Counted from the first letter of the stretch, positions 1 to 64,000 are shown. The stretch: 64,000 nt of DNA from Vulcanimicrobiales bacterium (GCA_038231455.1 JBBRLI010000009.1:71159-135158); one strand, 5' to 3'. The notes: generated by a model not told the origin, from the letters alone. A program made the numbers and translations.

Positions 1-51
1 CGGGACCGGATCGTGGAATACAAGCGCCGGATCTACGGCCAAACTCCCTAG
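1..51 (+). CDS. C-terminal fragment of a FlbD-like flagellar protein (gene runs off the 5' edge)
   Basis: Frame 1 reads RDRIVEYKRRIYGQTP then TAG at 49-51. The IVEYKRRI tail resembles the conserved FlbD C-terminus, and flbD-motA-motB is the usual order in Firmicute/spirochaete-type loci. Only 16 codons are visible. Confidence 0.3.
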   Translation, partial: RDRIVEYKRRIYGQTP

Positions 52-77
52 CCAAGCCGCAGGTTGCTTTCTTGCCT

Positions 78-105
78 TAAGGCGAAAGCGTTTCCTAACC
101 GATAG
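78..105 (+). promoter_or_regulatory. Candidate sigma-28 (FliA/SigD)-type promoter upstream of motA
   Basis: TAAG (78-81), a 16-nt spacer, then ACCGATAG (98-105), compared with the consensus TAAA-N15-GCCGATAA. It ends 37 nt before the motA TTG start. motAB is classically sigma-28 dependent. Confidence 0.4.
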
Positions 106-142
106 ACCTTGGTAGACCCGCTTTTATCGAAAGGCTCGTGTT

Positions 143-982
143 TTGGATTTCGCGACGATTATTGGCCTTGTGCTAGCCTTTGGAGCCGTGGTTGCTTCGG
201 CATTCATCGGTGACCTCGACTTCAAGACCCTCTGGCAGCCCTCGGCGATCATTTTGGTCGTCGGCGGCACGTTCGGCGCGACGATCATCTCGTTTCCGCT
301 CAAGACGTTCTTGTCGGGGTTCGTGGGCGGATTCAAGACCGCGTTCCGCGAGCCGGTGTATCACGAAAAAGAGATTATCGCGACGCTCGTGTCGTTCGCT
401 GAGAAAGCGCGCCGTGAGGGGTTGCTCGCACTCGAAAACGAGGCGGCTGCACTCGAAGATGAATTCATGCGTAAAGGCATTCAGCTCGTTATCGACGGCC
501 GCGATACCGACATCATCCGCAAGATCTTGGAAACAGAAGTCGGTTTCGTCCAAGAACGCGGCGTGAAATCCGAGATGGTTTTCGGTACGCTCGGCGGGTA
601 CTCGCCGACGCTTGGCATCATCGGGACGGTGCTCGGCCTCATCGGCATGCTGCGCGCGCTCGGCGGACCCGCCGCAAGCGGCGCGGGGGGCGGCTCGATT
701 ACCGGCACGCTCGGCAATTCGACGGCTGAAGCATTCGTCGCGACGTTCTTCGGCATTTTGCTTGCGAACTTGCTGTGGCTGCCGATCTCATCGAAGATCA
801 AAGAACGCAACGCGCAACTCATGATGCTGCGCGAGATCATGATCGAGGGCATCCTCTCGATCCAGGCCGGCGACAATCCGCGCCTGCTCGAAGAAAAACT
901 GCATGCCTACCTCGATCCGAACGACCGTGCCTCGGATGTCGAAGAAGGCGGCGCCGTCGGCGAGCCGAGCTACCAGAACTAA
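143..982 (+). CDS. motA: Flagellar stator protein MotA
   Basis: 279 aa with a TTG start. The N-terminus MDFATIIG is typical of MotA, and the MotA/TolQ/ExbB channel core is present (GYSPTLGIIGTVLGLIGML ... FVATFFGILLANLLWLPI). It lies directly upstream of motB. Confidence 0.9.
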   Translation: MDFATIIGLVLAFGAVVASAFIGDLDFKTLWQPSAIILVVGGTFGATIISFPLKTFLSGFVGGFKTAFREPVYHEKEIIATLVSFAEKARREGLLALENEAAALEDEFMRKGIQLVIDGRDTDIIRKILETEVGFVQERGVKSEMVFGTLGGYSPTLGIIGTVLGLIGMLRALGGPAASGAGGGSITGTLGNSTAEAFVATFFGILLANLLWLPISSKIKERNAQLMMLREIMIEGILSIQAGDNPRLLEEKLHAYLDPNDRASDVEEGGAVGEPSYQN

Positions 983-988
983 CCGCTC

Positions 989-1765
989 GTGGCAATCATA
1001 ACGAAGGCCGCTGCCGCACGCGGCGACTCGCAGCAAAAGAAGAAGAAGGTCGCCGAAAAGATGGAGAGCGCCGGCATGATGCGCTGGCTGCTCACCTATG
1101 CCGACATGATCACCCTGCTGCTCGCACTCTTCATCATTCTTTTCGCTATCTCGACCATCAGCCGCGTCAAGTTTCAGACATTCGCAAAAGATATTTCAGC
1201 CGGCTTCAACAACGATTACGCAATCAACAATCCGCCCAACGGCGGCACGACGGGTTCGCAGACCGGGTCCAACGGCGAGGCAAACCTCAAAACGATCCAG
1301 ATTCAAGTCAAGAGCTACGTTCGTCAGAAACAGCTCGAAAAGAAAGTCGAAACGCGCATCGACAAGCGAGGCCTGGTTATCACCCTGCTCACCGATAAGG
1401 CGCTCTACGACAGCGGCTCGGCCGTGCTCAAGCCCGAGACCGCGCAATTGCTCGACGATGTCGTCAAACAGCTGCGCGCGCATAGCAATGAAATTCGCGT
1501 CGAAGGCAACACCGATACCGACCCGATTGCGACCTCGTCGTACCCGACCAACTGGGAACTCTCGACGGCGCGTGCGACGGGGGTCCTCCGGTACCTGGTC
1601 GAGCACGATCAATTCGACCCGCGTCGAATCTCCGCTGCGGGATACGGCCAGTTTCAGCCGCGAATCCCGAACGATACCGAGGCCCACAAGCAACTCAATC
1701 GCCGGGTCGATATCGTGATTCTTAACGGTCAGTTTGCACACGCCGAAGGCGGGGGAGCCCAGTAG
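989..1765 (+). CDS. motB: Flagellar stator protein MotB (OmpA-like peptidoglycan-binding C-terminus)
   Basis: 258 aa with a GTG start. It has a basic KKKK stretch and a single TM carrying the conserved Asp (LLTYADMITLLLALF). The C-terminal OmpA-like domain is recognisable (NTDTDPI ... NWELSTARA ... NRRVDIVI). Confidence 0.9.
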   Translation: MAIITKAAAARGDSQQKKKKVAEKMESAGMMRWLLTYADMITLLLALFIILFAISTISRVKFQTFAKDISAGFNNDYAINNPPNGGTTGSQTGSNGEANLKTIQIQVKSYVRQKQLEKKVETRIDKRGLVITLLTDKALYDSGSAVLKPETAQLLDDVVKQLRAHSNEIRVEGNTDTDPIATSSYPTNWELSTARATGVLRYLVEHDQFDPRRISAAGYGQFQPRIPNDTEAHKQLNRRVDIVILNGQFAHAEGGGAQ

Positions 1766-1768
1766 CCT

Positions 1769-2758
1769 ATGTCGATGCTCTCGCAAGAAGAAATTGACGC
1801 GTTAGTCAATCAGCTTGCCGCTCCCGATACCGAAGGGCCGGGCCTCGAAGGCCGCAAGATCAAATCGTTCGACTTCCGCTTCACCAAGCGCCTCGAGAAG
1901 TTTTCGAACAACCAACTGCAGACGTTGCGAACGCTCCACGACAACTTCACGCATTTGCTCAACAACTCGCTCTCGGTCTATCTGCGCACGCGGGTCGAGG
2001 CAACGATCGTCTCGATCGAACAAATCAGCTACGGCGACTTCATCGCCTCGATCGGCATTCCGTCGATCCTCTCGATCTTCTCCATGGACCCGCTACCGGG
2101 ATCGGGCATCGTCCAAGTCGATCTCAACCTCGTTTTCTCGATCATCGACCGGCTGCTCGGCGGTCCGGGTTGGTATCCGCAAAAGCTTCGCGATCTCACC
2201 GATATCGAGCGCACGCTCATGCAGCGCTTCATGGCCCGTATGCTCAATAGCTACCGCGAGTCGTGGAACTATCTGCTGACGCTCTCGCTCAAGATCGAGG
2301 CGCTGGACTCCAACCCGCAGTTCATCCCGCGCATCATTCCGCTCGACCAGATCGTGGCGTACGTCAGCTGCGAACTCAAAGTCGGCGATATGGCTGGCGT
2401 GATGAACTTCTGCCTGCCGTATCTTGTGCTGCAGTCGATCGGCCCGCAACTCTCCGACTTCCAGTGGTCACCCTCGGTCGTCGCTGGCCGCGGTATGACG
2501 GAAGAAGACATCGCGCAGCTCGTACGCAACGTGGAGCGCGCCGAAGTCGATCTGACGGTCGAACTCGGTCGCACGATCGTCTCGCTGCGCGACCTGATCG
2601 CGCTCCAGCCGGGCGACGTCGTGCTCTTCGATAAAGACGTGACGCAGCCGCTGATCGCAAAAGCCAACGACGTCGAGAAATTCAAAGTGTTTCCCGGATT
2701 GCACCGTGACAAGCTCGCGGTCTCGGTCGCCGAGATCATCGAAAGTGAGGACCAGTAA
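1769..2758 (+). CDS. fliM: Flagellar motor switch protein FliM
   Basis: 329 aa. The N-terminal CheY-P docking peptide LSQEEIDAL is present, followed by a FliM middle domain and a SpoA-like C-terminus. There is only a 3-nt gap after motB, so no fliL lies between them. Confidence 0.9.
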   Translation: MSMLSQEEIDALVNQLAAPDTEGPGLEGRKIKSFDFRFTKRLEKFSNNQLQTLRTLHDNFTHLLNNSLSVYLRTRVEATIVSIEQISYGDFIASIGIPSILSIFSMDPLPGSGIVQVDLNLVFSIIDRLLGGPGWYPQKLRDLTDIERTLMQRFMARMLNSYRESWNYLLTLSLKIEALDSNPQFIPRIIPLDQIVAYVSCELKVGDMAGVMNFCLPYLVLQSIGPQLSDFQWSPSVVAGRGMTEEDIAQLVRNVERAEVDLTVELGRTIVSLRDLIALQPGDVVLFDKDVTQPLIAKANDVEKFKVFPGLHRDKLAVSVAEIIESEDQ

Positions 2759-3637
2759 GTGTCTCCCGTTTCCTCGATGCGCGGAGTCGCCGATGCGATG
2801 TTCGCCTCGGCCGCCGCGGTGCTCGCAACGCTGGTCGACCGCACGGTCAATGCCGGCCCGACCGAAGAAGCCAAAAGCGAATCCTCGATTCGCGTTGAGG
2901 CCGACACCGTCGCGACGATGACCTCGATCCCAAGCGCAGGCGTTTCGTTCGTCGTTCGCTACGCCAAGGCGGATCTCGGTACCGTCGTGGGCATCATGCT
3001 CGGAACGCCGACCGGCGGCGAGCTCGATGCAATGCAGCTCTCGATCGTCTCTGAGACGGTCGCGCAGATTTCAAGCGCCATGGGCGAGCGCGTCGCGCAG
3101 AACATGGGCGTCTCGGCGGATGGAATTCATTCCGACGTCGTCACCGATGCGGGCACGTTTCCGGCGCCGCCGTTCGATTCGTACCGGTCGACGCTCGCAC
3201 TCGGCGAGGACATGAAGTCACTTCTTACTATCGATTTCGATGGGATGGCAAAAAACAAAATGGAAGGCCCGGCTCCGGCACCCGCTGCCCCGGCTCCCGC
3301 TCCGCGTGCGGCGAATCCGCCGCCCGCAACGCAGGCGGTCGCGTTCACCCAGATGGCCCCAACTCCGATCCGACCGGCCCCGCACGGCCATGCGAATCTC
3401 GATCTCGTGCACGACATTCCGCTGCAGATCTCCGCGGTGCTCGGTATGACCTCGCTCTCGCTACGCGACGTGGTCGCGCTCCAGAGCGGATCGGTCTTCG
3501 AACTCGACAAAGCCTCAACCGATCCGATCGACCTTTATGTGAACAACATCCTCATCGCGCGCGGTGAAGTGGTCGTGGTCGACGATAAATACGCGGTGAA
3601 GATCAACGAGCTCAACCCGCACGTGGAGAAAGTCTAG
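2759..3637 (+). CDS. fliN: Flagellar C-ring protein FliN/FliY (SpoA domain plus long N-terminal CheC-like extension and Pro/Ala linker)
   Basis: 292 aa with a GTG start immediately after the fliM stop. The C-terminus LDLVHDIPLQISAVLG...LYVNNILIARGEVVVVDDKYAVKINEL is a classic FliN/SpoA domain. The N-terminal ~150 aa aligns loosely to CheC repeats, but the E and N of the D/S-x3-E-x2-N motif are replaced. Confidence 0.85.
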   Translation: MSPVSSMRGVADAMFASAAAVLATLVDRTVNAGPTEEAKSESSIRVEADTVATMTSIPSAGVSFVVRYAKADLGTVVGIMLGTPTGGELDAMQLSIVSETVAQISSAMGERVAQNMGVSADGIHSDVVTDAGTFPAPPFDSYRSTLALGEDMKSLLTIDFDGMAKNKMEGPAPAPAAPAPAPRAANPPPATQAVAFTQMAPTPIRPAPHGHANLDLVHDIPLQISAVLGMTSLSLRDVVALQSGSVFELDKASTDPIDLYVNNILIARGEVVVVDDKYAVKINELNPHVEKV

Positions 3638-3652
3638 CGCCGGGCTAGCACG

Positions 3653-4006
3653 ATGGATACGGGGTTCTACCTGCGCGTCGTTTGGGCGTTTGCCCTCATC
3701 GCGCTCGTCCTCTACGGCCTGACGTATCTCGTGAAAATTCTCGGGCGCGGGCGTCTCATCGTCGCAAGCGAGCGTCGTTTAGTCTCGGTTATCGAATCGA
3801 CGATGGTGGCGCAAAATACCGCCCTCCACGTCGTGAAGATCGCCGACAAATTCTACTTGGTCGGAGGCGGGATGGGCCATATCGCGCTCATCAGTGAACT
3901 GCCCGCCGACTCCGTTGCGCCGTGGATCGAGCAGCAAAAGAAATCACTCGGCGATCAGCGCGATGCCCTCACATCGTTCCTCGCCCGCTTTCGGAAGCAA
4001 TCGTGA
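3653..4006 (+). CDS. fliO: Flagellar export protein FliO/FliZ
   Basis: 117 aa with a single N-terminal TM (VVWAFALIALVLYGLTYLV). It occupies the position directly before fliP, and its stop overlaps the fliP start. Confidence 0.7.
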   Translation: MDTGFYLRVVWAFALIALVLYGLTYLVKILGRGRLIVASERRLVSVIESTMVAQNTALHVVKIADKFYLVGGGMGHIALISELPADSVAPWIEQQKKSLGDQRDALTSFLARFRKQS

Positions 4007-4791
4007 TCCGTCGTCTCCTGCCGTATCTCTTCACGCTGATCGGCGCGCTTGCAATCGTGCTCGCTTTCACGCATCCCGCACTCGCGCAAACGGCGCCGAC
4101 GGCCCCAACGATCGCGATTCCGAAAATCAACTTCGGTATAACGGGTTCGAATAAGCCCGCAGACGTCGCGCTCTCGCTGCAGATCCTCGTCCTGCTCACC
4201 GTGCTGACGCTCGCGCCGACGCTCCTCGTCCTGCTCACCTCGTTCACGCGTATCGTCATCGTGCTTTCGTTCGTGCGCACGGCGCTCGGCACGCAGCAAG
4301 TGCCGCCGACCCAAGTCCTCGTCGGGCTCTCGCTGCTTTTGACGTTCTTCATCATGCAGCCGGTCATCACCGATGTGAACAAGAACGCCCTTCAGCCGTA
4401 TCTTGCAAACAAGATTTCGCAAGGGAAGGCTTTGGATACCGCGGCGAAGCCACTACGCAAATTTATGTTCAAGCAGACGCGCGAGAAAGACATCGCGCTC
4501 TTCTATTCGCTTTCCAAAGAGACGAAGCAGCCGCGCAATCAGGACGACGTCCCGACCTATTTGTTGATTCCGGCTTTCGTGATCTCCGAACTCAAGACGG
4601 CTTTTGAGATCGGCTTTGCAATCTACATTCCGTTCATCGTGATCGACATGGTGGTCGCCTCGGTCTTGCTCTCGATGGGCATGATGATGATTCCACCGGT
4701 CTTGATCTCGCTGCCGTTCAAGATTTTGATCTTCTTGCTCGTCGACGGCTGGAACCTGACGATCAACGCGCTCTTCCAGAGTTTCCGATGA
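4003..4791 (+). CDS. fliP: Flagellar export apparatus protein FliP
   Basis: The ORF track gives 3922-4791. I place the start at GTG 4003, which forms a GTGA overlap with the fliO stop. This gives a signal-like N-terminus (LFTLIGALAIVLAFTHPALA) followed by the conserved FliP core (LTSFTRIVIVLSFVRTALG, IPAFVISELKTAFEIGF). Confidence 0.9.
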   Translation: MIRRLLPYLFTLIGALAIVLAFTHPALAQTAPTAPTIAIPKINFGITGSNKPADVALSLQILVLLTVLTLAPTLLVLLTSFTRIVIVLSFVRTALGTQQVPPTQVLVGLSLLLTFFIMQPVITDVNKNALQPYLANKISQGKALDTAAKPLRKFMFKQTREKDIALFYSLSKETKQPRNQDDVPTYLLIPAFVISELKTAFEIGFAIYIPFIVIDMVVASVLLSMGMMMIPPVLISLPFKILIFLLVDGWNLTINALFQSFR

Positions 4792-5057
4792 CCTTCGCAA
4801 CCGCACTCTCGCTCGGGCGCGACGCGATCGTCGTGACGCTCTTGGTTTGCGCGCCCGCGCTCTTGCTCGGTCTCTTCACGGGTCTTGCCGTTTCGATTTT
4901 CCAGGCGGTGACGCAGATCCAGGAGCCGACGCTCACGTTCATCCCCAAAATCGTCGTCGTGGCGCTCGCACTCTTGTTCTTCGGACCATTTATGCTCGCG
5001 CTCTTAACCGATTTTACGAGTCGTGTCTTTTCCAATTTGCCGGCCTACATCAAGTAG
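4788..5057 (+). CDS. fliQ: Flagellar export apparatus protein FliQ
   Basis: 89 aa, two-TM protein with an ATGA overlap with the fliP stop. Size and position are canonical. Confidence 0.85.
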   Translation: MTFATALSLGRDAIVVTLLVCAPALLLGLFTGLAVSIFQAVTQIQEPTLTFIPKIVVVALALLFFGPFMLALLTDFTSRVFSNLPAYIK

Positions 5058-5063
5058 GGCCGA

Positions 5064-5846
5064 ATGACCGATCTGTACGGACTTGGCACCCCTCGTCTCG
5101 AGACCTATTTCCTTATCGCGATTCGCGTCGGGTTCATGCTCTCGCTCATGCCGGTGCTCTCGGCCCGTCAGATCCCGCCGTTGATCCGGATCGGGATCAT
5201 GTTGATCCTGACGTTTCTAATTGCCAAGCTCGTCCCGGTCGTCCATGCCTTGAGCCTGGGTCAACTCGCGATCGCCATCATCGAACAGGCGGTCGTCGGA
5301 CTGGTCTATGGGTTCGTCGCGTTCTTGGTGTTCAACGGGATTCAGTTTGCCGGTGAGATCCTCGACATCCAAATCGGCTATGGCGTCGTCAACGTCATCA
5401 ATCCGCAGACACAGCAGCAAGTGACGATCATCGGCGAATTCCAGCTTGCCTTCGCCACGCTCGTGTACTTGATCACGAATTCCCATCACTACCTCATCGC
5501 CGGTATCGTCGGATCGTTCAACCTCCTCCCGCTGCCGGATATCGCGCTCAACGCGGTGGCGCTCTCCGACGTCGTGCACTTTTTCACGCAGTCGCTCTTT
5601 ATCGTGTTTCAAATCGCCGCGCCCGTCGCCGTCGCGCTGTTCCTCGTCAACATTGCGCTTGCGCTGATGGCGCGCGTGGCTCCGCAGATGAATATCTTCG
5701 CCGTCGGGTTTCCGCTGCAAATCATGGTCGGTCTCCTGATGATCATCGTCTCGTTTCCGCTCCTCGGCACGGTACTGCCGCAAATCTTCAGCGACGTTCC
5801 GCAGCGCTTGGACACCGTCATGCGCGCGTTGCAGCCGGCAAAATAA
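5064..5846 (+). CDS. fliR: Flagellar export apparatus protein FliR
   Basis: 260 aa polytopic membrane protein lying between fliQ and flhB. Confidence 0.85.
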   Translation: MTDLYGLGTPRLETYFLIAIRVGFMLSLMPVLSARQIPPLIRIGIMLILTFLIAKLVPVVHALSLGQLAIAIIEQAVVGLVYGFVAFLVFNGIQFAGEILDIQIGYGVVNVINPQTQQQVTIIGEFQLAFATLVYLITNSHHYLIAGIVGSFNLLPLPDIALNAVALSDVVHFFTQSLFIVFQIAAPVAVALFLVNIALALMARVAPQMNIFAVGFPLQIMVGLLMIIVSFPLLGTVLPQIFSDVPQRLDTVMRALQPAK

Positions 5847-5849
5847 CCG

Positions 5850-6917
5850 GTGGCAAAGCCGGAGCAAACAGAGAAGGCGACACCCAAACGCGTTCGCGAG
5901 GCGCGCGAGCGCGGACAGGTTTCGCGCTCGGTCGATATCGGTGGCGCCTCGATTTTCCTTGCCATCATCACGACGATCCATGTCGGTTTCCTTGCGACGA
6001 TGGATATGATGGGCAAAGACTTCATCATCGCCCTGAGCAACCTCGGGACGCGCGAAGAAGTCAACATCTTTTCGACCTGGCATCTCTTCATTCGCTCGGG
6101 GCTGCCGTACGCGGCTTTGCTCGGGTTGATCTTTCTTGCGGCGCTAACGATCGGCGTCGGCGCAAATTTACTGCAGTTCGGGTTTCTCTTTTCTCCGAAG
6201 CTTCTGCAGCCGAAATTTAGCAAGCTCAACCCGCTCGCTGGAATCAAACGCACGTTCTTCTCGCCGCAGTCACTCGTCAATCTTGTCAAGCAACTGGCCA
6301 AACTCAGCGTCGTCGTGGTTATCGTGTATCTCGGCGTCAAGGACAACGTCTCGCATTTCATGAGCCTCGCGCACGTTGCTCCGCGCGAGATCATGCAGTT
6401 TACCGAAGGCATCTGCTACGGAATCGGCGTGCGCTTCGGAATACTGCTCCTGGCGCTCGGTATCGCCGACTATTTTTGGGAGAAGAAGCAACTCGGCGAT
6501 TCGCTCAAGATGACCAAGACCGAAGTCAAAGACGAGAACAAACAGTCCGAAGGTAATCCCGAGGCAAAAGCAGCGCTGCGCAACCGGCAACGTGCGATGG
6601 CGCGGCGCCGCATGATGGCCGCCGTCCCCAAAGCAACGGTCGTGGTGACGAACCCCACCCACTACGCAATCGCCCTGGAGTGGGACGAACTCACAATGGC
6701 CGCGCCCGTGATCACGGCCAAAGGGGCCGATCTGCTCGCCAAACGTATTCGCGAGATTGCCAAAGAAAACAACGTCCCGATTATGGAGAACCCGCCTCTC
6801 GCGCGCGCGCTCTACGACAAAGTGGCGCTCGATTCGCCGGTGCCGGCCGATCTCTATTCCGCCGTCGCGCAGGTCATTGCGTTCGTCTACCGTCTCAAAA
6901 ACAAAACAATCGCTTAG
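5850..6917 (+). CDS. flhB: Flagellar export switch protein FlhB
   Basis: 355 aa. The N-terminus EKATPKRVREARERGQVSRS is typical of FlhB. The NPTH autocleavage site is present (VVVTNPTHYAIAL), and the C-terminus reads PLARALY. Confidence 0.92.
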   Translation: MAKPEQTEKATPKRVREARERGQVSRSVDIGGASIFLAIITTIHVGFLATMDMMGKDFIIALSNLGTREEVNIFSTWHLFIRSGLPYAALLGLIFLAALTIGVGANLLQFGFLFSPKLLQPKFSKLNPLAGIKRTFFSPQSLVNLVKQLAKLSVVVVIVYLGVKDNVSHFMSLAHVAPREIMQFTEGICYGIGVRFGILLLALGIADYFWEKKQLGDSLKMTKTEVKDENKQSEGNPEAKAALRNRQRAMARRRMMAAVPKATVVVTNPTHYAIALEWDELTMAAPVITAKGADLLAKRIREIAKENNVPIMENPPLARALYDKVALDSPVPADLYSAVAQVIAFVYRLKNKTIA

Positions 6918-6989
6918 CGCATTTGTAAGATAATCAAGACCGTCAACGGGCGGTAGCCGCGTTGTTGCTAGCGAACCCCCACCGAACAA

Positions 6990-8393
6990 ATGCTAAGTTT
7001 TGCGACGTCGCCCGTTAGCGTACGTCAACGGACAATCGGTTTCGGTGCCCTCACCCTGCTCGGTCTTACGACGCTGCTGGGATTCGCATTTGCGCGTGTC
7101 CCGCTTCCCGGAGTCGACGTGTTCGTGCCAATGGTCGCCGCCGCGGTGATCGTTCTGGGCTTGGTGATGTGCTTGATCGTCGCCGGCCAGGCGCTGGTGG
7201 CGCGCAACGCCTCGCTTGCGGTCTTTGCCGGTTCGTTTATCACGGGCGTCTTCATGGTCGTCCCGCAGATCCTCATCTACCGCTTGGGTGGGGAACGCGG
7301 CTGGATCGGGGCAGGCAATGTCTCTTCCGTCTGGTCTTGGATCTTCGCGCAAATTCTCGAGGCCGCCAGTATCGCGGTTTACTTGTGGTTCGATACCCGT
7401 TCGATTCGGCGTCTCACCGCGCGCGAGATTTGGCGCCTTCTCATCGCGGTCGTCGTGGTCGCATCGGTTGCCGCGGGCGCGCTCGGATCACTTGCGATCT
7501 TCGGGACGGATGTCTTGCCGACGATCGCGTACGCTACCGGCGTCGTAAAGAACGTCACAGCCGAGCGTATTTTTGTCCTGTTGATCGTCGTTCGTCTGGG
7601 GATTCTCGTTGCGGCTGCGATCGTCACGCGTGGTCGAACGGTCCTCAACCTGTGGCTGATCGTGGTGCTCGCCGCGTTGTTGGGCGATGTCCTGATCACG
7701 CTGACGGCGGGGATGCGCTTTAGCGTCGGCTGGTATCTCGGTCGGATCGAGGACCTCCTCGCCGTTGGGGCGATGTCGATCGCCTATTTGATCGAACTCA
7801 CCACGACGTCGGCGGGACTAGCCGAACTTGCGACGATCGACGGACTAACGGGCGTCGGTAACCGGCGACTCTACGACGACCGGCTCCTCACCGCATACCG
7901 GAATGCGATTCGGCATGAGCAGCCACTCGGGCTGGTCCTTATCGACGTGGATCATTTTAAATCGTTCAACGACGCCTACGGCCACCTCGCAGGCGATGAC
8001 GCCCTTCGCGTCATTGCTCGCGTGATGAAAGAGTCGCTCGGCCGCTCGGTCGATATCGTCGCTCGCGTCGGAGGCGAAGAATTCGCGGTCCTCTTGCCCG
8101 CGTCTGACGAAGCCGGCGCCCTGGTCGTGGCCGAGCGGATCCGGCGCGGCATCGAGGCGCTCGCAATTCCGCAGGCGGGCGCCCCGGCGGGCGTTCTTAC
8201 CGTCTCGCTAGGCGCGACTTCGCTAGCCGCCGATGACTCGACGTCGAGTTTTGCTGCCCGCGCCGACGCCGCGCTCTACCGGGCAAAGGCGCTCGGCCGC
8301 AACCGGACGGTCACTTCGAGCGGCCGCCTCGGGGGGTTGCCGCGGCTGTGTAAAATCGCAGGTTCGCGGCATCACAATCGGCAAGCCAAGTAG
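6990..8393 (+). CDS. Polytopic membrane diguanylate cyclase (GGDEF domain, GGEEF active site, RxxD I-site)
   Basis: 467 aa. About 270 aa of hydrophobic helices are followed by DGLTGVGNRRLYDD...DVDHFKSFNDAYGHLAGD...RSVDIVARVGGEEFAVLL...ALYRAKALGRNR. It is inserted between flhB and flhA on the same strand. Confidence 0.88.
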   Translation: MLSFATSPVSVRQRTIGFGALTLLGLTTLLGFAFARVPLPGVDVFVPMVAAAVIVLGLVMCLIVAGQALVARNASLAVFAGSFITGVFMVVPQILIYRLGGERGWIGAGNVSSVWSWIFAQILEAASIAVYLWFDTRSIRRLTAREIWRLLIAVVVVASVAAGALGSLAIFGTDVLPTIAYATGVVKNVTAERIFVLLIVVRLGILVAAAIVTRGRTVLNLWLIVVLAALLGDVLITLTAGMRFSVGWYLGRIEDLLAVGAMSIAYLIELTTTSAGLAELATIDGLTGVGNRRLYDDRLLTAYRNAIRHEQPLGLVLIDVDHFKSFNDAYGHLAGDDALRVIARVMKESLGRSVDIVARVGGEEFAVLLPASDEAGALVVAERIRRGIEALAIPQAGAPAGVLTVSLGATSLAADDSTSSFAARADAALYRAKALGRNRTVTSSGRLGGLPRLCKIAGSRHHNRQAK

Positions 8394-8418
8394 TGTGAGC
8401 GCGCCTTGGTGCCGATAC
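8391..8418 (+). promoter_or_regulatory. Possible sigma-28-like promoter upstream of flhA (weaker -35)
   Basis: TAGT (8391-8394), a 16-nt spacer, then GCCGATAC (8411-8418). It ends 31 nt before the flhA TTG start, with an AGGAGC ribosome-binding site in between. The -10 element is good and the -35 is poor. Confidence 0.25.
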
Positions 8419-8449
8419 CTACAGTAATGCTAGGAGCGGGGAGTTTTCT

Positions 8450-10582
8450 TTGGCCGTAGCGGCCTCAACACCGAAGTCACCAAGCCTGCTTACACGCATC
8501 GGCTCTGCCGGTCATGTGTGGGTTGCTGCTGCCTCCGTCATCCTCATCATCCTGATGATCGTTCCGGTTGCCCCTTGGGTGATCGATCTGCTGCTCTCGG
8601 TGAACATCACCTTGGCGCTGGTCATCATGCTGACGACCCTCTATACGGAGAACGCGCTCGCGTTCAGCGTCTTCCCAACGCTGCTGCTCATCGTCACGCT
8701 CTTCCGGCTCTCACTCAACATTACGGGCACGCGCTCCATCTTGCTGCACGCCTACGCGGGCAAGATCATCGAAGCGTTCGGGAACGTCGTCGTGGGCGGC
8801 AACTACGCCGTCGGACTCGTTATCTTCGCGATCCTCATCATCATTCAGTTCGTCGTGATCACGAACGGCGCCGGCCGCGTCGCAGAAGTTGCCGCCCGAT
8901 TCACGCTCGATGCGATGCCCGGTAAACAGCTCGCGATCGACGCCGATCTCAACGCCGGACTGATCACTGAATCCGACGCGCGCCAACGGCGCAAAGATAT
9001 TCAGCGCGCAGCCGACTTTTACGGCGCGATGGACGGTGCCTCGAAGTTCGTCCGCGGCGATGCGATCGCTGCAGTCATCATCGTTTTCGTCAACATCATC
9101 GGCGGTTTTGTCGTCGGCGTGCTGCAACTGCATCTCGATCCCGGTACCTCGGCGTCGCGCTTTACGCTCTTGACGATCGGTGAGGGAATCGTTACCCAGA
9201 TTCCGGCGCTGCTCATTTCGACGGCGACCGGTATCATCGTTACGCGCGCGGCCTCGGAATCGAGCTTCGGCGCCGAGGTCTCAAAGCAACTCGTCCAAGA
9301 GCCGCGGGCGCTTGCGATTGCGGCCGGGCTGCTGCTGATCTTCGGGCTCTTCGGACTTCCGCCGTTCTACATGTTCACGATGGCGGCGATCCTCGCCGTG
9401 CTGTTCTTCCGCACCCGCGGAACGAAAGCGCGCAATGCTCTCGTCGCATCGGGCGGCGCGGGAGCGCTGCTCGGCGCCGCCGGCGGTTCCTCGACGGCCT
9501 CGCCGAGCGTGAAGCCGGCCGAATCCGTCGTCCCACTGCTCAGCTACGACCCGATGGAACTCGAGATCGGCTTCGGTCTCATCCCGCTCGTCGACGTCAG
9601 CCAAGGCGGCGATCTGCTCGAACGCATCACGATGATCCGTCGGCACGCCGCGCGCGAACTTGGGATCGTGGTTCCGCCGATCCGCGTTCGCGACAACCTC
9701 CAGTTAAAGCCCTCGACGTACATCATCAAAATTTACGGACTCGAAGTCGCTCGCGCCGAGGTCATGGTCAGCCGACTGCTTGCGATGAATCCCGGCACCG
9801 CCACCAATGGTATCGAGGGTATTCCGACCGTCGAACCGGCGTTCAACTTGCCGGCACTTTGGATTCCCGAGAGTACCCGCGGCGATGCCGAGATGGCCGG
9901 CTACACCGTCATCGATCCGACGAGCGTCATCGCAACGCATCTCACCGAAGTGATCAAAGGGCACGCCCCCGATCTCCTCGGCCGCCAAGAAGCATCGGCG
10001 CTCCTCGACAACGTCAAACAGCATTATCCGGTGGTCGTTGAGGAACTCGTTCCCAATTTGCTCACGGTCGGCGAGATCCAGCGCGTCCTCCAGAATCTCT
10101 TACGCGAGCGGATCCCGATCCGCAACCTCTTGCTGATCCTGGAGAACCTCGCCGACGGCGCACGACAGTCCAAAGACATCGACTTCCTCACGGAAAAAGT
10201 GCGCGCCGCAATGGCCCGCCACATCTGTGCGGAGTACGCCGAAAACGGTCTGCTCTCGGTCATCACGGTCGACCCGCGTCTCGAGCAGCTGCTCGGCGAA
10301 GCGGTTCGGCGCGGCGAGGACGCGTACGCACTACTCGATCCGAATACCGTGGCGAAGATCTACGGCTCGCTCACCAAGCAAATGCAGCTCGCGCAGCAGG
10401 CTGGCCTGCCGCCGATCGTCCTGGCCTCACCGTCCGTGCGGTTAGCGCTCAAACGCCTCACCGAACGCGCGGCTCCGAGTCTGGTCGTCCTTTCGTACTC
10501 CGAAATCGCGCCGGGTCTGCGCGTCGAGAGCATCGGCCAAATCACGACGACCGATGAAGTCGCCGAAACGGCAAGTGTGTGA
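8450..10582 (+). CDS. flhA: Flagellar export gate protein FlhA
   Basis: 710 aa with a TTG start. The conserved FlhA TM region is present (FPTLLLIVTLFRLSLNITGTRSILL, FVVITNGAGRVAEVAARFTLDAMPGKQLAIDADL), followed by the cytoplasmic FlhA-C domain. Confidence 0.93.
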   Translation: MAVAASTPKSPSLLTRIGSAGHVWVAAASVILIILMIVPVAPWVIDLLLSVNITLALVIMLTTLYTENALAFSVFPTLLLIVTLFRLSLNITGTRSILLHAYAGKIIEAFGNVVVGGNYAVGLVIFAILIIIQFVVITNGAGRVAEVAARFTLDAMPGKQLAIDADLNAGLITESDARQRRKDIQRAADFYGAMDGASKFVRGDAIAAVIIVFVNIIGGFVVGVLQLHLDPGTSASRFTLLTIGEGIVTQIPALLISTATGIIVTRAASESSFGAEVSKQLVQEPRALAIAAGLLLIFGLFGLPPFYMFTMAAILAVLFFRTRGTKARNALVASGGAGALLGAAGGSSTASPSVKPAESVVPLLSYDPMELEIGFGLIPLVDVSQGGDLLERITMIRRHAARELGIVVPPIRVRDNLQLKPSTYIIKIYGLEVARAEVMVSRLLAMNPGTATNGIEGIPTVEPAFNLPALWIPESTRGDAEMAGYTVIDPTSVIATHLTEVIKGHAPDLLGRQEASALLDNVKQHYPVVVEELVPNLLTVGEIQRVLQNLLRERIPIRNLLLILENLADGARQSKDIDFLTEKVRAAMARHICAEYAENGLLSVITVDPRLEQLLGEAVRRGEDAYALLDPNTVAKIYGSLTKQMQLAQQAGLPPIVLASPSVRLALKRLTERAAPSLVVLSYSEIAPGLRVESIGQITTTDEVAETASV

Positions 10583-10589
10583 TGCGGCT

Positions 10590-10616
10590 TAAGCTCGGTT
10601 GCTCTTCGGCCGATAG
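10590..10616 (+). promoter_or_regulatory. Candidate sigma-28 (FliA/SigD)-type promoter upstream of the PilZ-cheYCAW block
   Basis: TAAG (10590-10593), a 15-nt spacer, then GCCGATAG (10609-10616). This is a near-perfect fit to TAAA-N15-GCCGATAA. The -10 ends only 10 nt before the annotated ATG at 10627, which implies either a near-leaderless mRNA or a later start. Confidence 0.45.
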
Positions 10617-10626
10617 CGTAGAGTAG

Positions 10627-11301
10627 ATGCTACTTCGCGCGTTGGGTTTTAAGCCCAAGGTCGATGCGAGTTTGCGCCACCGTATGCCGGCGCTCCATTC
10701 GTTTGTCGACATGACCCTTGCAAAAGTGCTTCGCCCCGCCTCCGTCTGCGTTGAAACCATCGGGTCAACGTCGTTCCAGACCTCGACTCCACCTGGCCTC
10801 ACAGCCGGAATGGGCGCGGTCTTCAGCTACTCAACGGATCAAGGCAAGTACCGGTTCGCTGCAAAGTGTACCGCGATCAAAGGACCGCACGCGACCTTCG
10901 CGATGCCGTCACGGATCGAGGAAATCCAGAAATTCGGCGGGCAAAAACGCGCCAGCGTTCGGCTCGACACCACGGTCTCCGGACAGTGGCGTTTCGCTCC
11001 CGCCGGAAAAGGCATCGGAACGCTGAGTAAAGGTTCGATCACCGACATCAGCCGCACGGGCGCGTCGTTGATCATCGACCGTGAATTAAACCAAGGAACG
11101 CAGGTTGAGCTTCTCGTGTCGCTCAACACGACATCGCCGATGTCGTTTCTCGGCGAAGTAAAACGCGTCCAGAAAATCCCGGCATCGGGCAAGGTCTCAC
11201 ACGGACTGATGTTTCACGGCATCCGCCCGGACGAAGATAAAAAGATCATGGAATATATTAACAAACGGCAAGCGGAGCGGCGCAGCCGAGGTCTCGCCTA
11301 G
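10627..11301 (+). CDS. YcgR/MotI-like PilZ-domain c-di-GMP receptor
   Basis: 224 aa. The PilZ motifs RASVR and DISRTG are separated by 27 residues, and the domain is preceded by a ~100-aa N-terminal domain as in YcgR. The start is uncertain: in-frame ATGs also occur about 19 and 28 codons downstream. Confidence 0.8.
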   Translation: MLLRALGFKPKVDASLRHRMPALHSFVDMTLAKVLRPASVCVETIGSTSFQTSTPPGLTAGMGAVFSYSTDQGKYRFAAKCTAIKGPHATFAMPSRIEEIQKFGGQKRASVRLDTTVSGQWRFAPAGKGIGTLSKGSITDISRTGASLIIDRELNQGTQVELLVSLNTTSPMSFLGEVKRVQKIPASGKVSHGLMFHGIRPDEDKKIMEYINKRQAERRSRGLA

Positions 11302-11313
11302 AGTGGAGCGGCA

Positions 11314-11676
11314 ATGAGTAAGAAGGTGCTGATCGTCGATGACGCAGTCGTCATGCGCATGATGATCAAAGGCATCCTATCCAAGAACGGATTTGATGTC
11401 GTCGGTGAAGCGCAGAACGGCGCGGAAGCCGTCGATAAATATAAAGCGCTAATGCCCGATCTTGTGACCATGGATATGGTCATGCCCGAGATGGACGGTA
11501 TTACGGCGGTCAAGCAAATCATGGCCGCCGATCCGAACGCGAAAATCATCATGTGCACCTCGATGGGCCAACAAGCGCTCGTCGTCGAGGCGATTCAGGC
11601 TGGCGCGAAGTCATTTATCACCAAGCCCTTCCAGCCGCCGAAAATCCTCGAAACTATCAACAAGGTGCTCCAATGA
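11314..11676 (+). CDS. cheY: Chemotaxis response regulator CheY
   Basis: 120 aa single receiver domain: KVLIVDDAVVMR ... LVTMDMVMPEMDG ... FITKPF. Confidence 0.92.
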   Translation: MSKKVLIVDDAVVMRMMIKGILSKNGFDVVGEAQNGAEAVDKYKALMPDLVTMDMVMPEMDGITAVKQIMAADPNAKIIMCTSMGQQALVVEAIQAGAKSFITKPFQPPKILETINKVLQ

Positions 11677-12278
11677 CACCCTCACTGCAGCTCACTGAAC
11701 TGCAGAAAGACGCGCTCAAGGAGGTCGGCAACATCGGTGCCGGCCACGCCGCGACCGCGCTCTCGCAGCTGCTCAACACGACGATCAAACTCTCGGAGCC
11801 CTCGATCGACGTGATCAAGTTCCGCGATCTCTCGACCCGCGTCGGGTATGAGAATCGCATCGTTGCCGCATTGCACATGTACGTACGCGGCGAAGCGCCG
11901 GGCCAGATGGTCGTGCTCTTCGATCGCGAGAACGCGCTCGAATTTGTGAACGTGTTCATCAAGCGCATCATCGGCGACATCCAGATTTTCGACTCGATCG
12001 TCGACTCGACGCTCAAGGAACTGGGCAACATCATCGCTGGGTCGTATCTCACGGCGTTGATATCGCTAACGGGCATCAACCTCTTGCCGTCGGTGCCGAC
12101 GCTTTCGTACGGCACGATTCAAGCGGCGTTTCGTACGCTGATGTCGATCCTGCCCGACCAAGACGTCTTTTTGATCGAATCCGCCTTCCTCGATAAGGGC
12201 ATGACGGTCTCGGGCCAGTTCATTCTCATCCCGGAAACCGGATCGCTCGAACCACTGCTCTCCGTCTTCGGGGTGTAG
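11673..12278 (+). CDS. cheC: CheC-family CheY-P phosphatase
   Basis: I start it at ATG 11673, an ATGA overlap with the cheY stop (the track ORF begins at 11553). Both D/S-x3-E-x2-N-x22-P active-site motifs are intact: DALKEVGN + 22 aa + P, and STLKELGN + 22 aa + P. Confidence 0.85.
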   Translation: MTPSLQLTELQKDALKEVGNIGAGHAATALSQLLNTTIKLSEPSIDVIKFRDLSTRVGYENRIVAALHMYVRGEAPGQMVVLFDRENALEFVNVFIKRIIGDIQIFDSIVDSTLKELGNIIAGSYLTALISLTGINLLPSVPTLSYGTIQAAFRTLMSILPDQDVFLIESAFLDKGMTVSGQFILIPETGSLEPLLSVFGV

Positions 12279-12396
12279 TCTCCGCCCCCGGCGGGGCCCC
12301 TCACACGCGAACGAGGTCGATTTTTTGCACTGCGGTGCTGGGAATCGGCCTTTTTCTCTTCAGAACGGCTGCCCGTTCGCCGAAACAAGAGTAGTA

Positions 12397-14430
12397 ATGT
12401 CGGCTGACGATTTTTTCGACCGTACCGAGTTTATTCAGTACTTCCGGGACGAGACCGAAGAGCTGTTGCAAAGCATCGACTCGGATTTGCTCCGGCTTGA
12501 AGCGTTCGTCGACCACGACGAGCTCGACGCGGATATCATCGCGTCGCTCTTCCGCGCCCTGCATACCGTCAAGGGTAGCGCCGGAATGCTCGACTTCAAA
12601 GACGTCGCGGCCGTCGCGCATAAGCTTGAAAACGTTTTCGACCTTTTACGCAAAGACCGGATGCCGCTCTCCGAGCAGTGCATCAATTTGCTCTTCGAAG
12701 GTCGCGATCTCTTAACGGGGCTCGTCCATGCTGCCGTTGGTGATGGGTCGGCCCCGGGCGGGATCGACGACTACATCACGCGTCTCGATGCCTTCGCGCT
12801 TATTTACGAATCGACCGCAGCCGTGATCGATGGCGGCGAACGCGCGGCGATCGAAACCGATGCGCCGGTCGATGCGCTCGCCGACGCCGAAATCGATGCC
12901 TTCGAAGCCGAAGTCGCGCGCCTGCTCGCACAGCAGAGTGCCGGCGGAAGTTCGACCGGCGATGTCAACGCCGACGAAGCGCAAGCGGCGATGGATGCGC
13001 TGCTCGGGGCCGCATCGGTTGCGGCATTCATGCCCGAACCCGAACGCGAAACGGCCACCCCCGTTGCGAAACCAAGTTTCGCCGCAATCGCCGCAACCGC
13101 TGCCGCTCCCGCGGCTTCGTCTCCTTCGTCGATCGCCACCACGAGTAGCGCCAAGAGCGGTGAAGCTGACGCTGCGAAGCGTCCGGCAGGCGGAAAAAAC
13201 CAAACGATCCGCGTCGACATCGAACGGCTCGATTCGCTGCTCAACCTCGTCGGCGAGCTCGTCATTAACCGCACGCGTATCTCCGACATCGCCAATACCT
13301 TGGCGCGCTCGGTCGGCGGCAACAACAAAAGCGCCGATGGCGTTTCGGGTCTGGCAAAAGATCTCGCCGAATCATCGGCCCTACTCGCGCGCACGACCAA
13401 CGAAATTCAAGAGAGCATCATGAAGGTCCGCATGGTGCCGATCGGTCAAGTCTTCGACCGCTTTCCACGCATGGTTCGCGATCTTGCGAAGGCCCGCGGC
13501 AAAGAGATCAAGCTGGAAATCGCCGGAGCCGAGACGGACCTCGACAAGACGATCGTCGATGAAGTCGGCGAGCCGCTCATGCACCTCGTGCGAAACTGTA
13601 TCGACCACGGTATCGAGAGCGCCGACGATCGTGAGAAACGCGGTAAATCGCGCTCGGGTACGATCAAGCTCAACGCGTTCCATGAAGGCAACCAAGTCAT
13701 CATCGAAGTGAACGATGACGGCGGCGGTATCGACCTTGTGCGCGTGCGCGAACGCGGCATCAAACAAGGCCTGATTGCCGAGGCCGACAAACTCACCGAT
13801 CGCGAGATCATCGATCTCATCTTCACGCCGGGCTTCTCGACGGCCGAAGCCGTCACCGATGTGAGCGGACGCGGCGTGGGCATGGATGTGGTGAAGAAGA
13901 ACATCCTGCGCCTCAAAGGCGTTTTCGAAGTCGACTCGGTGCTGGGTTCTGGCACCAAGTTCACGATGAAGTTGCCGCTGACGCTCGCCATCATTCAAGC
14001 GCTGCTCGTGCGTGTCGCCGATGAACTTTACTCGATTCCGCTCGATTCGGTCATCGAATCGCAGCGCATCGATACAAGCGAAGTCCGCACGGTGCACGGC
14101 GGCGAGGTCATCACGCTGCGCGGCCAAGTCGTGCCGCTCATTCGCGTGGGCGAATTCTTCCAGCTTACCAACGCGCGCGATCCGGACAAAGTCATGATCG
14201 TTATCGTCGGGCTGCAGGGACGCCAAGTGGGTCTGGTCGTCGATTCGTTCCAGGGCGAACAGGAGATCGTTATTAAGCCGCTCTCCGACGTCATCGGGCG
14301 TATCGCCGGCATCTCGGGTGCGACGATCCTGGGCAACGGCTCCATCTCCCTCATTATCGATGTTCACTCGCTCGTCGCGGGCGCATACCAGAACGGCCGC
14401 ACCGCGCGCGCCGAATTTTCAGGAGTATAG
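12397..14430 (+). CDS. cheA: Chemotaxis histidine kinase CheA
   Basis: I start it at ATG 12397 (MSADDFF...). The Hpt/P1 domain has the phospho-His in LHTVKGSAG. An Ala/Pro-rich linker follows, then the dimerisation domain, HATPase (DDGGGID ... GRGVGMDVV) and a CheW-like P5 domain. Confidence 0.92.
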   Translation: MSADDFFDRTEFIQYFRDETEELLQSIDSDLLRLEAFVDHDELDADIIASLFRALHTVKGSAGMLDFKDVAAVAHKLENVFDLLRKDRMPLSEQCINLLFEGRDLLTGLVHAAVGDGSAPGGIDDYITRLDAFALIYESTAAVIDGGERAAIETDAPVDALADAEIDAFEAEVARLLAQQSAGGSSTGDVNADEAQAAMDALLGAASVAAFMPEPERETATPVAKPSFAAIAATAAAPAASSPSSIATTSSAKSGEADAAKRPAGGKNQTIRVDIERLDSLLNLVGELVINRTRISDIANTLARSVGGNNKSADGVSGLAKDLAESSALLARTTNEIQESIMKVRMVPIGQVFDRFPRMVRDLAKARGKEIKLEIAGAETDLDKTIVDEVGEPLMHLVRNCIDHGIESADDREKRGKSRSGTIKLNAFHEGNQVIIEVNDDGGGIDLVRVRERGIKQGLIAEADKLTDREIIDLIFTPGFSTAEAVTDVSGRGVGMDVVKKNILRLKGVFEVDSVLGSGTKFTMKLPLTLAIIQALLVRVADELYSIPLDSVIESQRIDTSEVRTVHGGEVITLRGQVVPLIRVGEFFQLTNARDPDKVMIVIVGLQGRQVGLVVDSFQGEQEIVIKPLSDVIGRIAGISGATILGNGSISLIIDVHSLVAGAYQNGRTARAEFSGV

Positions 14431-14433
14431 CTA

Positions 14434-14943
14434 ATGGCAATGGTCGACGATAAGAAACAGCTCTCCGGGCAGACGATGCAGGTCGTGAGCTTCGCACTTG
14501 GGAGCGAGGAGTACGGCGTCGATATCGCCCAGGTCCAAGAAATCAATCGCATGGTTTCGATCACGCACGTTCCGCGTGCGCCGCACTTCATGGAGGGCGT
14601 GATCAATTTGCGCGGCCAGTTGATCCCGATCATCGATCTGCGTACGCGCTTTGGGATGCCGCGCGCCGAACACTCGAAAGCAACGCGCATCGTCGTCACC
14701 GAAGTCGGGACGAAACGCGTCGGGATGGTGGTCGACTCGGTCTCCGAAGTGCTGCGAATTCCGATCGAAAATATCGAGGATGCGCCGGATATGATCTCGG
14801 GCGTCGACACGGAATACATCCGCGGCGTCGGCAAGATCACCGACCGCTTGATCATCATGCTGGATCTCGGCCGCGTAATTTCGCTTTCCGAAAAAAGTGC
14901 ACTCGATGCAACGATGGATTCTGCGGAAATGGCTGGAACCTAA
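14434..14943 (+). CDS. cheW: Chemotaxis coupling protein CheW
   Basis: 169 aa with the CheW fold signature (VVSFALGSEEYGVDIAQVQEI ... VINLRGQLIPIIDLR). There is a 3-nt gap after cheA. Confidence 0.9.
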   Translation: MAMVDDKKQLSGQTMQVVSFALGSEEYGVDIAQVQEINRMVSITHVPRAPHFMEGVINLRGQLIPIIDLRTRFGMPRAEHSKATRIVVTEVGTKRVGMVVDSVSEVLRIPIENIEDAPDMISGVDTEYIRGVGKITDRLIIMLDLGRVISLSEKSALDATMDSAEMAGT

Positions 14944-14949
14944 GGCCGC

Positions 14950-15900
14950 ATGATTCAGTCGGAAACCGCACCCGTCACGCTCGCGCAAATGGAAATCGCT
15001 CCGGTCGCTTGGTTCGACGGAGAGTTTTGCCCCACCGAATCGATTCACGTTCATCCCTTCGCGCATGCGCTCCACTATGGGACCGGCGTCTTTGAGGGAA
15101 TTCGCGCGTACGAGAGTGTTGATGGACGCGCTGGAATTTTTCGGCTTCGCGAGCACATGGAGCGTCTGCTGCGGTCTGCTGCCGTTTACGATCTTGCAAC
15201 ACCATACGATGTTCAGAGGTGGTGCGATTCCACGGTCGAGGTCATGCGCAAAAACCGCATTCTCTCGGCGTATATTCGTCCGCTGATTTTCTTTGGTGAG
15301 AAGACGATTTCGCTGGCTCCGAAATTCCATTGCCCGACGCACTCGATGATTGCGATCCGTGCTCTTGCCGGCTATTTTGGCGGCGTGCGCGGCGACGGTA
15401 TCGGCGTGACGATTTCTAAGTGGAAGAAGTTCAGTTCCGCGGCCCTGCCCGCAACGGTCAAGGCGTCGGGCCATTACGCGAACTCCGTGCTTGCGATGCA
15501 AGATGCGGTTACGCGCGGCTTCGAAGAAGCGATCTTGCTGAACGACCGCGGCGAAGTCGCCGAGGGGACGGGCGAGAACGTCTTTGTCGTCAAGAACGGC
15601 GCGATTGCGACGAACGACTTCACCGCGGATGCCCTCGATGGGATCACGCGTGCGACCGTGATCGAACTTGCGCGCGATCGCGGCTACGATGTGACCGTGC
15701 GACCGCTTTCCGTTGACGACTTGATGAGCGCCGATGAGGTGTTCTTCACCGGCACCGCGGCTGAGGTAACGCCGATCTCGCACATCGACGGCCACGTCTT
15801 TGCAAGCGATCGGCCCGTCACGCTTGCCCTGCGCGACGCCTACTTGCGTGGGGTCCGGGGCGAAGATCCCAAGCACGCGGCATGGGTTACTTTCGTCTAG
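14950..15900 (+). CDS. ilvE: Branched-chain amino acid aminotransferase (class IV)
   Basis: 316 aa with the motifs HYGTGVFEGIRAY, KASGHYANSVLA and EGTGENVFVVKNG. It begins 6 nt after the cheW stop. Confidence 0.85.
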   Translation: MIQSETAPVTLAQMEIAPVAWFDGEFCPTESIHVHPFAHALHYGTGVFEGIRAYESVDGRAGIFRLREHMERLLRSAAVYDLATPYDVQRWCDSTVEVMRKNRILSAYIRPLIFFGEKTISLAPKFHCPTHSMIAIRALAGYFGGVRGDGIGVTISKWKKFSSAALPATVKASGHYANSVLAMQDAVTRGFEEAILLNDRGEVAEGTGENVFVVKNGAIATNDFTADALDGITRATVIELARDRGYDVTVRPLSVDDLMSADEVFFTGTAAEVTPISHIDGHVFASDRPVTLALRDAYLRGVRGEDPKHAAWVTFV

Positions 15901-15916
15901 CGGCGAAGGGAAGCGT

Positions 15917-16159
15917 GTGACCAGTTCCATTCCCGGCTCCGAAAACGGCACGCCGCCCAAACCTGACAAACCGTCCGTCGCCCTCCAGCGCACGTTCGTG
16001 TGGCTCGGGATCGCGAGCGCCTCGGCTGCGGTGACCTATCTTGTTATTCGCGCGTCAATGCGACGCGCGCCGGTCGACCCGACGAGCGAGCGCATTCAAT
16101 CGCTCATCGACGAAGCCAACCGCCTGTTGCGGACGCTCGACGATAAAAAGCACGGTTAG
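15917..16159 (+). CDS. Small hypothetical membrane protein
   Basis: GTG start, 80 aa, with one clear TM (FVWLGIASASAAVTYLVI) followed by an amphipathic helix. Its sequence looks more protein-like than the overlapping N-terminal extension of the rlmD ORF. I recognise no homology. Confidence 0.35.
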   Translation: MTSSIPGSENGTPPKPDKPSVALQRTFVWLGIASASAAVTYLVIRASMRRAPVDPTSERIQSLIDEANRLLRTLDDKKHG

Positions 16160-17618
16160 CGGCGGCCTCGCCGCCGGAACCGTCGCGCGCGTCACCTTCA
16201 CCGACCTCCTCGCTAACGGCCAAGCCGTCGGGCGTATTGACGGCGTCGTCGTCTTCGTATGGGGACCGCTTCCGGGGGAGACCGCGACCGTGCGCGTTAC
16301 CCTCGTCAAGGCGAAGTACGCCGTTGCGGATGTCGTGTCGCGCGAGGATGATTCGGCGCTACGGGCGGATCCGTTCTGTCCGGTCTTTGGCGAGTGCGGC
16401 GGCTGTCAGGTGCAGCATCTGGCCTATCCGGCGCAGCTTGCGTGGAAAGAGCAGATCGTTCGAAGCGCGCTTCAGCGTATCGGCGGCATCGATGGCGTCA
16501 AGGTCGCGCATCCAATCGGCATGACCGATCCGCGTGCCTATCGCAATAAGATGGCGCTCGTGGTCGATAACAGCGGCGCAACGCCCGTGCTTGGCTTTTA
16601 CCAGGCACGTTCGCACGACATCGTGCCAATCGCCGAATGTCCCGTTGTGTTGCCGCAGCTCAACGAGGGCATCAAAGCCTTACGCGAAGTTGCTGTTGCT
16701 CCGGCGACGGCGGCAGCTCTCAAGCCTGTCAAACATGCGATTATGCGTGCGGGCGCCGCCTCGAAACAAGCCGTTCTTTCGTTGACCACCGAAAAAGCAG
16801 CGTTTCAAATCGCCGCCGTTGCGCCTGCGATTGCTGGGCGAATGGCTGGCCTTGTCGGTGTTTCCAATAGCTTCGAACCGCGCAACGCAAATGCCGTGAT
16901 GGGTCGGAAGATCAATCACGTTTGGGGCCGCAAAGAGATGGAAGAATCCATCGAAGACGTGCGCTTCCGCGTTTCCTCATCATCTTTCTTTCAAGTGAAC
17001 AGCGAGATGGTTGGGAAGATCTTTCGCTTCATGGCGCCCGGGCTCAAAGAGCCGCGAAAGATCGTGGATCTTTACTGCGGTGCGGGTACCTTTGCGATTT
17101 ATTTTGCCGCGCATGGGGCCGATGTCGTCGGGATTGAAGAAAACGAAGCGGCGGTGCGTGAAGCGCGTGCGAATGCCGAACTCAATCGGGTCGCCGGTCG
17201 CACGCGCTTTATCGCCGGACGCGTTGAAGGCGCCGTTGCGAACGCCGATGGTTTGCAGGCGCTACGCGATGCCGAGATCGTGTTTCTCGATCCGCCACGG
17301 AAGGGCAGCGATTCGCTGACCCTCGATGCGCTGGCGGAAGCGAACGTTCCGAACATTTGGTATCTCTCGTGCAATCCGGCGACGCTTGCTCGCGATTTGC
17401 AGCGGCTGATCGGGCATGGCTATGAAGTTGGGCTGGTGCAACCGTTCGATATGTTCCCGCAGACCGGGCATGTTGAGACGCTTGTTACGCTTTCGAGGGC
17501 TGGGTTGCCGGGTGTTGTCATGCCTCCTCGTGAGAAGGCTGAGTGGGATGATTTGATTCCGGAGTGGCCTTCGCAAGGGCGCGGGCCTGCTGATGGGATG
17601 GATTTCGACTCCGAATAA
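16041..17618 (+). CDS. rlmD: 23S rRNA (uracil-C5)-methyltransferase, RlmD/RumA family (TRAM + Fe-S + SAM MTase)
   Basis: A TRAM-like N-terminus (VTFTDLLANGQAVGRIDGVVVFV) is followed by the Fe-S cysteine cluster CPVFGECGGCQVQH and the MTase motifs DLYCGAGTF and YLSCNPATLARD. The only canonical in-frame start is TTG 16041, which adds ~35 Arg/Ser-rich residues and overlaps the preceding small ORF by 119 nt. The true start is uncertain. Confidence 0.8.
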   Translation: MLFARQCDARRSTRRASAFNRSSTKPTACCGRSTIKSTVSGGLAAGTVARVTFTDLLANGQAVGRIDGVVVFVWGPLPGETATVRVTLVKAKYAVADVVSREDDSALRADPFCPVFGECGGCQVQHLAYPAQLAWKEQIVRSALQRIGGIDGVKVAHPIGMTDPRAYRNKMALVVDNSGATPVLGFYQARSHDIVPIAECPVVLPQLNEGIKALREVAVAPATAAALKPVKHAIMRAGAASKQAVLSLTTEKAAFQIAAVAPAIAGRMAGLVGVSNSFEPRNANAVMGRKINHVWGRKEMEESIEDVRFRVSSSSFFQVNSEMVGKIFRFMAPGLKEPRKIVDLYCGAGTFAIYFAAHGADVVGIEENEAAVREARANAELNRVAGRTRFIAGRVEGAVANADGLQALRDAEIVFLDPPRKGSDSLTLDALAEANVPNIWYLSCNPATLARDLQRLIGHGYEVGLVQPFDMFPQTGHVETLVTLSRAGLPGVVMPPREKAEWDDLIPEWPSQGRGPADGMDFDSE

Positions 17619-17634
17619 TTTCGGGTGGTGGCTT

Positions 17635-17780
17635 GGTCGCCGGGGGCTTCATGGTGCCCGTGGGGACGCCCGCATTTGCCCATCCATGGGCAAATGCTAC
17701 TCCCGAACTTTTCGCTCCCGGCATCCTGCCTCCGCGAAAAGCTTCGAGGCCCCACGGTCACCATGAAGCCCCCGGCGACC
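17635..17780. repeat. Long-range near-perfect inverted repeat (31-nt arms, 30/31 complementary) enclosing an inner 26-nt palindrome
   Basis: The left arm GGTCGCCGGGGGCTTCATGGTGCCCGTGGGG (17635-17665) pairs with the right arm at 17750-17780 with one mismatch. The inner palindrome GCATTTGCCCATCCATGGGCAAATGC lies at 17672-17697. A 10-nt direct repeat GGGTGGTGGC occurs at 17623-17632 and 17822-17831. The element lies in the 266-nt rlmD-gatC spacer. Confidence 0.85.
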
Positions 17781-17884
17781 GTAGGCACGATCGTCGCAAA
17801 CCACTTCTTCTTAGCCGTTTTGGGTGGTGGCACGATATAAGTCGGGGCGGGTTGAGGGGGCTTTGCCTCGAACATTTAGGCGCT

Positions 17885-18181
17885 ATGGCTTCGGAATCGA
17901 TTGATGTTCGGTATGTTGCGAAGTTGGCGCGGTTGGCGCTAACGGATGATGAGGTTGTGCAGTATGGTGCGCAACTTGGGGACTTGCTCGGGCATGTCGG
18001 CGCGCTTTCGCGTCTTGATACGGCTAGCGTTGCTGCGACTGCTCAGGTTGTTGAGTCGCGGAATGTTGCTCGCGAGGATGTTGTTGGGCCGTGTCTGGAT
18101 CGGGCCGTTGTGCTTGCCGGCGCTCCTCAAGCGCATGGCGCGTTTTTTCGCGTTCCTCAGATTATTGCGAGTGAGGAGTAG
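17885..18181 (+). CDS. gatC: Glu/Asp-tRNA amidotransferase subunit C
   Basis: I start it at ATG 17885 (MASESIDVRYVAKLARLALTDDEV...), giving 98 aa, the typical GatC size and N-terminus. The track ORF from 17633 runs through the inverted repeat and is rejected. Confidence 0.88.
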   Translation: MASESIDVRYVAKLARLALTDDEVVQYGAQLGDLLGHVGALSRLDTASVAATAQVVESRNVAREDVVGPCLDRAVVLAGAPQAHGAFFRVPQIIASEE

Positions 18182-18184
18182 GGC

Positions 18185-19660
18185 GTGATCGATTCGACTG
18201 CTGTTTCGATTGCTGCTGCTGTTTCTTCGCGTAAGACGTCGGCTCGCGAGACGATTGATGCTCTGTATCCCTATGTTGAGTCCAGTGATAAGACCGTTGG
18301 GTCGTATCTTTCGCTTACGCATGAGATTGCTCGGGCGCATGCCGATCGTGTTGATGCGCGTGTGAAAGCTGGCGAGTCGCTTCCGCTTGCTGGTGTGCCG
18401 ATTGCGGTTAAAGACAATATGTGTCTTACCGGTACGGTTACGACGTGTGGGTCAAAAATTCTCGAGCATTGGACTTCGCCGTATACCGGGACTGCCGTTG
18501 CGCGGTTGCTCGATGCTGGGGCTATTCCGGTTGGTAAGACCAACATGGATGAGTTTGCTATGGGGAGTTCTTGCGAGAATTCTGCGCTTGGGGTTACGCG
18601 TAATCCGTACGATCTGGGGCGGGTTCCCGGGGGGAGTTCTGGTGGCAGTGCGGCTGCTGTTGCTGCTCGTCAGGCGGCGCTTTCGCTTGGTAGCGATACC
18701 GGTGGGTCGATTCGTGAGCCCGCTGCGTTTTGTAATGTGGTTGGATTTAAACCGACGTATGGGCGCGTTTCTCGCTACGGGTTGATTGCGTTTGCTTCGA
18801 GTTTGGATCAGATCGGGCCGTTTGCTCGTACCGTTGAAGATGCGGCGCTTTGTTATGATGTGATGGGTGGCTTCGATCCGATGGATGCTACGAGCGTCGA
18901 TCGGCCGCTTGAATCGACGGCTACGCACTTGCGGACCGATCTTCGCGGCGTTCGGGTCGGTATCGTGAAAGAGTTTGCGACGGGCGAACTTGGGGCCCAG
19001 ATCGATGCCGTTTACAAAAAGGCGTACGCCGATCTTGAGGCGCTTGGGGCGACGCTCGTTGAAGTGGCGCTGCCGACTGCTGAGTTTGGCATCGCGACGT
19101 ACTATCTTATTGCACCCGCAGAATGTTCGGCGAACCTTGCGCGTTTTGATGGCGTCCGGTATGGATTGCGTGTTGATGGGATCAACGTTCAGGAGATGTA
19201 CGAGAAGACGCGGGCTGCCGGATTTGGGGCAGAGGTCAAGCGCCGTATCCTTATTGGGACGTATGCGCTCTCGTCGGGTTATTACGATGCGTATTATGTG
19301 AAAGCGCAGAAGGCGCGTACGCTTATTGCTTCGGATTTTGCGAAGGCGTTTGAATCGTGCGATGTGATCGCCTCGCCTGCGGCGTCGACTCCGGCGTTTG
19401 CGTTTAACGCGAAGTCCGATCCGTACGCGATGTACCTGATGGATTACTACACCATTCCCGGGTCGCTTGCGGGCTTGCCATCGCTTTCGGTTCCTTGTGG
19501 ATGGGTTACACCGGAGGGCGGGTCGCGGCCGATGCCGATGGGCTTGCAGCTTTCCACTCCGCTTTTTGCTGAGCGGTCGCTGCTTGGGATCGCGCACGCT
19601 TATGAGCGCGCGACGCTTCATGCCGATGTGCACGCTTTGCCGGAGATTGCGTCTGTATGA
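18185..19660 (+). CDS. gatA: Glu/Asp-tRNA amidotransferase subunit A
   Basis: 491 aa with the amidase signature (GVPIAVKDNM ... GGSSGGSAAAVAA ... GSDTGGSIR). Confidence 0.93.
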   Translation: MIDSTAVSIAAAVSSRKTSARETIDALYPYVESSDKTVGSYLSLTHEIARAHADRVDARVKAGESLPLAGVPIAVKDNMCLTGTVTTCGSKILEHWTSPYTGTAVARLLDAGAIPVGKTNMDEFAMGSSCENSALGVTRNPYDLGRVPGGSSGGSAAAVAARQAALSLGSDTGGSIREPAAFCNVVGFKPTYGRVSRYGLIAFASSLDQIGPFARTVEDAALCYDVMGGFDPMDATSVDRPLESTATHLRTDLRGVRVGIVKEFATGELGAQIDAVYKKAYADLEALGATLVEVALPTAEFGIATYYLIAPAECSANLARFDGVRYGLRVDGINVQEMYEKTRAAGFGAEVKRRILIGTYALSSGYYDAYYVKAQKARTLIASDFAKAFESCDVIASPAASTPAFAFNAKSDPYAMYLMDYYTIPGSLAGLPSLSVPCGWVTPEGGSRPMPMGLQLSTPLFAERSLLGIAHAYERATLHADVHALPEIASV

Positions 19661-21141
19661 CCGCTATTGCTGAAGTTACCCCAGACGTGCTTGCGAAGTA
19701 CGAGCTCGTTATTGGGATTGAATGTCATGTCGAACTCAAGACGGCGAGTAAGATGTTTTGCGCTTGTCCCAATGAGTTTGGTGGCGAGCCGAATACCAAA
19801 GTGTGTCCGGTTTGTCTTGCGATGCCCGGTGCGCTTCCCGTTCCGAATAAGGTTGCTATCCAGCATATGATTCGGGCGGGGCTTGCGTTTGAGGCGGAGA
19901 TTCCGCTGTTTTCGAAGTTCGATCGGAAGAACTACTTTTATCCCGACATGCCCAAGAACTATCAAATCACGCAGTTCGATATGCCGCTCACGCAGGGTGG
20001 GGTCGTTGAGTTTTGGCTCGATGATGGGACGCGTGGGTCGTGTCGGTTGACGCGTATTCATCTTGAGGAAGATACCGGGAAATCGTCGCACGCCGGGTCT
20101 GGGGATGGTCGTATCGCCGGCTCTTCGTATTCGCTGATCGACTTTAATCGTGCTGGCGTGCCGCTCATGGAGTGTGTTGGCGAACCCGATTTGCGTTCGG
20201 CTGATGAAGCTGTTGCGTTTTTGGAATCGCTCAAGCGGACGTTCGTTCAACTTGGCGTCTCGGATGTGAAGATGGAAGAAGGTTCGCTCCGCTGCGATGC
20301 TAACGTTTCGGTTCGCCTCAAAGGCGCAACGGAATACGGAACCAAGGCCGAAATCAAGAACATGAACTCGTTTCGGTCCGTTCATCGGGCGATCGAGTCG
20401 GAGTTTGCGCGGCAAGTTGGCGTGATCGAGCGTGGTGGGCGCGTCGTTCAGGAGACGCGCGGTTGGGATGAGACGACCGGTACGTCCGTTTCTATGCGCA
20501 GCAAAGAGCAGGCGCATGATTACCGCTATTTCCCGGAACCGGATCTCGTTCCGGTCGAACTTGAGGCCGCGCATATCGCGGCTCTCAAAGCGGCGCTTCC
20601 GCCATCGCCCGCCGTCCGGCATCGCCGCTACGTTGAGTCGTACGGGTTTACCGTTGCGCAGGCGACGCAACTTGTCGATAACGTCCGGCTAGCGGAATAC
20701 TTCGATCGTACGGTTGCGCTGACGAATGCTCCGCAGGCGGTGATGAACTTCGTGCTCGGCGATCTCTCGCGGCTTGCCAATGAGACCGAGACGCACGTTG
20801 CCGATGCGAAGATTACGCCCGATGCCCTCGCCGAGTTGATCGTCATGCTCGAGGCGAAAACGATCAATTCCAAGATCGCAAAAGATGTGATCGTGAAGCT
20901 TTGGAACGAAGGCGGCTCGGCGAAGGCCATCGTCGAGAAAGACGGTCTCGCGCAGGTTTCCGATCCAAGCGCCGTCGCGGGATTCGTCGATGAAGTGCTC
21001 GCGGCCAATGCGAAGAGTGTTGAGGATTTCAAAGCCGGTAAAGAAAATGCGCTGAAATTTCTCGTCGGTGCGGTGATGAAAGTCAGTCGCGGCAAAGCCA
21101 ACCCCGTCCTCGTGGAGCAAGCCCTCCGCGACCGCATGTAA
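19657..21141 (+). CDS. gatB: Glu/Asp-tRNA amidotransferase subunit B
   Basis: 494 aa with an ATGA overlap with gatA. The motifs YELVIGIECHVELKT, RIHLEEDTGKS and the C-terminal GatB/YqeY tail are present. Confidence 0.93.
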   Translation: MTAIAEVTPDVLAKYELVIGIECHVELKTASKMFCACPNEFGGEPNTKVCPVCLAMPGALPVPNKVAIQHMIRAGLAFEAEIPLFSKFDRKNYFYPDMPKNYQITQFDMPLTQGGVVEFWLDDGTRGSCRLTRIHLEEDTGKSSHAGSGDGRIAGSSYSLIDFNRAGVPLMECVGEPDLRSADEAVAFLESLKRTFVQLGVSDVKMEEGSLRCDANVSVRLKGATEYGTKAEIKNMNSFRSVHRAIESEFARQVGVIERGGRVVQETRGWDETTGTSVSMRSKEQAHDYRYFPEPDLVPVELEAAHIAALKAALPPSPAVRHRRYVESYGFTVAQATQLVDNVRLAEYFDRTVALTNAPQAVMNFVLGDLSRLANETETHVADAKITPDALAELIVMLEAKTINSKIAKDVIVKLWNEGGSAKAIVEKDGLAQVSDPSAVAGFVDEVLAANAKSVEDFKAGKENALKFLVGAVMKVSRGKANPVLVEQALRDRM

Positions 21142-21142
21142 C

Positions 21143-23482
21143 GTGCTGGTCGACGAACGCAGCCTCGATGTCCTGGACTTCGCGCGCGTTCGCGAGGCAC
21201 TCGCCGGGCAGACCCATAGCCCCGGCGCATTCGCCCGTTCGCTTGCGCTCGTCCCGACCGAAGACTTTGATGACGTTCGGCGCCTGATTGCCGAGACGGG
21301 CGAGATGCGTACGCTCCGTGCGGGCGAGGGCATTTCGATCGCGCAGGTCGATGACGTCGCATCGGCCGTCGCGACGGCGGCCCGTGGCGTCTCAATCGCC
21401 GCCGCCGAACTGCGTTCGATTGGGAACGCGCTTGCTGCCGCAAACGCGACGGTTCGACGGATCCGCGAAGCCGACGGCGTGCCGCTTCTCCTCGAGCGCT
21501 GCGAGCCGTTTCTTGCCTTGCCGCAACTCTCGGCTGCCATCACCAATGCGATCGGCGAGCGAGGCGAAGTGCTCGACCGCGCCTCGCCCGCGCTCGGGCG
21601 CATTCGACGTGGCATTGCGACGGCGCAGAACGAGGCGCGCGACCGCGCCTCGGCAATCGTACGCTCGGCAAAATACGCAAACGCGATTCAAGATCAGGTC
21701 GTCACGGTGCGTGATGGACGCTACGTGGTGCCGATCAAGGCCGAGTTCAGCGGTGAGTTTCCCGGAATCGTTCACGATGCATCGGCCAGCGGTCAAACGC
21801 TCTTCGTCGAGCCGCTCGAAGCGCTGGAAACCAACAACCGGCTGCGATCGCTTCGTATGCAAGAAGAGCATGAGGTCGCGCGTATTCTTACGGATCTCTC
21901 GACCGCGGTTGGGAACGAAGCGACGACGATCGAGATCGACCTTGCAATCTACGAGACGCTCGACCTTGCGCTTGCGCGCGCAGAGATTGCGATCCGCATG
22001 AACGCGATCGCGCCCGCGCTCGTCGATGAGGCAACGATCGCCGTTGCGAATGGGCGTCACCCGCTGCTCGGTGAGCGGGCCGTGCCGCAGTCGCTGACGC
22101 TCGATGCGAACACGCAGATCATCCTCATCAGCGGTCCGAACATGGGCGGAAAGACCGTCGCACTCAAGATGCTCGGGCTCTTCGTCACGATGGCGTACTG
22201 CGGACTGCATCTGCCGGCGGAAGAAGTGACGCTCGGGCACTTCACGCGCATTTACACCGACATCGGTGACGAACAATCGATTGCCCTCAATGCATCCACG
22301 TTCTCCGCGCACTTACGACGCCTCGCCGAGATCGTCGCTGGCGCCGATGCGCGCAGTTTGATCCTGGTCGATGAAATCGGGAGCGGTACGGAGCCGACCG
22401 CGGGCGCGGCGCTTGCGGTTGCGGTTTTGGAGCGTTTCCTGACCGCCGGTGCGCGCACGATTGCAACGACGCATGCCACCGAACTCAAACTCTTCGGTGC
22501 CGAGCACGAACGTGTCCAAAACGCCAGCGTCCGCTTCAATCCCGACACGTATGCTCCGACCTATCAGCTCGATCTTGGTTCTCCCGGACAGTCGCTGGCC
22601 TTTGCGCTTGCGCGGACGATGAAGCTCGACGCGGCCGTTGTTGCGCGTGCCGAGACGCTGCTCTCGCAAGCCGAACGTGACTACGACCGCGCGCTTGCGG
22701 AGCTTGCCGAAGAGCGCACGCGCACGGTGGAAGCGCGCGAGGCGCTCGACCGCGACCGGGTTCATTTGCGCACGCTTGAAGACAATGCGCGGCGACGTGC
22801 CGAGGTGCTGGAACGCGAACGTCGCGAACTTGCGCGCGCCGCGGAGACAAAACTCGCTGAGGCCTTGCGGACATTTTCGGCCGAACTCGAGCGCCGTTCG
22901 GGCGGACGTGGACGCGGCCGCGTGACGAGCGGCCAAAGCGAATTGCTTTCTAGGACAATCGGTGACATGCACCGCGACCTCGGCCTCGATCGCATCCCCG
23001 CTGTCGACAAGCGCGATCCAAATGCCGTCGCCCCGATACAGATCGGCGACCGCGTTTTCGTTGCCTCGCTCGAACAAGAAGGCACGGTCTCTGCGATCGA
23101 CGGCGATTCGGCCGTCGTGTCGATCGGCTCCATGCGTATGACGGTCGAACGCGACGATTTACGGCGCCGCGGCGGTCCGCCGCGCGAACGCAAGTCGAGC
23201 GCCAGTACCGGTGCTCCCACGATGTCGGCGGCCGCAAACGCGCGCACCGAGATCGACGTGCGCGGGAAGCGGTTCGTCGATGCCGAGCCGGTCGTCGATT
23301 CGTGGATCGATGAGGCGATGCTGCTGGGCTTCTCGCCGCTGCGGCTCATCCACGGCAAAGGCACCGGGCTGCTCGGCCGCGGACTCCAGAGCTATTTGAA
23401 AGATCACCCCCACGTTACGGGCGTTCGCTACGGCAACGAGGACGAGGGAGGGAGCGGCGTGACCATCTTTGAACTGCGCTAG
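21143..23482 (+). CDS. mutS2: Endonuclease MutS2 (MutS-family ATPase with C-terminal Smr domain)
   Basis: 779 aa. It has a Walker A (ISGPNMGGKTVALK), a Walker B (LVDEIGSGTEP), a coiled-coil region and a C-terminal Smr domain (IDVRGKRFVDA...LRLIHGKGTGLL). Confidence 0.9.
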   Translation: MLVDERSLDVLDFARVREALAGQTHSPGAFARSLALVPTEDFDDVRRLIAETGEMRTLRAGEGISIAQVDDVASAVATAARGVSIAAAELRSIGNALAAANATVRRIREADGVPLLLERCEPFLALPQLSAAITNAIGERGEVLDRASPALGRIRRGIATAQNEARDRASAIVRSAKYANAIQDQVVTVRDGRYVVPIKAEFSGEFPGIVHDASASGQTLFVEPLEALETNNRLRSLRMQEEHEVARILTDLSTAVGNEATTIEIDLAIYETLDLALARAEIAIRMNAIAPALVDEATIAVANGRHPLLGERAVPQSLTLDANTQIILISGPNMGGKTVALKMLGLFVTMAYCGLHLPAEEVTLGHFTRIYTDIGDEQSIALNASTFSAHLRRLAEIVAGADARSLILVDEIGSGTEPTAGAALAVAVLERFLTAGARTIATTHATELKLFGAEHERVQNASVRFNPDTYAPTYQLDLGSPGQSLAFALARTMKLDAAVVARAETLLSQAERDYDRALAELAEERTRTVEAREALDRDRVHLRTLEDNARRRAEVLERERRELARAAETKLAEALRTFSAELERRSGGRGRGRVTSGQSELLSRTIGDMHRDLGLDRIPAVDKRDPNAVAPIQIGDRVFVASLEQEGTVSAIDGDSAVVSIGSMRMTVERDDLRRRGGPPRERKSSASTGAPTMSAAANARTEIDVRGKRFVDAEPVVDSWIDEAMLLGFSPLRLIHGKGTGLLGRGLQSYLKDHPHVTGVRYGNEDEGGSGVTIFELR

Positions 23483-23488
23483 CCGCCC

Positions 23489-24697
23489 ATGGTAACTTTA
23501 ACGCCGCAAGAGCGCACGCTCGCGCTCATCGATGCGTGCGAACACGTCGAATCGCCGGCCGAACTCACCGCCCGCATCGCGCGCGGGAAACCGCTGCGCG
23601 TCAAATTCGGTATCGATCCGACGGGATCCGAACTGCATCTCGGACATGCCGTTACGCTGCACAAGATGCAGCAATTCATCGACGACGGTCACGACGTGAT
23701 CTTGCTCATTGGCGATTTTACGGCGCTCATCGGCGACCCGACGGGACGCAACGATTCGCGCCCGCATCTTACGCGCGAAGCGATTGTCGAAAACATGGAA
23801 ACGTATAAAGAGCAAGCCGGCAAAGTCATCGACCTCGAGCGCGCGACGATCCGCTACAACTCCGAGTGGCTCGGTCCGATCCAACTTGCCGAACTGATTC
23901 GCCTCATGGCGCAGACGACCGTCGGTCAGATGCTCGAACGCAAAGATTTCAAACAGCGCTACACGAGCGGTACGCCGATCTCGCTGCACGAGTTTCTCTA
24001 TCCGGTCGCGCAGGCGTACGACTCGGTCGCACTGCAAGCGGACGTCGAACTCGGCGGCGACGATCAGCTCTTTAATTTCTTGCTGGCGCGTGACTATCAG
24101 CAGAAGGCGGGACAATCGCCGCAAATCTGCATGACCGCGCCGATCCTCGAGGGGACCGACGGCAAGATCCGCATGGGCAAATCTCGCGGCAACTATATCG
24201 CTTTAACCGAACCCGCGAATGTCCAATTCGGCAAGCTAATGAGCATTCCGGACGACGTCATCGCGCGGTACGCGCGACTCGCCGATTTCCGCTCGCAGGC
24301 CGAGTGTGATGCGCTTGCAGACGGTATCGCAAGCGGCACGCGCGTTGCGATGGATGAGAAGAAAAACGTCGCCGAGTCGATCGTGCGCCGCTATCACGGG
24401 GCCGAAGCTGCACGCGGCGCGCGCGACTATTTCGAGCGCACGATCCAGCGTAAAGAGATCCCCGATGAAATGCCGGAGTATCAGCTCGTAGAGGCCGATA
24501 CCAAGATCGCGCAGTTGCTCATGGATGTCCGTTTCGCCGAATCCAAGCGCGCGGCGCAGCGCTTACTCGCGGAGCGCGCAGTCAAGATCAACGGAACGGT
24601 CGTCGAGGACGCCGGTGCCCGCTATTCGGAGACGGCGCCCGCCGTGCTTCAGGTCGGATCCAAACGGTTCGTCCGCATTCTCCCAAGCGAAAGGTAA
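23489..24697 (+). CDS. tyrS: Tyrosine--tRNA ligase
   Basis: 402 aa with a HIGH-type motif (GSELHLGH), a KMSKS-type motif (KMGKSRGN) and a C-terminal S4-like domain (AAQRLLAERAVKINGTVV). Confidence 0.9.
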   Translation: MVTLTPQERTLALIDACEHVESPAELTARIARGKPLRVKFGIDPTGSELHLGHAVTLHKMQQFIDDGHDVILLIGDFTALIGDPTGRNDSRPHLTREAIVENMETYKEQAGKVIDLERATIRYNSEWLGPIQLAELIRLMAQTTVGQMLERKDFKQRYTSGTPISLHEFLYPVAQAYDSVALQADVELGGDDQLFNFLLARDYQQKAGQSPQICMTAPILEGTDGKIRMGKSRGNYIALTEPANVQFGKLMSIPDDVIARYARLADFRSQAECDALADGIASGTRVAMDEKKNVAESIVRRYHGAEAARGARDYFERTIQRKEIPDEMPEYQLVEADTKIAQLLMDVRFAESKRAAQRLLAERAVKINGTVVEDAGARYSETAPAVLQVGSKRFVRILPSER

Positions 24698-24699
24698 AC

Positions 24700-24903
24700 A
24701 TGGCCGTCACCTACACCTCAGAGGAACCAATCTCGGGACCCACGTTCACGTGCAAGCGCTGCACGCGCGTCTATCCGCATCCGAAGGCCGGCGATCGCCC
24801 GCTACGCTGCGAATGCGGCTGGGTCTACACCTATGACAACGGCGCGATTCACGACGCGTTCAAGCCGCGCATCGGCGGCGCCGACAAGCGCGCACTCGAC
24901 TAA
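24700..24903 (+). CDS. Small zinc-ribbon-like protein (CxxC ... CxC)
   Basis: 67 aa with the motif TCKRCTRVYPHPKAGDRPLRCECGW. It starts 2 nt after the tyrS stop, and its stop overlaps the convergent hslO stop. I recognise no family. Confidence 0.45.
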   Translation: MAVTYTSEEPISGPTFTCKRCTRVYPHPKAGDRPLRCECGWVYTYDNGAIHDAFKPRIGGADKRALD

Positions 24904-25784
24904 TCGAAGCGCGCGACGAGTTGGCCGACTTCGTCGGCTGAGAGCACGTAAATGTGCTTGCAGAACTCGCATGTGGCTTCGGTCTGGGGCTGCTCGGATG
25001 CGATCTTCACCAGTTCGTCGCGTCCGAGGCCGAGCAGCGCGGACTCAACTTTTTCGCGCGTGCAGCGGCACTTGAACGCCACTTCGAATTCGTGAAACAC
25101 GTTGAGGCCGAGCGTTCCCGTGATCGCTGCGAGCAGATCTTCGCATGATGCGCCCTCGGCGATCTGCGTTGTCACGGTCGCCATTGCTTTGGCGTTTGCC
25201 TCGAGCGTGGAGATCGTCTGTTCGTCCGCGCCGGGCATCAACTGTGCGATGATCCCTCCGGCGGCGACGATCCCCGCGGGGTTTGCGAGGACGCCCAGTG
25301 CGACGACGCTCGGTACTTGCTGCGAGTTGAGGAGATACGAGGCGATGTCATCGCCGATCTCGCCGGTCTCAAGCGGAACGATGCCTTGGTATGGCTGACC
25401 GACTTCGTAAGACTTGGTCACTTGCAGCTGGCCGGTGCCGATCGCCCCGGAAACGTCGAATTTTCCCAGCGCGTTGAGCGGGATATCCACCTGCGGATTT
25501 CGCGTGTAGGCGCGTGCGCCGACGGCTCCATTCGGTTCGAGGTGTGCGTCCGCGGCGATCTGACCGAGTGGTCCGTCGCCCGCGATCTGTAAGGTCAGGC
25601 GCTCGCGTCCTTTGAGGCTCGCACCAAGGAGCGCCGCGCCCGTGATGAGGCGGCCCACCGCCGCGCTCGCGGTCGGGGCGAGGTGGTGGCGGATCTGCGT
25701 CTCGCGGACAAGGCTCGTGGTGATGCCGGCGACGAGCGAGATGGTGCCGTGCGCGGCGCTGGCGGTGAGAAGTCGGTCTGCCAT
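24900..25784 (-). CDS. hslO: Redox-regulated chaperone Hsp33
   Basis: The C-terminal zinc centre CRCTRE ... CEFCKHIY is present on an Hsp33 core. I prefer the start at MADRLL (25784) over the upstream 25805. Confidence 0.85.
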   Translation of the reverse strand: MADRLLTASAAHGTISLVAGITTSLVRETQIRHHLAPTASAAVGRLITGAALLGASLKGRERLTLQIAGDGPLGQIAADAHLEPNGAVGARAYTRNPQVDIPLNALGKFDVSGAIGTGQLQVTKSYEVGQPYQGIVPLETGEIGDDIASYLLNSQQVPSVVALGVLANPAGIVAAGGIIAQLMPGADEQTISTLEANAKAMATVTTQIAEGASCEDLLAAITGTLGLNVFHEFEVAFKCRCTREKVESALLGLGRDELVKIASEQPQTEATCEFCKHIYVLSADEVGQLVARFD

Positions 25785-25822
25785 AGGATGCCTTTTTCTC
25801 AACACCGTGAACCTTTCCCGGG

Positions 25823-26263
25823 ATGCAGATCGACGTCGCCGTCATTCACGGCCCGAATCTCAATTTGCTCGGTACGCGCGAACCCGGCGTTTACGGGAGC
25901 CAGACGCTTGCCGAGATCGACACGCAAATCATGTCCGGCGCTCGCGAACTCGGCCTCGCCGTGACGATCGCCCAATACAGCGGCGAAGGCGAAATCGTCG
26001 ATGCGATTCACGCGGCAGCGCATAACGCCCGTGCGATCGTCATCAACCCGGCGGCCTACACGCACTACTCCGTTGCCGTGCGCGATGCAATCGCTGCCGT
26101 TGCGATTCCAACGATCGAAGTCCATCTCTCCAACACGGCCGCGCGGGAAGAGTTCCGTTCGATCGGCATAACGAGCGCCGTCGCGCGCGGGACGATCGGT
26201 GGTTTCGGCGGATATTCCTACGTTCTCGCCTTGTACGCCGTCGCGCAATTACTAGGTCGTTAA
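25823..26263 (+). CDS. aroQ: Type II 3-dehydroquinate dehydratase
   Basis: 146 aa with the motifs VIHGPNLNLLGTREPGVYG, INPAAYTHYSVA and EVHLSN. Confidence 0.92.
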   Translation: MQIDVAVIHGPNLNLLGTREPGVYGSQTLAEIDTQIMSGARELGLAVTIAQYSGEGEIVDAIHAAAHNARAIVINPAAYTHYSVAVRDAIAAVAIPTIEVHLSNTAAREEFRSIGITSAVARGTIGGFGGYSYVLALYAVAQLLGR

Positions 26264-26386
26264 GAAAAAAAATAGACGCCGCTCATAGTTGGATTTTCGC
26301 CTAATCGGATGCAGGAGCGCAAACTCGCTCTTAGTATATGGAATCTCCCCGCGTCGCGTTTCGACGCCGTTCTGAGGTGTAGTGCA

Positions 26387-26725
26387 TTGACGAAAGCGGA
26401 TCTGATCGAGTCTCTTGCCGGCGGATGCGCGGTCTCAAAGCGCCAGGCAAGCGAAATGATCGATTTGCTCCTCGAAGAAATAAAAAATGCACTGCAGGCG
26501 GGTGAAAAAGTCCAGCTGATTCCCTTCGGAAGTTTCGCGGTGCGCGAGCGCAAGAAACGCGAAGGGCGCAATCCCAAAACGGGCGAGAAGCTCATCATCG
26601 CGGCGCGTCGCGTCACCGCGTTCACGGCCGGAAAGTCGCTGCGCGATGCCGTCGATTCCCCGAAGAAAGCCGTTCCCGGCCGGAACGGCACGGCCAAGAA
26701 AGCGGCACGGTCCGCGGTCCGATAG
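26387..26725 (+). CDS. hup: HU/IHF-family nucleoid protein with short basic C-terminal tail
   Basis: I start it at TTG 26387, with a GAGGTG ribosome-binding site 7 nt upstream. The HU core is present (LTKADLIESLA ... FGSFAVRERKKREGRNPKTGEKLIIAARRVTAFTAGKSLRDAV), followed by the tail SPKKAVPGRNGTAKKAARSAVR. Confidence 0.85.
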   Translation: MTKADLIESLAGGCAVSKRQASEMIDLLLEEIKNALQAGEKVQLIPFGSFAVRERKKREGRNPKTGEKLIIAARRVTAFTAGKSLRDAVDSPKKAVPGRNGTAKKAARSAVR

Positions 26726-26763
26726 AGGGGATGCGCCGCGTTCTGCGCTACTTTTGATGTATT

Positions 26764-26840
<77 letters not shown>

Positions 26841-26844
26841 GATA

Positions 26845-26887
26845 CAAACGGGACGCGCGGTTTAGCGGGTCCCGTTTGCTTTTGTTG
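26845..26887 (+). terminator. Rho-independent terminator after tRNA-Pro
   Basis: A 10-bp stem CAAACGGGAC / GTCCCGTTTG (26845-26854 with 26869-26878) is followed by CTTTTGTTG. Confidence 0.6.
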
Positions 26888-26914
26888 AACGCGCCCAGTC
26901 GTGGTACATAAGCG

Positions 26915-27319
26915 ATGCGCGTGACGATTTTTGCCGACGGCGGTTCGCGGGGTAATCCCGGTCCGGCGGCTTCGGGCTCGGTCGTGTACGATGAATCGGG
27001 CGCGGTTCTCCGCGAGATCGGCACGTTTCTCGGCGTGGCGACCAACAACGTTGCCGAGTGGACGGCGTTACTCGACGGACTCGAAGCGGCGCTGGATCTC
27101 GGCGCGACGGACGTCACGATTCGCATGGACAGCGAGCTTGTCGTGAAGCAGATCGCCGGCGTGTACCGCGTCAAACATCCGGGTCTTCAGCCGCTGCATG
27201 CGAGAGCAAAAGTGCTGCTTCGGCGCTTTGCATCGTATGAAATCGGACACGTGCCGCGCAAGCAAAACGCCGCCGCCGATGCCGTGGTGAATCAGGTGCT
27301 CGACGCGCACGCGCGCTAA
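26915..27319 (+). CDS. rnhA: Ribonuclease H (RNase HI-type)
   Basis: 134 aa with the motifs IFADGGSRGNPGPAASG, NNVAEWTALLDGLEAA and IRMDSELVVKQ. Confidence 0.8.
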   Translation: MRVTIFADGGSRGNPGPAASGSVVYDESGAVLREIGTFLGVATNNVAEWTALLDGLEAALDLGATDVTIRMDSELVVKQIAGVYRVKHPGLQPLHARAKVLLRRFASYEIGHVPRKQNAAADAVVNQVLDAHAR

Positions 27320-28047
27320 TGAATCGCGTGCGCCCGCTTCTCTACGACCGGCTGGGCGATCGTGGCGCCACGTCCGATCGGCAGTGAGAACCAGAAGAGT
27401 GCGTTCTCGCCGGGCTGCGTCGAGAATCCGATCTCCCCGCGCATCGCCTCGACGAGGCCCTTGGCGATGAACAGTCCGAGGCCGGTCGATTCGGCCGTGC
27501 GCTCGGAGAGTGTTGCAAACGGTGTGAAGAGCTTTGCCTGCTCGCTCGGTGGGATGCCGTTTCCCTCGTTGAAAACCGACGTTCGCACGCTCTCGCCGTC
27601 GCGGACGATCGATACGATCACCGTGCTCGTATTCTCGGAATAACTGATAGCATTCGCGACGAGGTTCGTGACAATTTGACGCACGCGGATCGCATCGGCG
27701 TACGCCGGCGGAATTTCGTCTTCAAGCGCAATCATGACGGCTCGATCGGGGAAGCGCGAATTGAGCGCGCGTGCCACATCGCGAATGATTTTCACCAGGT
27801 CGACATCGTCGGGTTCGATTCCAAGGGCCCCATCATTTAAACGCGAGAGGACCATCAAATCTTGGATGACGCGGTCGATCTGCAGCGTTGAATCGTCGAC
27901 CACCGATAACAACTCGCTCCGTCGCTCCGTGCTCAGGCGGTCGTGATGATCGCCAAGCAGCGCGACGGCGCCGCGAATGGTGGAGAGCGGCGAGCGCATC
28001 TCGTGCGCGATAAGTGAGACAAATGTCGTATCGAGCGTTGTGCCCAT
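27316..28047 (-). CDS. Sensor-less cytoplasmic histidine kinase (DHp + HATPase only)
   Basis: It has an H-box (FVSLIAHEMRSPLSTIRG), an N-box (QIVTNLVANAISYS) and G-boxes (FNEGNGIP, STGLGLFIAKG). There is no TM or sensory domain, and no response regulator lies next to it. I prefer the start at ATG 28047, because GTG 28122 would leave only 14 nt to the divergent gene. Confidence 0.8.
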   Translation of the reverse strand: MGTTLDTTFVSLIAHEMRSPLSTIRGAVALLGDHHDRLSTERRSELLSVVDDSTLQIDRVIQDLMVLSRLNDGALGIEPDDVDLVKIIRDVARALNSRFPDRAVMIALEDEIPPAYADAIRVRQIVTNLVANAISYSENTSTVIVSIVRDGESVRTSVFNEGNGIPPSEQAKLFTPFATLSERTAESTGLGLFIAKGLVEAMRGEIGFSTQPGENALFWFSLPIGRGATIAQPVVEKRAHAIH

Positions 28048-28136
28048 GGCGACGCTTGGAGAGAGCACTTGCTTGGCCGGGTGGGGCGAAAAGGGGTTGC
28101 GCACAGTGCTTCGTATTCCCACCCGGGCTAAGGCCC

Positions 28137-28778
28137 ATGCGTCGATCTTTCATTGCACCCGTCATTTTTATCGTCTCGGTCGTCGCGTTCGTCGTCGGCT
28201 GGCAACTCTATGCCAAAGACGAGGCAACGCGCTTCGCTGCCGTCCACAAGGTGCGCATGCAGCGCTCGGTGCTCGGCTTGCGCTACGAGGTCACATCGAC
28301 CCGTGGTCCCTATTCGCGCGAACTCTATACGATGGACGACGTGGATGGCAAATCGCGGGTAACCTATGCGGTCACGAATCGCAAAGGGACGACAGCGTCG
28401 TTCGCTTTGCCGGTGCACGGTTACGATGTCTCGTTCTTGTTTCAAAAATTGGTGCTCGACGGCGTGTGGGAAGTCCACAACGAGCCCCCGCGCGGCGACG
28501 TCTCGAAAGTTTTCCGCGTCACCGTCTCGCAGACGGCCGATACGAAAAGCGGCTCGCGGACCGTCGGCTTTACCGATCCGCACTACTGGGCAGTCAGCGG
28601 CGGACGTCAGTATACGATCAAGCTCTCCAAAGACAAGGCGGTCGACCTCTTGCACATGACGTCGACGTCAACCGCCGAGCCGCGGTTCGAGAAGATCGTT
28701 GCCGACTTTGCCGCGTTCTCACCGATCGGACTTCGCGCGTCGGTGGCTGCGGCGCGCGCAAAACTCGCGCGTTCGTGA
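28137..28778 (+). CDS. Hypothetical membrane-anchored protein
   Basis: 213 aa with an N-terminal TM (FIAPVIFIVSVVAFVVGW) followed by a soluble domain. Its stop overlaps the start of the deacetylase gene (GTGA). I recognise no family. Confidence 0.5.
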   Translation: MRRSFIAPVIFIVSVVAFVVGWQLYAKDEATRFAAVHKVRMQRSVLGLRYEVTSTRGPYSRELYTMDDVDGKSRVTYAVTNRKGTTASFALPVHGYDVSFLFQKLVLDGVWEVHNEPPRGDVSKVFRVTVSQTADTKSGSRTVGFTDPHYWAVSGGRQYTIKLSKDKAVDLLHMTSTSTAEPRFEKIVADFAAFSPIGLRASVAAARAKLARS

Positions 28779-29491
28779 ATCTGCTCCGCGCAATCGCGGC
28801 CGCGGCGCTTTTGGGAATTGGATCGTACTATCTCTATAAGCTTGCGGAGTTGCCGCAGAGTCAGGTGCTCGGTCCGACGATCACGCACGGGAGCGCCGCG
28901 CGTCATGCCGTCGCGCTAACTTACGACGATGGGCCCAACCCGCGCGACACGGACGACATCCTTGCCATCTTGCGAACGCACCATGCCCACGCGACCTTTT
29001 TCGTCAACGGTATCGCCGCGCAAGCTGCGCCGCAGACGCTGGCACGCATGCATGCCGGTGGAAATGAGATCGAAAATCACGGCTGGGATCACGCGCACCT
29101 TGAAGCGCTTCTGACCGCAGCGCAAATCGACGATCAGCTCGCGCGCACGGATGAGGCAATCGCGCGCGCTACCGGATCGCACACGCGCTATCTGCGTCCT
29201 CCATTTGGACTTCGTAATCGAGCGGTGATCGACGAGGCCGCAAAACGTGGTTACGCGACGGTGATGTGGACGGGCCGCCTGGCCGGCGATTGGGACCCGG
29301 TCGCGCCGGCGACCATTGCGGAGCGCGTCCTAGCGAACGCCCGTGACGGTGCGATTCTCGTCATGCACGACGGCGACCGTGGACGCGGGGGCGATCGTCG
29401 AAACGTCGTCGCGGCGACCGAACGCGTCGTGCGCGAGCTGCAAGCGCGGGGGTATCGTCTCGAAACGCTCGCCGACTTGCTTCACGCATAG
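28775..29491 (+). CDS. Polysaccharide deacetylase (NodB/CE4 homology domain), membrane anchored
   Basis: I start it at GTG 28775; the 504-aa track ORF from 27977 is an artefactual extension. The NodB motifs are present (ALTYDDGPNP, FFVNG, ENHGWDH, LRPPFG), preceded by an N-terminal TM. Confidence 0.85.
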   Translation: MNLLRAIAAAALLGIGSYYLYKLAELPQSQVLGPTITHGSAARHAVALTYDDGPNPRDTDDILAILRTHHAHATFFVNGIAAQAAPQTLARMHAGGNEIENHGWDHAHLEALLTAAQIDDQLARTDEAIARATGSHTRYLRPPFGLRNRAVIDEAAKRGYATVMWTGRLAGDWDPVAPATIAERVLANARDGAILVMHDGDRGRGGDRRNVVAATERVVRELQARGYRLETLADLLHA

Positions 29492-29817
29492 CGCCTACCG
29501 GCAAAGTCGATGAACCCATCGACGTGCCGGTGCGCCGGATCGTGGTGCGTCCAGTGGACGAGCGGGTCGCCGGTTTTCCGGTCGTGGACGAGTTCGCCAC
29601 GGACCGAGATACGATCGCCGGCCGTCAGGGGAACCCGCGGGGCGAGTTTCACGTTGTCGACAATTTCGAGCGTCGTTCCGTCGTCGGCGCGACAATCGAA
29701 GGCCTCGTGCATCGCGTGCGTGTTCGTGCCGTAGAAGAAGTGCGGCGTCGAAGTGACAGTCGCGCGAAAATCGACTTCGGCAGGGAGCGTGCCCGCGAGG
29801 GCCCCGGATAGTGTCAT
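29482..29817 (-). CDS. DUF3465-family protein
   Basis: 111 aa. NVKLAPRVPLTAGDRISVRGELVHD...PLVHWTHHDPAHRHVDGF matches my recollection of the DUF3465 signature (LAPRV ... GD ... HWTHHDP ... H..G). Confidence 0.55.
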   Translation of the reverse strand: MTLSGALAGTLPAEVDFRATVTSTPHFFYGTNTHAMHEAFDCRADDGTTLEIVDNVKLAPRVPLTAGDRISVRGELVHDRKTGDPLVHWTHHDPAHRHVDGFIDFAGRRYA

Positions 29818-29892
29818 CGTGCATCCTCCGCTCCTCCCTCACGCGAGGTTCGGACGAGGCAAGGCCGGAGCGTTCGTGCAAAACGACCGGAC

Positions 29893-31569
29893 GTGACCGT
29901 TTTGCTTGCTGCGGCCTTTCTCTCGCTCGGCCTTATCAATCTCGATTTCTCGCGGACGTGGTGGCGCGGCCAGCGTTTACGTCTGCTCGTCGGCGTTCCG
30001 ATCGTGCTGCTTTTTGCCTACGTTCAGATGCCGCCGCTCGTTTTTCCGCAAGCGTTTTCACTGCTCTTGCTCACGCTCGTTCCGAACGCCGCATACGGCC
30101 TGTTGCTCTCGGCCCGGAACATCGTCGTCTCGCGCCGCATCGTCTCGATCCGCCGTACGCCGCTGTGGCCGTACCTCGGGGCACTCGCCGTGCTTCTGGC
30201 ATGGTCGGCGATCCTCGTCGCAGCCCCCGTCGTCGATGCGAGCGGTCTGCGTGATATCCCGGGCGTGGTCGTCTCAAGCGACCTCCCACCCAGCGCCGAC
30301 GTCGCGCACGTGCGCGTCGTGCCCGAAGAATCTGCACAGTTCGCGGGCAACAAAGTGCTCGGCCAACTCGGCACGTACTATCGCGTCGGAACGTACAACA
30401 TCCAAGTTGAGAACGGCAAGCTCGTGTGGGTCGCGCCGCTCGATTTCCAAGGCCCGATTCAGTGGCTTGCGCGGCGCTCGAGCCCGGGTGTGATCGTGGT
30501 AAGCGGTGAGAATCCCGATGCAACGGCCGAACTGCGCCAGCGCGCGCCGATGCACTATATTCCAAGCGCCCTGCTCAACGACAATCTCTATCGCCACGTG
30601 TATTTTACGTACGGAACCGAAGAGATTCTCGAGACGACGCTCCAACTCGATGATCGGGGCGAGCCGAAATACCTCGCAACGCTCGGTCGGCCGACCGTTG
30701 GATGGTCGGGCGAACGCGTGACCGGCGTCGTCATCGTCGACCCGGCGAGCGGTGCGATGACGCGTATCGCGCGCGCGGATTTCAGTAAGCTACCGCGGTG
30801 GGTGCGCCGCGTCTATCCACCGGAACTCGCGCTTGCGTATAACACCTGGTTCGGTCGGTTCGTGCACGGCTGGTGGAACGCGCAACTTGCCAAACGCGAC
30901 GTGCATCTCCCGGCGCGCGAAGATGTGTTCGGATTGCTTTTGGCGGGGCAACAGTTCGTGTGGTTTGTCGACCACACCTCACCGAACGCCACGGACAATT
31001 CGATGACCGGCTTCACCTACATGGATACCGTGAGCGGAGCGCTCACCTACTACACGGCCTCCGGCGGGCAGTTCAATTCAGCCGCCGCCGAGAGCGCTAT
31101 CGCGGCGAATCCCGTCGTTCGGCAAGGGCGCCTCGCACCGACGCAGCCCGTGCTCTACAATGCCTTCGGGCAGAATACGTGGGTCGTCCCGATCGTCTCG
31201 GATAACGGAAAATTCCAGACGCTCGCCCTCGTCCAGGCAACGAACGGACACGTTGTTGTGGGCAACAGCGCGGCGTCATCGGCCGCGACAGACGCGTTTG
31301 CCAGCTATCGTGCCTTTTTAGGCGACCGTGCCGGGGGGACTGGTGTCGCCTCCGTCGAGAATCGAGTTGGAACGGTCGATCGATTCGCGAATACCGGCGG
31401 CCGCATCTACTTCACCCTGCGCGAGGCCAAAGGCATCTTCAAGATCGTCGATCCAAGCGACCCGAGCGTGCTGCTCCTGCGAAGCGGCGATCGCGTGCGT
31501 TTTACGGCAACGCCCGATACCGAGGGGTATCTGGTGCAGACGCTGCGTGACGAATCGATCGCACGATGA
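29893..31569 (+). CDS. Hypothetical polytopic membrane protein with large extracytoplasmic domain
   Basis: 558 aa with a GTG start. About 4 N-terminal TM helices are followed by a ~430-aa soluble region. I recognise no family. Its stop overlaps the next gene (ATGA). Confidence 0.55.
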   Translation: MTVLLAAAFLSLGLINLDFSRTWWRGQRLRLLVGVPIVLLFAYVQMPPLVFPQAFSLLLLTLVPNAAYGLLLSARNIVVSRRIVSIRRTPLWPYLGALAVLLAWSAILVAAPVVDASGLRDIPGVVVSSDLPPSADVAHVRVVPEESAQFAGNKVLGQLGTYYRVGTYNIQVENGKLVWVAPLDFQGPIQWLARRSSPGVIVVSGENPDATAELRQRAPMHYIPSALLNDNLYRHVYFTYGTEEILETTLQLDDRGEPKYLATLGRPTVGWSGERVTGVVIVDPASGAMTRIARADFSKLPRWVRRVYPPELALAYNTWFGRFVHGWWNAQLAKRDVHLPAREDVFGLLLAGQQFVWFVDHTSPNATDNSMTGFTYMDTVSGALTYYTASGGQFNSAAAESAIAANPVVRQGRLAPTQPVLYNAFGQNTWVVPIVSDNGKFQTLALVQATNGHVVVGNSAASSAATDAFASYRAFLGDRAGGTGVASVENRVGTVDRFANTGGRIYFTLREAKGIFKIVDPSDPSVLLLRSGDRVRFTATPDTEGYLVQTLRDESIAR

Positions 31570-32129
31570 GAATGGCGCATACCGAGCGGCTGGAACTTGC
31601 TCCCGTGACGGCGCGTAACGCAAAAGATCTGTGGCGTATCCTGGCCGCGCCGAACCTGCGTCAGTTTCAAGATATTCCGCGCGTTCGACTGGAAGAATTC
31701 GAACGACAAGTTCGCTCGCGTCCGCGCCACCTCACGGGCTCCGTAACGGGCCGCTTCGAATGGCTGATCGTGCAGGAAACCCAGCCGATCGGTTGGATAT
31801 CGCTGCGCATCAACGACCGCGCTCCGCACGTCGGCGAAATGGGCTATAGTCTCATCGAAGAAGCACGCGGCCAGGGATACGCATCCGAAGCGCTGCGTGC
31901 GGTCGTCGATCAAGCGTTCGGCGATTCGGATCTCGACGAATTGCACGCCTGCACCGTGCCGGAGAATACGGCCTCGCGCAGCGTCCTCGTCCGGATCGGC
32001 TTTCGCGAACTGCGTTTGCTGCGCAGTGGCGCAATGATTCGCGGGCGACATGTGGACGTGCTCTTACACGCGCTTCACCGCGGCGAGTGGAGCCGCACGC
32101 GCTCCGCTGCCCAAGAGCACGCCAACTGA
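31566..32129 (+). CDS. GNAT N-acetyltransferase (RimJ/RimL-like)
   Basis: 187 aa with TERLELAPVTARNAKDLWRIL and the acetyl-CoA motif EARGQGYASEALRAVVDQAF. Confidence 0.75.
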   Translation: MRMAHTERLELAPVTARNAKDLWRILAAPNLRQFQDIPRVRLEEFERQVRSRPRHLTGSVTGRFEWLIVQETQPIGWISLRINDRAPHVGEMGYSLIEEARGQGYASEALRAVVDQAFGDSDLDELHACTVPENTASRSVLVRIGFRELRLLRSGAMIRGRHVDVLLHALHRGEWSRTRSAAQEHAN

Positions 32130-33361
32130 GCCGGCCGGCGCGCGAGGGCAAGCAACCCCAAGGAATCGAACTCGGCGCCGGAATTGTTTCCGGCGCATCG
32201 GACAACGACCCAACGACCGTCGCCACGCTTGCCGTCATCGGCGCGACAACGGTTTACCGGCTGGCTTGGCTCGTGCTGCTCGTCATTCCGATGCTCGTCG
32301 TCGTGCAAGCGATCAGTGCGGCGATCGGCTGCATCGGGAAACGCGGACTCGAAGATCTCATCCGTCGCCGCTTCGGTCGCGGCTGGGCCGTCACGACACT
32401 CATCGCGGTTCTAGCCGTTACGATTCTGACGCTCGCGGCCGATCTTGAAGGCGGAGCGGCGGCGCTTGGACTTCTTACCGGACTGCCGTATGCGTGGTTC
32501 GTCGTGCCCTTTGCAATCGTCGCGGGCGCGCTGCTGATTTTTGGGAGTTACGCGCAAATCGAGCGTATTCTGAAATTCATCCCGCTGATTTTTCTGACAT
32601 ACGTCGTATCTGCATTCCTCGCGCGGCCCGATTGGCTGGCTGTTCTCCACGATTCGCTCTTACCAAAGATCGATGGTTCACCCGCATATATCGCCGGTGC
32701 GATCGCGCTGCTCGGGACGACGCTGACGAGTTACGCGTACGTGTGGGAAACGATCGAAGTCGCGCACGATCGTCCATCACTGCGACGATTAGGCCTCGTG
32801 CAGGCCGACGCCGCAATCGGCATGATTTTCGCCGGCGTGACGTTTTTCTTTATTGTCGTTGCGACCGGGGCGACACTTGGCGTGCACCATAAAGATGTGC
32901 AGACCGCGCAAGATGCCGCAGCGGCGCTCGCGCCGGTTGCGGGGAAGTACGCCTCGCTACTGTTCGGAGCCGGGCTGTTCGGCTCGGCACTACTCGCCGT
33001 TCCTGTCCTTGCCGGCACTAGTGCGTACGTCATGTCGGAGACCTTTGGTTGGCGCGGCTCGCTTGATTCCAAGTTTCCGCACGGCTTGCGATTTTATGGG
33101 ACGCTCGTTGCTGCGCTTGCCGCCGGAACGATCGTCGCGTCGCTCGGTCTTAGTCCGATCAAGTTGCTTTTCTACAGTGGTATCGCTGGCGGACTCGGGA
33201 CACCGCTTACGCTTGCATTCTTGCTCTTAATAGCGCGCGACAAAAGCATCATGGGCGGGAACCGGATCGGCGTCCCACTTGCCGTCGGCGGCTGGGCCGT
33301 GTTCGCGATCGTCGTTGGCGCCTCGCTCTTGTATCTCTATAGCCTCGGCCAAGGGCATTAG
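32087..33361 (+). CDS. NRAMP-related membrane transporter (divergent TM1 motif)
   Basis: About 11 TM helices. The N-terminal signature is GAGIVSGASDNDPTTVAT, where canonical NRAMPs have DPGN. The start is uncertain: GTG 32087 overlaps the upstream GNAT gene by 43 nt. Confidence 0.7.
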   Translation: MEPHALRCPRARQLSRPAREGKQPQGIELGAGIVSGASDNDPTTVATLAVIGATTVYRLAWLVLLVIPMLVVVQAISAAIGCIGKRGLEDLIRRRFGRGWAVTTLIAVLAVTILTLAADLEGGAAALGLLTGLPYAWFVVPFAIVAGALLIFGSYAQIERILKFIPLIFLTYVVSAFLARPDWLAVLHDSLLPKIDGSPAYIAGAIALLGTTLTSYAYVWETIEVAHDRPSLRRLGLVQADAAIGMIFAGVTFFFIVVATGATLGVHHKDVQTAQDAAAALAPVAGKYASLLFGAGLFGSALLAVPVLAGTSAYVMSETFGWRGSLDSKFPHGLRFYGTLVAALAAGTIVASLGLSPIKLLFYSGIAGGLGTPLTLAFLLLIARDKSIMGGNRIGVPLAVGGWAVFAIVVGASLLYLYSLGQGH

Positions 33362-33822
33362 TCGAAGAGACGAACGCTAATTCCCGCCTCGGCAAAACCA
33401 AAATACTGCTGCGTGGGATCGGCGAGATGCGCGATGAGCGGCTCCCGCACCACGGCGACGGCCAGGTACTCGGCAAGATCGACGCGTTTGACCCATGCAC
33501 AGGCAACTGCGTGTGCTTCGTCCGGCGGGATCGCCGGATCGCCCTCGGCGCAGACGTAGAACGCGACGTTTGTAAACTGCATGCCGGTGGCTGGATCGAA
33601 CGACTCCGCGACGTACGCGAGGCGTCCTACGGTGACGTCGAGCCCGGTCTCTTCGCGAAACTCACGCGTGACTGCCGTCGCGTGCGTTTCATGGCCCTCC
33701 TGGCGTCCGCCGGGCAGATTCCAAAGCGGTTCTGCGCGACCGGGATAGCGGCTGGCAACGAGTAAAATCGCGCCGTCGCGTTCGAGGATACCGGTGGTCA
33801 GATGGATGCGCGTCCACGTCAC
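33358..33822 (-). CDS. Nudix hydrolase
   Basis: The Nudix box GGRQEGHETHATAVTREFREETGL is present. I prefer the start at GTG 33822. The longest ORF reaches 33939 but would overlap the divergent GNAT gene. Confidence 0.75.
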   Translation of the reverse strand: MTWTRIHLTTGILERDGAILLVASRYPGRAEPLWNLPGGRQEGHETHATAVTREFREETGLDVTVGRLAYVAESFDPATGMQFTNVAFYVCAEGDPAIPPDEAHAVACAWVKRVDLAEYLAVAVVREPLIAHLADPTQQYFGFAEAGISVRLFD

Positions 33823-33881
33823 GATGCGCAAGAGTCCACCGCGCGGGGTTGGCCTTCCCCCAGTGCCGAACGTGCGGCCCC

Positions 33882-34355
33882 ATGACGCTAGAAGTCTTCG
33901 TGCCGCAAGACCGCGCGCGTATGGAAGAAGCGATCGCACTTCGCATCGCCGTCTTCGTGCACGAACAGCTCGTCCCCGAAGAGGAAGAAGTCGATACGCA
34001 CGATGCAGCCGACGCGGGTGCGTTGCACGTGATCGTGCGCGATCCCAGCGGCGCTGTTGCCGCGACGGGACGATTTTACGATGCGGGCGAGCGTGTCGCG
34101 CAAATCGGTCGCATGGCCGTTCGGGTCGACATGCGCGCGGCGGGGCTCGGTCGCATGATGCTCGAGCGGCTCATGCATGAAGCGCGTAAACGCGGATTCG
34201 AACGCGCCGTCCTCTTTGCGCAAGAGCAGGCGGTCGGCTTCTATGCAAAATCAGGCTTTGCACCGTTTGGCACGACGCTGCTCGACGGCGGCATCGTGCA
34301 TCAGCCGATGGAACGCGCGTTAAGCGCTGATCTGCTGCGCGCGGTGGACGCGTAA
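33882..34355 (+). CDS. GNAT N-acetyltransferase
   Basis: 157 aa from ATG 33882 with the motifs IGRMAVRVDMRAAGLGRMMLERLM and FYAKSGF. Confidence 0.75.
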   Translation: MTLEVFVPQDRARMEEAIALRIAVFVHEQLVPEEEEVDTHDAADAGALHVIVRDPSGAVAATGRFYDAGERVAQIGRMAVRVDMRAAGLGRMMLERLMHEARKRGFERAVLFAQEQAVGFYAKSGFAPFGTTLLDGGIVHQPMERALSADLLRAVDA

Positions 34356-34724
34356 GTCGGCTCGGATCTCCGTCCAGCCGTCGCGCTGTGTTGCTTCGAG
34401 CGTTTCCGCGAGCGACTGCACGACATAGAGGCCGCGACCACTCTCGGACTGTTCGTCCGGTAAGGTTGCCGGCAGCCGAGGTCCCTTGCCGCGGTCGCAT
34501 ACGACGATCGTTGCGCTATGCGAGTCCAAGTCGAAACTGACGCGGACGTCGCCTCTGGTGTACCGGTGCGTGTTGGTCAAGAGTTCGCCAATAACGATCT
34601 CTGCTGCGAAAACTTCCGATTCGGGCGCCCCGATTTCGCGAAGCAAGGTGGCAAGCGCCGAGCGGATCGCCCGGAGCGCGCCACCATCGTCGCTGTGGAC
34701 CACGAATTCTGTTTTCACATTCAT
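34320..34724 (-). CDS. RsbW/SpoIIAB-like anti-sigma serine kinase (HATPase_c only)
   Basis: 134 aa with the motifs AAEIVIGELLTNTHRY, IVVCDRGKG and SGRGLYVVQSLAE. Confidence 0.7.
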   Translation of the reverse strand: MNVKTEFVVHSDDGGALRAIRSALATLLREIGAPESEVFAAEIVIGELLTNTHRYTRGDVRVSFDLDSHSATIVVCDRGKGPRLPATLPDEQSESGRGLYVVQSLAETLEATQRDGWTEIRADLRVHRAQQISA

Positions 34725-34782
34725 GTCTTACCCGTTTGCGTTCCAGCCGAAGCGATGTGTCAAAATCTGTAACTGCGAGCGG

Positions 34783-35508
34783 TTAAAATCCAGCCAAGCG
34801 AGCGATCATTGCGGCAAATCCCGCAATATTCGACTCGGGCGTGGGCGTCCGCGAAATAACGCTCTCGCGCAGCGATGATTCGACTAAAGCGAGAATCGTA
34901 TACGCGACGATCTCCGGAGCTTCGATCGCGACATACGATTCGGCGGCGCTGCGACGAAGGTAAGAAGCCGCAGCTTCGCATGCCACGGTATGGCGCCGCC
35001 GGCGTTCTTCAATCAAAACCGGATCGCTATTGGAGGCAATGAACCAGGCGCGTAGGAGCCTCGGTCGCGTGCTCGCTGAGGCGAGAACTTCCTCGGCCCA
35101 AGCGATAATTTTGGCTTTTTCCGCTTCGCGCGTTCCGAGCGGCTCGGAAAAACGCTCGGACATTCTGTCGATCGGTTCGCTGTGGCGCATCATCGCATCG
35201 CGCACGGCGGCGTTGATATCTTTGAAGTAGCGATAGAACGTGCCGTAGGCAAGACCCGCTTCACTTGCGACCATGCCGGTGGAGAGCATAGCGAGATCGT
35301 GGTTTTCGAGCAATCGTTCGAGTGCATCGAGCAGTCGGTCGCGCGATGACGGCCGCGCTTTGCGCTCGGGCGAGAGGGTGCCCTCACCCTCGACGCGTCC
35401 GATGTACGTCCATTTTCCACGCACGCGCTTGGTCTCGGGGTCGCGGAAACTTTCCACCCGATAACGGTAGGCACGTCCGCTAACCCGTTTGATGACCTCG
35501 TACGCCAT
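34783..35508 (-). CDS. TetR-family regulator with extra ~55-aa N-terminal beta-rich domain
   Basis: The TetR HTH is present (RLLDALERLLENHDLAMLSTGMVASEAGLAYGTFYRYF). It is preceded by MAYEVIKRVSGRAYRYRVESFRDPETKRVRGKWTYIGRVEG. The ATG at 35508 has GAGG 7 nt upstream. Confidence 0.7.
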   Translation of the reverse strand: MAYEVIKRVSGRAYRYRVESFRDPETKRVRGKWTYIGRVEGEGTLSPERKARPSSRDRLLDALERLLENHDLAMLSTGMVASEAGLAYGTFYRYFKDINAAVRDAMMRHSEPIDRMSERFSEPLGTREAEKAKIIAWAEEVLASASTRPRLLRAWFIASNSDPVLIEERRRRHTVACEAAASYLRRSAAESYVAIEAPEIVAYTILALVESSLRESVISRTPTPESNIAGFAAMIARLAGF

Positions 35509-35611
35509 GAATGGACCTCGCATTAGACAATAGAGAAAGAAGAACGTTTGTTAAAACGCTCGCGCGGATTGCTCCGACATAACAGTAATCGGCTGCTTCT
35601 CTCAGCTTCTT

Positions 35612-35655
35612 AGCGGGGGACGTAAAGCTCCGGTACATTCGCTCCTTCCCCCGCT
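35612..35655. repeat. Perfect 9-bp inverted repeat in the TetR/STAS divergent intergenic region
   Basis: AGCGGGGGA (35612-35620) and TCCCCCGCT (35647-35655) are separated by 26 nt. This could be an operator or a 5'-UTR hairpin. Confidence 0.3.
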
Positions 35656-35702
35656 TGGCGGGTCGTGATTGGAGCATGAAACGGCCGGGTAAAGCGACAT
35701 CC

Positions 35703-36062
35703 ATGACCCGCGTTTCCGCCGATTATGCCTTCGAAATTGACGTCCAACTGGGCTCAAACGGCAGCCGCATCGTTGCGGTCAGCGGAGATTTCGATCTCCA
35801 TGCGACGCTGCGCTTCAAAGATATGACGGCAGCGCTTCTCACCGCCGGATGCACGAGCATGGTGCTCAGCCTCGATCGCGCGAGCTACATCGACTCGACG
35901 GCCCTGGGGGCGCTCATCGGACTGCAAAAGCGCCTAACCGAAGCGGGCGGATCGCTTGCGGTAATCTGCTCCAACCGCCAAATTCGGACGATTTTCGAGG
36001 CGACCGGGCTCCTTGCCGTCTTCCGCATCCGCGAGGCGCCGCTCGCCTCGAAGTCCGCCTAG
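35703..36062 (+). CDS. STAS-domain anti-sigma-factor antagonist
   Basis: 119 aa from ATG 35703. It has the motifs VSGDFDLHATLRFKD, the phosphorylatable-Ser context SYIDSTALGALIG, and LAVICSNRQIRTIFEATGL. Confidence 0.75.
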   Translation: MTRVSADYAFEIDVQLGSNGSRIVAVSGDFDLHATLRFKDMTAALLTAGCTSMVLSLDRASYIDSTALGALIGLQKRLTEAGGSLAVICSNRQIRTIFEATGLLAVFRIREAPLASKSA

Positions 36063-36373
36063 CGTCCTAGCTGTTGCTGCGCCTCTTCCGGCGTAGCGAC
36101 GATGGTCATCGATTGCGAGAGTCCCGAGATTTGGAGCACGCGCTCGACATGCGAGCCGCCGGCGACGATCCAGACGACTTCGGCTTCGCGTTTTCGGAAG
36201 CGATCCGCGAGCCACGCGAATTCGGCGAGTGAGGCGGAGTCGACGTAGCAGACGTCGCGCAGGTCGATGATGGCCTCGGCTGCATCGCTGAGCGTCGCGA
36301 GAACGTTCTTTAACGACCCTCGAGTCGATACGTCCAGCTCGCCGGAGAGCGTGAGTACGCGAGGTTCGCTCAT
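36059..36373 (-). CDS. STAS-domain anti-sigma-factor antagonist (second copy, convergent)
   Basis: 104 aa from ATG 36373. It has LTLSGELDVSTRGSL, the Ser context CYVDSASLAEF, and VERVLQISGL. It shares the CTAG stop tetranucleotide with the other STAS gene. Confidence 0.7.
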   Translation of the reverse strand: MSEPRVLTLSGELDVSTRGSLKNVLATLSDAAEAIIDLRDVCYVDSASLAEFAWLADRFRKREAEVVWIVAGGSHVERVLQISGLSQSMTIVATPEEAQQQLGR

Positions 36374-36481
36374 TTGGTGCAATTCGTGTTTGCCGGAGGC
36401 GAACCCGCGTCGGAGTTTGAGAAAAAAGGAGCAGCCGAGCGAAAGGCCATGCGCCACCGTGACCGAGAACACACTTGTGAG

Positions 36482-36778
36482 ATGGAGCAAGAGTTGACCG
36501 GAGCCGAGGCGCTGGATGCGCTATCGCGACGCGGACCGTGCCGATTGCAGATTCTGCAAGACGGAGCGGAGCGCGGCTCGTATACCGGCACGATCTATGC
36601 CACCGAGAGCAGCTTTGCGTTCCACGCCAGCGCCAAAATGGGTTTTACGCCCGCTCACGGGATCGGCGAGAATCCCTGGACGATCGTCAGCGTCGAACCG
36701 ATGATCCTCGAAATGCTCGCGGACGGCGGTCACGTCGTTCTGCGCCTCTCCGAGGCAAAACAGCAAGCTCCGGCTTAG
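36482..36778 (+). CDS. Hypothetical small protein
   Basis: 98 aa from ATG 36482 (MEQELTGAEAL...). I recognise no family. Its stop overlaps the stop of the convergent ArsR gene. Confidence 0.35.
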   Translation: MEQELTGAEALDALSRRGPCRLQILQDGAERGSYTGTIYATESSFAFHASAKMGFTPAHGIGENPWTIVSVEPMILEMLADGGHVVLRLSEAKQQAPA

Positions 36779-37128
36779 CCCGACCCGCGCGTTGGCGCCC
36801 ACACGCTCGAGGTGAAGTACTCGGGAAAGAGCACCGAGAGCGCAGCGTCAATCCGGGCGGCAGCATCGGGGGTCAGTTCGTAGCGAAGCGACGTCTTCCG
36901 ACGCTGCGCACGGACGAGACCCGCCTCGCGGAGGATTCGCAAGTGATGCGAGACCGTCGGCTGGTTCAGTGGGAGCCGCGCCGTGAGTTCGCCGACCGCG
37001 AGCCCGTCGATTGCGATCAGGCGCAGAATCGCCAAGCGCTGTGCATCAGCGAGGGCTTTGAACAGCTTCGCCTCAGCGGCGAGTGGGGGACCGGCGGGCG
37101 AGGCGGTCATGCCGCGCAGGAAGCTCAC
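36775..37128 (-). CDS. ArsR/SmtB-family transcriptional regulator
   Basis: The winged HTH is present (LFKALADAQRLAILRLIA ... LTARLPLNQPTVSHHLRILREAGLV). An alternative start lies 6 codons downstream. Confidence 0.85.
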   Translation of the reverse strand: MSFLRGMTASPAGPPLAAEAKLFKALADAQRLAILRLIAIDGLAVGELTARLPLNQPTVSHHLRILREAGLVRAQRRKTSLRYELTPDAAARIDAALSVLFPEYFTSSVWAPTRGSG

Positions 37129-37181
37129 CCGGCTAGTTTGCCAACTCTATCGATAAGCGTCAATAGAAGGGCGAAAAAACC

Positions 37182-37210
37182 TTGACGGACCTTGGCCCCG
37201 GTGGTATCCT
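37182..37210 (+). promoter_or_regulatory. Candidate sigma-70 promoter for rpoB (extended -10)
   Basis: TTGACG (37182-37187), a 17-nt spacer ending in TGG, then TATCCT (37205-37210). This would give a leader of roughly 120 nt before ATG 37338. Confidence 0.45.
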
Positions 37211-37337
37211 CTTCGTCTATGTCCCTCGGTTTGTAGCAGAGGACAGCGAGGAGCGGACAGTCTCTCCGGAGAGTGTTGCGCGCCTTTTTGGTTTTCCGCA
37301 CCCACCCCTTCCCGAATAGGCGAGATAAACAGAACGC

Positions 37338-41240
<3,903 letters not shown>

Positions 41241-41291
41241 GACGTCCTGATTCGCGACCGCTCTTCGAGCGCAAATCAGAACGTCCTGAAG

Positions 41292-41324
41292 AAATCCCCG
41301 GCAGCGATGCCGGGGATTTTTTTT
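41292..41324. terminator. Strong rho-independent terminator after rpoB, shared with the convergent glycosyltransferase gene
   Basis: The 12-bp stem AAATCCCCGGCA / TGCCGGGGATTT has a GCGA loop and is followed by TTTTT on the plus strand. The minus-strand stop codon lies at 41323-41325, inside the T-tract. Confidence 0.75.
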
Positions 41325-42852
41325 AGCGCGCCCGCAGCGCGTCGATCCGTTCGCGGACGCGTTCGCCGCTGCGTTGCCACGACCAAGTTGCGGCACGCGC
41401 GGCGGCCGCGAGACCTCGCGCTTCGCGTTCTCTCCGTTCGCGTACGACACGCAGCATTGTCTGAGCGAGCGCGTTGACATCGGGTTCGAGCAGCCAGCCT
41501 TCATCGATGAGGTCGTGGCCGTGTGCGTGTCGCCCGATGGCACGACGCGTTGCGGGGATCGGATATCCGACGCGCTCGTCGACAAAGTCATCGGTCGCGC
41601 CGCCGTGCGTTGTGATCGGCGCGAGCCCACATGCCATCGCCTCGAGCACGGGAAGCGCGAAGCCCTCTCCGCGATAGGGATGCACGTACGCGTTTGCGCT
41701 GCGGTACAGCGAGGCGAGCGTCTGGCTTTCAAGTAATTGATCGACGTAGAGGATCTCCGGCATCCCGGGCGTCTGCGTGATACGCTCGATCAGGGCGCGG
41801 TAGTTCATGCCCGTGTAGGTATCGCCGACGCCGAAATCTTTGATGATCAGCGTCACGTCATCGGCAGAAGTGAACGTACGTGTGTACGCGGAGAGCAAGA
41901 CGTCGATCCCTTTGCGCTCGATCGTGCCGCCGACGTAACAGAAGCGGAATGCTTTTTGCGACGGCAGCGTCAGGCGCGGACCGTCAACGCGAAACACGGA
42001 TGGATCGATGCCGAGCGGAATGACTTGGACGCGCGCCGGATCGAAGCCGGCAGCGGTATAGAGGCCCGCGACATAGGACGATGGACACCACACTTCGTCG
42101 ATGACGTCCCGCGCTGCCGCCCAGTCGCGCGGAAGCGCGCCGTACTCCCACATTTGCATGTGCACATACGTGCGGGCCGGTGGCCGATCGAAGTAGGGCG
42201 GCCAGGGATGGCGGATCCAGACATCAGAGCCGTCGGAGGCAGCCAGCGTATGGGCCATGACGTGGGCCATGCGGGCACGTTCGGACTGGGTGAGGTGATC
42301 GGCCACTTCGGTCCGCAGAACGTGCAATCCATGTTCGCCTTGAGCGAGCGCCGCATGCACGAGTTCGCGATTCACCGCGGCAAGCGAATTCGCGGTGAAA
42401 AATTCGCCTTCCCAAACGACACTGCCATCGGCTTTGGCGGACCCGCCCGCCGCCGGATCGCGGCGCGCGACGAGGAACCATGTCCCCGCATCGCCCGGCT
42501 CGATGCCATGTGCGGCGATACGCAGACCGGTTTCGCGCGCGTGCGCGTATGCATCGCCGAGCGTATGGCGAGTCGGTGTCGTGCGCATAACGAGCAGACC
42601 CCCGCGTGCAAGGGCCGCCCCGGCTTGCGTTACGAGCTCGCGGAACTGGTCGGGCTCGAGATGTTCGGTTTCGTCGATCAGCACGATCGCCGGGCTTTCC
42701 GCGGGCAGCGAGCCACCGCGCGGAACCCAGAGCGTTTCGCGGCCGTCTTGCTTGAGAGCAGCGGCAAAACTGCCGTCGTTCCCATACTCCACGACCCGAG
42801 CGGCGTCGCGCACGATTTCAAAGTAAGCCGCGGTATCCACGTTTGCGTGCAT
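41323..42852 (-). CDS. Glycosyltransferase family 4/GT-B enzyme with N-terminal methyltransferase-like region
   Basis: I prefer ATG 42852 as the start (MHANVDT...). The C-terminal GT1/GT4 signature is present (HPYRGEGFALPVLEAMACGLAPITTHGGATDDFV). The N-terminal ~150 aa resembles the end of a class I SAM-MTase fold (LARGGLLVMRT). Confidence 0.7.
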   Translation of the reverse strand: MHANVDTAAYFEIVRDAARVVEYGNDGSFAAALKQDGRETLWVPRGGSLPAESPAIVLIDETEHLEPDQFRELVTQAGAALARGGLLVMRTTPTRHTLGDAYAHARETGLRIAAHGIEPGDAGTWFLVARRDPAAGGSAKADGSVVWEGEFFTANSLAAVNRELVHAALAQGEHGLHVLRTEVADHLTQSERARMAHVMAHTLAASDGSDVWIRHPWPPYFDRPPARTYVHMQMWEYGALPRDWAAARDVIDEVWCPSSYVAGLYTAAGFDPARVQVIPLGIDPSVFRVDGPRLTLPSQKAFRFCYVGGTIERKGIDVLLSAYTRTFTSADDVTLIIKDFGVGDTYTGMNYRALIERITQTPGMPEILYVDQLLESQTLASLYRSANAYVHPYRGEGFALPVLEAMACGLAPITTHGGATDDFVDERVGYPIPATRRAIGRHAHGHDLIDEGWLLEPDVNALAQTMLRVVRERREREARGLAAAARAATWSWQRSGERVRERIDALRAR

Positions 42853-42956
42853 CCGCCGACCGCTTGGAAATTCCCGTTGCGTCGAAACCTGGCAGGGAGT
42901 TCGTGGGTACGTGCGTGAGACGTTTTCCTTACGATTTTCCAGGAGGTCATGACCGG

Positions 42957-45617
42957 GTGAAATTTCTCGTTCGTGCAACGGCGACGTTCGTTGCAACCGC
43001 TCTTTTCGCGCTTGCGACGCCGGCCGTTCGGGCTCAAGACCGTACGCAAGACGTGACGCGTGCGACGCTCAAAAACGGCCTGCAGGTCGTCGTGATTCGC
43101 GATACGCTCGCCCCGGTCGTCTCGACCTGGCTCAACTACAAGGCCGGTTCGAACGAAGAACCGATCGAAGGCCTTGCCCATGCGCAAGAGCACATGCTCT
43201 TCCGCGGCAGCAAGACGGTCACGGCCTCGCAGTTCGCCGACACGACGGCCATCACGGGTGGCGCGTTCAACGCCGACACCCAAGATGCGGTCACCCAGTA
43301 CTTCTTCGAGATGCCCGCGCAATATCTCGACATCGCACTGAACCTCGAAGCATCGCGCGCGCAAGGCGTGCTCGATACGCAGAAACTCTGGGATCAGGAA
43401 CGCGGTGCGATTACGCAGGAAGTCACCCGCGATAATTCGTCGGCGACGTACCGATTGATCGACAAAGTCGTCCACAACATGTTCTCCGGGACACCGTACG
43501 CCGATATGGGTCTGGGAACCGTCGCCAGTTTCAAAAAAATCCAGGCGCCGGATCTCAAAGCCTATTACGACGCGTGGTACCACCCAAATAATGCCGTGTT
43601 CGTGATCGCGGGCGATGTCGATCCGCAGACGACGATTGCAAAAGTGCGCGCGCTCTTCGAATCGATTCCGGCGAAAAAATTACCCGCGCGTAAGGCCGTC
43701 AATCTCAAACCGCTCACCGCGGTCACGCTCAAAGACGAGAGCGACTTGCCGTATATCATCGACATCGTCGCGTACCGTGGCCCCGGTTTTGCAAGCCCGG
43801 ATTGGGCCGCCTCGAGTATCTTGAACGACGTGCTTAACAGCGGTCGCGGGCCGCTCTTCGAATTGCAGGCACAGGGCAAAGCACTCGGCGCGTTTGCCGG
43901 ATCCCTGACGCGCGGCCAGTCATCGCTCGCCTATGTCGGCTCGGCCGTTGCAACGAACGCCGACGGCACGGCAGCGGCAAACGATCTCAAAGCGGTCATC
44001 GCACAGTACCAAAAAACCGGCGTCCCCGCCGACCTGGTCGAGGCGGCAAAGCTTCGTGAAGTCTCGCAAAAAGAGTTTGCAAAGAACTCGATTCAGGGCG
44101 TGGCGACCGCGTGGAGTCAGGCGCTTGCCGTTGAGAATCGCACGCCCGATGAGGACATCGCGCTTCTCGGTGCGGTGACTACGGATGACGTCAATCGCGT
44201 GCTCCGTAAATATTTTGATAACGCGACGGCATCGGTTGCGATTGCAATTCCCAAGCCCGGCGCGCAAGGCGGCGGCGGTGGTCGAGCGGGTGAAGACAAT
44301 ACCGTTATTCCGACCGAGCATACGGGTTTGCCGACCTTCGCTCGCAACGTGCTCAAGAATCTCCGCGTTCCGCCGCAGAGCGCGACGCCCACGCAGTACA
44401 CCCTTGCAAACGGCATCAAACTCATCGTTCAACCCGAATCGATCTCGCATACGGTGCTGGTTCGCGGGCAAATTCGCACCAATGCCGGTATTCAGGAACC
44501 GGTCGGTAAAGAGGGCGTCTCGAGTCTCACGGCCGGTCTCTTTACGTACGGCACGACGACGTACGACCGCATTGCTTTCCAAACCGAACTGGACAAAATC
44601 GCCGCCGACGTGAACGCCGGACCGCGATTCAATGCCGATGTGCTCAGCAAAGATTTCGATCGCGGCGTCGCGCTGCTTGCCGATAACGAACTTCACCCGG
44701 CCTTTCCCGCGACAAACTTCGAAATCATTAAGAAACAGTCGGTCGCCGCGCAAACGGGCGCGATAACGAGCCCTGATTTTCTCGCCGGACGCGCGCAACT
44801 CAAAGGCCTCTTGCCGGCGAACGATCCCGCGCAGCGTTACGCCACGCCAGAATCCCTCGGCACCGTTACACTCGAGGATCTCAAGGGGTTCTATGCATCG
44901 ACCTATCGCCCCGATCTGACGACCATCGTCGTGATTGGCGATGTGAAACCGGATGCCGCAAAAGCCACGATCGAGAAATATTTCGGCGGTTGGAAGAACC
45001 CCGAGAGTGCAGCGCCCTCGCTCGATAATCCGGCCGTGCCCGCCAATATCGCAAGCGAAGCGACGATTCCGGCGACCGGACGCATTCAGTCGAGCATCGC
45101 GCTTAGCGAAGTCCTCGGGCTCACGCGTCTTGATGCCGACTATCCGGCACTCCGCCTTGCCAACACGGTCCTAAGTGGCGGGTTCTATGCCTCGCTCCTC
45201 TACCACGATCTGCGCGAACTGCACGGCTACGTCTATAACGTCGGCTCGTCGCTCGCGTCGGCCAAGAACCGCAGCGTGTTCAGCGTTTCGTACGGTGCCG
45301 ATCCCAAGAACATCGATCGCGCCGCGAAACTCGTACGAGACGACCTGACGATGCTGCAAAACAAGCCGCTCCCCACCGACCGACTCACGCGAGCAAAGGC
45401 CCTCGTCCTCGGCGAAGTTCCGCTCGCGCAAGAGTCATTCGGCGGATTTGCCGAGCAACTGATCGGCTACGCGAGTGCCGGACTTTCGCTCGATCAGGAC
45501 CGGATCGAAGCGAAGAAAATCCTCGACGTCACGCCCGCCCAAATGCAGGCGGCGATGAAGAAGTGGATCCGTCCCGCGGATTTCGTGCGCGTGGTAACGG
45601 GTCCCGCCGGGAAGTAA
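42957..45617 (+). CDS. Secreted tandem M16 (pitrilysin-family) zinc peptidase
   Basis: GTG 42957 lies 10 nt after an AGGAGG. The protein has a signal peptide (ATFVATALFALATPAVRA) and the inverted zincin motif HAQEH in the first half. The second M16-like half lacks it. Confidence 0.8.
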   Translation: MKFLVRATATFVATALFALATPAVRAQDRTQDVTRATLKNGLQVVVIRDTLAPVVSTWLNYKAGSNEEPIEGLAHAQEHMLFRGSKTVTASQFADTTAITGGAFNADTQDAVTQYFFEMPAQYLDIALNLEASRAQGVLDTQKLWDQERGAITQEVTRDNSSATYRLIDKVVHNMFSGTPYADMGLGTVASFKKIQAPDLKAYYDAWYHPNNAVFVIAGDVDPQTTIAKVRALFESIPAKKLPARKAVNLKPLTAVTLKDESDLPYIIDIVAYRGPGFASPDWAASSILNDVLNSGRGPLFELQAQGKALGAFAGSLTRGQSSLAYVGSAVATNADGTAAANDLKAVIAQYQKTGVPADLVEAAKLREVSQKEFAKNSIQGVATAWSQALAVENRTPDEDIALLGAVTTDDVNRVLRKYFDNATASVAIAIPKPGAQGGGGGRAGEDNTVIPTEHTGLPTFARNVLKNLRVPPQSATPTQYTLANGIKLIVQPESISHTVLVRGQIRTNAGIQEPVGKEGVSSLTAGLFTYGTTTYDRIAFQTELDKIAADVNAGPRFNADVLSKDFDRGVALLADNELHPAFPATNFEIIKKQSVAAQTGAITSPDFLAGRAQLKGLLPANDPAQRYATPESLGTVTLEDLKGFYASTYRPDLTTIVVIGDVKPDAAKATIEKYFGGWKNPESAAPSLDNPAVPANIASEATIPATGRIQSSIALSEVLGLTRLDADYPALRLANTVLSGGFYASLLYHDLRELHGYVYNVGSSLASAKNRSVFSVSYGADPKNIDRAAKLVRDDLTMLQNKPLPTDRLTRAKALVLGEVPLAQESFGGFAEQLIGYASAGLSLDQDRIEAKKILDVTPAQMQAAMKKWIRPADFVRVVTGPAGK

Positions 45618-45624
45618 CCGCGGC

Positions 45625-46317
45625 TTACAACCCCGGATGGAGCTCGAAGTCGGAGGCGTTTGCGATATGCAGCCGATCGAGCAACGTGTCAAAAGCGAGC
45701 GGCAGCGATTCATAGTGTTCGCTGCTCCGCTCGCTCACGTAGATCCAGTGCGCGTGCGCGATAAGTGTGTCGATCGCGTCGTCATCGTACGGCGAACCGA
45801 GCACCAGGATCGCAAGTGTTTCCAATCCCAAGTCGGCCGCCGCCGCTTCGATCGGCGCGAGCGTCGGATATCCAGCATCCTCGTAGACGACGACGGTGTC
45901 GAAATGCCGCGCGGTATCGCTGGCGACGACGGTGCCGGGATTGCCGATGAGCGCTCGGACGCCGCGCGCGCGCGCGTCCGTGCAGAGGCGCTCGTAGTAG
46001 TCGTCCTCGCCCGATGCGACGTCATCGAAGAAAATTGCATCGATGCCGTACCACGATTTCCAGTTGTCGATCTCGGCAGCGATAACCGCGGAATCGCGCT
46101 TGCCGTATGCGGTATCGATGTAGCCGTAGAGCGTGACGTTGGGAAAAGAGAAGGCCGGAAGGGCGCAAACGTATTCCTCGTTTCGCGCCGAGCCGGCACC
46201 GCTATTGGGATTGAGGATCACCGCGAACGGGAGATCCGGAGTTTGGGCAATCGCCGCTGCGAGCGCGTCCCAGACGGGTCCGGGATCAGTGTAGAGCGGC
46301 ACGATCGCGCCAGGCAT
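45625..46317 (-). CDS. Spherulation-specific family 4 (Spherulin-4-like) protein
   Basis: 230 aa. AIVPLYTDPGPVWDAL...FAVILNPNSGAG...LYGYIDTAYGKRD...IDAIFFDDVAS matches my recollection of the Spherulin-4 pattern. Confidence 0.55.
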   Translation of the reverse strand: MPGAIVPLYTDPGPVWDALAAAIAQTPDLPFAVILNPNSGAGSARNEEYVCALPAFSFPNVTLYGYIDTAYGKRDSAVIAAEIDNWKSWYGIDAIFFDDVASGEDDYYERLCTDARARGVRALIGNPGTVVASDTARHFDTVVVYEDAGYPTLAPIEAAAADLGLETLAILVLGSPYDDDAIDTLIAHAHWIYVSERSSEHYESLPLAFDTLLDRLHIANASDFELHPGL

Positions 46318-46889
46318 TACATAGCGCCGGCGGCGGTGATGTCGTCGTTGACTCGCAACCGCACGAGCGTTCCCTTATGCACGTTGATGTCGCTCTTGAG
46401 GCCGCTAGCAAGCGCGAAGCCCGCCACGGCGCCACCGATCGTGCCGCCTTTATGGCCCGTCTTTTTGGAAACGATGTGACCGGCCACCATGCCGCCGATG
46501 ATGAGTCCGGCGTCGCGCACGTGATGCGTCTTGGGTTCGAAGTCTTTGATCGATTTTACCGAGACGTGAATCGGCGCTTTCGTTCCGTCGGCCATCACGA
46601 TGTCGTCGAAAATCAAGTTCATCGTCGCTTTGTGCGTCGGACCGGCAGCGGACACGCCTTCCACGTGGCCTTCGATCGTCGCGCCTTTGAGTTCGGGATT
46701 TTTATGAAAGAACGTGTCTTTTTCTTTGAGCGTGAACGTGTCGCCGTCGTGGCTCGTTTTCGATGAGAGCGGGGTTTGGAGTTCGCCGTCGAGTTCGGCT
46801 CCTTTGTGTGAGAGCACCGCGGATTGGGCAAAGGCCGTCGACCACGTGATCGCGACCAAGGTAAGAGCCGTCATCAAGATACGTTTCAT
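46317..46889 (-). CDS. Secreted hypothetical protein with C-terminal glycine-zipper segment
   Basis: 190 aa with a signal peptide (MKRILMTALTLVAITWSTAFA) and a Gly-zipper-like stretch (GLIIGGMVAGHIV...GGTIGGAVAGFALASG). Its TAATG junction overlaps the downstream gene. Confidence 0.5.
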   Translation of the reverse strand: MKRILMTALTLVAITWSTAFAQSAVLSHKGAELDGELQTPLSSKTSHDGDTFTLKEKDTFFHKNPELKGATIEGHVEGVSAAGPTHKATMNLIFDDIVMADGTKAPIHVSVKSIKDFEPKTHHVRDAGLIIGGMVAGHIVSKKTGHKGGTIGGAVAGFALASGLKSDINVHKGTLVRLRVNDDITAAGAM

Positions 46890-46954
46890 GCAGGCGCCTT
46901 CTTGCGACCAGACGGAGATACTTGCCGCACACCACCAGCATCAGGAGAGAAGCG

Positions 46955-47374
46955 ATGTCATTCTTCGATAATTTAGGCGGAATGCTCGGGAAATTAACCG
47001 GAGCCGATCCAAACGACGTCGCCGATGCGGCGACCGACCACGTCCAGGGCATGGACGCCGGTCAACTGGCGGATCATCTCAAGAATTCCATCCCCAACAT
47101 GGACACCTCTTCGCTGGGCAGTCTCGCCCAATCCGTCATGGGTGCGCTTTCGGCTCACGGCCACGATGAATCGAAGGTGAACGATTCGGGCGTCGATACT
47201 GCTGCGGCGCAATCGGGCGACGCGTCCTCCGTTATGAATCTTATCTCGCATGCTCAGCAGAATCCGGGCGCGCTCAAGGATGCGGCGATGAATTTCATTC
47301 GAGAGAATCCGCAAGCCGTGCAGCAGTTCACCCCCGATTTCCTCAAAGGGATCGTCGGCAAACTCACCGGCTAG
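46955..47374 (+). CDS. Hypothetical soluble protein
   Basis: 139 aa from ATG 46955, preceded by AGGAGAGAAG. The GKLTG motif occurs at both termini. I cannot assign a confident family. Confidence 0.45.
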   Translation: MSFFDNLGGMLGKLTGADPNDVADAATDHVQGMDAGQLADHLKNSIPNMDTSSLGSLAQSVMGALSAHGHDESKVNDSGVDTAAAQSGDASSVMNLISHAQQNPGALKDAAMNFIRENPQAVQQFTPDFLKGIVGKLTG

Positions 47375-48711
47375 GCGGCCTCCACTTTGCCCGTCGCGAT
47401 TGCGGCGACGAACTGCGCGTGGTCGGCCTCGGCTTGATCCGCGTAGTTCATGGCGAAGGTCACGATCGCGCGATCGAAGGTGTCGCTCTTGCCGATGTAG
47501 CCGGCAATCGCATCGTCCTCGCCCGAGCGCGCATGTGCACTCGCAAGGGCGTACGCACAGTACCGCGCATATTCGCGCAATTGGTATATGTCGGCGCCGT
47601 CGAGTTTCGCCGATGCCTTCATGTCTTTGAATTGGCGCACGTAGAAGTCGTGTTTGCCGGATGAGGCCCAGCCCAGCAGTGCGTCGCTTGCAGATTGCAT
47701 GAGGCGCTGGCCGCGCACGACGCGTTCGCCGTGATTGGCATAATCGCTCGTCTTCAGATAGGCTTCGAGTACGGATGGCCCGGCCTCTTTGATTTGCAGG
47801 ATCATCGAATCGTTGTCATCCGCGCTCATGAGCGCGACAGCACAACGCGTGCCGACCGAGCCGACACCCACGACTTTGATCGCGTGATCGATGAGTTCGT
47901 ACCGGTCGAAGAGGACGCGCACGTCAGGATTCAGCGTCTGCGCGTACGCCTCGAGAATTTCTTCAACGTCGAATCCGCTCCGTTCTGTTACGCTCGAGTG
48001 AACGAGCAGGGGCGGATCGTCGATAAACCGCCGTTTACCATCGACGATTTCGGTGAGCTTCTCAACGGCTGCCCGTACGGATGTCGTCGCGGCATCCTCG
48101 GCGATGCGACCACGCCTGCGCCGCACGGCCGTCGAGCGTGCGGCATCGAGAATCTTGGTCGCGTCGAGCTTTTGGTAGAACACATCGAGAGCGGGCATGA
48201 ACGCCAGCTCGCGCATGCGTTCGCGATAGGCGGCAACGGCAGCGATCGCCGCCGTTGCGCTCTCGCGTTTCTTCACACCGAGCTCACGCGCAGCGAGGAT
48301 CATGCTCGTCGCAAGCCGTTTGACGTCCCATTCCCACGGTCCGGGGAGCGTTTCATCGAAGTCGTTCACATCGAAGATCAAATTGCGTTCGGGGGTCGCG
48401 AAGCCGCCGAAGTTCAAGCAGTGGGCGTCGCCACAGGCCTGCACGTGAAGGCCGCTCACCGGCGTCATGGCAAGATCGGCCGCCATGATCACGGCGCTCC
48501 CGCGAAAAAATGTGAACGGTGACTCGACCATGCGCGAGTTGCGGAGCGGCACCAGATGCGGAAGGCGACCTTCGGCCGAGGCTTCGAGCATCGCAAGCGG
48601 ATCGCGGTCGCGCTGCGGCGTCCACTCCGCGTGGCTCGAGCGAGGGACACGTTCGCGTAGCGAGTTGCCGTGATCGAGACGGGCTTTCGCGCGGGTTCCA
48701 GGTGTTTCCAT
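47371..48711 (-). CDS. DUF2252-family protein
   Basis: 446 aa. FTFFRGSAVIMAADLA...CGDAHCLNFGGFATPERNLIFDVNDFDETLPGPWEWDVKRLATS matches my recollection of DUF2252. Confidence 0.65.
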   Translation of the reverse strand: METPGTRAKARLDHGNSLRERVPRSSHAEWTPQRDRDPLAMLEASAEGRLPHLVPLRNSRMVESPFTFFRGSAVIMAADLAMTPVSGLHVQACGDAHCLNFGGFATPERNLIFDVNDFDETLPGPWEWDVKRLATSMILAARELGVKKRESATAAIAAVAAYRERMRELAFMPALDVFYQKLDATKILDAARSTAVRRRRGRIAEDAATTSVRAAVEKLTEIVDGKRRFIDDPPLLVHSSVTERSGFDVEEILEAYAQTLNPDVRVLFDRYELIDHAIKVVGVGSVGTRCAVALMSADDNDSMILQIKEAGPSVLEAYLKTSDYANHGERVVRGQRLMQSASDALLGWASSGKHDFYVRQFKDMKASAKLDGADIYQLREYARYCAYALASAHARSGEDDAIAGYIGKSDTFDRAIVTFAMNYADQAEADHAQFVAAIATGKVEAA

Positions 48712-48780
48712 TCGTTGCTCCTACCCACGCGGGCGCGTGAGTCTACGGGATCGGCATCGGTTGGGCCGAACACACCGGCC

Positions 48781-49161
48781 GTGACCCGTCGCCTTCTTGA
48801 AATCATCGCGCTCGTGCTCGTCGCCGGTGCCTTCTTGCTCAGCGCACTCAGCGGCGACATCTATGAGATCACGTCGCCGACGACGTTGCCGATTCACACG
48901 CTGCTCCGCAAGGTGTACAGTATCGTCGCGTTCGCGGCAATCGGCTACCTTGCCGGACGCCTCGCGCGCATGCGTCCGCGCCGCGAGGTCTTCTGGATCG
49001 CCGTACTTGCCGGTGCGAACTTCAGTGCGCTCATCGAGATCATGCAAGTGTTTATTTCGAGCGAGTCGCTGCGGTGGCACTTAATCGACGTCGGATGCGG
49101 CGCACTCGGCGGCGCGCTCGGCGGTGCACTTGCTGCTGCGCCGTGGGCACAACGCCGCTAG
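48781..49161 (+). CDS. VanZ-like small membrane protein
   Basis: 126 aa from GTG 48781 with 4 TM helices. A VanZ-like E..Q...R...D...G..G pattern is present (IEIMQVFISSESLRWHLIDVGCGALGG). Confidence 0.5.
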   Translation: MTRRLLEIIALVLVAGAFLLSALSGDIYEITSPTTLPIHTLLRKVYSIVAFAAIGYLAGRLARMRPRREVFWIAVLAGANFSALIEIMQVFISSESLRWHLIDVGCGALGGALGGALAAAPWAQRR

Positions 49162-50192
49162 ACACGAAGAGGCCCGAGTTCGCGCGCGAGTCCGTCCGTC
49201 CAATCATCGAGGTTTCGTTGGTCGGCCGGTATCCAAATCACAAGCAGCGCCATGATGCCGTAGATCGGCAGATGACCAATGAGTTCGGTCGTGTTGAAGA
49301 CGGAGAGCGTGAGGTTGAACGGCAGCCACGCCAAAACGATCACTTCGCGCGGGAAAATACCGAACGTGAGAAAGAGCCCGACACCCAGCTCCACGGATGC
49401 GGCACAAAGCATAAAAAGTTCATCGGACATCGGCATGCCGAGTGCTGCCGTAAAGTTGAGCGGATACTTCTGGAGAAAATGCGTTGCGAGCGGTAAGTTT
49501 GCGAATTTCTCGGTGAATGCAACGACCGTCAAGCTGACTCCAAGACCGATGCGCAACGGGAGGACAGCATGACGCATGAGCCGATCCGATGGTTCGAGGA
49601 GCGGAAACATCAGCCGGTCGATCGAGAGTGGTCCGCGGCCGGCCATGAAAAAGAAGACCGCGGCGCCGAGAAACAACGTATTTTCGAGCATCGTCTGAAC
49701 GCCGACGACGAACAAACCGGCGAACCAGACCAGGCCCAGCAGAACGGCGGCAATGCGCGTCAAACCGCCGTAGAAAAGCGCGAGCGCGATCCCCGTCTCG
49801 CAAACGCCGAAAATGTACCCCCAAGCACCCGGCACCTTGTCATCGGGTGAGAAGAGGACAGTGTGCGCTCCGTCGACGACGAGTGGCACCGCGAAGTGGA
49901 CGCCGATGATCAGCGGCAAGATCGCATACACGATGCGGCGCCGGCGATCGTCTGCTCCAAAGAGTTCGGGCCCCGGAATAAAGTCGCGATAGCGGCGTTT
50001 TCGCCAGAGCACCGCGGCGATCAGGGTCGCCACAAGAACGGCTGCGAAAAACGTCAGTGGATGGGGCGCGAAAAAAAGATCCCAGCGAAGCGGGAACGCG
50101 GAGCTATCGTAAAACCACTTTTCGTGCGCCTCGGCCGGACATGCACAAAGAAGCGCCGCTCCCAGCGACGCGGTAAACGCGGGTGCCCTCAC
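49158..50192 (-). CDS. Polytopic membrane protein of unknown function (possibly DoxX-like)
   Basis: 344 aa with a GTG start that overlaps the upstream stop (GTGA), a signal-like N-terminus and about 8 hydrophobic helices. Confidence 0.5.
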   Translation of the reverse strand: MRAPAFTASLGAALLCACPAEAHEKWFYDSSAFPLRWDLFFAPHPLTFFAAVLVATLIAAVLWRKRRYRDFIPGPELFGADDRRRRIVYAILPLIIGVHFAVPLVVDGAHTVLFSPDDKVPGAWGYIFGVCETGIALALFYGGLTRIAAVLLGLVWFAGLFVVGVQTMLENTLFLGAAVFFFMAGRGPLSIDRLMFPLLEPSDRLMRHAVLPLRIGLGVSLTVVAFTEKFANLPLATHFLQKYPLNFTAALGMPMSDELFMLCAASVELGVGLFLTFGIFPREVIVLAWLPFNLTLSVFNTTELIGHLPIYGIMALLVIWIPADQRNLDDWTDGLARELGPLRV

Positions 50193-50776
50193 CGAACGTC
50201 GCGCGCGATCAGACGCAGAAACTTGCGCGGTTCGAACGTACCATCGGCATCGATGCGCGCGAACGCCTCGGAGCGGATTTGCGAGGCAAGATCGCGTCGC
50301 GCGGCAAGGGCGCGGTCGAGTTCACGAAAGGCGCGCTCGAAAGCGTCGCCATCGAGCGATCCGATCTGCCGTTTGAGCCGGTCGATATCGGCGTTGATCT
50401 TACTTTGCAGTTCGTGGCTCACGTCGCGTTCGACGGCGGCGATGCGCGCGAGCAGCGTATTGAGTTCCTCGACGCTCGGCAGTCCATATGCGCCGCGTCC
50501 GGCATCGTCGATGCGTCCCGGCGCCGTCTTCCCCGGGGCGTTGCCGGCCGGATAGATGCGCATGATCGAGGCGATTTTTTGCGGGCCTTTGGGCGATTGC
50601 AGCCCCTCGGCTAACCCTGCGCCGATGAGTCGCGAGCGCAGTGCCGTATCGCTTATGACCTTGATGTGATCGGGGTTGACCCCCGCCGGCCGGCGCCTCG
50701 TCCCAAAGAAGTCACTGTCTTTTGCGACGGGGAGGTCGAGCGCGCGCGCAATGAGGGTTGACCGATCACTTGCCAT
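50189..50776 (-). CDS. Hypothetical protein with C-terminal coiled-coil-like region
   Basis: 195 aa, with no family that I recognise. It sits 17 nt downstream of the DUF5916-like gene and overlaps the next gene. Confidence 0.45.
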   Translation of the reverse strand: MASDRSTLIARALDLPVAKDSDFFGTRRRPAGVNPDHIKVISDTALRSRLIGAGLAEGLQSPKGPQKIASIMRIYPAGNAPGKTAPGRIDDAGRGAYGLPSVEELNTLLARIAAVERDVSHELQSKINADIDRLKRQIGSLDGDAFERAFRELDRALAARRDLASQIRSEAFARIDADGTFEPRKFLRLIARDVR

Positions 50777-50793
50777 AGCGGCTAATTCGGCGG

Positions 50794-52989
50794 TTAAACT
50801 CCGGCGCCCCCGCCGAAGCGTAGCACGTACTTGAGAACGAAGCGTTGCAGCGTGGAGTTGGCCGCGGGTGTCCCGTAGTTCAGAAAGAGTTCGCTATCGT
50901 TCTTGAACCGGCGATGGAAACTGCCCGCAAGGTTGATACCGGGACTGGCAAACCCGCCCCGGCCGGAGATGTCGCGCAGCGAGAGCGAGAGATTGGTATC
51001 TTTGCCGATCGTCTCGCCGAAGCTCAAGCGGCGCAGTGACTGACCGTCGGCGGTACCGCTCGCGAACTTTTCGAGCGTTCCATCGTATTCGAGACCGATC
51101 GTGTAGCGCGTCCCAATTGCCCGCGACGTCGAGACACTCACCTGTTGAAGAAAAAAGTTCGAAAAAACGCCGTAACTGTAGCCGGCATCGATGGGATTAG
51201 GCGTTCCATCCCGATACCCGACGCCGATTCCGTTATTGTTAAAATATTGATTCACGCCGCCGGTGTAGGTGGGGTAACCAACGAGCGAACCGTTATAGGT
51301 GCGTAAGACACTGACGCTCGGACCGAAGTTGACGTGAATTAAGTTCTTGGTCGTAACATCCAGATTAATACCCGTGTCGGCTTGGTGCACCGCACCGCTA
51401 CGATCGAGATAGCGATCCCCATAGGCAAAGAGGTCCACCCGTTTGAAGGGACCGTTCGGAGCAAGGGAGCCTTGCATATCGACGAAAGCGACCGGTCCGC
51501 GAACGTCTTGAATCGCGGTGAATCCGTCGACCGGATTCCAACTCGGCCCAAGATCCTTGTAGCCGGCAAATACTTCGTAGTTGGGCCGGTGGACGTCGAG
51601 AAAATCCTCGGTCTTGTGCGCAAGCGACGATTGCCGGGCGAACGTGCCGCGTTCCGCGCCGTAGCTTGCAGAATAGACGAAACCCGTCTTGTCATCGCGA
51701 CCGCTGACGAGAACGTCCATCGTCGCGTCGTTTCCGGCGCGCTGGTCGAAGGTATCGTTGCCCGCTACGTGATGCGTGAACACACCGATCGCCTGATAGT
51801 TGAACGACCGATTTGGAAGCGTATGCTTGTAACTCACGACGTCGTCATCGAATCCCGAACCGCGCGTTTCGAGCACGCCGAAAGATTGATTCCCGAAGGT
51901 TCCCTCGGATTTGAGTCCGCGCGTGAACGGGCCGATGTTCGGCGAGTAGAAGAGCAGATTTGGCGGGCTGTTGATCGAGGAGCTCGAGATCGGTGAGAAA
52001 AAATTCGCGCCTTGCGAGAAGAACGGACGATACTCGGAGAGCGAGCGGCGAAATTCTTGCGGTGCGATCGTTTGCTGGTCGATTTCGACGTTCGAGAAAT
52101 CCGGCGCGAGCGCGCCGACGAATGAAATCGTTCCGGTGATCGGATACGTCAGGTCCACTCCCGCATGTCGCACGTCCACTGGCGAAAACGCGCCGCTGGA
52201 CTGAGCGAATTCGCGTCGATCCGCGCCGGCGCTTGTGAGGCCGTAGAGTTCGAGTGCGGGTTTGCGTTTGGCTGCGGACCGCGTGAGGGCGATGTCGGTG
52301 AGGCGCGGCCAAAAGCGCACGTCCCCCGACTGTGGAAAGCCGCCGTTGCCGCCGCCGTCGTTCATTTGTGCGTCGTATGCCCAGGACTGGTTTTCATTTG
52401 CTGCCGCGATGTGTCGGATGAAATCGAAGCGCCACTGCTTGAGGCCGGACTGGCGCACCACGTTGATCGGGATGACGAGCATCGCGCTCCAGCCGGTTGC
52501 CGTTCGCGCGGCGGTCGCCGTCCACGGCGGAGCGTAGCGCGCGGATTCCGTCGCTTGCTGATACCGCGTGCCGAGGGGCGTCGTCTCGAAGAAGTAAACT
52601 TGCTGCCCGTTCCCGGTTGGATCGATGCCGATCCCCGCATAGTCGTCGACGCCGAAGCCGACGCCATTTGCCGTCTGCGTTGCGGTAATCGGGAAGCCGT
52701 GTTGTTCGGCAACGATGCCCACATAAAGGTTCGTATCGTCGTAGAGCAGCGAGAAATGCGTCTCGACCCGGCTCGGTGCGTGGGTCGTGACGGCCATCAA
52801 GTCGGTTGCGACCAGGGCCGTTTTCCAGACCGGATCGGCCAAGGTTGCATCGAGCGCGGGCGGCGTAGCGGCGCGAACAGCCGGGAACGAGCCCTCGGCG
52901 TTCGTCGCTGCCGGCGCCGGGAGTCGGCAACCCAGCGTGAACGCGCCAACGGCACAGCATGCTGCAAGCAATCGCTTTAAACGAACCAT
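50794..52989 (-). CDS. Large secreted/outer-membrane protein, CBM9-like N-terminus + DUF5916-like beta-rich body
   Basis: I prefer ATG 52989 as the start (MVRLKRLLAACCAVGAFTL, signal-like). The N-terminal pattern LADPVWKTALVATDL...HFSLLYDDTNLYVGIVAEQ resembles CBM9/DUF5916 proteins. The C-terminus is Gly/Tyr/Asn-rich and beta-strand-like, ending in GGGAGV. Confidence 0.5.
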   Translation of the reverse strand: MVRLKRLLAACCAVGAFTLGCRLPAPAATNAEGSFPAVRAATPPALDATLADPVWKTALVATDLMAVTTHAPSRVETHFSLLYDDTNLYVGIVAEQHGFPITATQTANGVGFGVDDYAGIGIDPTGNGQQVYFFETTPLGTRYQQATESARYAPPWTATAARTATGWSAMLVIPINVVRQSGLKQWRFDFIRHIAAANENQSWAYDAQMNDGGGNGGFPQSGDVRFWPRLTDIALTRSAAKRKPALELYGLTSAGADRREFAQSSGAFSPVDVRHAGVDLTYPITGTISFVGALAPDFSNVEIDQQTIAPQEFRRSLSEYRPFFSQGANFFSPISSSSINSPPNLLFYSPNIGPFTRGLKSEGTFGNQSFGVLETRGSGFDDDVVSYKHTLPNRSFNYQAIGVFTHHVAGNDTFDQRAGNDATMDVLVSGRDDKTGFVYSASYGAERGTFARQSSLAHKTEDFLDVHRPNYEVFAGYKDLGPSWNPVDGFTAIQDVRGPVAFVDMQGSLAPNGPFKRVDLFAYGDRYLDRSGAVHQADTGINLDVTTKNLIHVNFGPSVSVLRTYNGSLVGYPTYTGGVNQYFNNNGIGVGYRDGTPNPIDAGYSYGVFSNFFLQQVSVSTSRAIGTRYTIGLEYDGTLEKFASGTADGQSLRRLSFGETIGKDTNLSLSLRDISGRGGFASPGINLAGSFHRRFKNDSELFLNYGTPAANSTLQRFVLKYVLRFGGGAGV

Positions 52990-53044
52990 ACCTCGCCTAC
53001 GCCCCGGGCTTCGGCGATGTTTCAGTCGAAGAAGCCACCAGTCC

Positions 53045-55000
53045 ATGGAACTCTTACGTTTTACGAACCTCACCCGTGCCTACGGTGCGCGCACCGTCTT
53101 CGAGCGGGTCGCCGGCGTCGTCCGTGACGGCGACAAGATCGCCCTCGTCGGGCCGAACGGAGCGGGAAAGTCATCCCTCGTGCGCACCATCGCGGGCGTG
53201 GACGAGCCGGACGGTGGAACGATCGCTCGTGCGCGCGACACGCGCCTGGGCTACATGGCCCAGGACGCGCCTGCTGATGAGTCGATCACCTTGCACGCTG
53301 CGCTCGACGCGGCGTTTGCCCGCGTCCGCGCCGAAGAGTCGCACGTCCGGGATCTGGAGTTGCAATTGACCGCGGTCTCCGAGCGCGGCGACGACGACGC
53401 CATGACGGCACTCTTAGAAAAATACGGCGACGCGCGCGAAGCCTTCGATCGTCATGGCGGCGAGGGACTCGAAAAACAAATGCGCGCGACGATCTCGGCG
53501 TTCGATTTCGACGAATCGGATCTCGATCGCCCGACCAGCGGCTTTTCCGGCGGCCAGCGCACGCGTGCGATGCTTGCGCGCACCCTGCTCGAACGCCCCG
53601 ACTGGCTGATCCTGGATGAGCCGACCAACCATCTGGATATCGAGACGGTGCGCTGGCTCGAAGACTTCATTATCGACGATCCGCGCGCGACGCTCGTCGT
53701 CTCCCATGACCGCTATTTCCTCGAACGCGTCGCGACGGTCGTTTGGGATCTCTCCGGCGGCGAGCTCGTCGCCTACAACGTCAAGCAAGGCAAAGCGTAC
53801 ACCGATTTTCTCGAACAACGTCAGATACGACGCGACGAACAGCGTCGCGTCTACGAAGTCGCGCTCGCCGAACACGCGCGCGAACAAGCCGTCATCGACG
53901 AACTTAAAACGCACGGTTCGCACAACTACTCGCACGTAAGAAGTCGCGAGAAGAAGATGAGCAAGATGCCCGAGGCGCCGCCGCCCGATACGGATAAGCC
54001 GTCCATCGGGATGACGCTCGTTGCAACGCGCCGTGCGACGAACGGTTTCGCACTCGAAGTCAAAGGGCTCAGCAAAGCCTATAACGAGCCGCTCTTCAAC
54101 AACCTGACCTTCGATATCAAACGCGGCGAGCGCGTCGCGATTGTGGGACCCAACGGCGCGGGCAAGTCGACGCTGCTTAAGATCCTCTCGGGTGAGATCG
54201 CAGCTGACAAAGGCAATATCCGTTTTGGTCCGGGGTTGAAGACCGCGTATTTTGCGCAAGATTCGGCCGACGAATTGCCCACCGGCGTGCGTGCGGTCGA
54301 CGCGGTCCTCGATGCCGCGAAGATCACCGAAGAAGAAGCGCGCGGTTTGCTCGGACGCATGCGTCTGGGCGGCGAGGCAGCGGATAAACCCGTTGAAGCG
54401 TTCTCGGGTGGCGAACGGCGCCGCATCATGCTCGCGCGTCTCATGGCGCAAAAAGCGGACTGTCTCTTACTCGATGAACCAACGAACGATTTAGATATTC
54501 CCAGTCGCGAGGCACTCGAGTCGATTCTCGCCGAGTACGATGGCGCGCTGCTGGTCGTCTCGCACGATCGCTACCTGCTCAAACGGCTCGCCGAAACGAC
54601 ACTCTGGATTCGCGACGGACTTGCAACGCCGATCCAAGGCGGGTACGACGCCTTCGAATCCGCCGCGCTCGGCCACGCGACGAATGGCAAAGCACCGGAG
54701 CCCAAGGCCAAGCCCGCGCCCAAGGTGGTCGAACCGCCGCAGCCGCGCGCATCGGTCAAAGAGATCGCGCGCCGAAAACGCGAACTCGAAGCAGCCGAAA
54801 AACGTGTCGCCGAAATCGACCGTAAACGCGGCGAACTCAGCGCGCTCTTCGCCGCACCCGATCTCTATGACAATCCCGAAGCCGTCGCGAAACTGCGTAA
54901 CCAGCTCTCGGCGATCGAAACCGCCGCAAGCGAAGCGCTTCACGCCTGGGAAGCAGCGATGGAAGCAGTCGAAACGGACGAGGCGGTCGGCGTCCTCTAG
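53045..55000 (+). CDS. ABC-F family ATPase (two ABC domains, C-terminal coiled coil, Uup-like)
   Basis: I start it at ATG 53045. There are two Walker A motifs (GPNGAGKSS, GPNGAGKST), two signature motifs (FSGGQRTR, FSGGERRR), no TM domain, and a Lys/Glu-rich tail. Confidence 0.88.
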   Translation: MELLRFTNLTRAYGARTVFERVAGVVRDGDKIALVGPNGAGKSSLVRTIAGVDEPDGGTIARARDTRLGYMAQDAPADESITLHAALDAAFARVRAEESHVRDLELQLTAVSERGDDDAMTALLEKYGDAREAFDRHGGEGLEKQMRATISAFDFDESDLDRPTSGFSGGQRTRAMLARTLLERPDWLILDEPTNHLDIETVRWLEDFIIDDPRATLVVSHDRYFLERVATVVWDLSGGELVAYNVKQGKAYTDFLEQRQIRRDEQRRVYEVALAEHAREQAVIDELKTHGSHNYSHVRSREKKMSKMPEAPPPDTDKPSIGMTLVATRRATNGFALEVKGLSKAYNEPLFNNLTFDIKRGERVAIVGPNGAGKSTLLKILSGEIAADKGNIRFGPGLKTAYFAQDSADELPTGVRAVDAVLDAAKITEEEARGLLGRMRLGGEAADKPVEAFSGGERRRIMLARLMAQKADCLLLDEPTNDLDIPSREALESILAEYDGALLVVSHDRYLLKRLAETTLWIRDGLATPIQGGYDAFESAALGHATNGKAPEPKAKPAPKVVEPPQPRASVKEIARRKRELEAAEKRVAEIDRKRGELSALFAAPDLYDNPEAVAKLRNQLSAIETAASEALHAWEAAMEAVETDEAVGVL

Positions 55001-55019
55001 ACGGCGAACGCTCGCGGCC

Positions 55020-58000
55020 ATGATCAATCGCCGCTTTCTCGCCGCGCTTCTTGCGGCCGTGCTTCCCATTGCATCGCTTGCGGCTCCGGCACGCGCTGAT
55101 GAGGCGCCCGCGGGGCTGCGGAGTTTCGCTGAGCCGGGCATCTCGCCGGATGGTTCGGAGATTGCGTTTGTCTCGGGCGGCGATATTTGGACGGTTCCGA
55201 GCGGCGGCGGAACGGCGCGACTTCTCGTGGCAGATGGCGGCACCGCATCGCGGCCGCTGTACTCGCCCGATGGCAAACATCTTGCGTACACCGCGCAGCG
55301 CGCGGGCGTCGGGAGCGAAATCACGGTGCTCGCGCTCGACGGGGGCGAAGCAAAACGGCTGACCTTCGATGGCGGCGGCGACGGCAATGCGCTCGACGGT
55401 TGGTCGCACGATTCGCGCACGGTCTACTTTACGTCCAGCTCGCACAACATTTCATATTTCGGTGATGTCGAGCGTGTCGACATCGCCGGTGGAACGCCGA
55501 TGAACGTGGTGAGCGAACCGTACGTGCATTCATCGCAAGCGGCGCCCTCACCCGACGGTTCGGGGGTGGCATACAAGACCGGAGGGTTTACGCAGTGGTG
55601 GCGGCATGGCCGCGCGCACATCGACGAGAGCACGATTGCAATTAAACGTGGTGCGAAGTTCGAGCGTTTCAGCGATGGCGGCGCGAAAGACGAGTGGCCG
55701 ATGTGGCAACCTGACGGTTCCGCAATCGCATACGTCTCCGATCGCACCGGCACACCGAACCTGTGGATCAAATCGATCGGCGGAGCCGCGCGTCAAATTA
55801 CCCACTTCACGGATGGGCGCGTGCTTTTCCCCGCGCAGAGCGGCGATGGGAAGACGATCGTGTTCGAGCGTGACTTCGGCATTTGGAAAACGGACCTCGC
55901 CGGACACGCAAGCTCCGTGCCGATCGTTTTGCGCGGTGCGCCGCCGCGCCCCGGCACAGAACATCTCACGCTCACACGCGTCGCCGGGGCCGTTCTCTCG
56001 CCCGATGGCAAGAAGCTCGCCTTTACCGCGCACGGCCAGGTCTTCGCCGGTTCGAGCAAAGATGCAAGCGACGCTACGCGCGTAACGATGACCAGCGGCG
56101 CGGAGTCGATGGTGCAGTGGGCACCCGATAGTCGGCGCTTGGTATACGTTTCGGATCGCAGCGGTTCGCGCAACCTCTATCTCTACGATTTCGGGTCGCA
56201 GGCCGAGACCAGACTGACCGACGAAGCGGCAAGCGACGATTTTCCGCGCTTCTCGCCCGATGGCAAATCGATTGCGTTTTTTCGCAACGGCACCGAATTG
56301 CGGCTGCTCGACGTCGCTGCGAAGTCGGCGCGCCTGCTCGTGCGCGGTGAACTCTCGCGTGCGCCGTTCGGCGATGTCGATGACGTTGCGTTCTCGAGCG
56401 ACGGCGCATGGATTGCGGTCACGGCCGCGGGTCCGAAAGGTTTTACGACCGTGCATGTCGTTCGGACGAGCGGCGGGCCAGAACGGCAAATCAGCTTTCT
56501 TGCCAATGGCAACGCCGGTAGCGTGTCGTGGTCTCCCGACGGAACGCGACTTTACTATGCGACTTCGCAACGGACCGAGGACGGGTCGCTCGCGCAGATC
56601 GATCTGATTCCACGCGCGCCAAAGTTCCGCGAAGACCAGTTCCGCGAACTCTTCACCGAGATCCCGAGCCGCACCGCGCCCGCCGCGCCGCGCGCGAGCG
56701 CAGCGCCCAGTCCCTCGCCCTCGCCTTCGGCGGCTGCAAAGAAAGAAACGCGTATCGTCTTCGAGGGTATTCGCGATCGGCTCTCGCTCTTGCCGACCGG
56801 CCTTGACGTACGCGCTGCGCGCGTGAGCCCCGACGGCAAGACGCTGCTTCTCAATGCCGCGGCAGCCGGGCAAGCAAATCTCTATACGTATTCGATTGAC
56901 GAACTCGCAAAGGAAGAACCGGTCGCGCGTCAGCTGACCGCGACACCGGGATTGAAAACGGGCGCGCAGTGGGCACCCGACGGCAACAGTGTCTACTATC
57001 AAGAAAACGGGCGGATATTCACGGTCGCCGTGAACGGCCAAGGCGGTCCGCGCGCGGTGCCCGCACTCGCAGAACTCGACGTCAATTTCGCAACCGAAAA
57101 GCGCGAGGTCTTCGCGCAAGCGTGGCGTTCGCTTGATGAGTGGTTCTACGACGCCCAATTCCATGGTACGGACTGGCACGCGGTAAAAAACACCTACGCT
57201 CCGCGCGTTGAAGGCGCGCAAAGTCCGAGTGAGTTGCGTCGTATCCTCTCACTCATGGTCGGCGAACTGAACGCATCGCACCTGGGAGTGAGTGCGCCGC
57301 CAGGACTGCGACCCGACGTTGCGGATCTCGCTGCCGACTTCGATCCGGCGATTTACGCAAGCTCGCATCGCCTCGTTCTGCGAGATATCGTGCCGCTCGG
57401 ACCGCTGTCGCTCGCCGGCGGCATCAACGTTGGCGACGAGCTGCTTTCCGTCGATGGAACGGCGATCGGCGAGCACACCAATCTCGATGAACTTCTTGCC
57501 AATCGCATTGGAAAACGCACCGTGCTCGGCATCGCGCCGCATGGCGATCGCGCGAACAAGCGCGATATCCCCGTGCAGCCCGCCAGTCACAACGCGGTCA
57601 AGAACCTCCGCTATCGGACGTGGGTCGATGGCCGGCGTTCGTATGTGGCAAAAGCCAGCGGCGGTCGGCTTGGCTACGTGCATTTGGAGGATATGAGTTC
57701 CGCTTCGCTCCAGCAACTCTACATCGATCTCGATACGGAGAACCAAACGAAGACCGGTGTCGTGATCGACGTACGCAACAATACCGGCGGCTTCATCGAT
57801 CCCTACGTGATCGACGTGTTCAATCGTCGCGACTACATTAATTTTGCCTCGCGTCTCAACAAGACGGGTCCCGAGCGTCCTTCGCTTGGGCAACGCGCAC
57901 TCGATTTGCCCACCGTGCTCGTCACCAACGAACATTCACTTTCCGATGCCGAGAATTTGAGCGAAGGCTACCGACGTTCGCACCTTGGAAAGATCGTCGG

Positions 58001-58217
58001 AACGCCGACCGCAGGCTGGATCATCTTCACTTCGGGGACGCAGTTGATCGACGGGTCCACGTTGCGACTTCCCGCTTACCGGGTGACCACGCTCGATGGG
58101 ACGACCATGGAGCGCCATCCCCGCCCGGTCGATATCACGGTCGACCGCGCGGTCGGCGAGACGAGCGCCGACCGCCAACTCGACGCCGCGGTCCGCGAAC
58201 TGATGCATAAACGCTAG
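55020..58217 (+). CDS. Tricorn-type protease homologue (TolB-like beta-propellers + PDZ + S41 peptidase), secreted
   Basis: I start it at ATG 55020, which gives a signal peptide (LAALLAAVLPIASLAAPARA). PDG-type propeller repeats recur (SPDGSEIAF, SPDGKHLAY, SPDGKKLAF, SPDGKSIAF, SPDGTRLYY). The C-terminal S41 domain is present (DVRNNTGG ... LVTNEHSLSDAE). Confidence 0.8.
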   Translation: MINRRFLAALLAAVLPIASLAAPARADEAPAGLRSFAEPGISPDGSEIAFVSGGDIWTVPSGGGTARLLVADGGTASRPLYSPDGKHLAYTAQRAGVGSEITVLALDGGEAKRLTFDGGGDGNALDGWSHDSRTVYFTSSSHNISYFGDVERVDIAGGTPMNVVSEPYVHSSQAAPSPDGSGVAYKTGGFTQWWRHGRAHIDESTIAIKRGAKFERFSDGGAKDEWPMWQPDGSAIAYVSDRTGTPNLWIKSIGGAARQITHFTDGRVLFPAQSGDGKTIVFERDFGIWKTDLAGHASSVPIVLRGAPPRPGTEHLTLTRVAGAVLSPDGKKLAFTAHGQVFAGSSKDASDATRVTMTSGAESMVQWAPDSRRLVYVSDRSGSRNLYLYDFGSQAETRLTDEAASDDFPRFSPDGKSIAFFRNGTELRLLDVAAKSARLLVRGELSRAPFGDVDDVAFSSDGAWIAVTAAGPKGFTTVHVVRTSGGPERQISFLANGNAGSVSWSPDGTRLYYATSQRTEDGSLAQIDLIPRAPKFREDQFRELFTEIPSRTAPAAPRASAAPSPSPSPSAAAKKETRIVFEGIRDRLSLLPTGLDVRAARVSPDGKTLLLNAAAAGQANLYTYSIDELAKEEPVARQLTATPGLKTGAQWAPDGNSVYYQENGRIFTVAVNGQGGPRAVPALAELDVNFATEKREVFAQAWRSLDEWFYDAQFHGTDWHAVKNTYAPRVEGAQSPSELRRILSLMVGELNASHLGVSAPPGLRPDVADLAADFDPAIYASSHRLVLRDIVPLGPLSLAGGINVGDELLSVDGTAIGEHTNLDELLANRIGKRTVLGIAPHGDRANKRDIPVQPASHNAVKNLRYRTWVDGRRSYVAKASGGRLGYVHLEDMSSASLQQLYIDLDTENQTKTGVVIDVRNNTGGFIDPYVIDVFNRRDYINFASRLNKTGPERPSLGQRALDLPTVLVTNEHSLSDAENLSEGYRRSHLGKIVGTPTAGWIIFTSGTQLIDGSTLRLPAYRVTTLDGTTMERHPRPVDITVDRAVGETSADRQLDAAVRELMHKR

Positions 58218-58274
58218 GTTAAGGTCTCCTCAAGCGCCCAGGGCGCGGGCGCGGGCGGGGCGCAACCTCCGTTC

Positions 58275-59045
58275 GTGTCCACTCTTGGCGTGCGTCGTAT
58301 AACGCTGGCGCTGCTCGTCACCATCTCCGGCGCGATCGCGGCGGTCATCGCCCACCTTGCGATCGACGTGCTCGGTGATGTGCTCTTGACGCACGATGCC
58401 TACGATGCGGTCGCGCACGACTCGCGCGCCGTTGTTGTCGTGGTGGCGCTCGCTCTCCTCGCCTGCGGGCTATGTCGATTCCTCATCACGCAGGTCGGTC
58501 GTTCGCGGCTCTCGCGTCTTGCCGTTCGGGCGGAGCTTCGTGCGCTCGTACCCGTTTCGCGCGTGCAGTTTGTTCTGCTGGCGATCGTCACGACATGCGT
58601 GTTGCTCGTCGGAATGGAGGCCGCCGATACCATGGCCTCGGGCGCGTGGCCCGACGATCTGCGCGAGCTCGTCGGCGGTTCGTTCTCGCTTGGCTTGAGC
58701 GTGGTGGCCGTCTATGGGGTCGGCGTAGCAGCAATCGTCCGCGAATGTTGCGTGTGGTTCGCGCGGGCCGATTCGCTCATCGTCGCGCTTGTTCGGTTCA
58801 TCGTCGCGCTGCCGATTCGTCCGAAGGCGTTATATTATGGCGTTCATCGCACGGACGTTGTTGCTCGTCGCTCACTCGATTTCGCTCGATCCGATGGGCA
58901 GCGTGGTCCTCCGTTTTGCGCAGGATTGCTTCCGCGCTTTTTTTCGATCGTGAGGACTTCGTGTTTTCGTTTGGAACTCGCGCATGTTGCGCCGCTGCTC
59001 TTTTTTTCTCGTTCACCGAACCGGCGTGTGCCGAGCGGCAACTAG
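58275..59045 (+). CDS. Hypothetical membrane protein
   Basis: GTG start and about 4 TM helices in the first 190 aa. The last ~60 aa overlap the receptor gene start and look non-protein-like, so the 3' end is doubtful. Confidence 0.35.
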   Translation: MSTLGVRRITLALLVTISGAIAAVIAHLAIDVLGDVLLTHDAYDAVAHDSRAVVVVVALALLACGLCRFLITQVGRSRLSRLAVRAELRALVPVSRVQFVLLAIVTTCVLLVGMEAADTMASGAWPDDLRELVGGSFSLGLSVVAVYGVGVAAIVRECCVWFARADSLIVALVRFIVALPIRPKALYYGVHRTDVVARRSLDFARSDGQRGPPFCAGLLPRFFSIVRTSCFRLELAHVAPLLFFSRSPNRRVPSGN

Positions 59046-61411
59046 CGCCGTCTGCGCCAAGCGCGCGGATACTCGCCGAAACGTCGGGCGACTCGAGCGG
59101 ATCGCTCCGCGGGAGCGTTCGCAATAGTCTGGGTGAAGTCGTCAGCGGAGCCGTCGTCACGCTCACTGGCAATCGCGAACGCACGGCACGCACGGACTCG
59201 ACGGGCTCGTTTCTGTTCGTGGGACTAGCGCCGGGCTCGTATTCGATCCGCCTAGAATCACCAGAGGCGCCGTCGCCCGTTCGTATCATTGAAATCGGGT
59301 CTCGCCAAACGATCGTGTCGCTTCTCCAGGGGCGCTCATCGACGTCGCTTGTTACGATCGGTCGGGTCGGCGTGGGGAGCGGACACGTCGCCTCGAACGC
59401 ACCCGTTGAGACCCAGACCCTCGATGCGATTGCCGCGTCGGCGCGAGGTGAAACGAGCGTTGCGGAAATGCTCGAACACGACGGCCGTTCCGTGACGGTC
59501 GTCCGTTCCGCTGGAGGCAATGCATCCGCGCCCGTTGCCGTCGCGCTACGCGGTCCGGATCCGACGGAGACGCTCGTCGACGTCGATGGGCACGCACTCA
59601 ACAGCGGCGGCAGCGGTTCGTTCGATGTCTCGCTGCTCGATCCGGCCGAATTCGCAAGCGTCCAGCTCGTCTACGGGATCGCGCCGTCTTCGCTCGTCGG
59701 ACCGAACACGATCGGCGGAGTCATCAACGTGCGAACGTTGGAGCCGACCGCAAAATCGCACGGCCTGCTGCGGCTGAGTGCCGATTCGTTCGGATCGATC
59801 GGACAAACGCTTCAGTCGACAGGAACCACGCAGCGACTGGGCTACGCGTTCTCGCTGCACCGGATCACGAGCCCCGGTGAAGTGCGCGATCGGGAACTGA
59901 TCTCCCCGACAGGGACGACCTCGCATGTGGGCAGCACGATCGTCGGTGACGACGCACTAGCGAAATTGCGCTACAGCTTCGGAAATGCTGACGGGTTCTT
60001 CGCCTTCACGTTCCGCGATCAAAGCACGTATCGTGATCTCTCCGCTGCGCTGACATCGGTTGGCGGGCCGGATCTGTCATACAATAGCTTCGCCGGATCC
60101 GCACTCCAGGGGCACAACGCTGGTTACGGATTCGATGTCCAGACGCCGCTGGGATCCATCCGCGATGGCGAAGGCGCGCCGTCCATCGTCCTGTTTCGCC
60201 ACTTCACATCGCTCTCCACGCAATCCGTCGTCGGTCCGGCCACGGGGTCGTCGCCGTATCTTTTCGATACCGTCGATCGGCTCGGCGAGGACTCGCTTCA
60301 AATCGACCGAGTGTTCGCAAAAGCCGTCGTTTCGCTCAAGCTGACCGCTCGCACCGAGCAACTCGATACGCAGCAAATCACCGGGGGCGGCTCGCAGGTC
60401 GATCAATCGTACCTTCGGCGTGTTCTCAGCACCGATCCGCGATCGCCGTCCAATCCCGATCGTCTGCGTCAGGGGCAACATTCGGGCGTCGTGCGCGTCG
60501 CGGTCGACCCAAGCGCCTCGCTGCACGCGACGCTTGCGGCCTACTACAGCGATTTTTCGAGTTTCGGAACGAGTATCGATCCACGATTCGGCATCGTCTG
60601 GACGCCGTCGCTTCAAAACGCAGTGCGGTTCTCCGCGGGGTCGACGTTTCAATCACCACAACTCCCCGAACTCTACGTCCCCGCTCGCCTTCCCGCAGCG
60701 GATGCCAGCGGCGCGATCAATACCGGAAATCCGAACCTGAAGGCCGATCACGCGACGGAATTCGAACTGGGTTTCGAGCATGTCTTCGAAGCTGCGAACC
60801 CCACGCGCGTCGGCATCAATCTGTACCGAACCAATTTGCGCACACCCTCGCAGCGGCGCTATGCTGCCCCCGGTTGTGTCGGGTCGGCAGCGGCCGTATC
60901 GAGTCCCGACTGCCTGAGCTATCCAATCAATGCCGGTGGGGCGATCTATCAGGGCCTTGAAACGCACTTCGATCGGAAGATCGGCCGCGCGCTCATCACC
61001 GCGGCCTATAGCGTGAATAGCAACTATACCTCGAGTCTTTCGCCGCTCTTCCAGAACGGCACGGTCGTTCTCAACCAGCAACTCCGTGGCTCGCCGCTCC
61101 ACGCGGGCCAGATCTCGATTGAAGATGCGTCCTCTACGCGGATTGGCTACCGCGCCGCCATCCACTATGAAGACGCGTACAACGGTCTCAACCGGCCGGC
61201 ATATGCCACCCTTGCGGCCGGTCTAACGTGGCATCTCCCTGCAGCAATCGATGTCGGGCTCTTCGGGACCAATCTCACGAATGTGTATGCCGACCGATTT
61301 ACGGTTATCGGAGGTGGAAACCGCTATAACACGCTTGACGAACCGGCCCCAACCGATGCCTACGCGCTCGAAGGTCGGCGATTAAGTCTCATTGTCACGC
61401 GGCGCTTTTAG
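58961..61411 (+). CDS. TonB-dependent outer-membrane receptor with N-terminal carboxypeptidase-regulatory-like domain
   Basis: GTG 58961 lies 5 nt after a GAGG. A signal peptide is followed by a CarbopepD_reg-like domain (GSVRNSLGEVVSGAVVTLTG...TDSTGSFLFVGLAPGSYSIRL), a plug, and a barrel ending in the aromatic residue of ...IVTRRF. Confidence 0.8.
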   Translation: MFSFGTRACCAAALFFSFTEPACAERQLAPSAPSARILAETSGDSSGSLRGSVRNSLGEVVSGAVVTLTGNRERTARTDSTGSFLFVGLAPGSYSIRLESPEAPSPVRIIEIGSRQTIVSLLQGRSSTSLVTIGRVGVGSGHVASNAPVETQTLDAIAASARGETSVAEMLEHDGRSVTVVRSAGGNASAPVAVALRGPDPTETLVDVDGHALNSGGSGSFDVSLLDPAEFASVQLVYGIAPSSLVGPNTIGGVINVRTLEPTAKSHGLLRLSADSFGSIGQTLQSTGTTQRLGYAFSLHRITSPGEVRDRELISPTGTTSHVGSTIVGDDALAKLRYSFGNADGFFAFTFRDQSTYRDLSAALTSVGGPDLSYNSFAGSALQGHNAGYGFDVQTPLGSIRDGEGAPSIVLFRHFTSLSTQSVVGPATGSSPYLFDTVDRLGEDSLQIDRVFAKAVVSLKLTARTEQLDTQQITGGGSQVDQSYLRRVLSTDPRSPSNPDRLRQGQHSGVVRVAVDPSASLHATLAAYYSDFSSFGTSIDPRFGIVWTPSLQNAVRFSAGSTFQSPQLPELYVPARLPAADASGAINTGNPNLKADHATEFELGFEHVFEAANPTRVGINLYRTNLRTPSQRRYAAPGCVGSAAAVSSPDCLSYPINAGGAIYQGLETHFDRKIGRALITAAYSVNSNYTSSLSPLFQNGTVVLNQQLRGSPLHAGQISIEDASSTRIGYRAAIHYEDAYNGLNRPAYATLAAGLTWHLPAAIDVGLFGTNLTNVYADRFTVIGGGNRYNTLDEPAPTDAYALEGRRLSLIVTRRF

Positions 61412-61662
61412 ATTGGGGCTTGCCCAGTCCGGAAGCAGGGTTAGCCGATGTGCGCCGAATCGACGCCCTGGCCAGCAACACCATCGTTGACGCGGTCCAT
61501 TATAACAATTAAGCGCTTTCCTTATCATCGTGGCCGAGAAGCATGGAACGCGTTATCCACAGGGAAGGACCCGTACCCAGCTAACGTGGTACGATAGTTA
61601 CGAAGCCGTAACATCAGCCAGGTACCATCAGGGCCGATTTCGGCATTTCACTCGGAGGCACG

Positions 61663-64000
61663 ATGATTCGTGAAGTGCTCGCCGACGGTTCTATCGACCG
61701 TGGCGGTGCTTTTCAATCGATACCTCGACCCCGCGTCCAAGCGCGGCTAGCGGAAGCGTGCGCCGAACGCGTGGCGCTCATCGTGGCGCCGGCCGGTTAC
61801 GGCAAGAGCGTTGCGCTTAATGCGTACCTTGAATCGCTGCGAACGCCATACGTTCGTTACGATGTTGATGAGAGCGCGGGAAACTTAGCCGGTTTTGTCC
61901 GCGGATTTGTGGATTCGGTCGTCGATATCGCCCCGACGGCGTCTCCATCGATCGCCGAAGCGCTAAGCAGTGTCCTATCATCGCTAAAGCCTGGGGCGGA
62001 ACTCGCGCAGTGGTTTTTTTCGCATATCAAGTCGTTCGGTGGAACGTTTGTTATCGATGACTTTCACAAGAGCGGGGCCGATGCGGAGTCTGCGCGTTTT
62101 CTAGCAGCGCTAATCGATAAGACAAAGACTCGCTCGAAGTGGCTGGTCTCTAGTCGTTCAACATTAGAGTTGCCTGTCGCATCATGGTTGGCGTACGGGA
62201 CGAGCGGCATGGCAGTCGACGAGCACGACTTAGGCTTTCTTCTCGACGAAGCGCGAAACGCCGCACGCTCATTGCGGCTCGCAGTCCGTGATGAAGAGCT
62301 CGCATCACTGCTCGAATTGACGAACGGCTGGCCGACGGCGGTTATCTTTTCACTACGCTCCTCGACTCGTTCCAACGACCTTCGGAATATCGCTTCGACT
62401 ACTCGTGAGATGATCTACCGGTACCTTGCGGAGCAGGTCTATGCGACGATGTCTGAGGATTCGCGCGAATTCTTACGTGACGCGGCGCTTATTCAGCGGC
62501 TGGACGTGGACGTGTTGCACGCCATGGGATATGACCGCGCTGAGGCAATGCTCGAAGAATTGCGCCACTCCGTCGCGTTTATTTCGATCGATTCTCCAGG
62601 TAATTACCGAATTCATGATCTGTTTCGAGACTTTCTCGATTACGAATCTCGAATGCTCGGAAAAGAACGCTTACACGAGCGCCTGACGCGCGTCGCCGAC
62701 GCTCTCAATCAGATGCAACGCATCGAAGAGGCTCTCGCGCTGTACAGACGTGCCGAGGAGTGGACAAGCGTCGTTCGGCTCATCGAAACCGTTGGATTCG
62801 AGCTCTCCGCACGCGGCGGAAACGAAACCCTCGAATCGACAATCGCCGTACTGCCGAACGATCTGCGGACTAAAAATCCGACGATCGTCGGGCTTCGCGC
62901 GATGTTCGCTGCCGATCGCCAACGAATCGCAGAGGCGGAACGGCTCTTTCGAAAAGCGCTCTCCTTCGAAATCACGAACGACTTGCGCGCTCGTTTCGTG
63001 CTCTCGCTCAACACACTCTTGACGCGGACCGGTAATACGGGAGTCATACCGCTGTTGGAGGAGCTTCACGCAATCGACGACGGAAATCCGACGTTGCGGA
63101 TCGACATCGCCGGCTCACTTGCAATGAGCTATGCAATCGCAGGGCGTCAAATCGAGGCTCGCGCGATGATCGATGATTGTCTCGAACTCCTCGACGATGC
63201 TGATGACGCAGGGCGCGCACGGACGATGGCGCGGCTCAGCGTCGCGCATTTTTACTTCCTCGACTACGAACGCGTCGATCAGTTCGCGACTGAAGGAGCC
63301 GCGCTTGCGGCAGAGATCGGCCTTTTTTCAACGGCGTCCAACTGCTTTAGTTCGCTCTATGCCACAAGCTCAATGCGCGGCGACAATACCCAAGCGCTGT
63401 GGTTCGCGCATCAGATGGCGTCCTCGGCGATGAAGGCAGCGAATAAAGTGCTTCACAATCGGGCTCTTTGCTCGATCCTCGATATCGAGTCGCAACGCGG
63501 CAATGTCGAACGTACCGACGCAACGCTTAAACAGCTCTCCGAACTGTTCGGACGGGATGCGCTCAATGAACCATTCGTCGTGCTCGAGGCGCTCGCATTG
63601 CAAGCAGCTTGGAACGGTTCATTCGAACGAGGATTACAATACCTCAGCCAAAGTCTTAAACACATGTTCATCCCGGCAAAGATCGCTATGCGCCGCTCCC
63701 TCATGTCGGTCTACTGCGCGGCGCTGAGCCGTCGGGACGAGGCGATCGAACATTTGCACTACGTCTCAGATTTTGTGGAACGTTCGGCCGCGCCGCACGA
63801 CCGGCTGGGCGATTTCGCTGTTGTGCTCGCTGGGCTCGCGAACGTTCTCCTGGGTCGCGCAACGATAGCAAAGAAATTGCTCAAAGCTAGTCCGCCGCAA
63901 ACGAATGCTGGCTTCCCGTTCTGGAGGCTAGTGCTCTTACTGGCCGAGGGGACGTTAATCGACGCCGACGACCAAATCGAATCGGATTTGCGTTCCCTTT
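61663..64000 (+). CDS. MalT-like STAND NTPase regulator (N-terminal ATPase + helical/TPR-like repeats), 3' end outside the window
   Basis: It is not in the ORF track because it has no stop in the window. I translated it by hand from ATG 61663, which has a GGAGG 5 nt upstream, and found no in-frame stop up to 64000. It has a Walker A (LIVAPAGYGKS), a Walker B (FVIDDFHK), a MalT-like NGWPTAV motif, and long helical repeats. Confidence 0.7.
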   Translation, partial: MIREVLADGSIDRGGAFQSIPRPRVQARLAEACAERVALIVAPAGYGKSVALNAYLESLRTPYVRYDVDESAGNLAGFVRGFVDSVVDIAPTASPSIAEALSSVLSSLKPGAELAQWFFSHIKSFGGTFVIDDFHKSGADAESARFLAALIDKTKTRSKWLVSSRSTLELPVASWLAYGTSGMAVDEHDLGFLLDEARNAARSLRLAVRDEELASLLELTNGWPTAVIFSLRSSTRSNDLRNIASTTREMIYRYLAEQVYATMSEDSREFLRDAALIQRLDVDVLHAMGYDRAEAMLEELRHSVAFISIDSPGNYRIHDLFRDFLDYESRMLGKERLHERLTRVADALNQMQRIEEALALYRRAEEWTSVVRLIETVGFELSARGGNETLESTIAVLPNDLRTKNPTIVGLRAMFAADRQRIAEAERLFRKALSFEITNDLRARFVLSLNTLLTRTGNTGVIPLLEELHAIDDGNPTLRIDIAGSLAMSYAIAGRQIEARAMIDDCLELLDDADDAGRARTMARLSVAHFYFLDYERVDQFATEGAALAAEIGLFSTASNCFSSLYATSSMRGDNTQALWFAHQMASSAMKAANKVLHNRALCSILDIESQRGNVERTDATLKQLSELFGRDALNEPFVVLEALALQAAWNGSFERGLQYLSQSLKHMFIPAKIAMRRSLMSVYCAALSRRDEAIEHLHYVSDFVERSAAPHDRLGDFAVVLAGLANVLLGRATIAKKLLKASPPQTNAGFPFWRLVLLLAEGTLIDADDQIESDLRSL

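Follow-up and report, generated by a model that had tools for sequence, protein, structure and literature searches.

A predicted diguanylate cyclase gene between flhB and flhA, and a PilZ gene after flhA, in a flagellar operon from the Eremiobacterota

Gene order at the locus

We analyzed a 64,000-nucleotide stretch of DNA (the window) from an uncultured soil bacterium of the phylum Eremiobacterota. The window begins at motA, and its plus strand carries, in order, motA-motB-fliM-fliN-fliOPQR-flhB, a MASE4-GGDEF gene, flhA, a PilZ gene, and cheY-cheC-cheA-cheW (Table 1; the bounds of the che genes are also from gene calls on an identical contig, L001). fliM directly follows motB, with no gene between them. 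The order from motA to fliR is identical in all of the relatives that we compared, and flhA is 97-98% identical in close relatives.

An earlier note on this DNA had described a 467-aa membrane protein with a GGDEF domain between flhB and flhA and on the same strand, a 224-aa PilZ protein directly after flhA, and cheY-cheC-cheA-cheW beyond it; the open reading frames, their translations, and the Pfam matches agree with this description. The note had also stated that flhF, flhG, and fliL are missing. Pfam scans of the reading frames that we judged to be likely genes (most of those of at least 150 aa) identified no flhF (SRP54-type), flhG (ParA/MinD-type), or fliL in the window, and no flhF or flhG was found in any 20-kb Eremiobacterota locus that we inspected.

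Table 1. Features of the flagellar locus, numbered from the first nucleotide of the window
Feature	Position	Strand	Evidence
motA	143-982	+	Pfam MotA_ExbB
motB	989-1765	+	Pfam MotB_plug+OmpA
fliM	1769-2758	+	Pfam FliM+FliMN_C
fliN/fliY-like	2759-3637	+	Pfam FliMN_C
fliO	3653-4006	+	Pfam FliO
fliP	about 4003-4791	+	Pfam FliP
fliQ	4788-5057	+	Pfam Bac_export_3
fliR	5064-5846	+	Pfam Bac_export_1
flhB, export-gate switch protein	5850-6917	+	Pfam Bac_export_2, 3.7e-116
flhB-cyclase spacer, 72 bp	6918-6989	+	without terminator-like hairpin
MASE4-GGDEF diguanylate cyclase (predicted), 467 aa	6990-8393	+	Pfam MASE4, GGDEF; NCBIfam TIGR00254
MASE4 domain, residues 43-270	about 7116-7799	+	Pfam PF17158, 8.3e-19, 68.3 bits (cutoff 28.4)
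GGDEF domain, residues 281-439	about 7830-8306	+	Pfam PF00990, 6.5e-42, 143.5 bits (cutoff 23.8)
I-site RSVD, then five codons, active-site GGEEF	8043-8054; 8070-8084	+	translation
Promoter-like element before flhA (putative)	8387-8420	+	putative sigma-28-type -10 core GCCGATA, 8411-8417
flhA, export-gate protein, TTG start	8450-10582	+	Pfam FHIPEP, 1.6e-260
Two-barrel PilZ protein, predicted c-di-GMP receptor of the flagellar-brake class, 224 aa	10627-11301	+	Pfam PilZ; AF2; hhalign
cheY	11314-11676	+	Pfam Response_reg
cheC	about 11673-12278	+	Pfam CheC/CheX
cheA	start 12325 or 12397, end 14430	+	Pfam Hpt+H-kinase_dim+HATPase_c+CheW
cheW	14434-14943	+	Pfam CheW

The gene order largely follows the fliOPQR-flhB-flhA-(flhF-flhG)-pilZ-che order of Thermincola and Lachnospiraceae but departs from it in three ways: it lacks flhF and flhG, the cluster does not end in a sigma-factor gene, and the flhB-flhA junction is interrupted in one branch of the phylum. 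Thermincola has flhB-flhA-flhF-flhG-x-PilZ-cheB-cheA-cheW, and in Lachnospiraceae, consecutive locus tags encode FlhB-FlhA-FlhF-FlhG-PilZ-CheB-CheA-CheW (PMC3720852, Table S1). The che genes also differ: Clostridial loci have cheB-cheA-cheW-cheC-cheD instead of cheY-cheC-cheA-cheW.

The PilZ protein

The protein encoded just after flhA matches Pfam's PilZ model (PF07238) across residues 106-212 (E = 2.5e-10, 41 bits against a cutoff of 22.5). The motifs that the earlier note had reported are present in its translation: R108-A-S-V-R112 (10948-10962), then 27 residues, then D140-I-S-R-T-G145 (11044-11061). Both RxxxR and DxSxxG are invariant in 24 PilZ homologs. The protein ends in a helix and a tail (...INKRQAERRSRGLA), and an AF2 model (pLDDT 83) has two beta-barrels and the C-terminal helix. 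With Foldseek, this model gave full-length matches to PlzD, MrkH, MotI, PP4397, YcgR, and PlzA. The E values for MotI, YcgR, PlzD, PP4397, and PlzA were 1e-9 to 1e-6, but TM-scores were no higher than about 0.4, owing to uncertainty in how the two domains are oriented to each other (pTM 0.48). By sequence profile, the best match in the PDB was MotI/YpfA (E = 1.3e-4), and hhalign aligned the family to the Clostridial brake proteins (PilZNR plus PilZ) from end to end, with both the N-terminal barrel and the C-terminal QRxxRxxGL tail in the alignment (99.8%, E = 2e-28, 195 columns, columns 27-228).

The N-terminal barrel did not match PF07317 (YcgR/PilZN) or PF12945 (PilZNR) in any of the 24 members, even at E values up to 10, and NCBIfam gave only a weak, sub-threshold match to TIGR02266. 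Among the profiles that the earlier note had suggested, GGDEF and PilZ were matched above their cutoffs, but the YcgR N-terminal model was not. Its description of the protein as YcgR/MotI-like is therefore borne out by the two-barrel model and the full-length alignments, but not by Pfam's models of the first barrel. To judge from its sequence, the protein has every hallmark of a c-di-GMP-binding, two-barrel receptor of the YcgR/MotI class.

flhA is immediately upstream of the PilZ gene in 80 of 80 species-representative Eremiobacterota loci, and cheY is downstream in nearly all of them. (All of the PilZ homologs and all 80 loci are from Eremiobacterota-type metagenome-assembled genomes.) The earlier note had placed the PilZ gene in the position normally held by flhF and flhG. 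We disagree: this is a PilZ gene of the Clostridial type, and because flhF-flhG normally come just ahead of that gene and the che genes behind it, flhA-pilZ-che is a known architecture minus flhF and flhG. In the Eremiobacterota, a PilZ of the Firmicute flagellar-brake type is a fixed member of the operon, without FlhF or FlhG in the loci inspected.

The Clostridial brake proteins (from Thermincola potens, ADG82372, and from the flgB-fliA locus of Lachnospiraceae) share with this protein a length of about 220 aa, RxxxR, DxSxxG, the QRxxRxxGL tail, and a position between the export-gate and che genes. However, here flhF and flhG (as well as a 91-aa reading frame of Thermincola) are missing, so that the PilZ gene adjoins flhA; the N-terminal barrel is too diverged for Pfam's PilZNR model; and identity is only about 23%. 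MotI of Bacillus subtilis (DgrA/YpfA, PDB 5VX6), a c-di-GMP-dependent clutch on MotA, also has two beta-barrels with the motifs in the second, but its sequence similarity to our protein is remote. motI is not known to lie within the fla/che operon of B. subtilis.

Conceptually, the nearest system is that of E. coli and Salmonella, where YcgR and PdeH (YhjH) are encoded by class 3 genes of the flagellar regulon, so that a c-di-GMP reader and a c-di-GMP-metabolizing enzyme are tied to flagellar expression. YcgR matches our PilZ protein by fold (5y6f, Foldseek E = 6e-7), although Pfam's YcgR N-terminal domain was not detected in the latter. PdeH is an eraser (an EAL phosphodiesterase) rather than a writer, and ycgR and pdeH are scattered members of a regulon rather than neighbors in an operon. 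PilZ effectors are also encoded within or at the edge of other flagellar clusters: FlgZ (Pseudomonas flgAMNZ), MotL (Shewanella lateral flagella), and FilZ (Pseudoalteromonas lateral flagella) (PMC3913639, PMC8203827, PMC10304486). Their positions differ from that of our PilZ gene, MotL and FilZ have a single domain, and no cyclase has been reported as an operon neighbor of any of the three.

The cyclase and the flhB-flhA junction

Besides the Pfam matches, the MASE4-GGDEF protein matches TIGR00254 (E = 7.3e-47, 159 bits against a cutoff of 37.4), and it contains about 6-7 hydrophobic 19-mers. Its translation includes ...LGRSVDIVARVGGEEF..., with RSVD, five residues, and GGEEF, as the earlier note had read it. 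No variation was seen at R352, D355, or G361-F365, whether among 9 or among 18 members of the family, and the RxxD inhibitory site (RSVD, 352-355) is present in 18 of the 18 members checked. D319/D321 (DVD), N327, and D336 are invariant in the cyclase family alignment (A1); we take N327 and D336 to be the equivalents of N335 and D344 of PleD, which have the same N+9 spacing. We ruled out a Hypr-GGDEF (cGAMP synthase): the specificity position is an invariant Asp, not the Ser of Hypr enzymes. In short, the protein sequence has every hallmark of an active, product-inhibited diguanylate cyclase.

The flhB-cyclase, cyclase-flhA, and flhA-PilZ gaps are 72, 56, and 44 bp, and none of the three contains a terminator-like hairpin. 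A scan of positions 5800-11800 for consensus promoters and terminators found no excess over the shuffled expectation, and none in the three gaps. Comparison of loci points to a promoter-like element before flhA: GCCGAT is invariant in an alignment of seven loci whose spacers have otherwise diverged. In 28 loci, flhB and flhA are separated by at least 71 bp or flhB is out of reach; in 27 of these (all except L031), GCCGAT keeps a constant distance from the start of flhA. Where flhB and flhA abut, it is absent from that position. A weakly conserved upstream half-site (8390-8395) overlaps the stop codon of the cyclase gene, whose last 14 or so codons extend into the conserved flhA-upstream sequence. 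The bipartite motif TCACG-N15-GCCGAT[GA]A was observed 29 times versus 5.7 expected, mostly at the flhA-upstream position. Elsewhere in the 80 loci it had only background matches, with none before other flagellar genes, so nothing ties it to other flagellar promoters. It is the -10-like core that suggests a putative sigma-28 element; the upstream half-site differs from TAAA, and no fliA/sigD gene was located within the 20-kb loci.

The junction varies greatly in length. Across 63 loci, the flhB-flhA gap is at most 60 bp in 42, 61-200 bp in 7, 201-1000 bp in 3, 1.5 kb in 1, and over 3 kb in 10; in six further loci, flhB is beyond reach. In sister lineages, as much as about 7 kb of cargo lies within the junction, a large share of it encoded on the opposite strand. 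The cargo that we sampled in six loci was unrelated to c-di-GMP or unrecognized, and mostly on the minus strand; it included Cu_amine_oxidN1 proteins, capsule synthesis genes, phosphatidylserine decarboxylase, and unknowns. The cyclase is the only junction cargo that we saw on the operon strand with tight spacing. Within this branch of the phylum, the flhB-flhA junction appears to act both as the border between two operons and as a hotspot for insertions. A boundary at this place has a precedent in Pseudomonas putida, where the operon that ends with flhB is separate from the flhA operon, which has its own promoter (bioRxiv 10.1101/2021.08.29.457346).

The cyclase gene is just upstream of the sigma-28-like element, so the writer and the reader may be on adjacent transcripts. 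Because no terminator separates the cyclase gene from flhA in the window, co-transcription by read-through is possible. The earlier note had proposed that the two genes are co-transcribed; the shared strand, the short gaps, and the lack of a terminator fit this, but the promoter-like element and the opposite-strand cargo make it doubtful.

We refer to the flhB-flhA junction as the slot and to GGDEF genes lodged there as slot cyclases. The earlier note had viewed flhB-GGDEF-flhA-PilZ as a unit that might be conserved in related genomes. Just one part of it is: flhA-PilZ is found in 80 of 80 loci, but an intact slot GGDEF is found in 0 of 69 informative species-representative loci, and writer and reader are not conserved as a pair. 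Of the window's nearest relatives, L006-L008 have lost the slot cyclase by deletion and L017 has a decayed remnant; these relatives retain a complete flagellar and PilZ operon. The spacer between flhB and flhA in L006 is 148 bp, and its left part is partly homologous to the window's 72-bp spacer; because both spacer ends were kept, the cyclase is cleanly absent there. On the tree of the flanking genes, ((window,(L006,L017)),(L009,L014)),L011, the window, L009, and L014 have an intact cyclase, L017 has a remnant, and L006 has none.

Slot cyclases are also found in L009, L010, L014, L100, and the distant loci L097 and L099, whose flanks are 54-56% (FlhB) and about 81% (FlhA) identical to the window's. 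L100 was the one further L009-type locus among the matches listed when metagenomes were scanned with an alignment of slot cyclases. Related cyclases are lodged between flhB and flhA in no fewer than four divergent lineages. The absence of the cyclase from L002-L008 and L011 had prompted us to consider a recent chance insertion, which the earlier note had said that absence from close relatives would suggest. The absence from the closest relatives was confirmed, but we dropped the idea of a recent event, given these six other loci. Because the cyclase is absent from the closest relatives yet present in L009, L014, L100, L097, and L099, it appears to be old and repeatedly lost.

The intact slot cyclases are under purifying selection (dN/dS of 0.07-0.15, about 0.1); between L009 and L014, dN/dS was 0.125 for the cyclase and 0.13 for pilZ. 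The MASE4 part evolves very fast, with 37-39% amino acid identity where flhB has 89%. We also considered xenologous replacement, as the cyclases are 50% identical where the flanks are 89-97% identical, but the data do not call for it: the cyclase and its flanks have similar, saturated dS, and the excess is in dN, mostly in MASE4.

In a neighbor-joining (NJ) tree, bootstrap support was 100% for the window with the L009-type cyclases, 59% for all slot cyclases together, and 100% for the native-locus clade. As the slot cyclases group together in only 59% of replicates, they may descend from two independent insertions into the same hotspot. Their sister clade comprises Eremiobacterota cyclases at a native locus with the order MFS transporter-cyclase-aminoacyl-tRNA synthetase, which was seen in L012 and L013. 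The cyclases of this locus (P0126, P0133) share MASE4 plus GGDEF, GGEEF, and the I-site with the slot cyclase, but they are only 33-40% identical to it and their locus is not flagellar.

Overall, the slot cyclase is an accessory, optional gene that the closest relatives have lost. Its insertion is probably ancient; it was retained in a minority of lineages, and the others lost it or are losing it. Nevertheless, its persistence in four lineages under purifying selection argues that its position in the slot matters more than "accessory" suggests.

Possible roles of the cyclase and the PilZ protein

Our preferred reading, to which we give a probability of roughly 0.6 as a whole, is that an uncultured member of Candidatus Eremiobacterota (WPS-2, or Vulcanimicrobiota) is the source of the window, which contains a Firmicute-type fla/che cluster's distal half; that its PilZ gene is the phylum-wide counterpart of the "flagellar brake" of Clostridial flagellar operons, a standard brake in its usual place between the export and che genes; and that the slot cyclase is an old accessory gene at a junction that is both a boundary and a hotspot. 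The cyclase would be translated from the end of the transcript that runs from motA through flhB, enter the membrane, and make c-di-GMP upon a signal sensed by the fast-evolving MASE4 domain, with feedback limitation via the RxxD I-site. c-di-GMP would bind the RxxxR/DxSxxG site of the PilZ protein, which would then engage the motor, either at the MotA stator (as MotI does) or at FliG/FliM (as YcgR does), and rotation would be slowed or disengaged. The link between the two proteins would be facultative: a universal PilZ must normally answer to other cyclases.

We think it possible, but on balance unlikely, that the cyclase is a passenger in a permissive hotspot that feeds a general pool of c-di-GMP (for biofilm or the envelope), with no special tie to the flagellum or to PilZ. 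The unrelated cargo of sister lineages, the sister clade's non-flagellar locus beside an MFS transporter, the loss of the cyclase without loss of flagellar genes, and the rapid divergence of MASE4 all fit such a gene. However, no other junction cargo that we saw is tightly spaced on the operon strand; the cyclase recurs at the junction in at least four divergent lineages (even if their single origin is weakly supported) and is under purifying selection there; and motor control by c-di-GMP via an operon-encoded PilZ is well established (PMC8203827, PMC3913639, PMC10304486).

The earlier note had proposed a dedicated, self-contained circuit, in which the cyclase and PilZ genes are co-transcribed with those for the export gate, C-ring, and stator, so that each flagellated cell has its own writer and brake in fixed stoichiometry. 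The short gaps on one strand, the intact motifs of both proteins, and the retention of the slot cyclase under selection in L009, L010, L014, and L100, along with its presence in L097 and L099, are in its favor. We consider it improbable, as a PilZ that is universal in the phylum has no intact slot partner in the species-representative loci, the nearest relatives lost the cyclase and kept the rest of the operon, a conserved promoter-like element lies between the cyclase gene and flhA, and in L097 this spacer is 260 bp and has GC-rich hairpins. A related idea seems no more probable to us: that the slot MASE4-GGDEF proteins are a flagellum-dedicated lineage, gained once early in one branch of the Eremiobacterota and lost many times, which would be made with FlhB and FlhA, sit at or near the basal body, sense membrane or assembly state with the fast-evolving MASE4 domain, and supply local c-di-GMP to the PilZ brake.

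It is also unlikely that PilZ acts on the chemotaxis pathway encoded immediately downstream (CheY, CheC, CheA, CheW) and tunes switching bias instead of acting as a brake or clutch: FilZ, from a flagellar cluster, does bind a CheW homolog (PMC10304486), but FilZ has a single domain, while our protein has two barrels and is homologous over its full length to the MotI/"flagellar brake" class, and as the Clostridial PilZ slot likewise precedes che genes, position cannot separate these readings.

A search of full-text literature found PilZ genes in flagellar clusters but nothing on a GGDEF gene lodged between flhB and flhA; leads from Xanthomonas, Geobacter, Rhodobacterales, and Actinobacteria were not relevant to this arrangement. 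The earlier note's view that flhB-GGDEF-flhA-PilZ is undescribed agrees with this search as far as the cyclase's position goes, but flhA-pilZ-che is a known architecture from which flhF and flhG are missing.

The control of flagellar motors by c-di-GMP through PilZ brakes is well known, but the matching of particular cyclases to particular effectors ("local signaling") is still debated. A cyclase that persists repeatedly in a flagellar export slot, near the PilZ of that operon, would offer a natural example of such pairing in a genome, and if the slot cyclases are dedicated to the flagellum, a genomically hard-wired module for local signaling. The example comes from a phylum without a flagellated isolate: its sole cultured member has no flagella (PMC9758169). 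Since the nearest relatives do without the cyclase, we view this locus as a modest variant of flagellar c-di-GMP control and not as a new control principle. The practical results are that a PilZ brake is fixed in Eremiobacterota flagellar operons without FlhF or FlhG, and that in one branch of the phylum the flhB-flhA junction seems to be an operon boundary and an insertion hotspot with a conserved promoter-like element.

The cyclase gene between flhB and flhA

Each checkable detail of the earlier note was accurate, including the gene order, the motifs, and the absence of FlhF, FlhG, and FliL among the likely genes that we scanned in the window (most ORFs of at least 150 amino acids). The gaps that separate flhB, the cyclase gene, flhA, and the PilZ gene are 72, 56, and 44 bp, and none of them contains a terminator-like hairpin.

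Features of the window and of related loci around flhA and the PilZ gene (L numbers)
Feature	Locus	Position	Strand	Remarks
motA, motB, fliM, fliN/fliY-like, fliO, fliP, fliQ, fliR	window	first 15 kb	+	
Near-match 5' of motA	window	107-113		TAAG-N16-ACCGATAG
fliN/fliY-like	window	2759-3637	+	292 aa
flhB	window	5850-6917	+	
Cyclase	window	6990-8393	+	467 aa; Pfam MASE4 43-270 (8.3e-19), GGDEF 281-439 (6.5e-42)
flhA-upstream element	window	8387-8420		
GCCGATA core	window	8411-8417		
flhA	window	8450-10582	+	
Second GCCGATA	window	10609-10615		
PilZ gene	window	10627-11301	+	224 aa; PilZ domain 106-212 (2.5e-10)
cheY, cheC, cheA, cheW	window	3' of PilZ gene, within first 15 kb	+	
80-85-aa ORF	window	about 15917-16159	+	
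80-85-aa ORF	L001	6884-7126		
80-85-aa ORF	L002	14467-14709		
80-85-aa ORF	L011	16617-16859		
ORF 5' of rpoB	window	36538-37185		
rpoB	window	37338-41240	+	
Genes after rpoB	window	41323-45617		
Cyclase remnant	L017	7328-7768		146 aa
flhB-flhA cargo	L004	1734-7855		
flhB-flhA cargo	L028	936-7870		
flhB-flhA cargo	L029	3269-7857		
flhB-flhA cargo	L040	2259-7848		
flhA-upstream element	L034	6488-6515		
flhA-upstream element	L040	7794-7821		
flhB-cyclase spacer	L097	3393-3457		
Cyclase-flhA spacer	L097	4832-5090		260 bp

The cyclase reads ...RSVD-IVARV-GGEEF..., and GGEEF, the DxD metal site, N327, D336, and the RxxD I-site are invariant across its relatives. N327 and D336 are spaced like N335 and D344 of PleD, which argues that the product would be c-di-GMP and not cGAMP.

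Intact MASE4-GGDEF genes (455-458 amino acids) occupy this slot at related loci L009, L010, L014-L016, and L100, and at none of the species-representative loci that show the flhB-flhA junction. The samples behind L009, L014, and the window's contig are JGI 3300015202, ERZ27280965, and SRR19962015, respectively. At L002, L003, and L011, whose PilZ proteins are 51-57% identical to the window's, flhA directly follows flhB; at L004 and L005, the two are 6 kb apart, with unrelated genes in between, most on the minus strand. Close relatives L006-L008 lack the cyclase, and the absence is clean, because the window's insert region is matched at both of its ends by homologous sequence in their 148-bp spacer. 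L017, a GTDB species representative close to the window, has a 496-bp gap with a cyclase remnant: MASE4 is gone and internal deletions take the DxD/N/D catalytic segment, while GGEEF and the window-type C terminus (...AGSRRHNRQAK) are retained. This remnant is a snapshot of gene decay. Nucleotide identities of the flanks give the tree ((window,(L006,L017)),(L009,L014)), with L011 outside. The simplest history for this clade is one ancestral presence, followed by decay (L017) and complete deletion (L006) within one sub-lineage.

The window and L009/L014 share about 80-90% of their nucleotides in flhB and flhA, 72-76% in the GGDEF domain, and 40-57% in MASE4; the amino-acid identities are 89% (FlhB), 97% (FlhA), 69-71% (GGDEF), and 37-39% (MASE4). 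Cyclase and flanks have similarly high dS, which is saturated in both. dN/dS between the window and L009 is 0.40 for MASE4 and 0.16 for the GGDEF domain; between L009 and L014, it is 0.125 for the whole cyclase (0.15 for MASE4 and 0.07 for the GGDEF domain) and 0.13 for pilZ. These ratios suggest that intact copies of the cyclase are functional and that their sensor domain evolves fast. The slot cyclase is intact in the window, yet patchy among relatives, optional, and dispensable. A passenger gene with no role in the flagellum is the most serious alternative given this patchiness, but with these dN/dS values we consider it unlikely.

More distant homologues also lie between flhB and flhA: P0125 (36-39% identical) in L097 and P0131 (33%, or 41% in the best local alignment) in L099, two loci whose FlhB is just 54-56% identical to the window's and whose FlhA is about 81% identical. 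Other Eremiobacterota homologues (P0126 and P0133) are at another conserved locus, with genes for an MFS transporter, the cyclase, an aminoacyl-tRNA synthetase, and VIT1. In a neighbor-joining tree of the cyclases, support is 100% for the window with the L009 type, for P0125 with P0131, and for the native-locus clade, 59% for all slot cyclases together, and 67% for slot plus native cyclases. These data fit a single old event, a duplication or a relocation that put the cyclase in the slot, with many later losses; two independent insertions could also account for them. In L097, the cyclase-flhA spacer holds two copies of a GC-rich hairpin-forming pair (GAGCCTCCGCTGC...GCTCGGAGG and GGTT(C/G)CGCCCGTTCGG), and the flhB-cyclase spacer opens with GCCGATAG directly after the flhB stop.

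A probable operon boundary at the flhB-flhA junction

Among 63 loci with both the end of flhB and the start of flhA, the gap is 60 bp or less in 42, 61-200 bp in 7, 201-1000 bp in 3, 1.5 kb in 1, and more than 3 kb in 10; flhB was out of reach in 6 further loci. In ten of the 63 species-representative loci, from one branch of the phylum, unrelated cargo fills 4-7 kb of the junction, most of it on the minus strand. In six loci that we sampled, this cargo includes genes for Cu_amine_oxidN1-domain proteins, a capsule-synthesis/pyruvyl-transferase fusion, and proteins without a family, with phosphatidylserine decarboxylase as an addition in L004/L005.

Where flhB and flhA are separated, an element lies at a fixed distance 5' of the flhA start in every locus except L031, and it is absent where the two genes abut. 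It reads CTCACG-N15-GCCGAT[GA]A in most loci, and the window's group has ...GTGCCGATAC. Promoters of sigma-28 (FliA/SigD) classically have GCCGATAA as their -10, and the element looks like a promoter of this type. We located no fliA/sigD gene in the 20-kb loci. In the window, its core falls between the cyclase stop and the flhA start, and the last cyclase codons extend into the conserved region. The slot appears to be an operon boundary and, in one branch of the phylum, an insertion hotspot. Since the conserved element stands between cyclase and flhA, the cyclase is most likely the last gene of a motA...flhB unit, and the PilZ gene most likely stands second in a unit led by flhA. The proposed boundary resembles a split in Pseudomonas putida, where ...fliR-flhB form one operon and flhA... 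belong to another (bioRxiv 10.1101/2021.08.29.457346).

The earlier note had envisioned an obligate, self-contained circuit, with writer (the cyclase) and reader (the PilZ protein) co-transcribed. Read-through from the cyclase into flhA may occur; with a promoter-like element between them, the cyclase and its presumed reader are probably on separate transcripts, and we find such a circuit improbable.

The second GCCGATA, 12 nt 5' of the PilZ start codon, may be due to chance, as in relatives the gap between flhA and pilZ is often no more than about 4-20 nt. A near-match lies 5' of motA.

The PilZ gene and its neighbors

A scan of species-representative genomes gave 80 loci, essentially all from MAGs of Candidatus Eremiobacterota (Vulcanimicrobiota); flhA is directly 5' of the PilZ gene in all 80, and cheY is next after it in nearly all. 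The PilZ homologues carry names such as Candidatus Velthaea, Elarobacter, Baltobacteraceae, or Eremiobacteraeota. The sole cultured member of the phylum lacks flagella (PMC9758169), so all inference here is genomic.

The protein has RASVR and, 27 residues on, DISRTG. Across 24 homologues (36-91% identity), R108xxxR112 and D140xS142xxG145 are invariant and the C-terminal tail INKRQAERRSRGLA is largely so. Its AlphaFold model (pLDDT 83) has two beta-barrels and a C-terminal helix. The best full-length PDB matches, all PilZ proteins of two domains, are PlzD/VCA0042, MrkH, MotI, PP4397, YcgR, and PlzA (E 1e-9 to 1e-6), with TM-scores of only about 0.4 because the model's inter-domain orientation is uncertain. 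Among solved structures, Bacillus subtilis MotI/YpfA is the closest by sequence profile (E 1.3e-4). Pfam's N-terminal models, YcgR/PilZN and PilZNR, recognize none of 24 family members.

When a profile was run against 1.84 billion representatives, the family proper comprised 35 (E 1e-30 or better). Below a gap in the ranking were proteins of about 220 amino acids, including Clostridial "flagellar brake proteins" (Caldicoprobacter, Thermincola). A profile-profile comparison matched the two groups with 99.8% probability (E 2e-28, 195 columns), spanning the N-terminal barrel and a shared C-terminal tail, QRxxRxxGL. Separately, P0107-P0119 (about 143 amino acids, named YcgR by JGI, one on a 334-kb contig) align, at 58-65% identity, with the C-terminal PilZ half of the family alone; they have no N-terminal barrel.

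The Thermincola potens homologue lies in fliPQR-flhB-flhA-flhF-flhG-(91 aa)-PilZ-cheB-cheA-cheW-cheC-cheD-...-sigma factor, and consecutive locus tags in Eubacterium and Roseburia encode FlhB, FlhA, FlhF, FlhG, PilZ, CheB, CheA, and CheW (PMC3720852, Table S1). The Eremiobacterota flhA-pilZ-che arrangement is therefore this known Firmicute-type order minus flhF and flhG. PilZ had been thought to occupy the flhF/flhG slot, but the Firmicute-type gene stands after flhF-flhG, so PilZ did not move. It belongs to the operon as a fixed and ordinary component, in its standard place and of an already known kind; there is ample precedent for PilZ genes in flagellar clusters (Lachnospiraceae pilZ, FlgZ, MotL, and FilZ).

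With cheY so often adjacent, the PilZ protein might aim at the neighboring chemotaxis proteins, as FilZ, a PilZ protein that targets a chemotaxis protein, does (PMC10304486); with MotI as the closest solved relative, we doubt it.

Among other genes nearby, the fliN/fliY-like protein is recognized over its C-terminal FliMN_C only; its N-terminal ~200 residues have no CheC-type match, and a separate cheC stands after cheY. The 80-85-aa ORF, which has no Pfam family, is conserved between the che genes and a TRAM/tRNA-methyltransferase gene (after an aminotransferase gene where present) in Eremiobacterota loci with listed gene calls. Farther along, rpoB is full length, with all Rpb2 domains, and rpoC is not next to it: a minus-strand GT4 glycosyltransferase gene and then an M16 peptidase gene follow. 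The ORF 5' of rpoB has no Pfam family, and no rplJ or rplL was recognized. An rpoB separated from rpoC would be an unusual exception to an almost universal pairing.

A proposed facultative writer beside a constitutive reader

In the reading that the evidence supports best, the writer is facultative and adjoins a reader that is constitutive. The cyclase, membrane-anchored and product-inhibited, would be expressed with the flagellar genes, its c-di-GMP would load the operon's MotI/YcgR-class PilZ protein, and the loaded protein would act on the stator or rotor. The intact motifs are observed; the later steps are inferred. In Escherichia coli, YcgR and the phosphodiesterase PdeH are both tied to the flagellar regulon.

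The earlier interpretation survives in part. The cyclase is real, functional-looking, and recurs in several lineages, but it is dispensable and PilZ is where it would be expected. Full-text literature searches turned up no published cyclase gene at the flhB-flhA junction, which is not proof of absence. The PilZ part of this arrangement was already known; the new part is a cyclase embedded in a flagellar operon, a modest variant.
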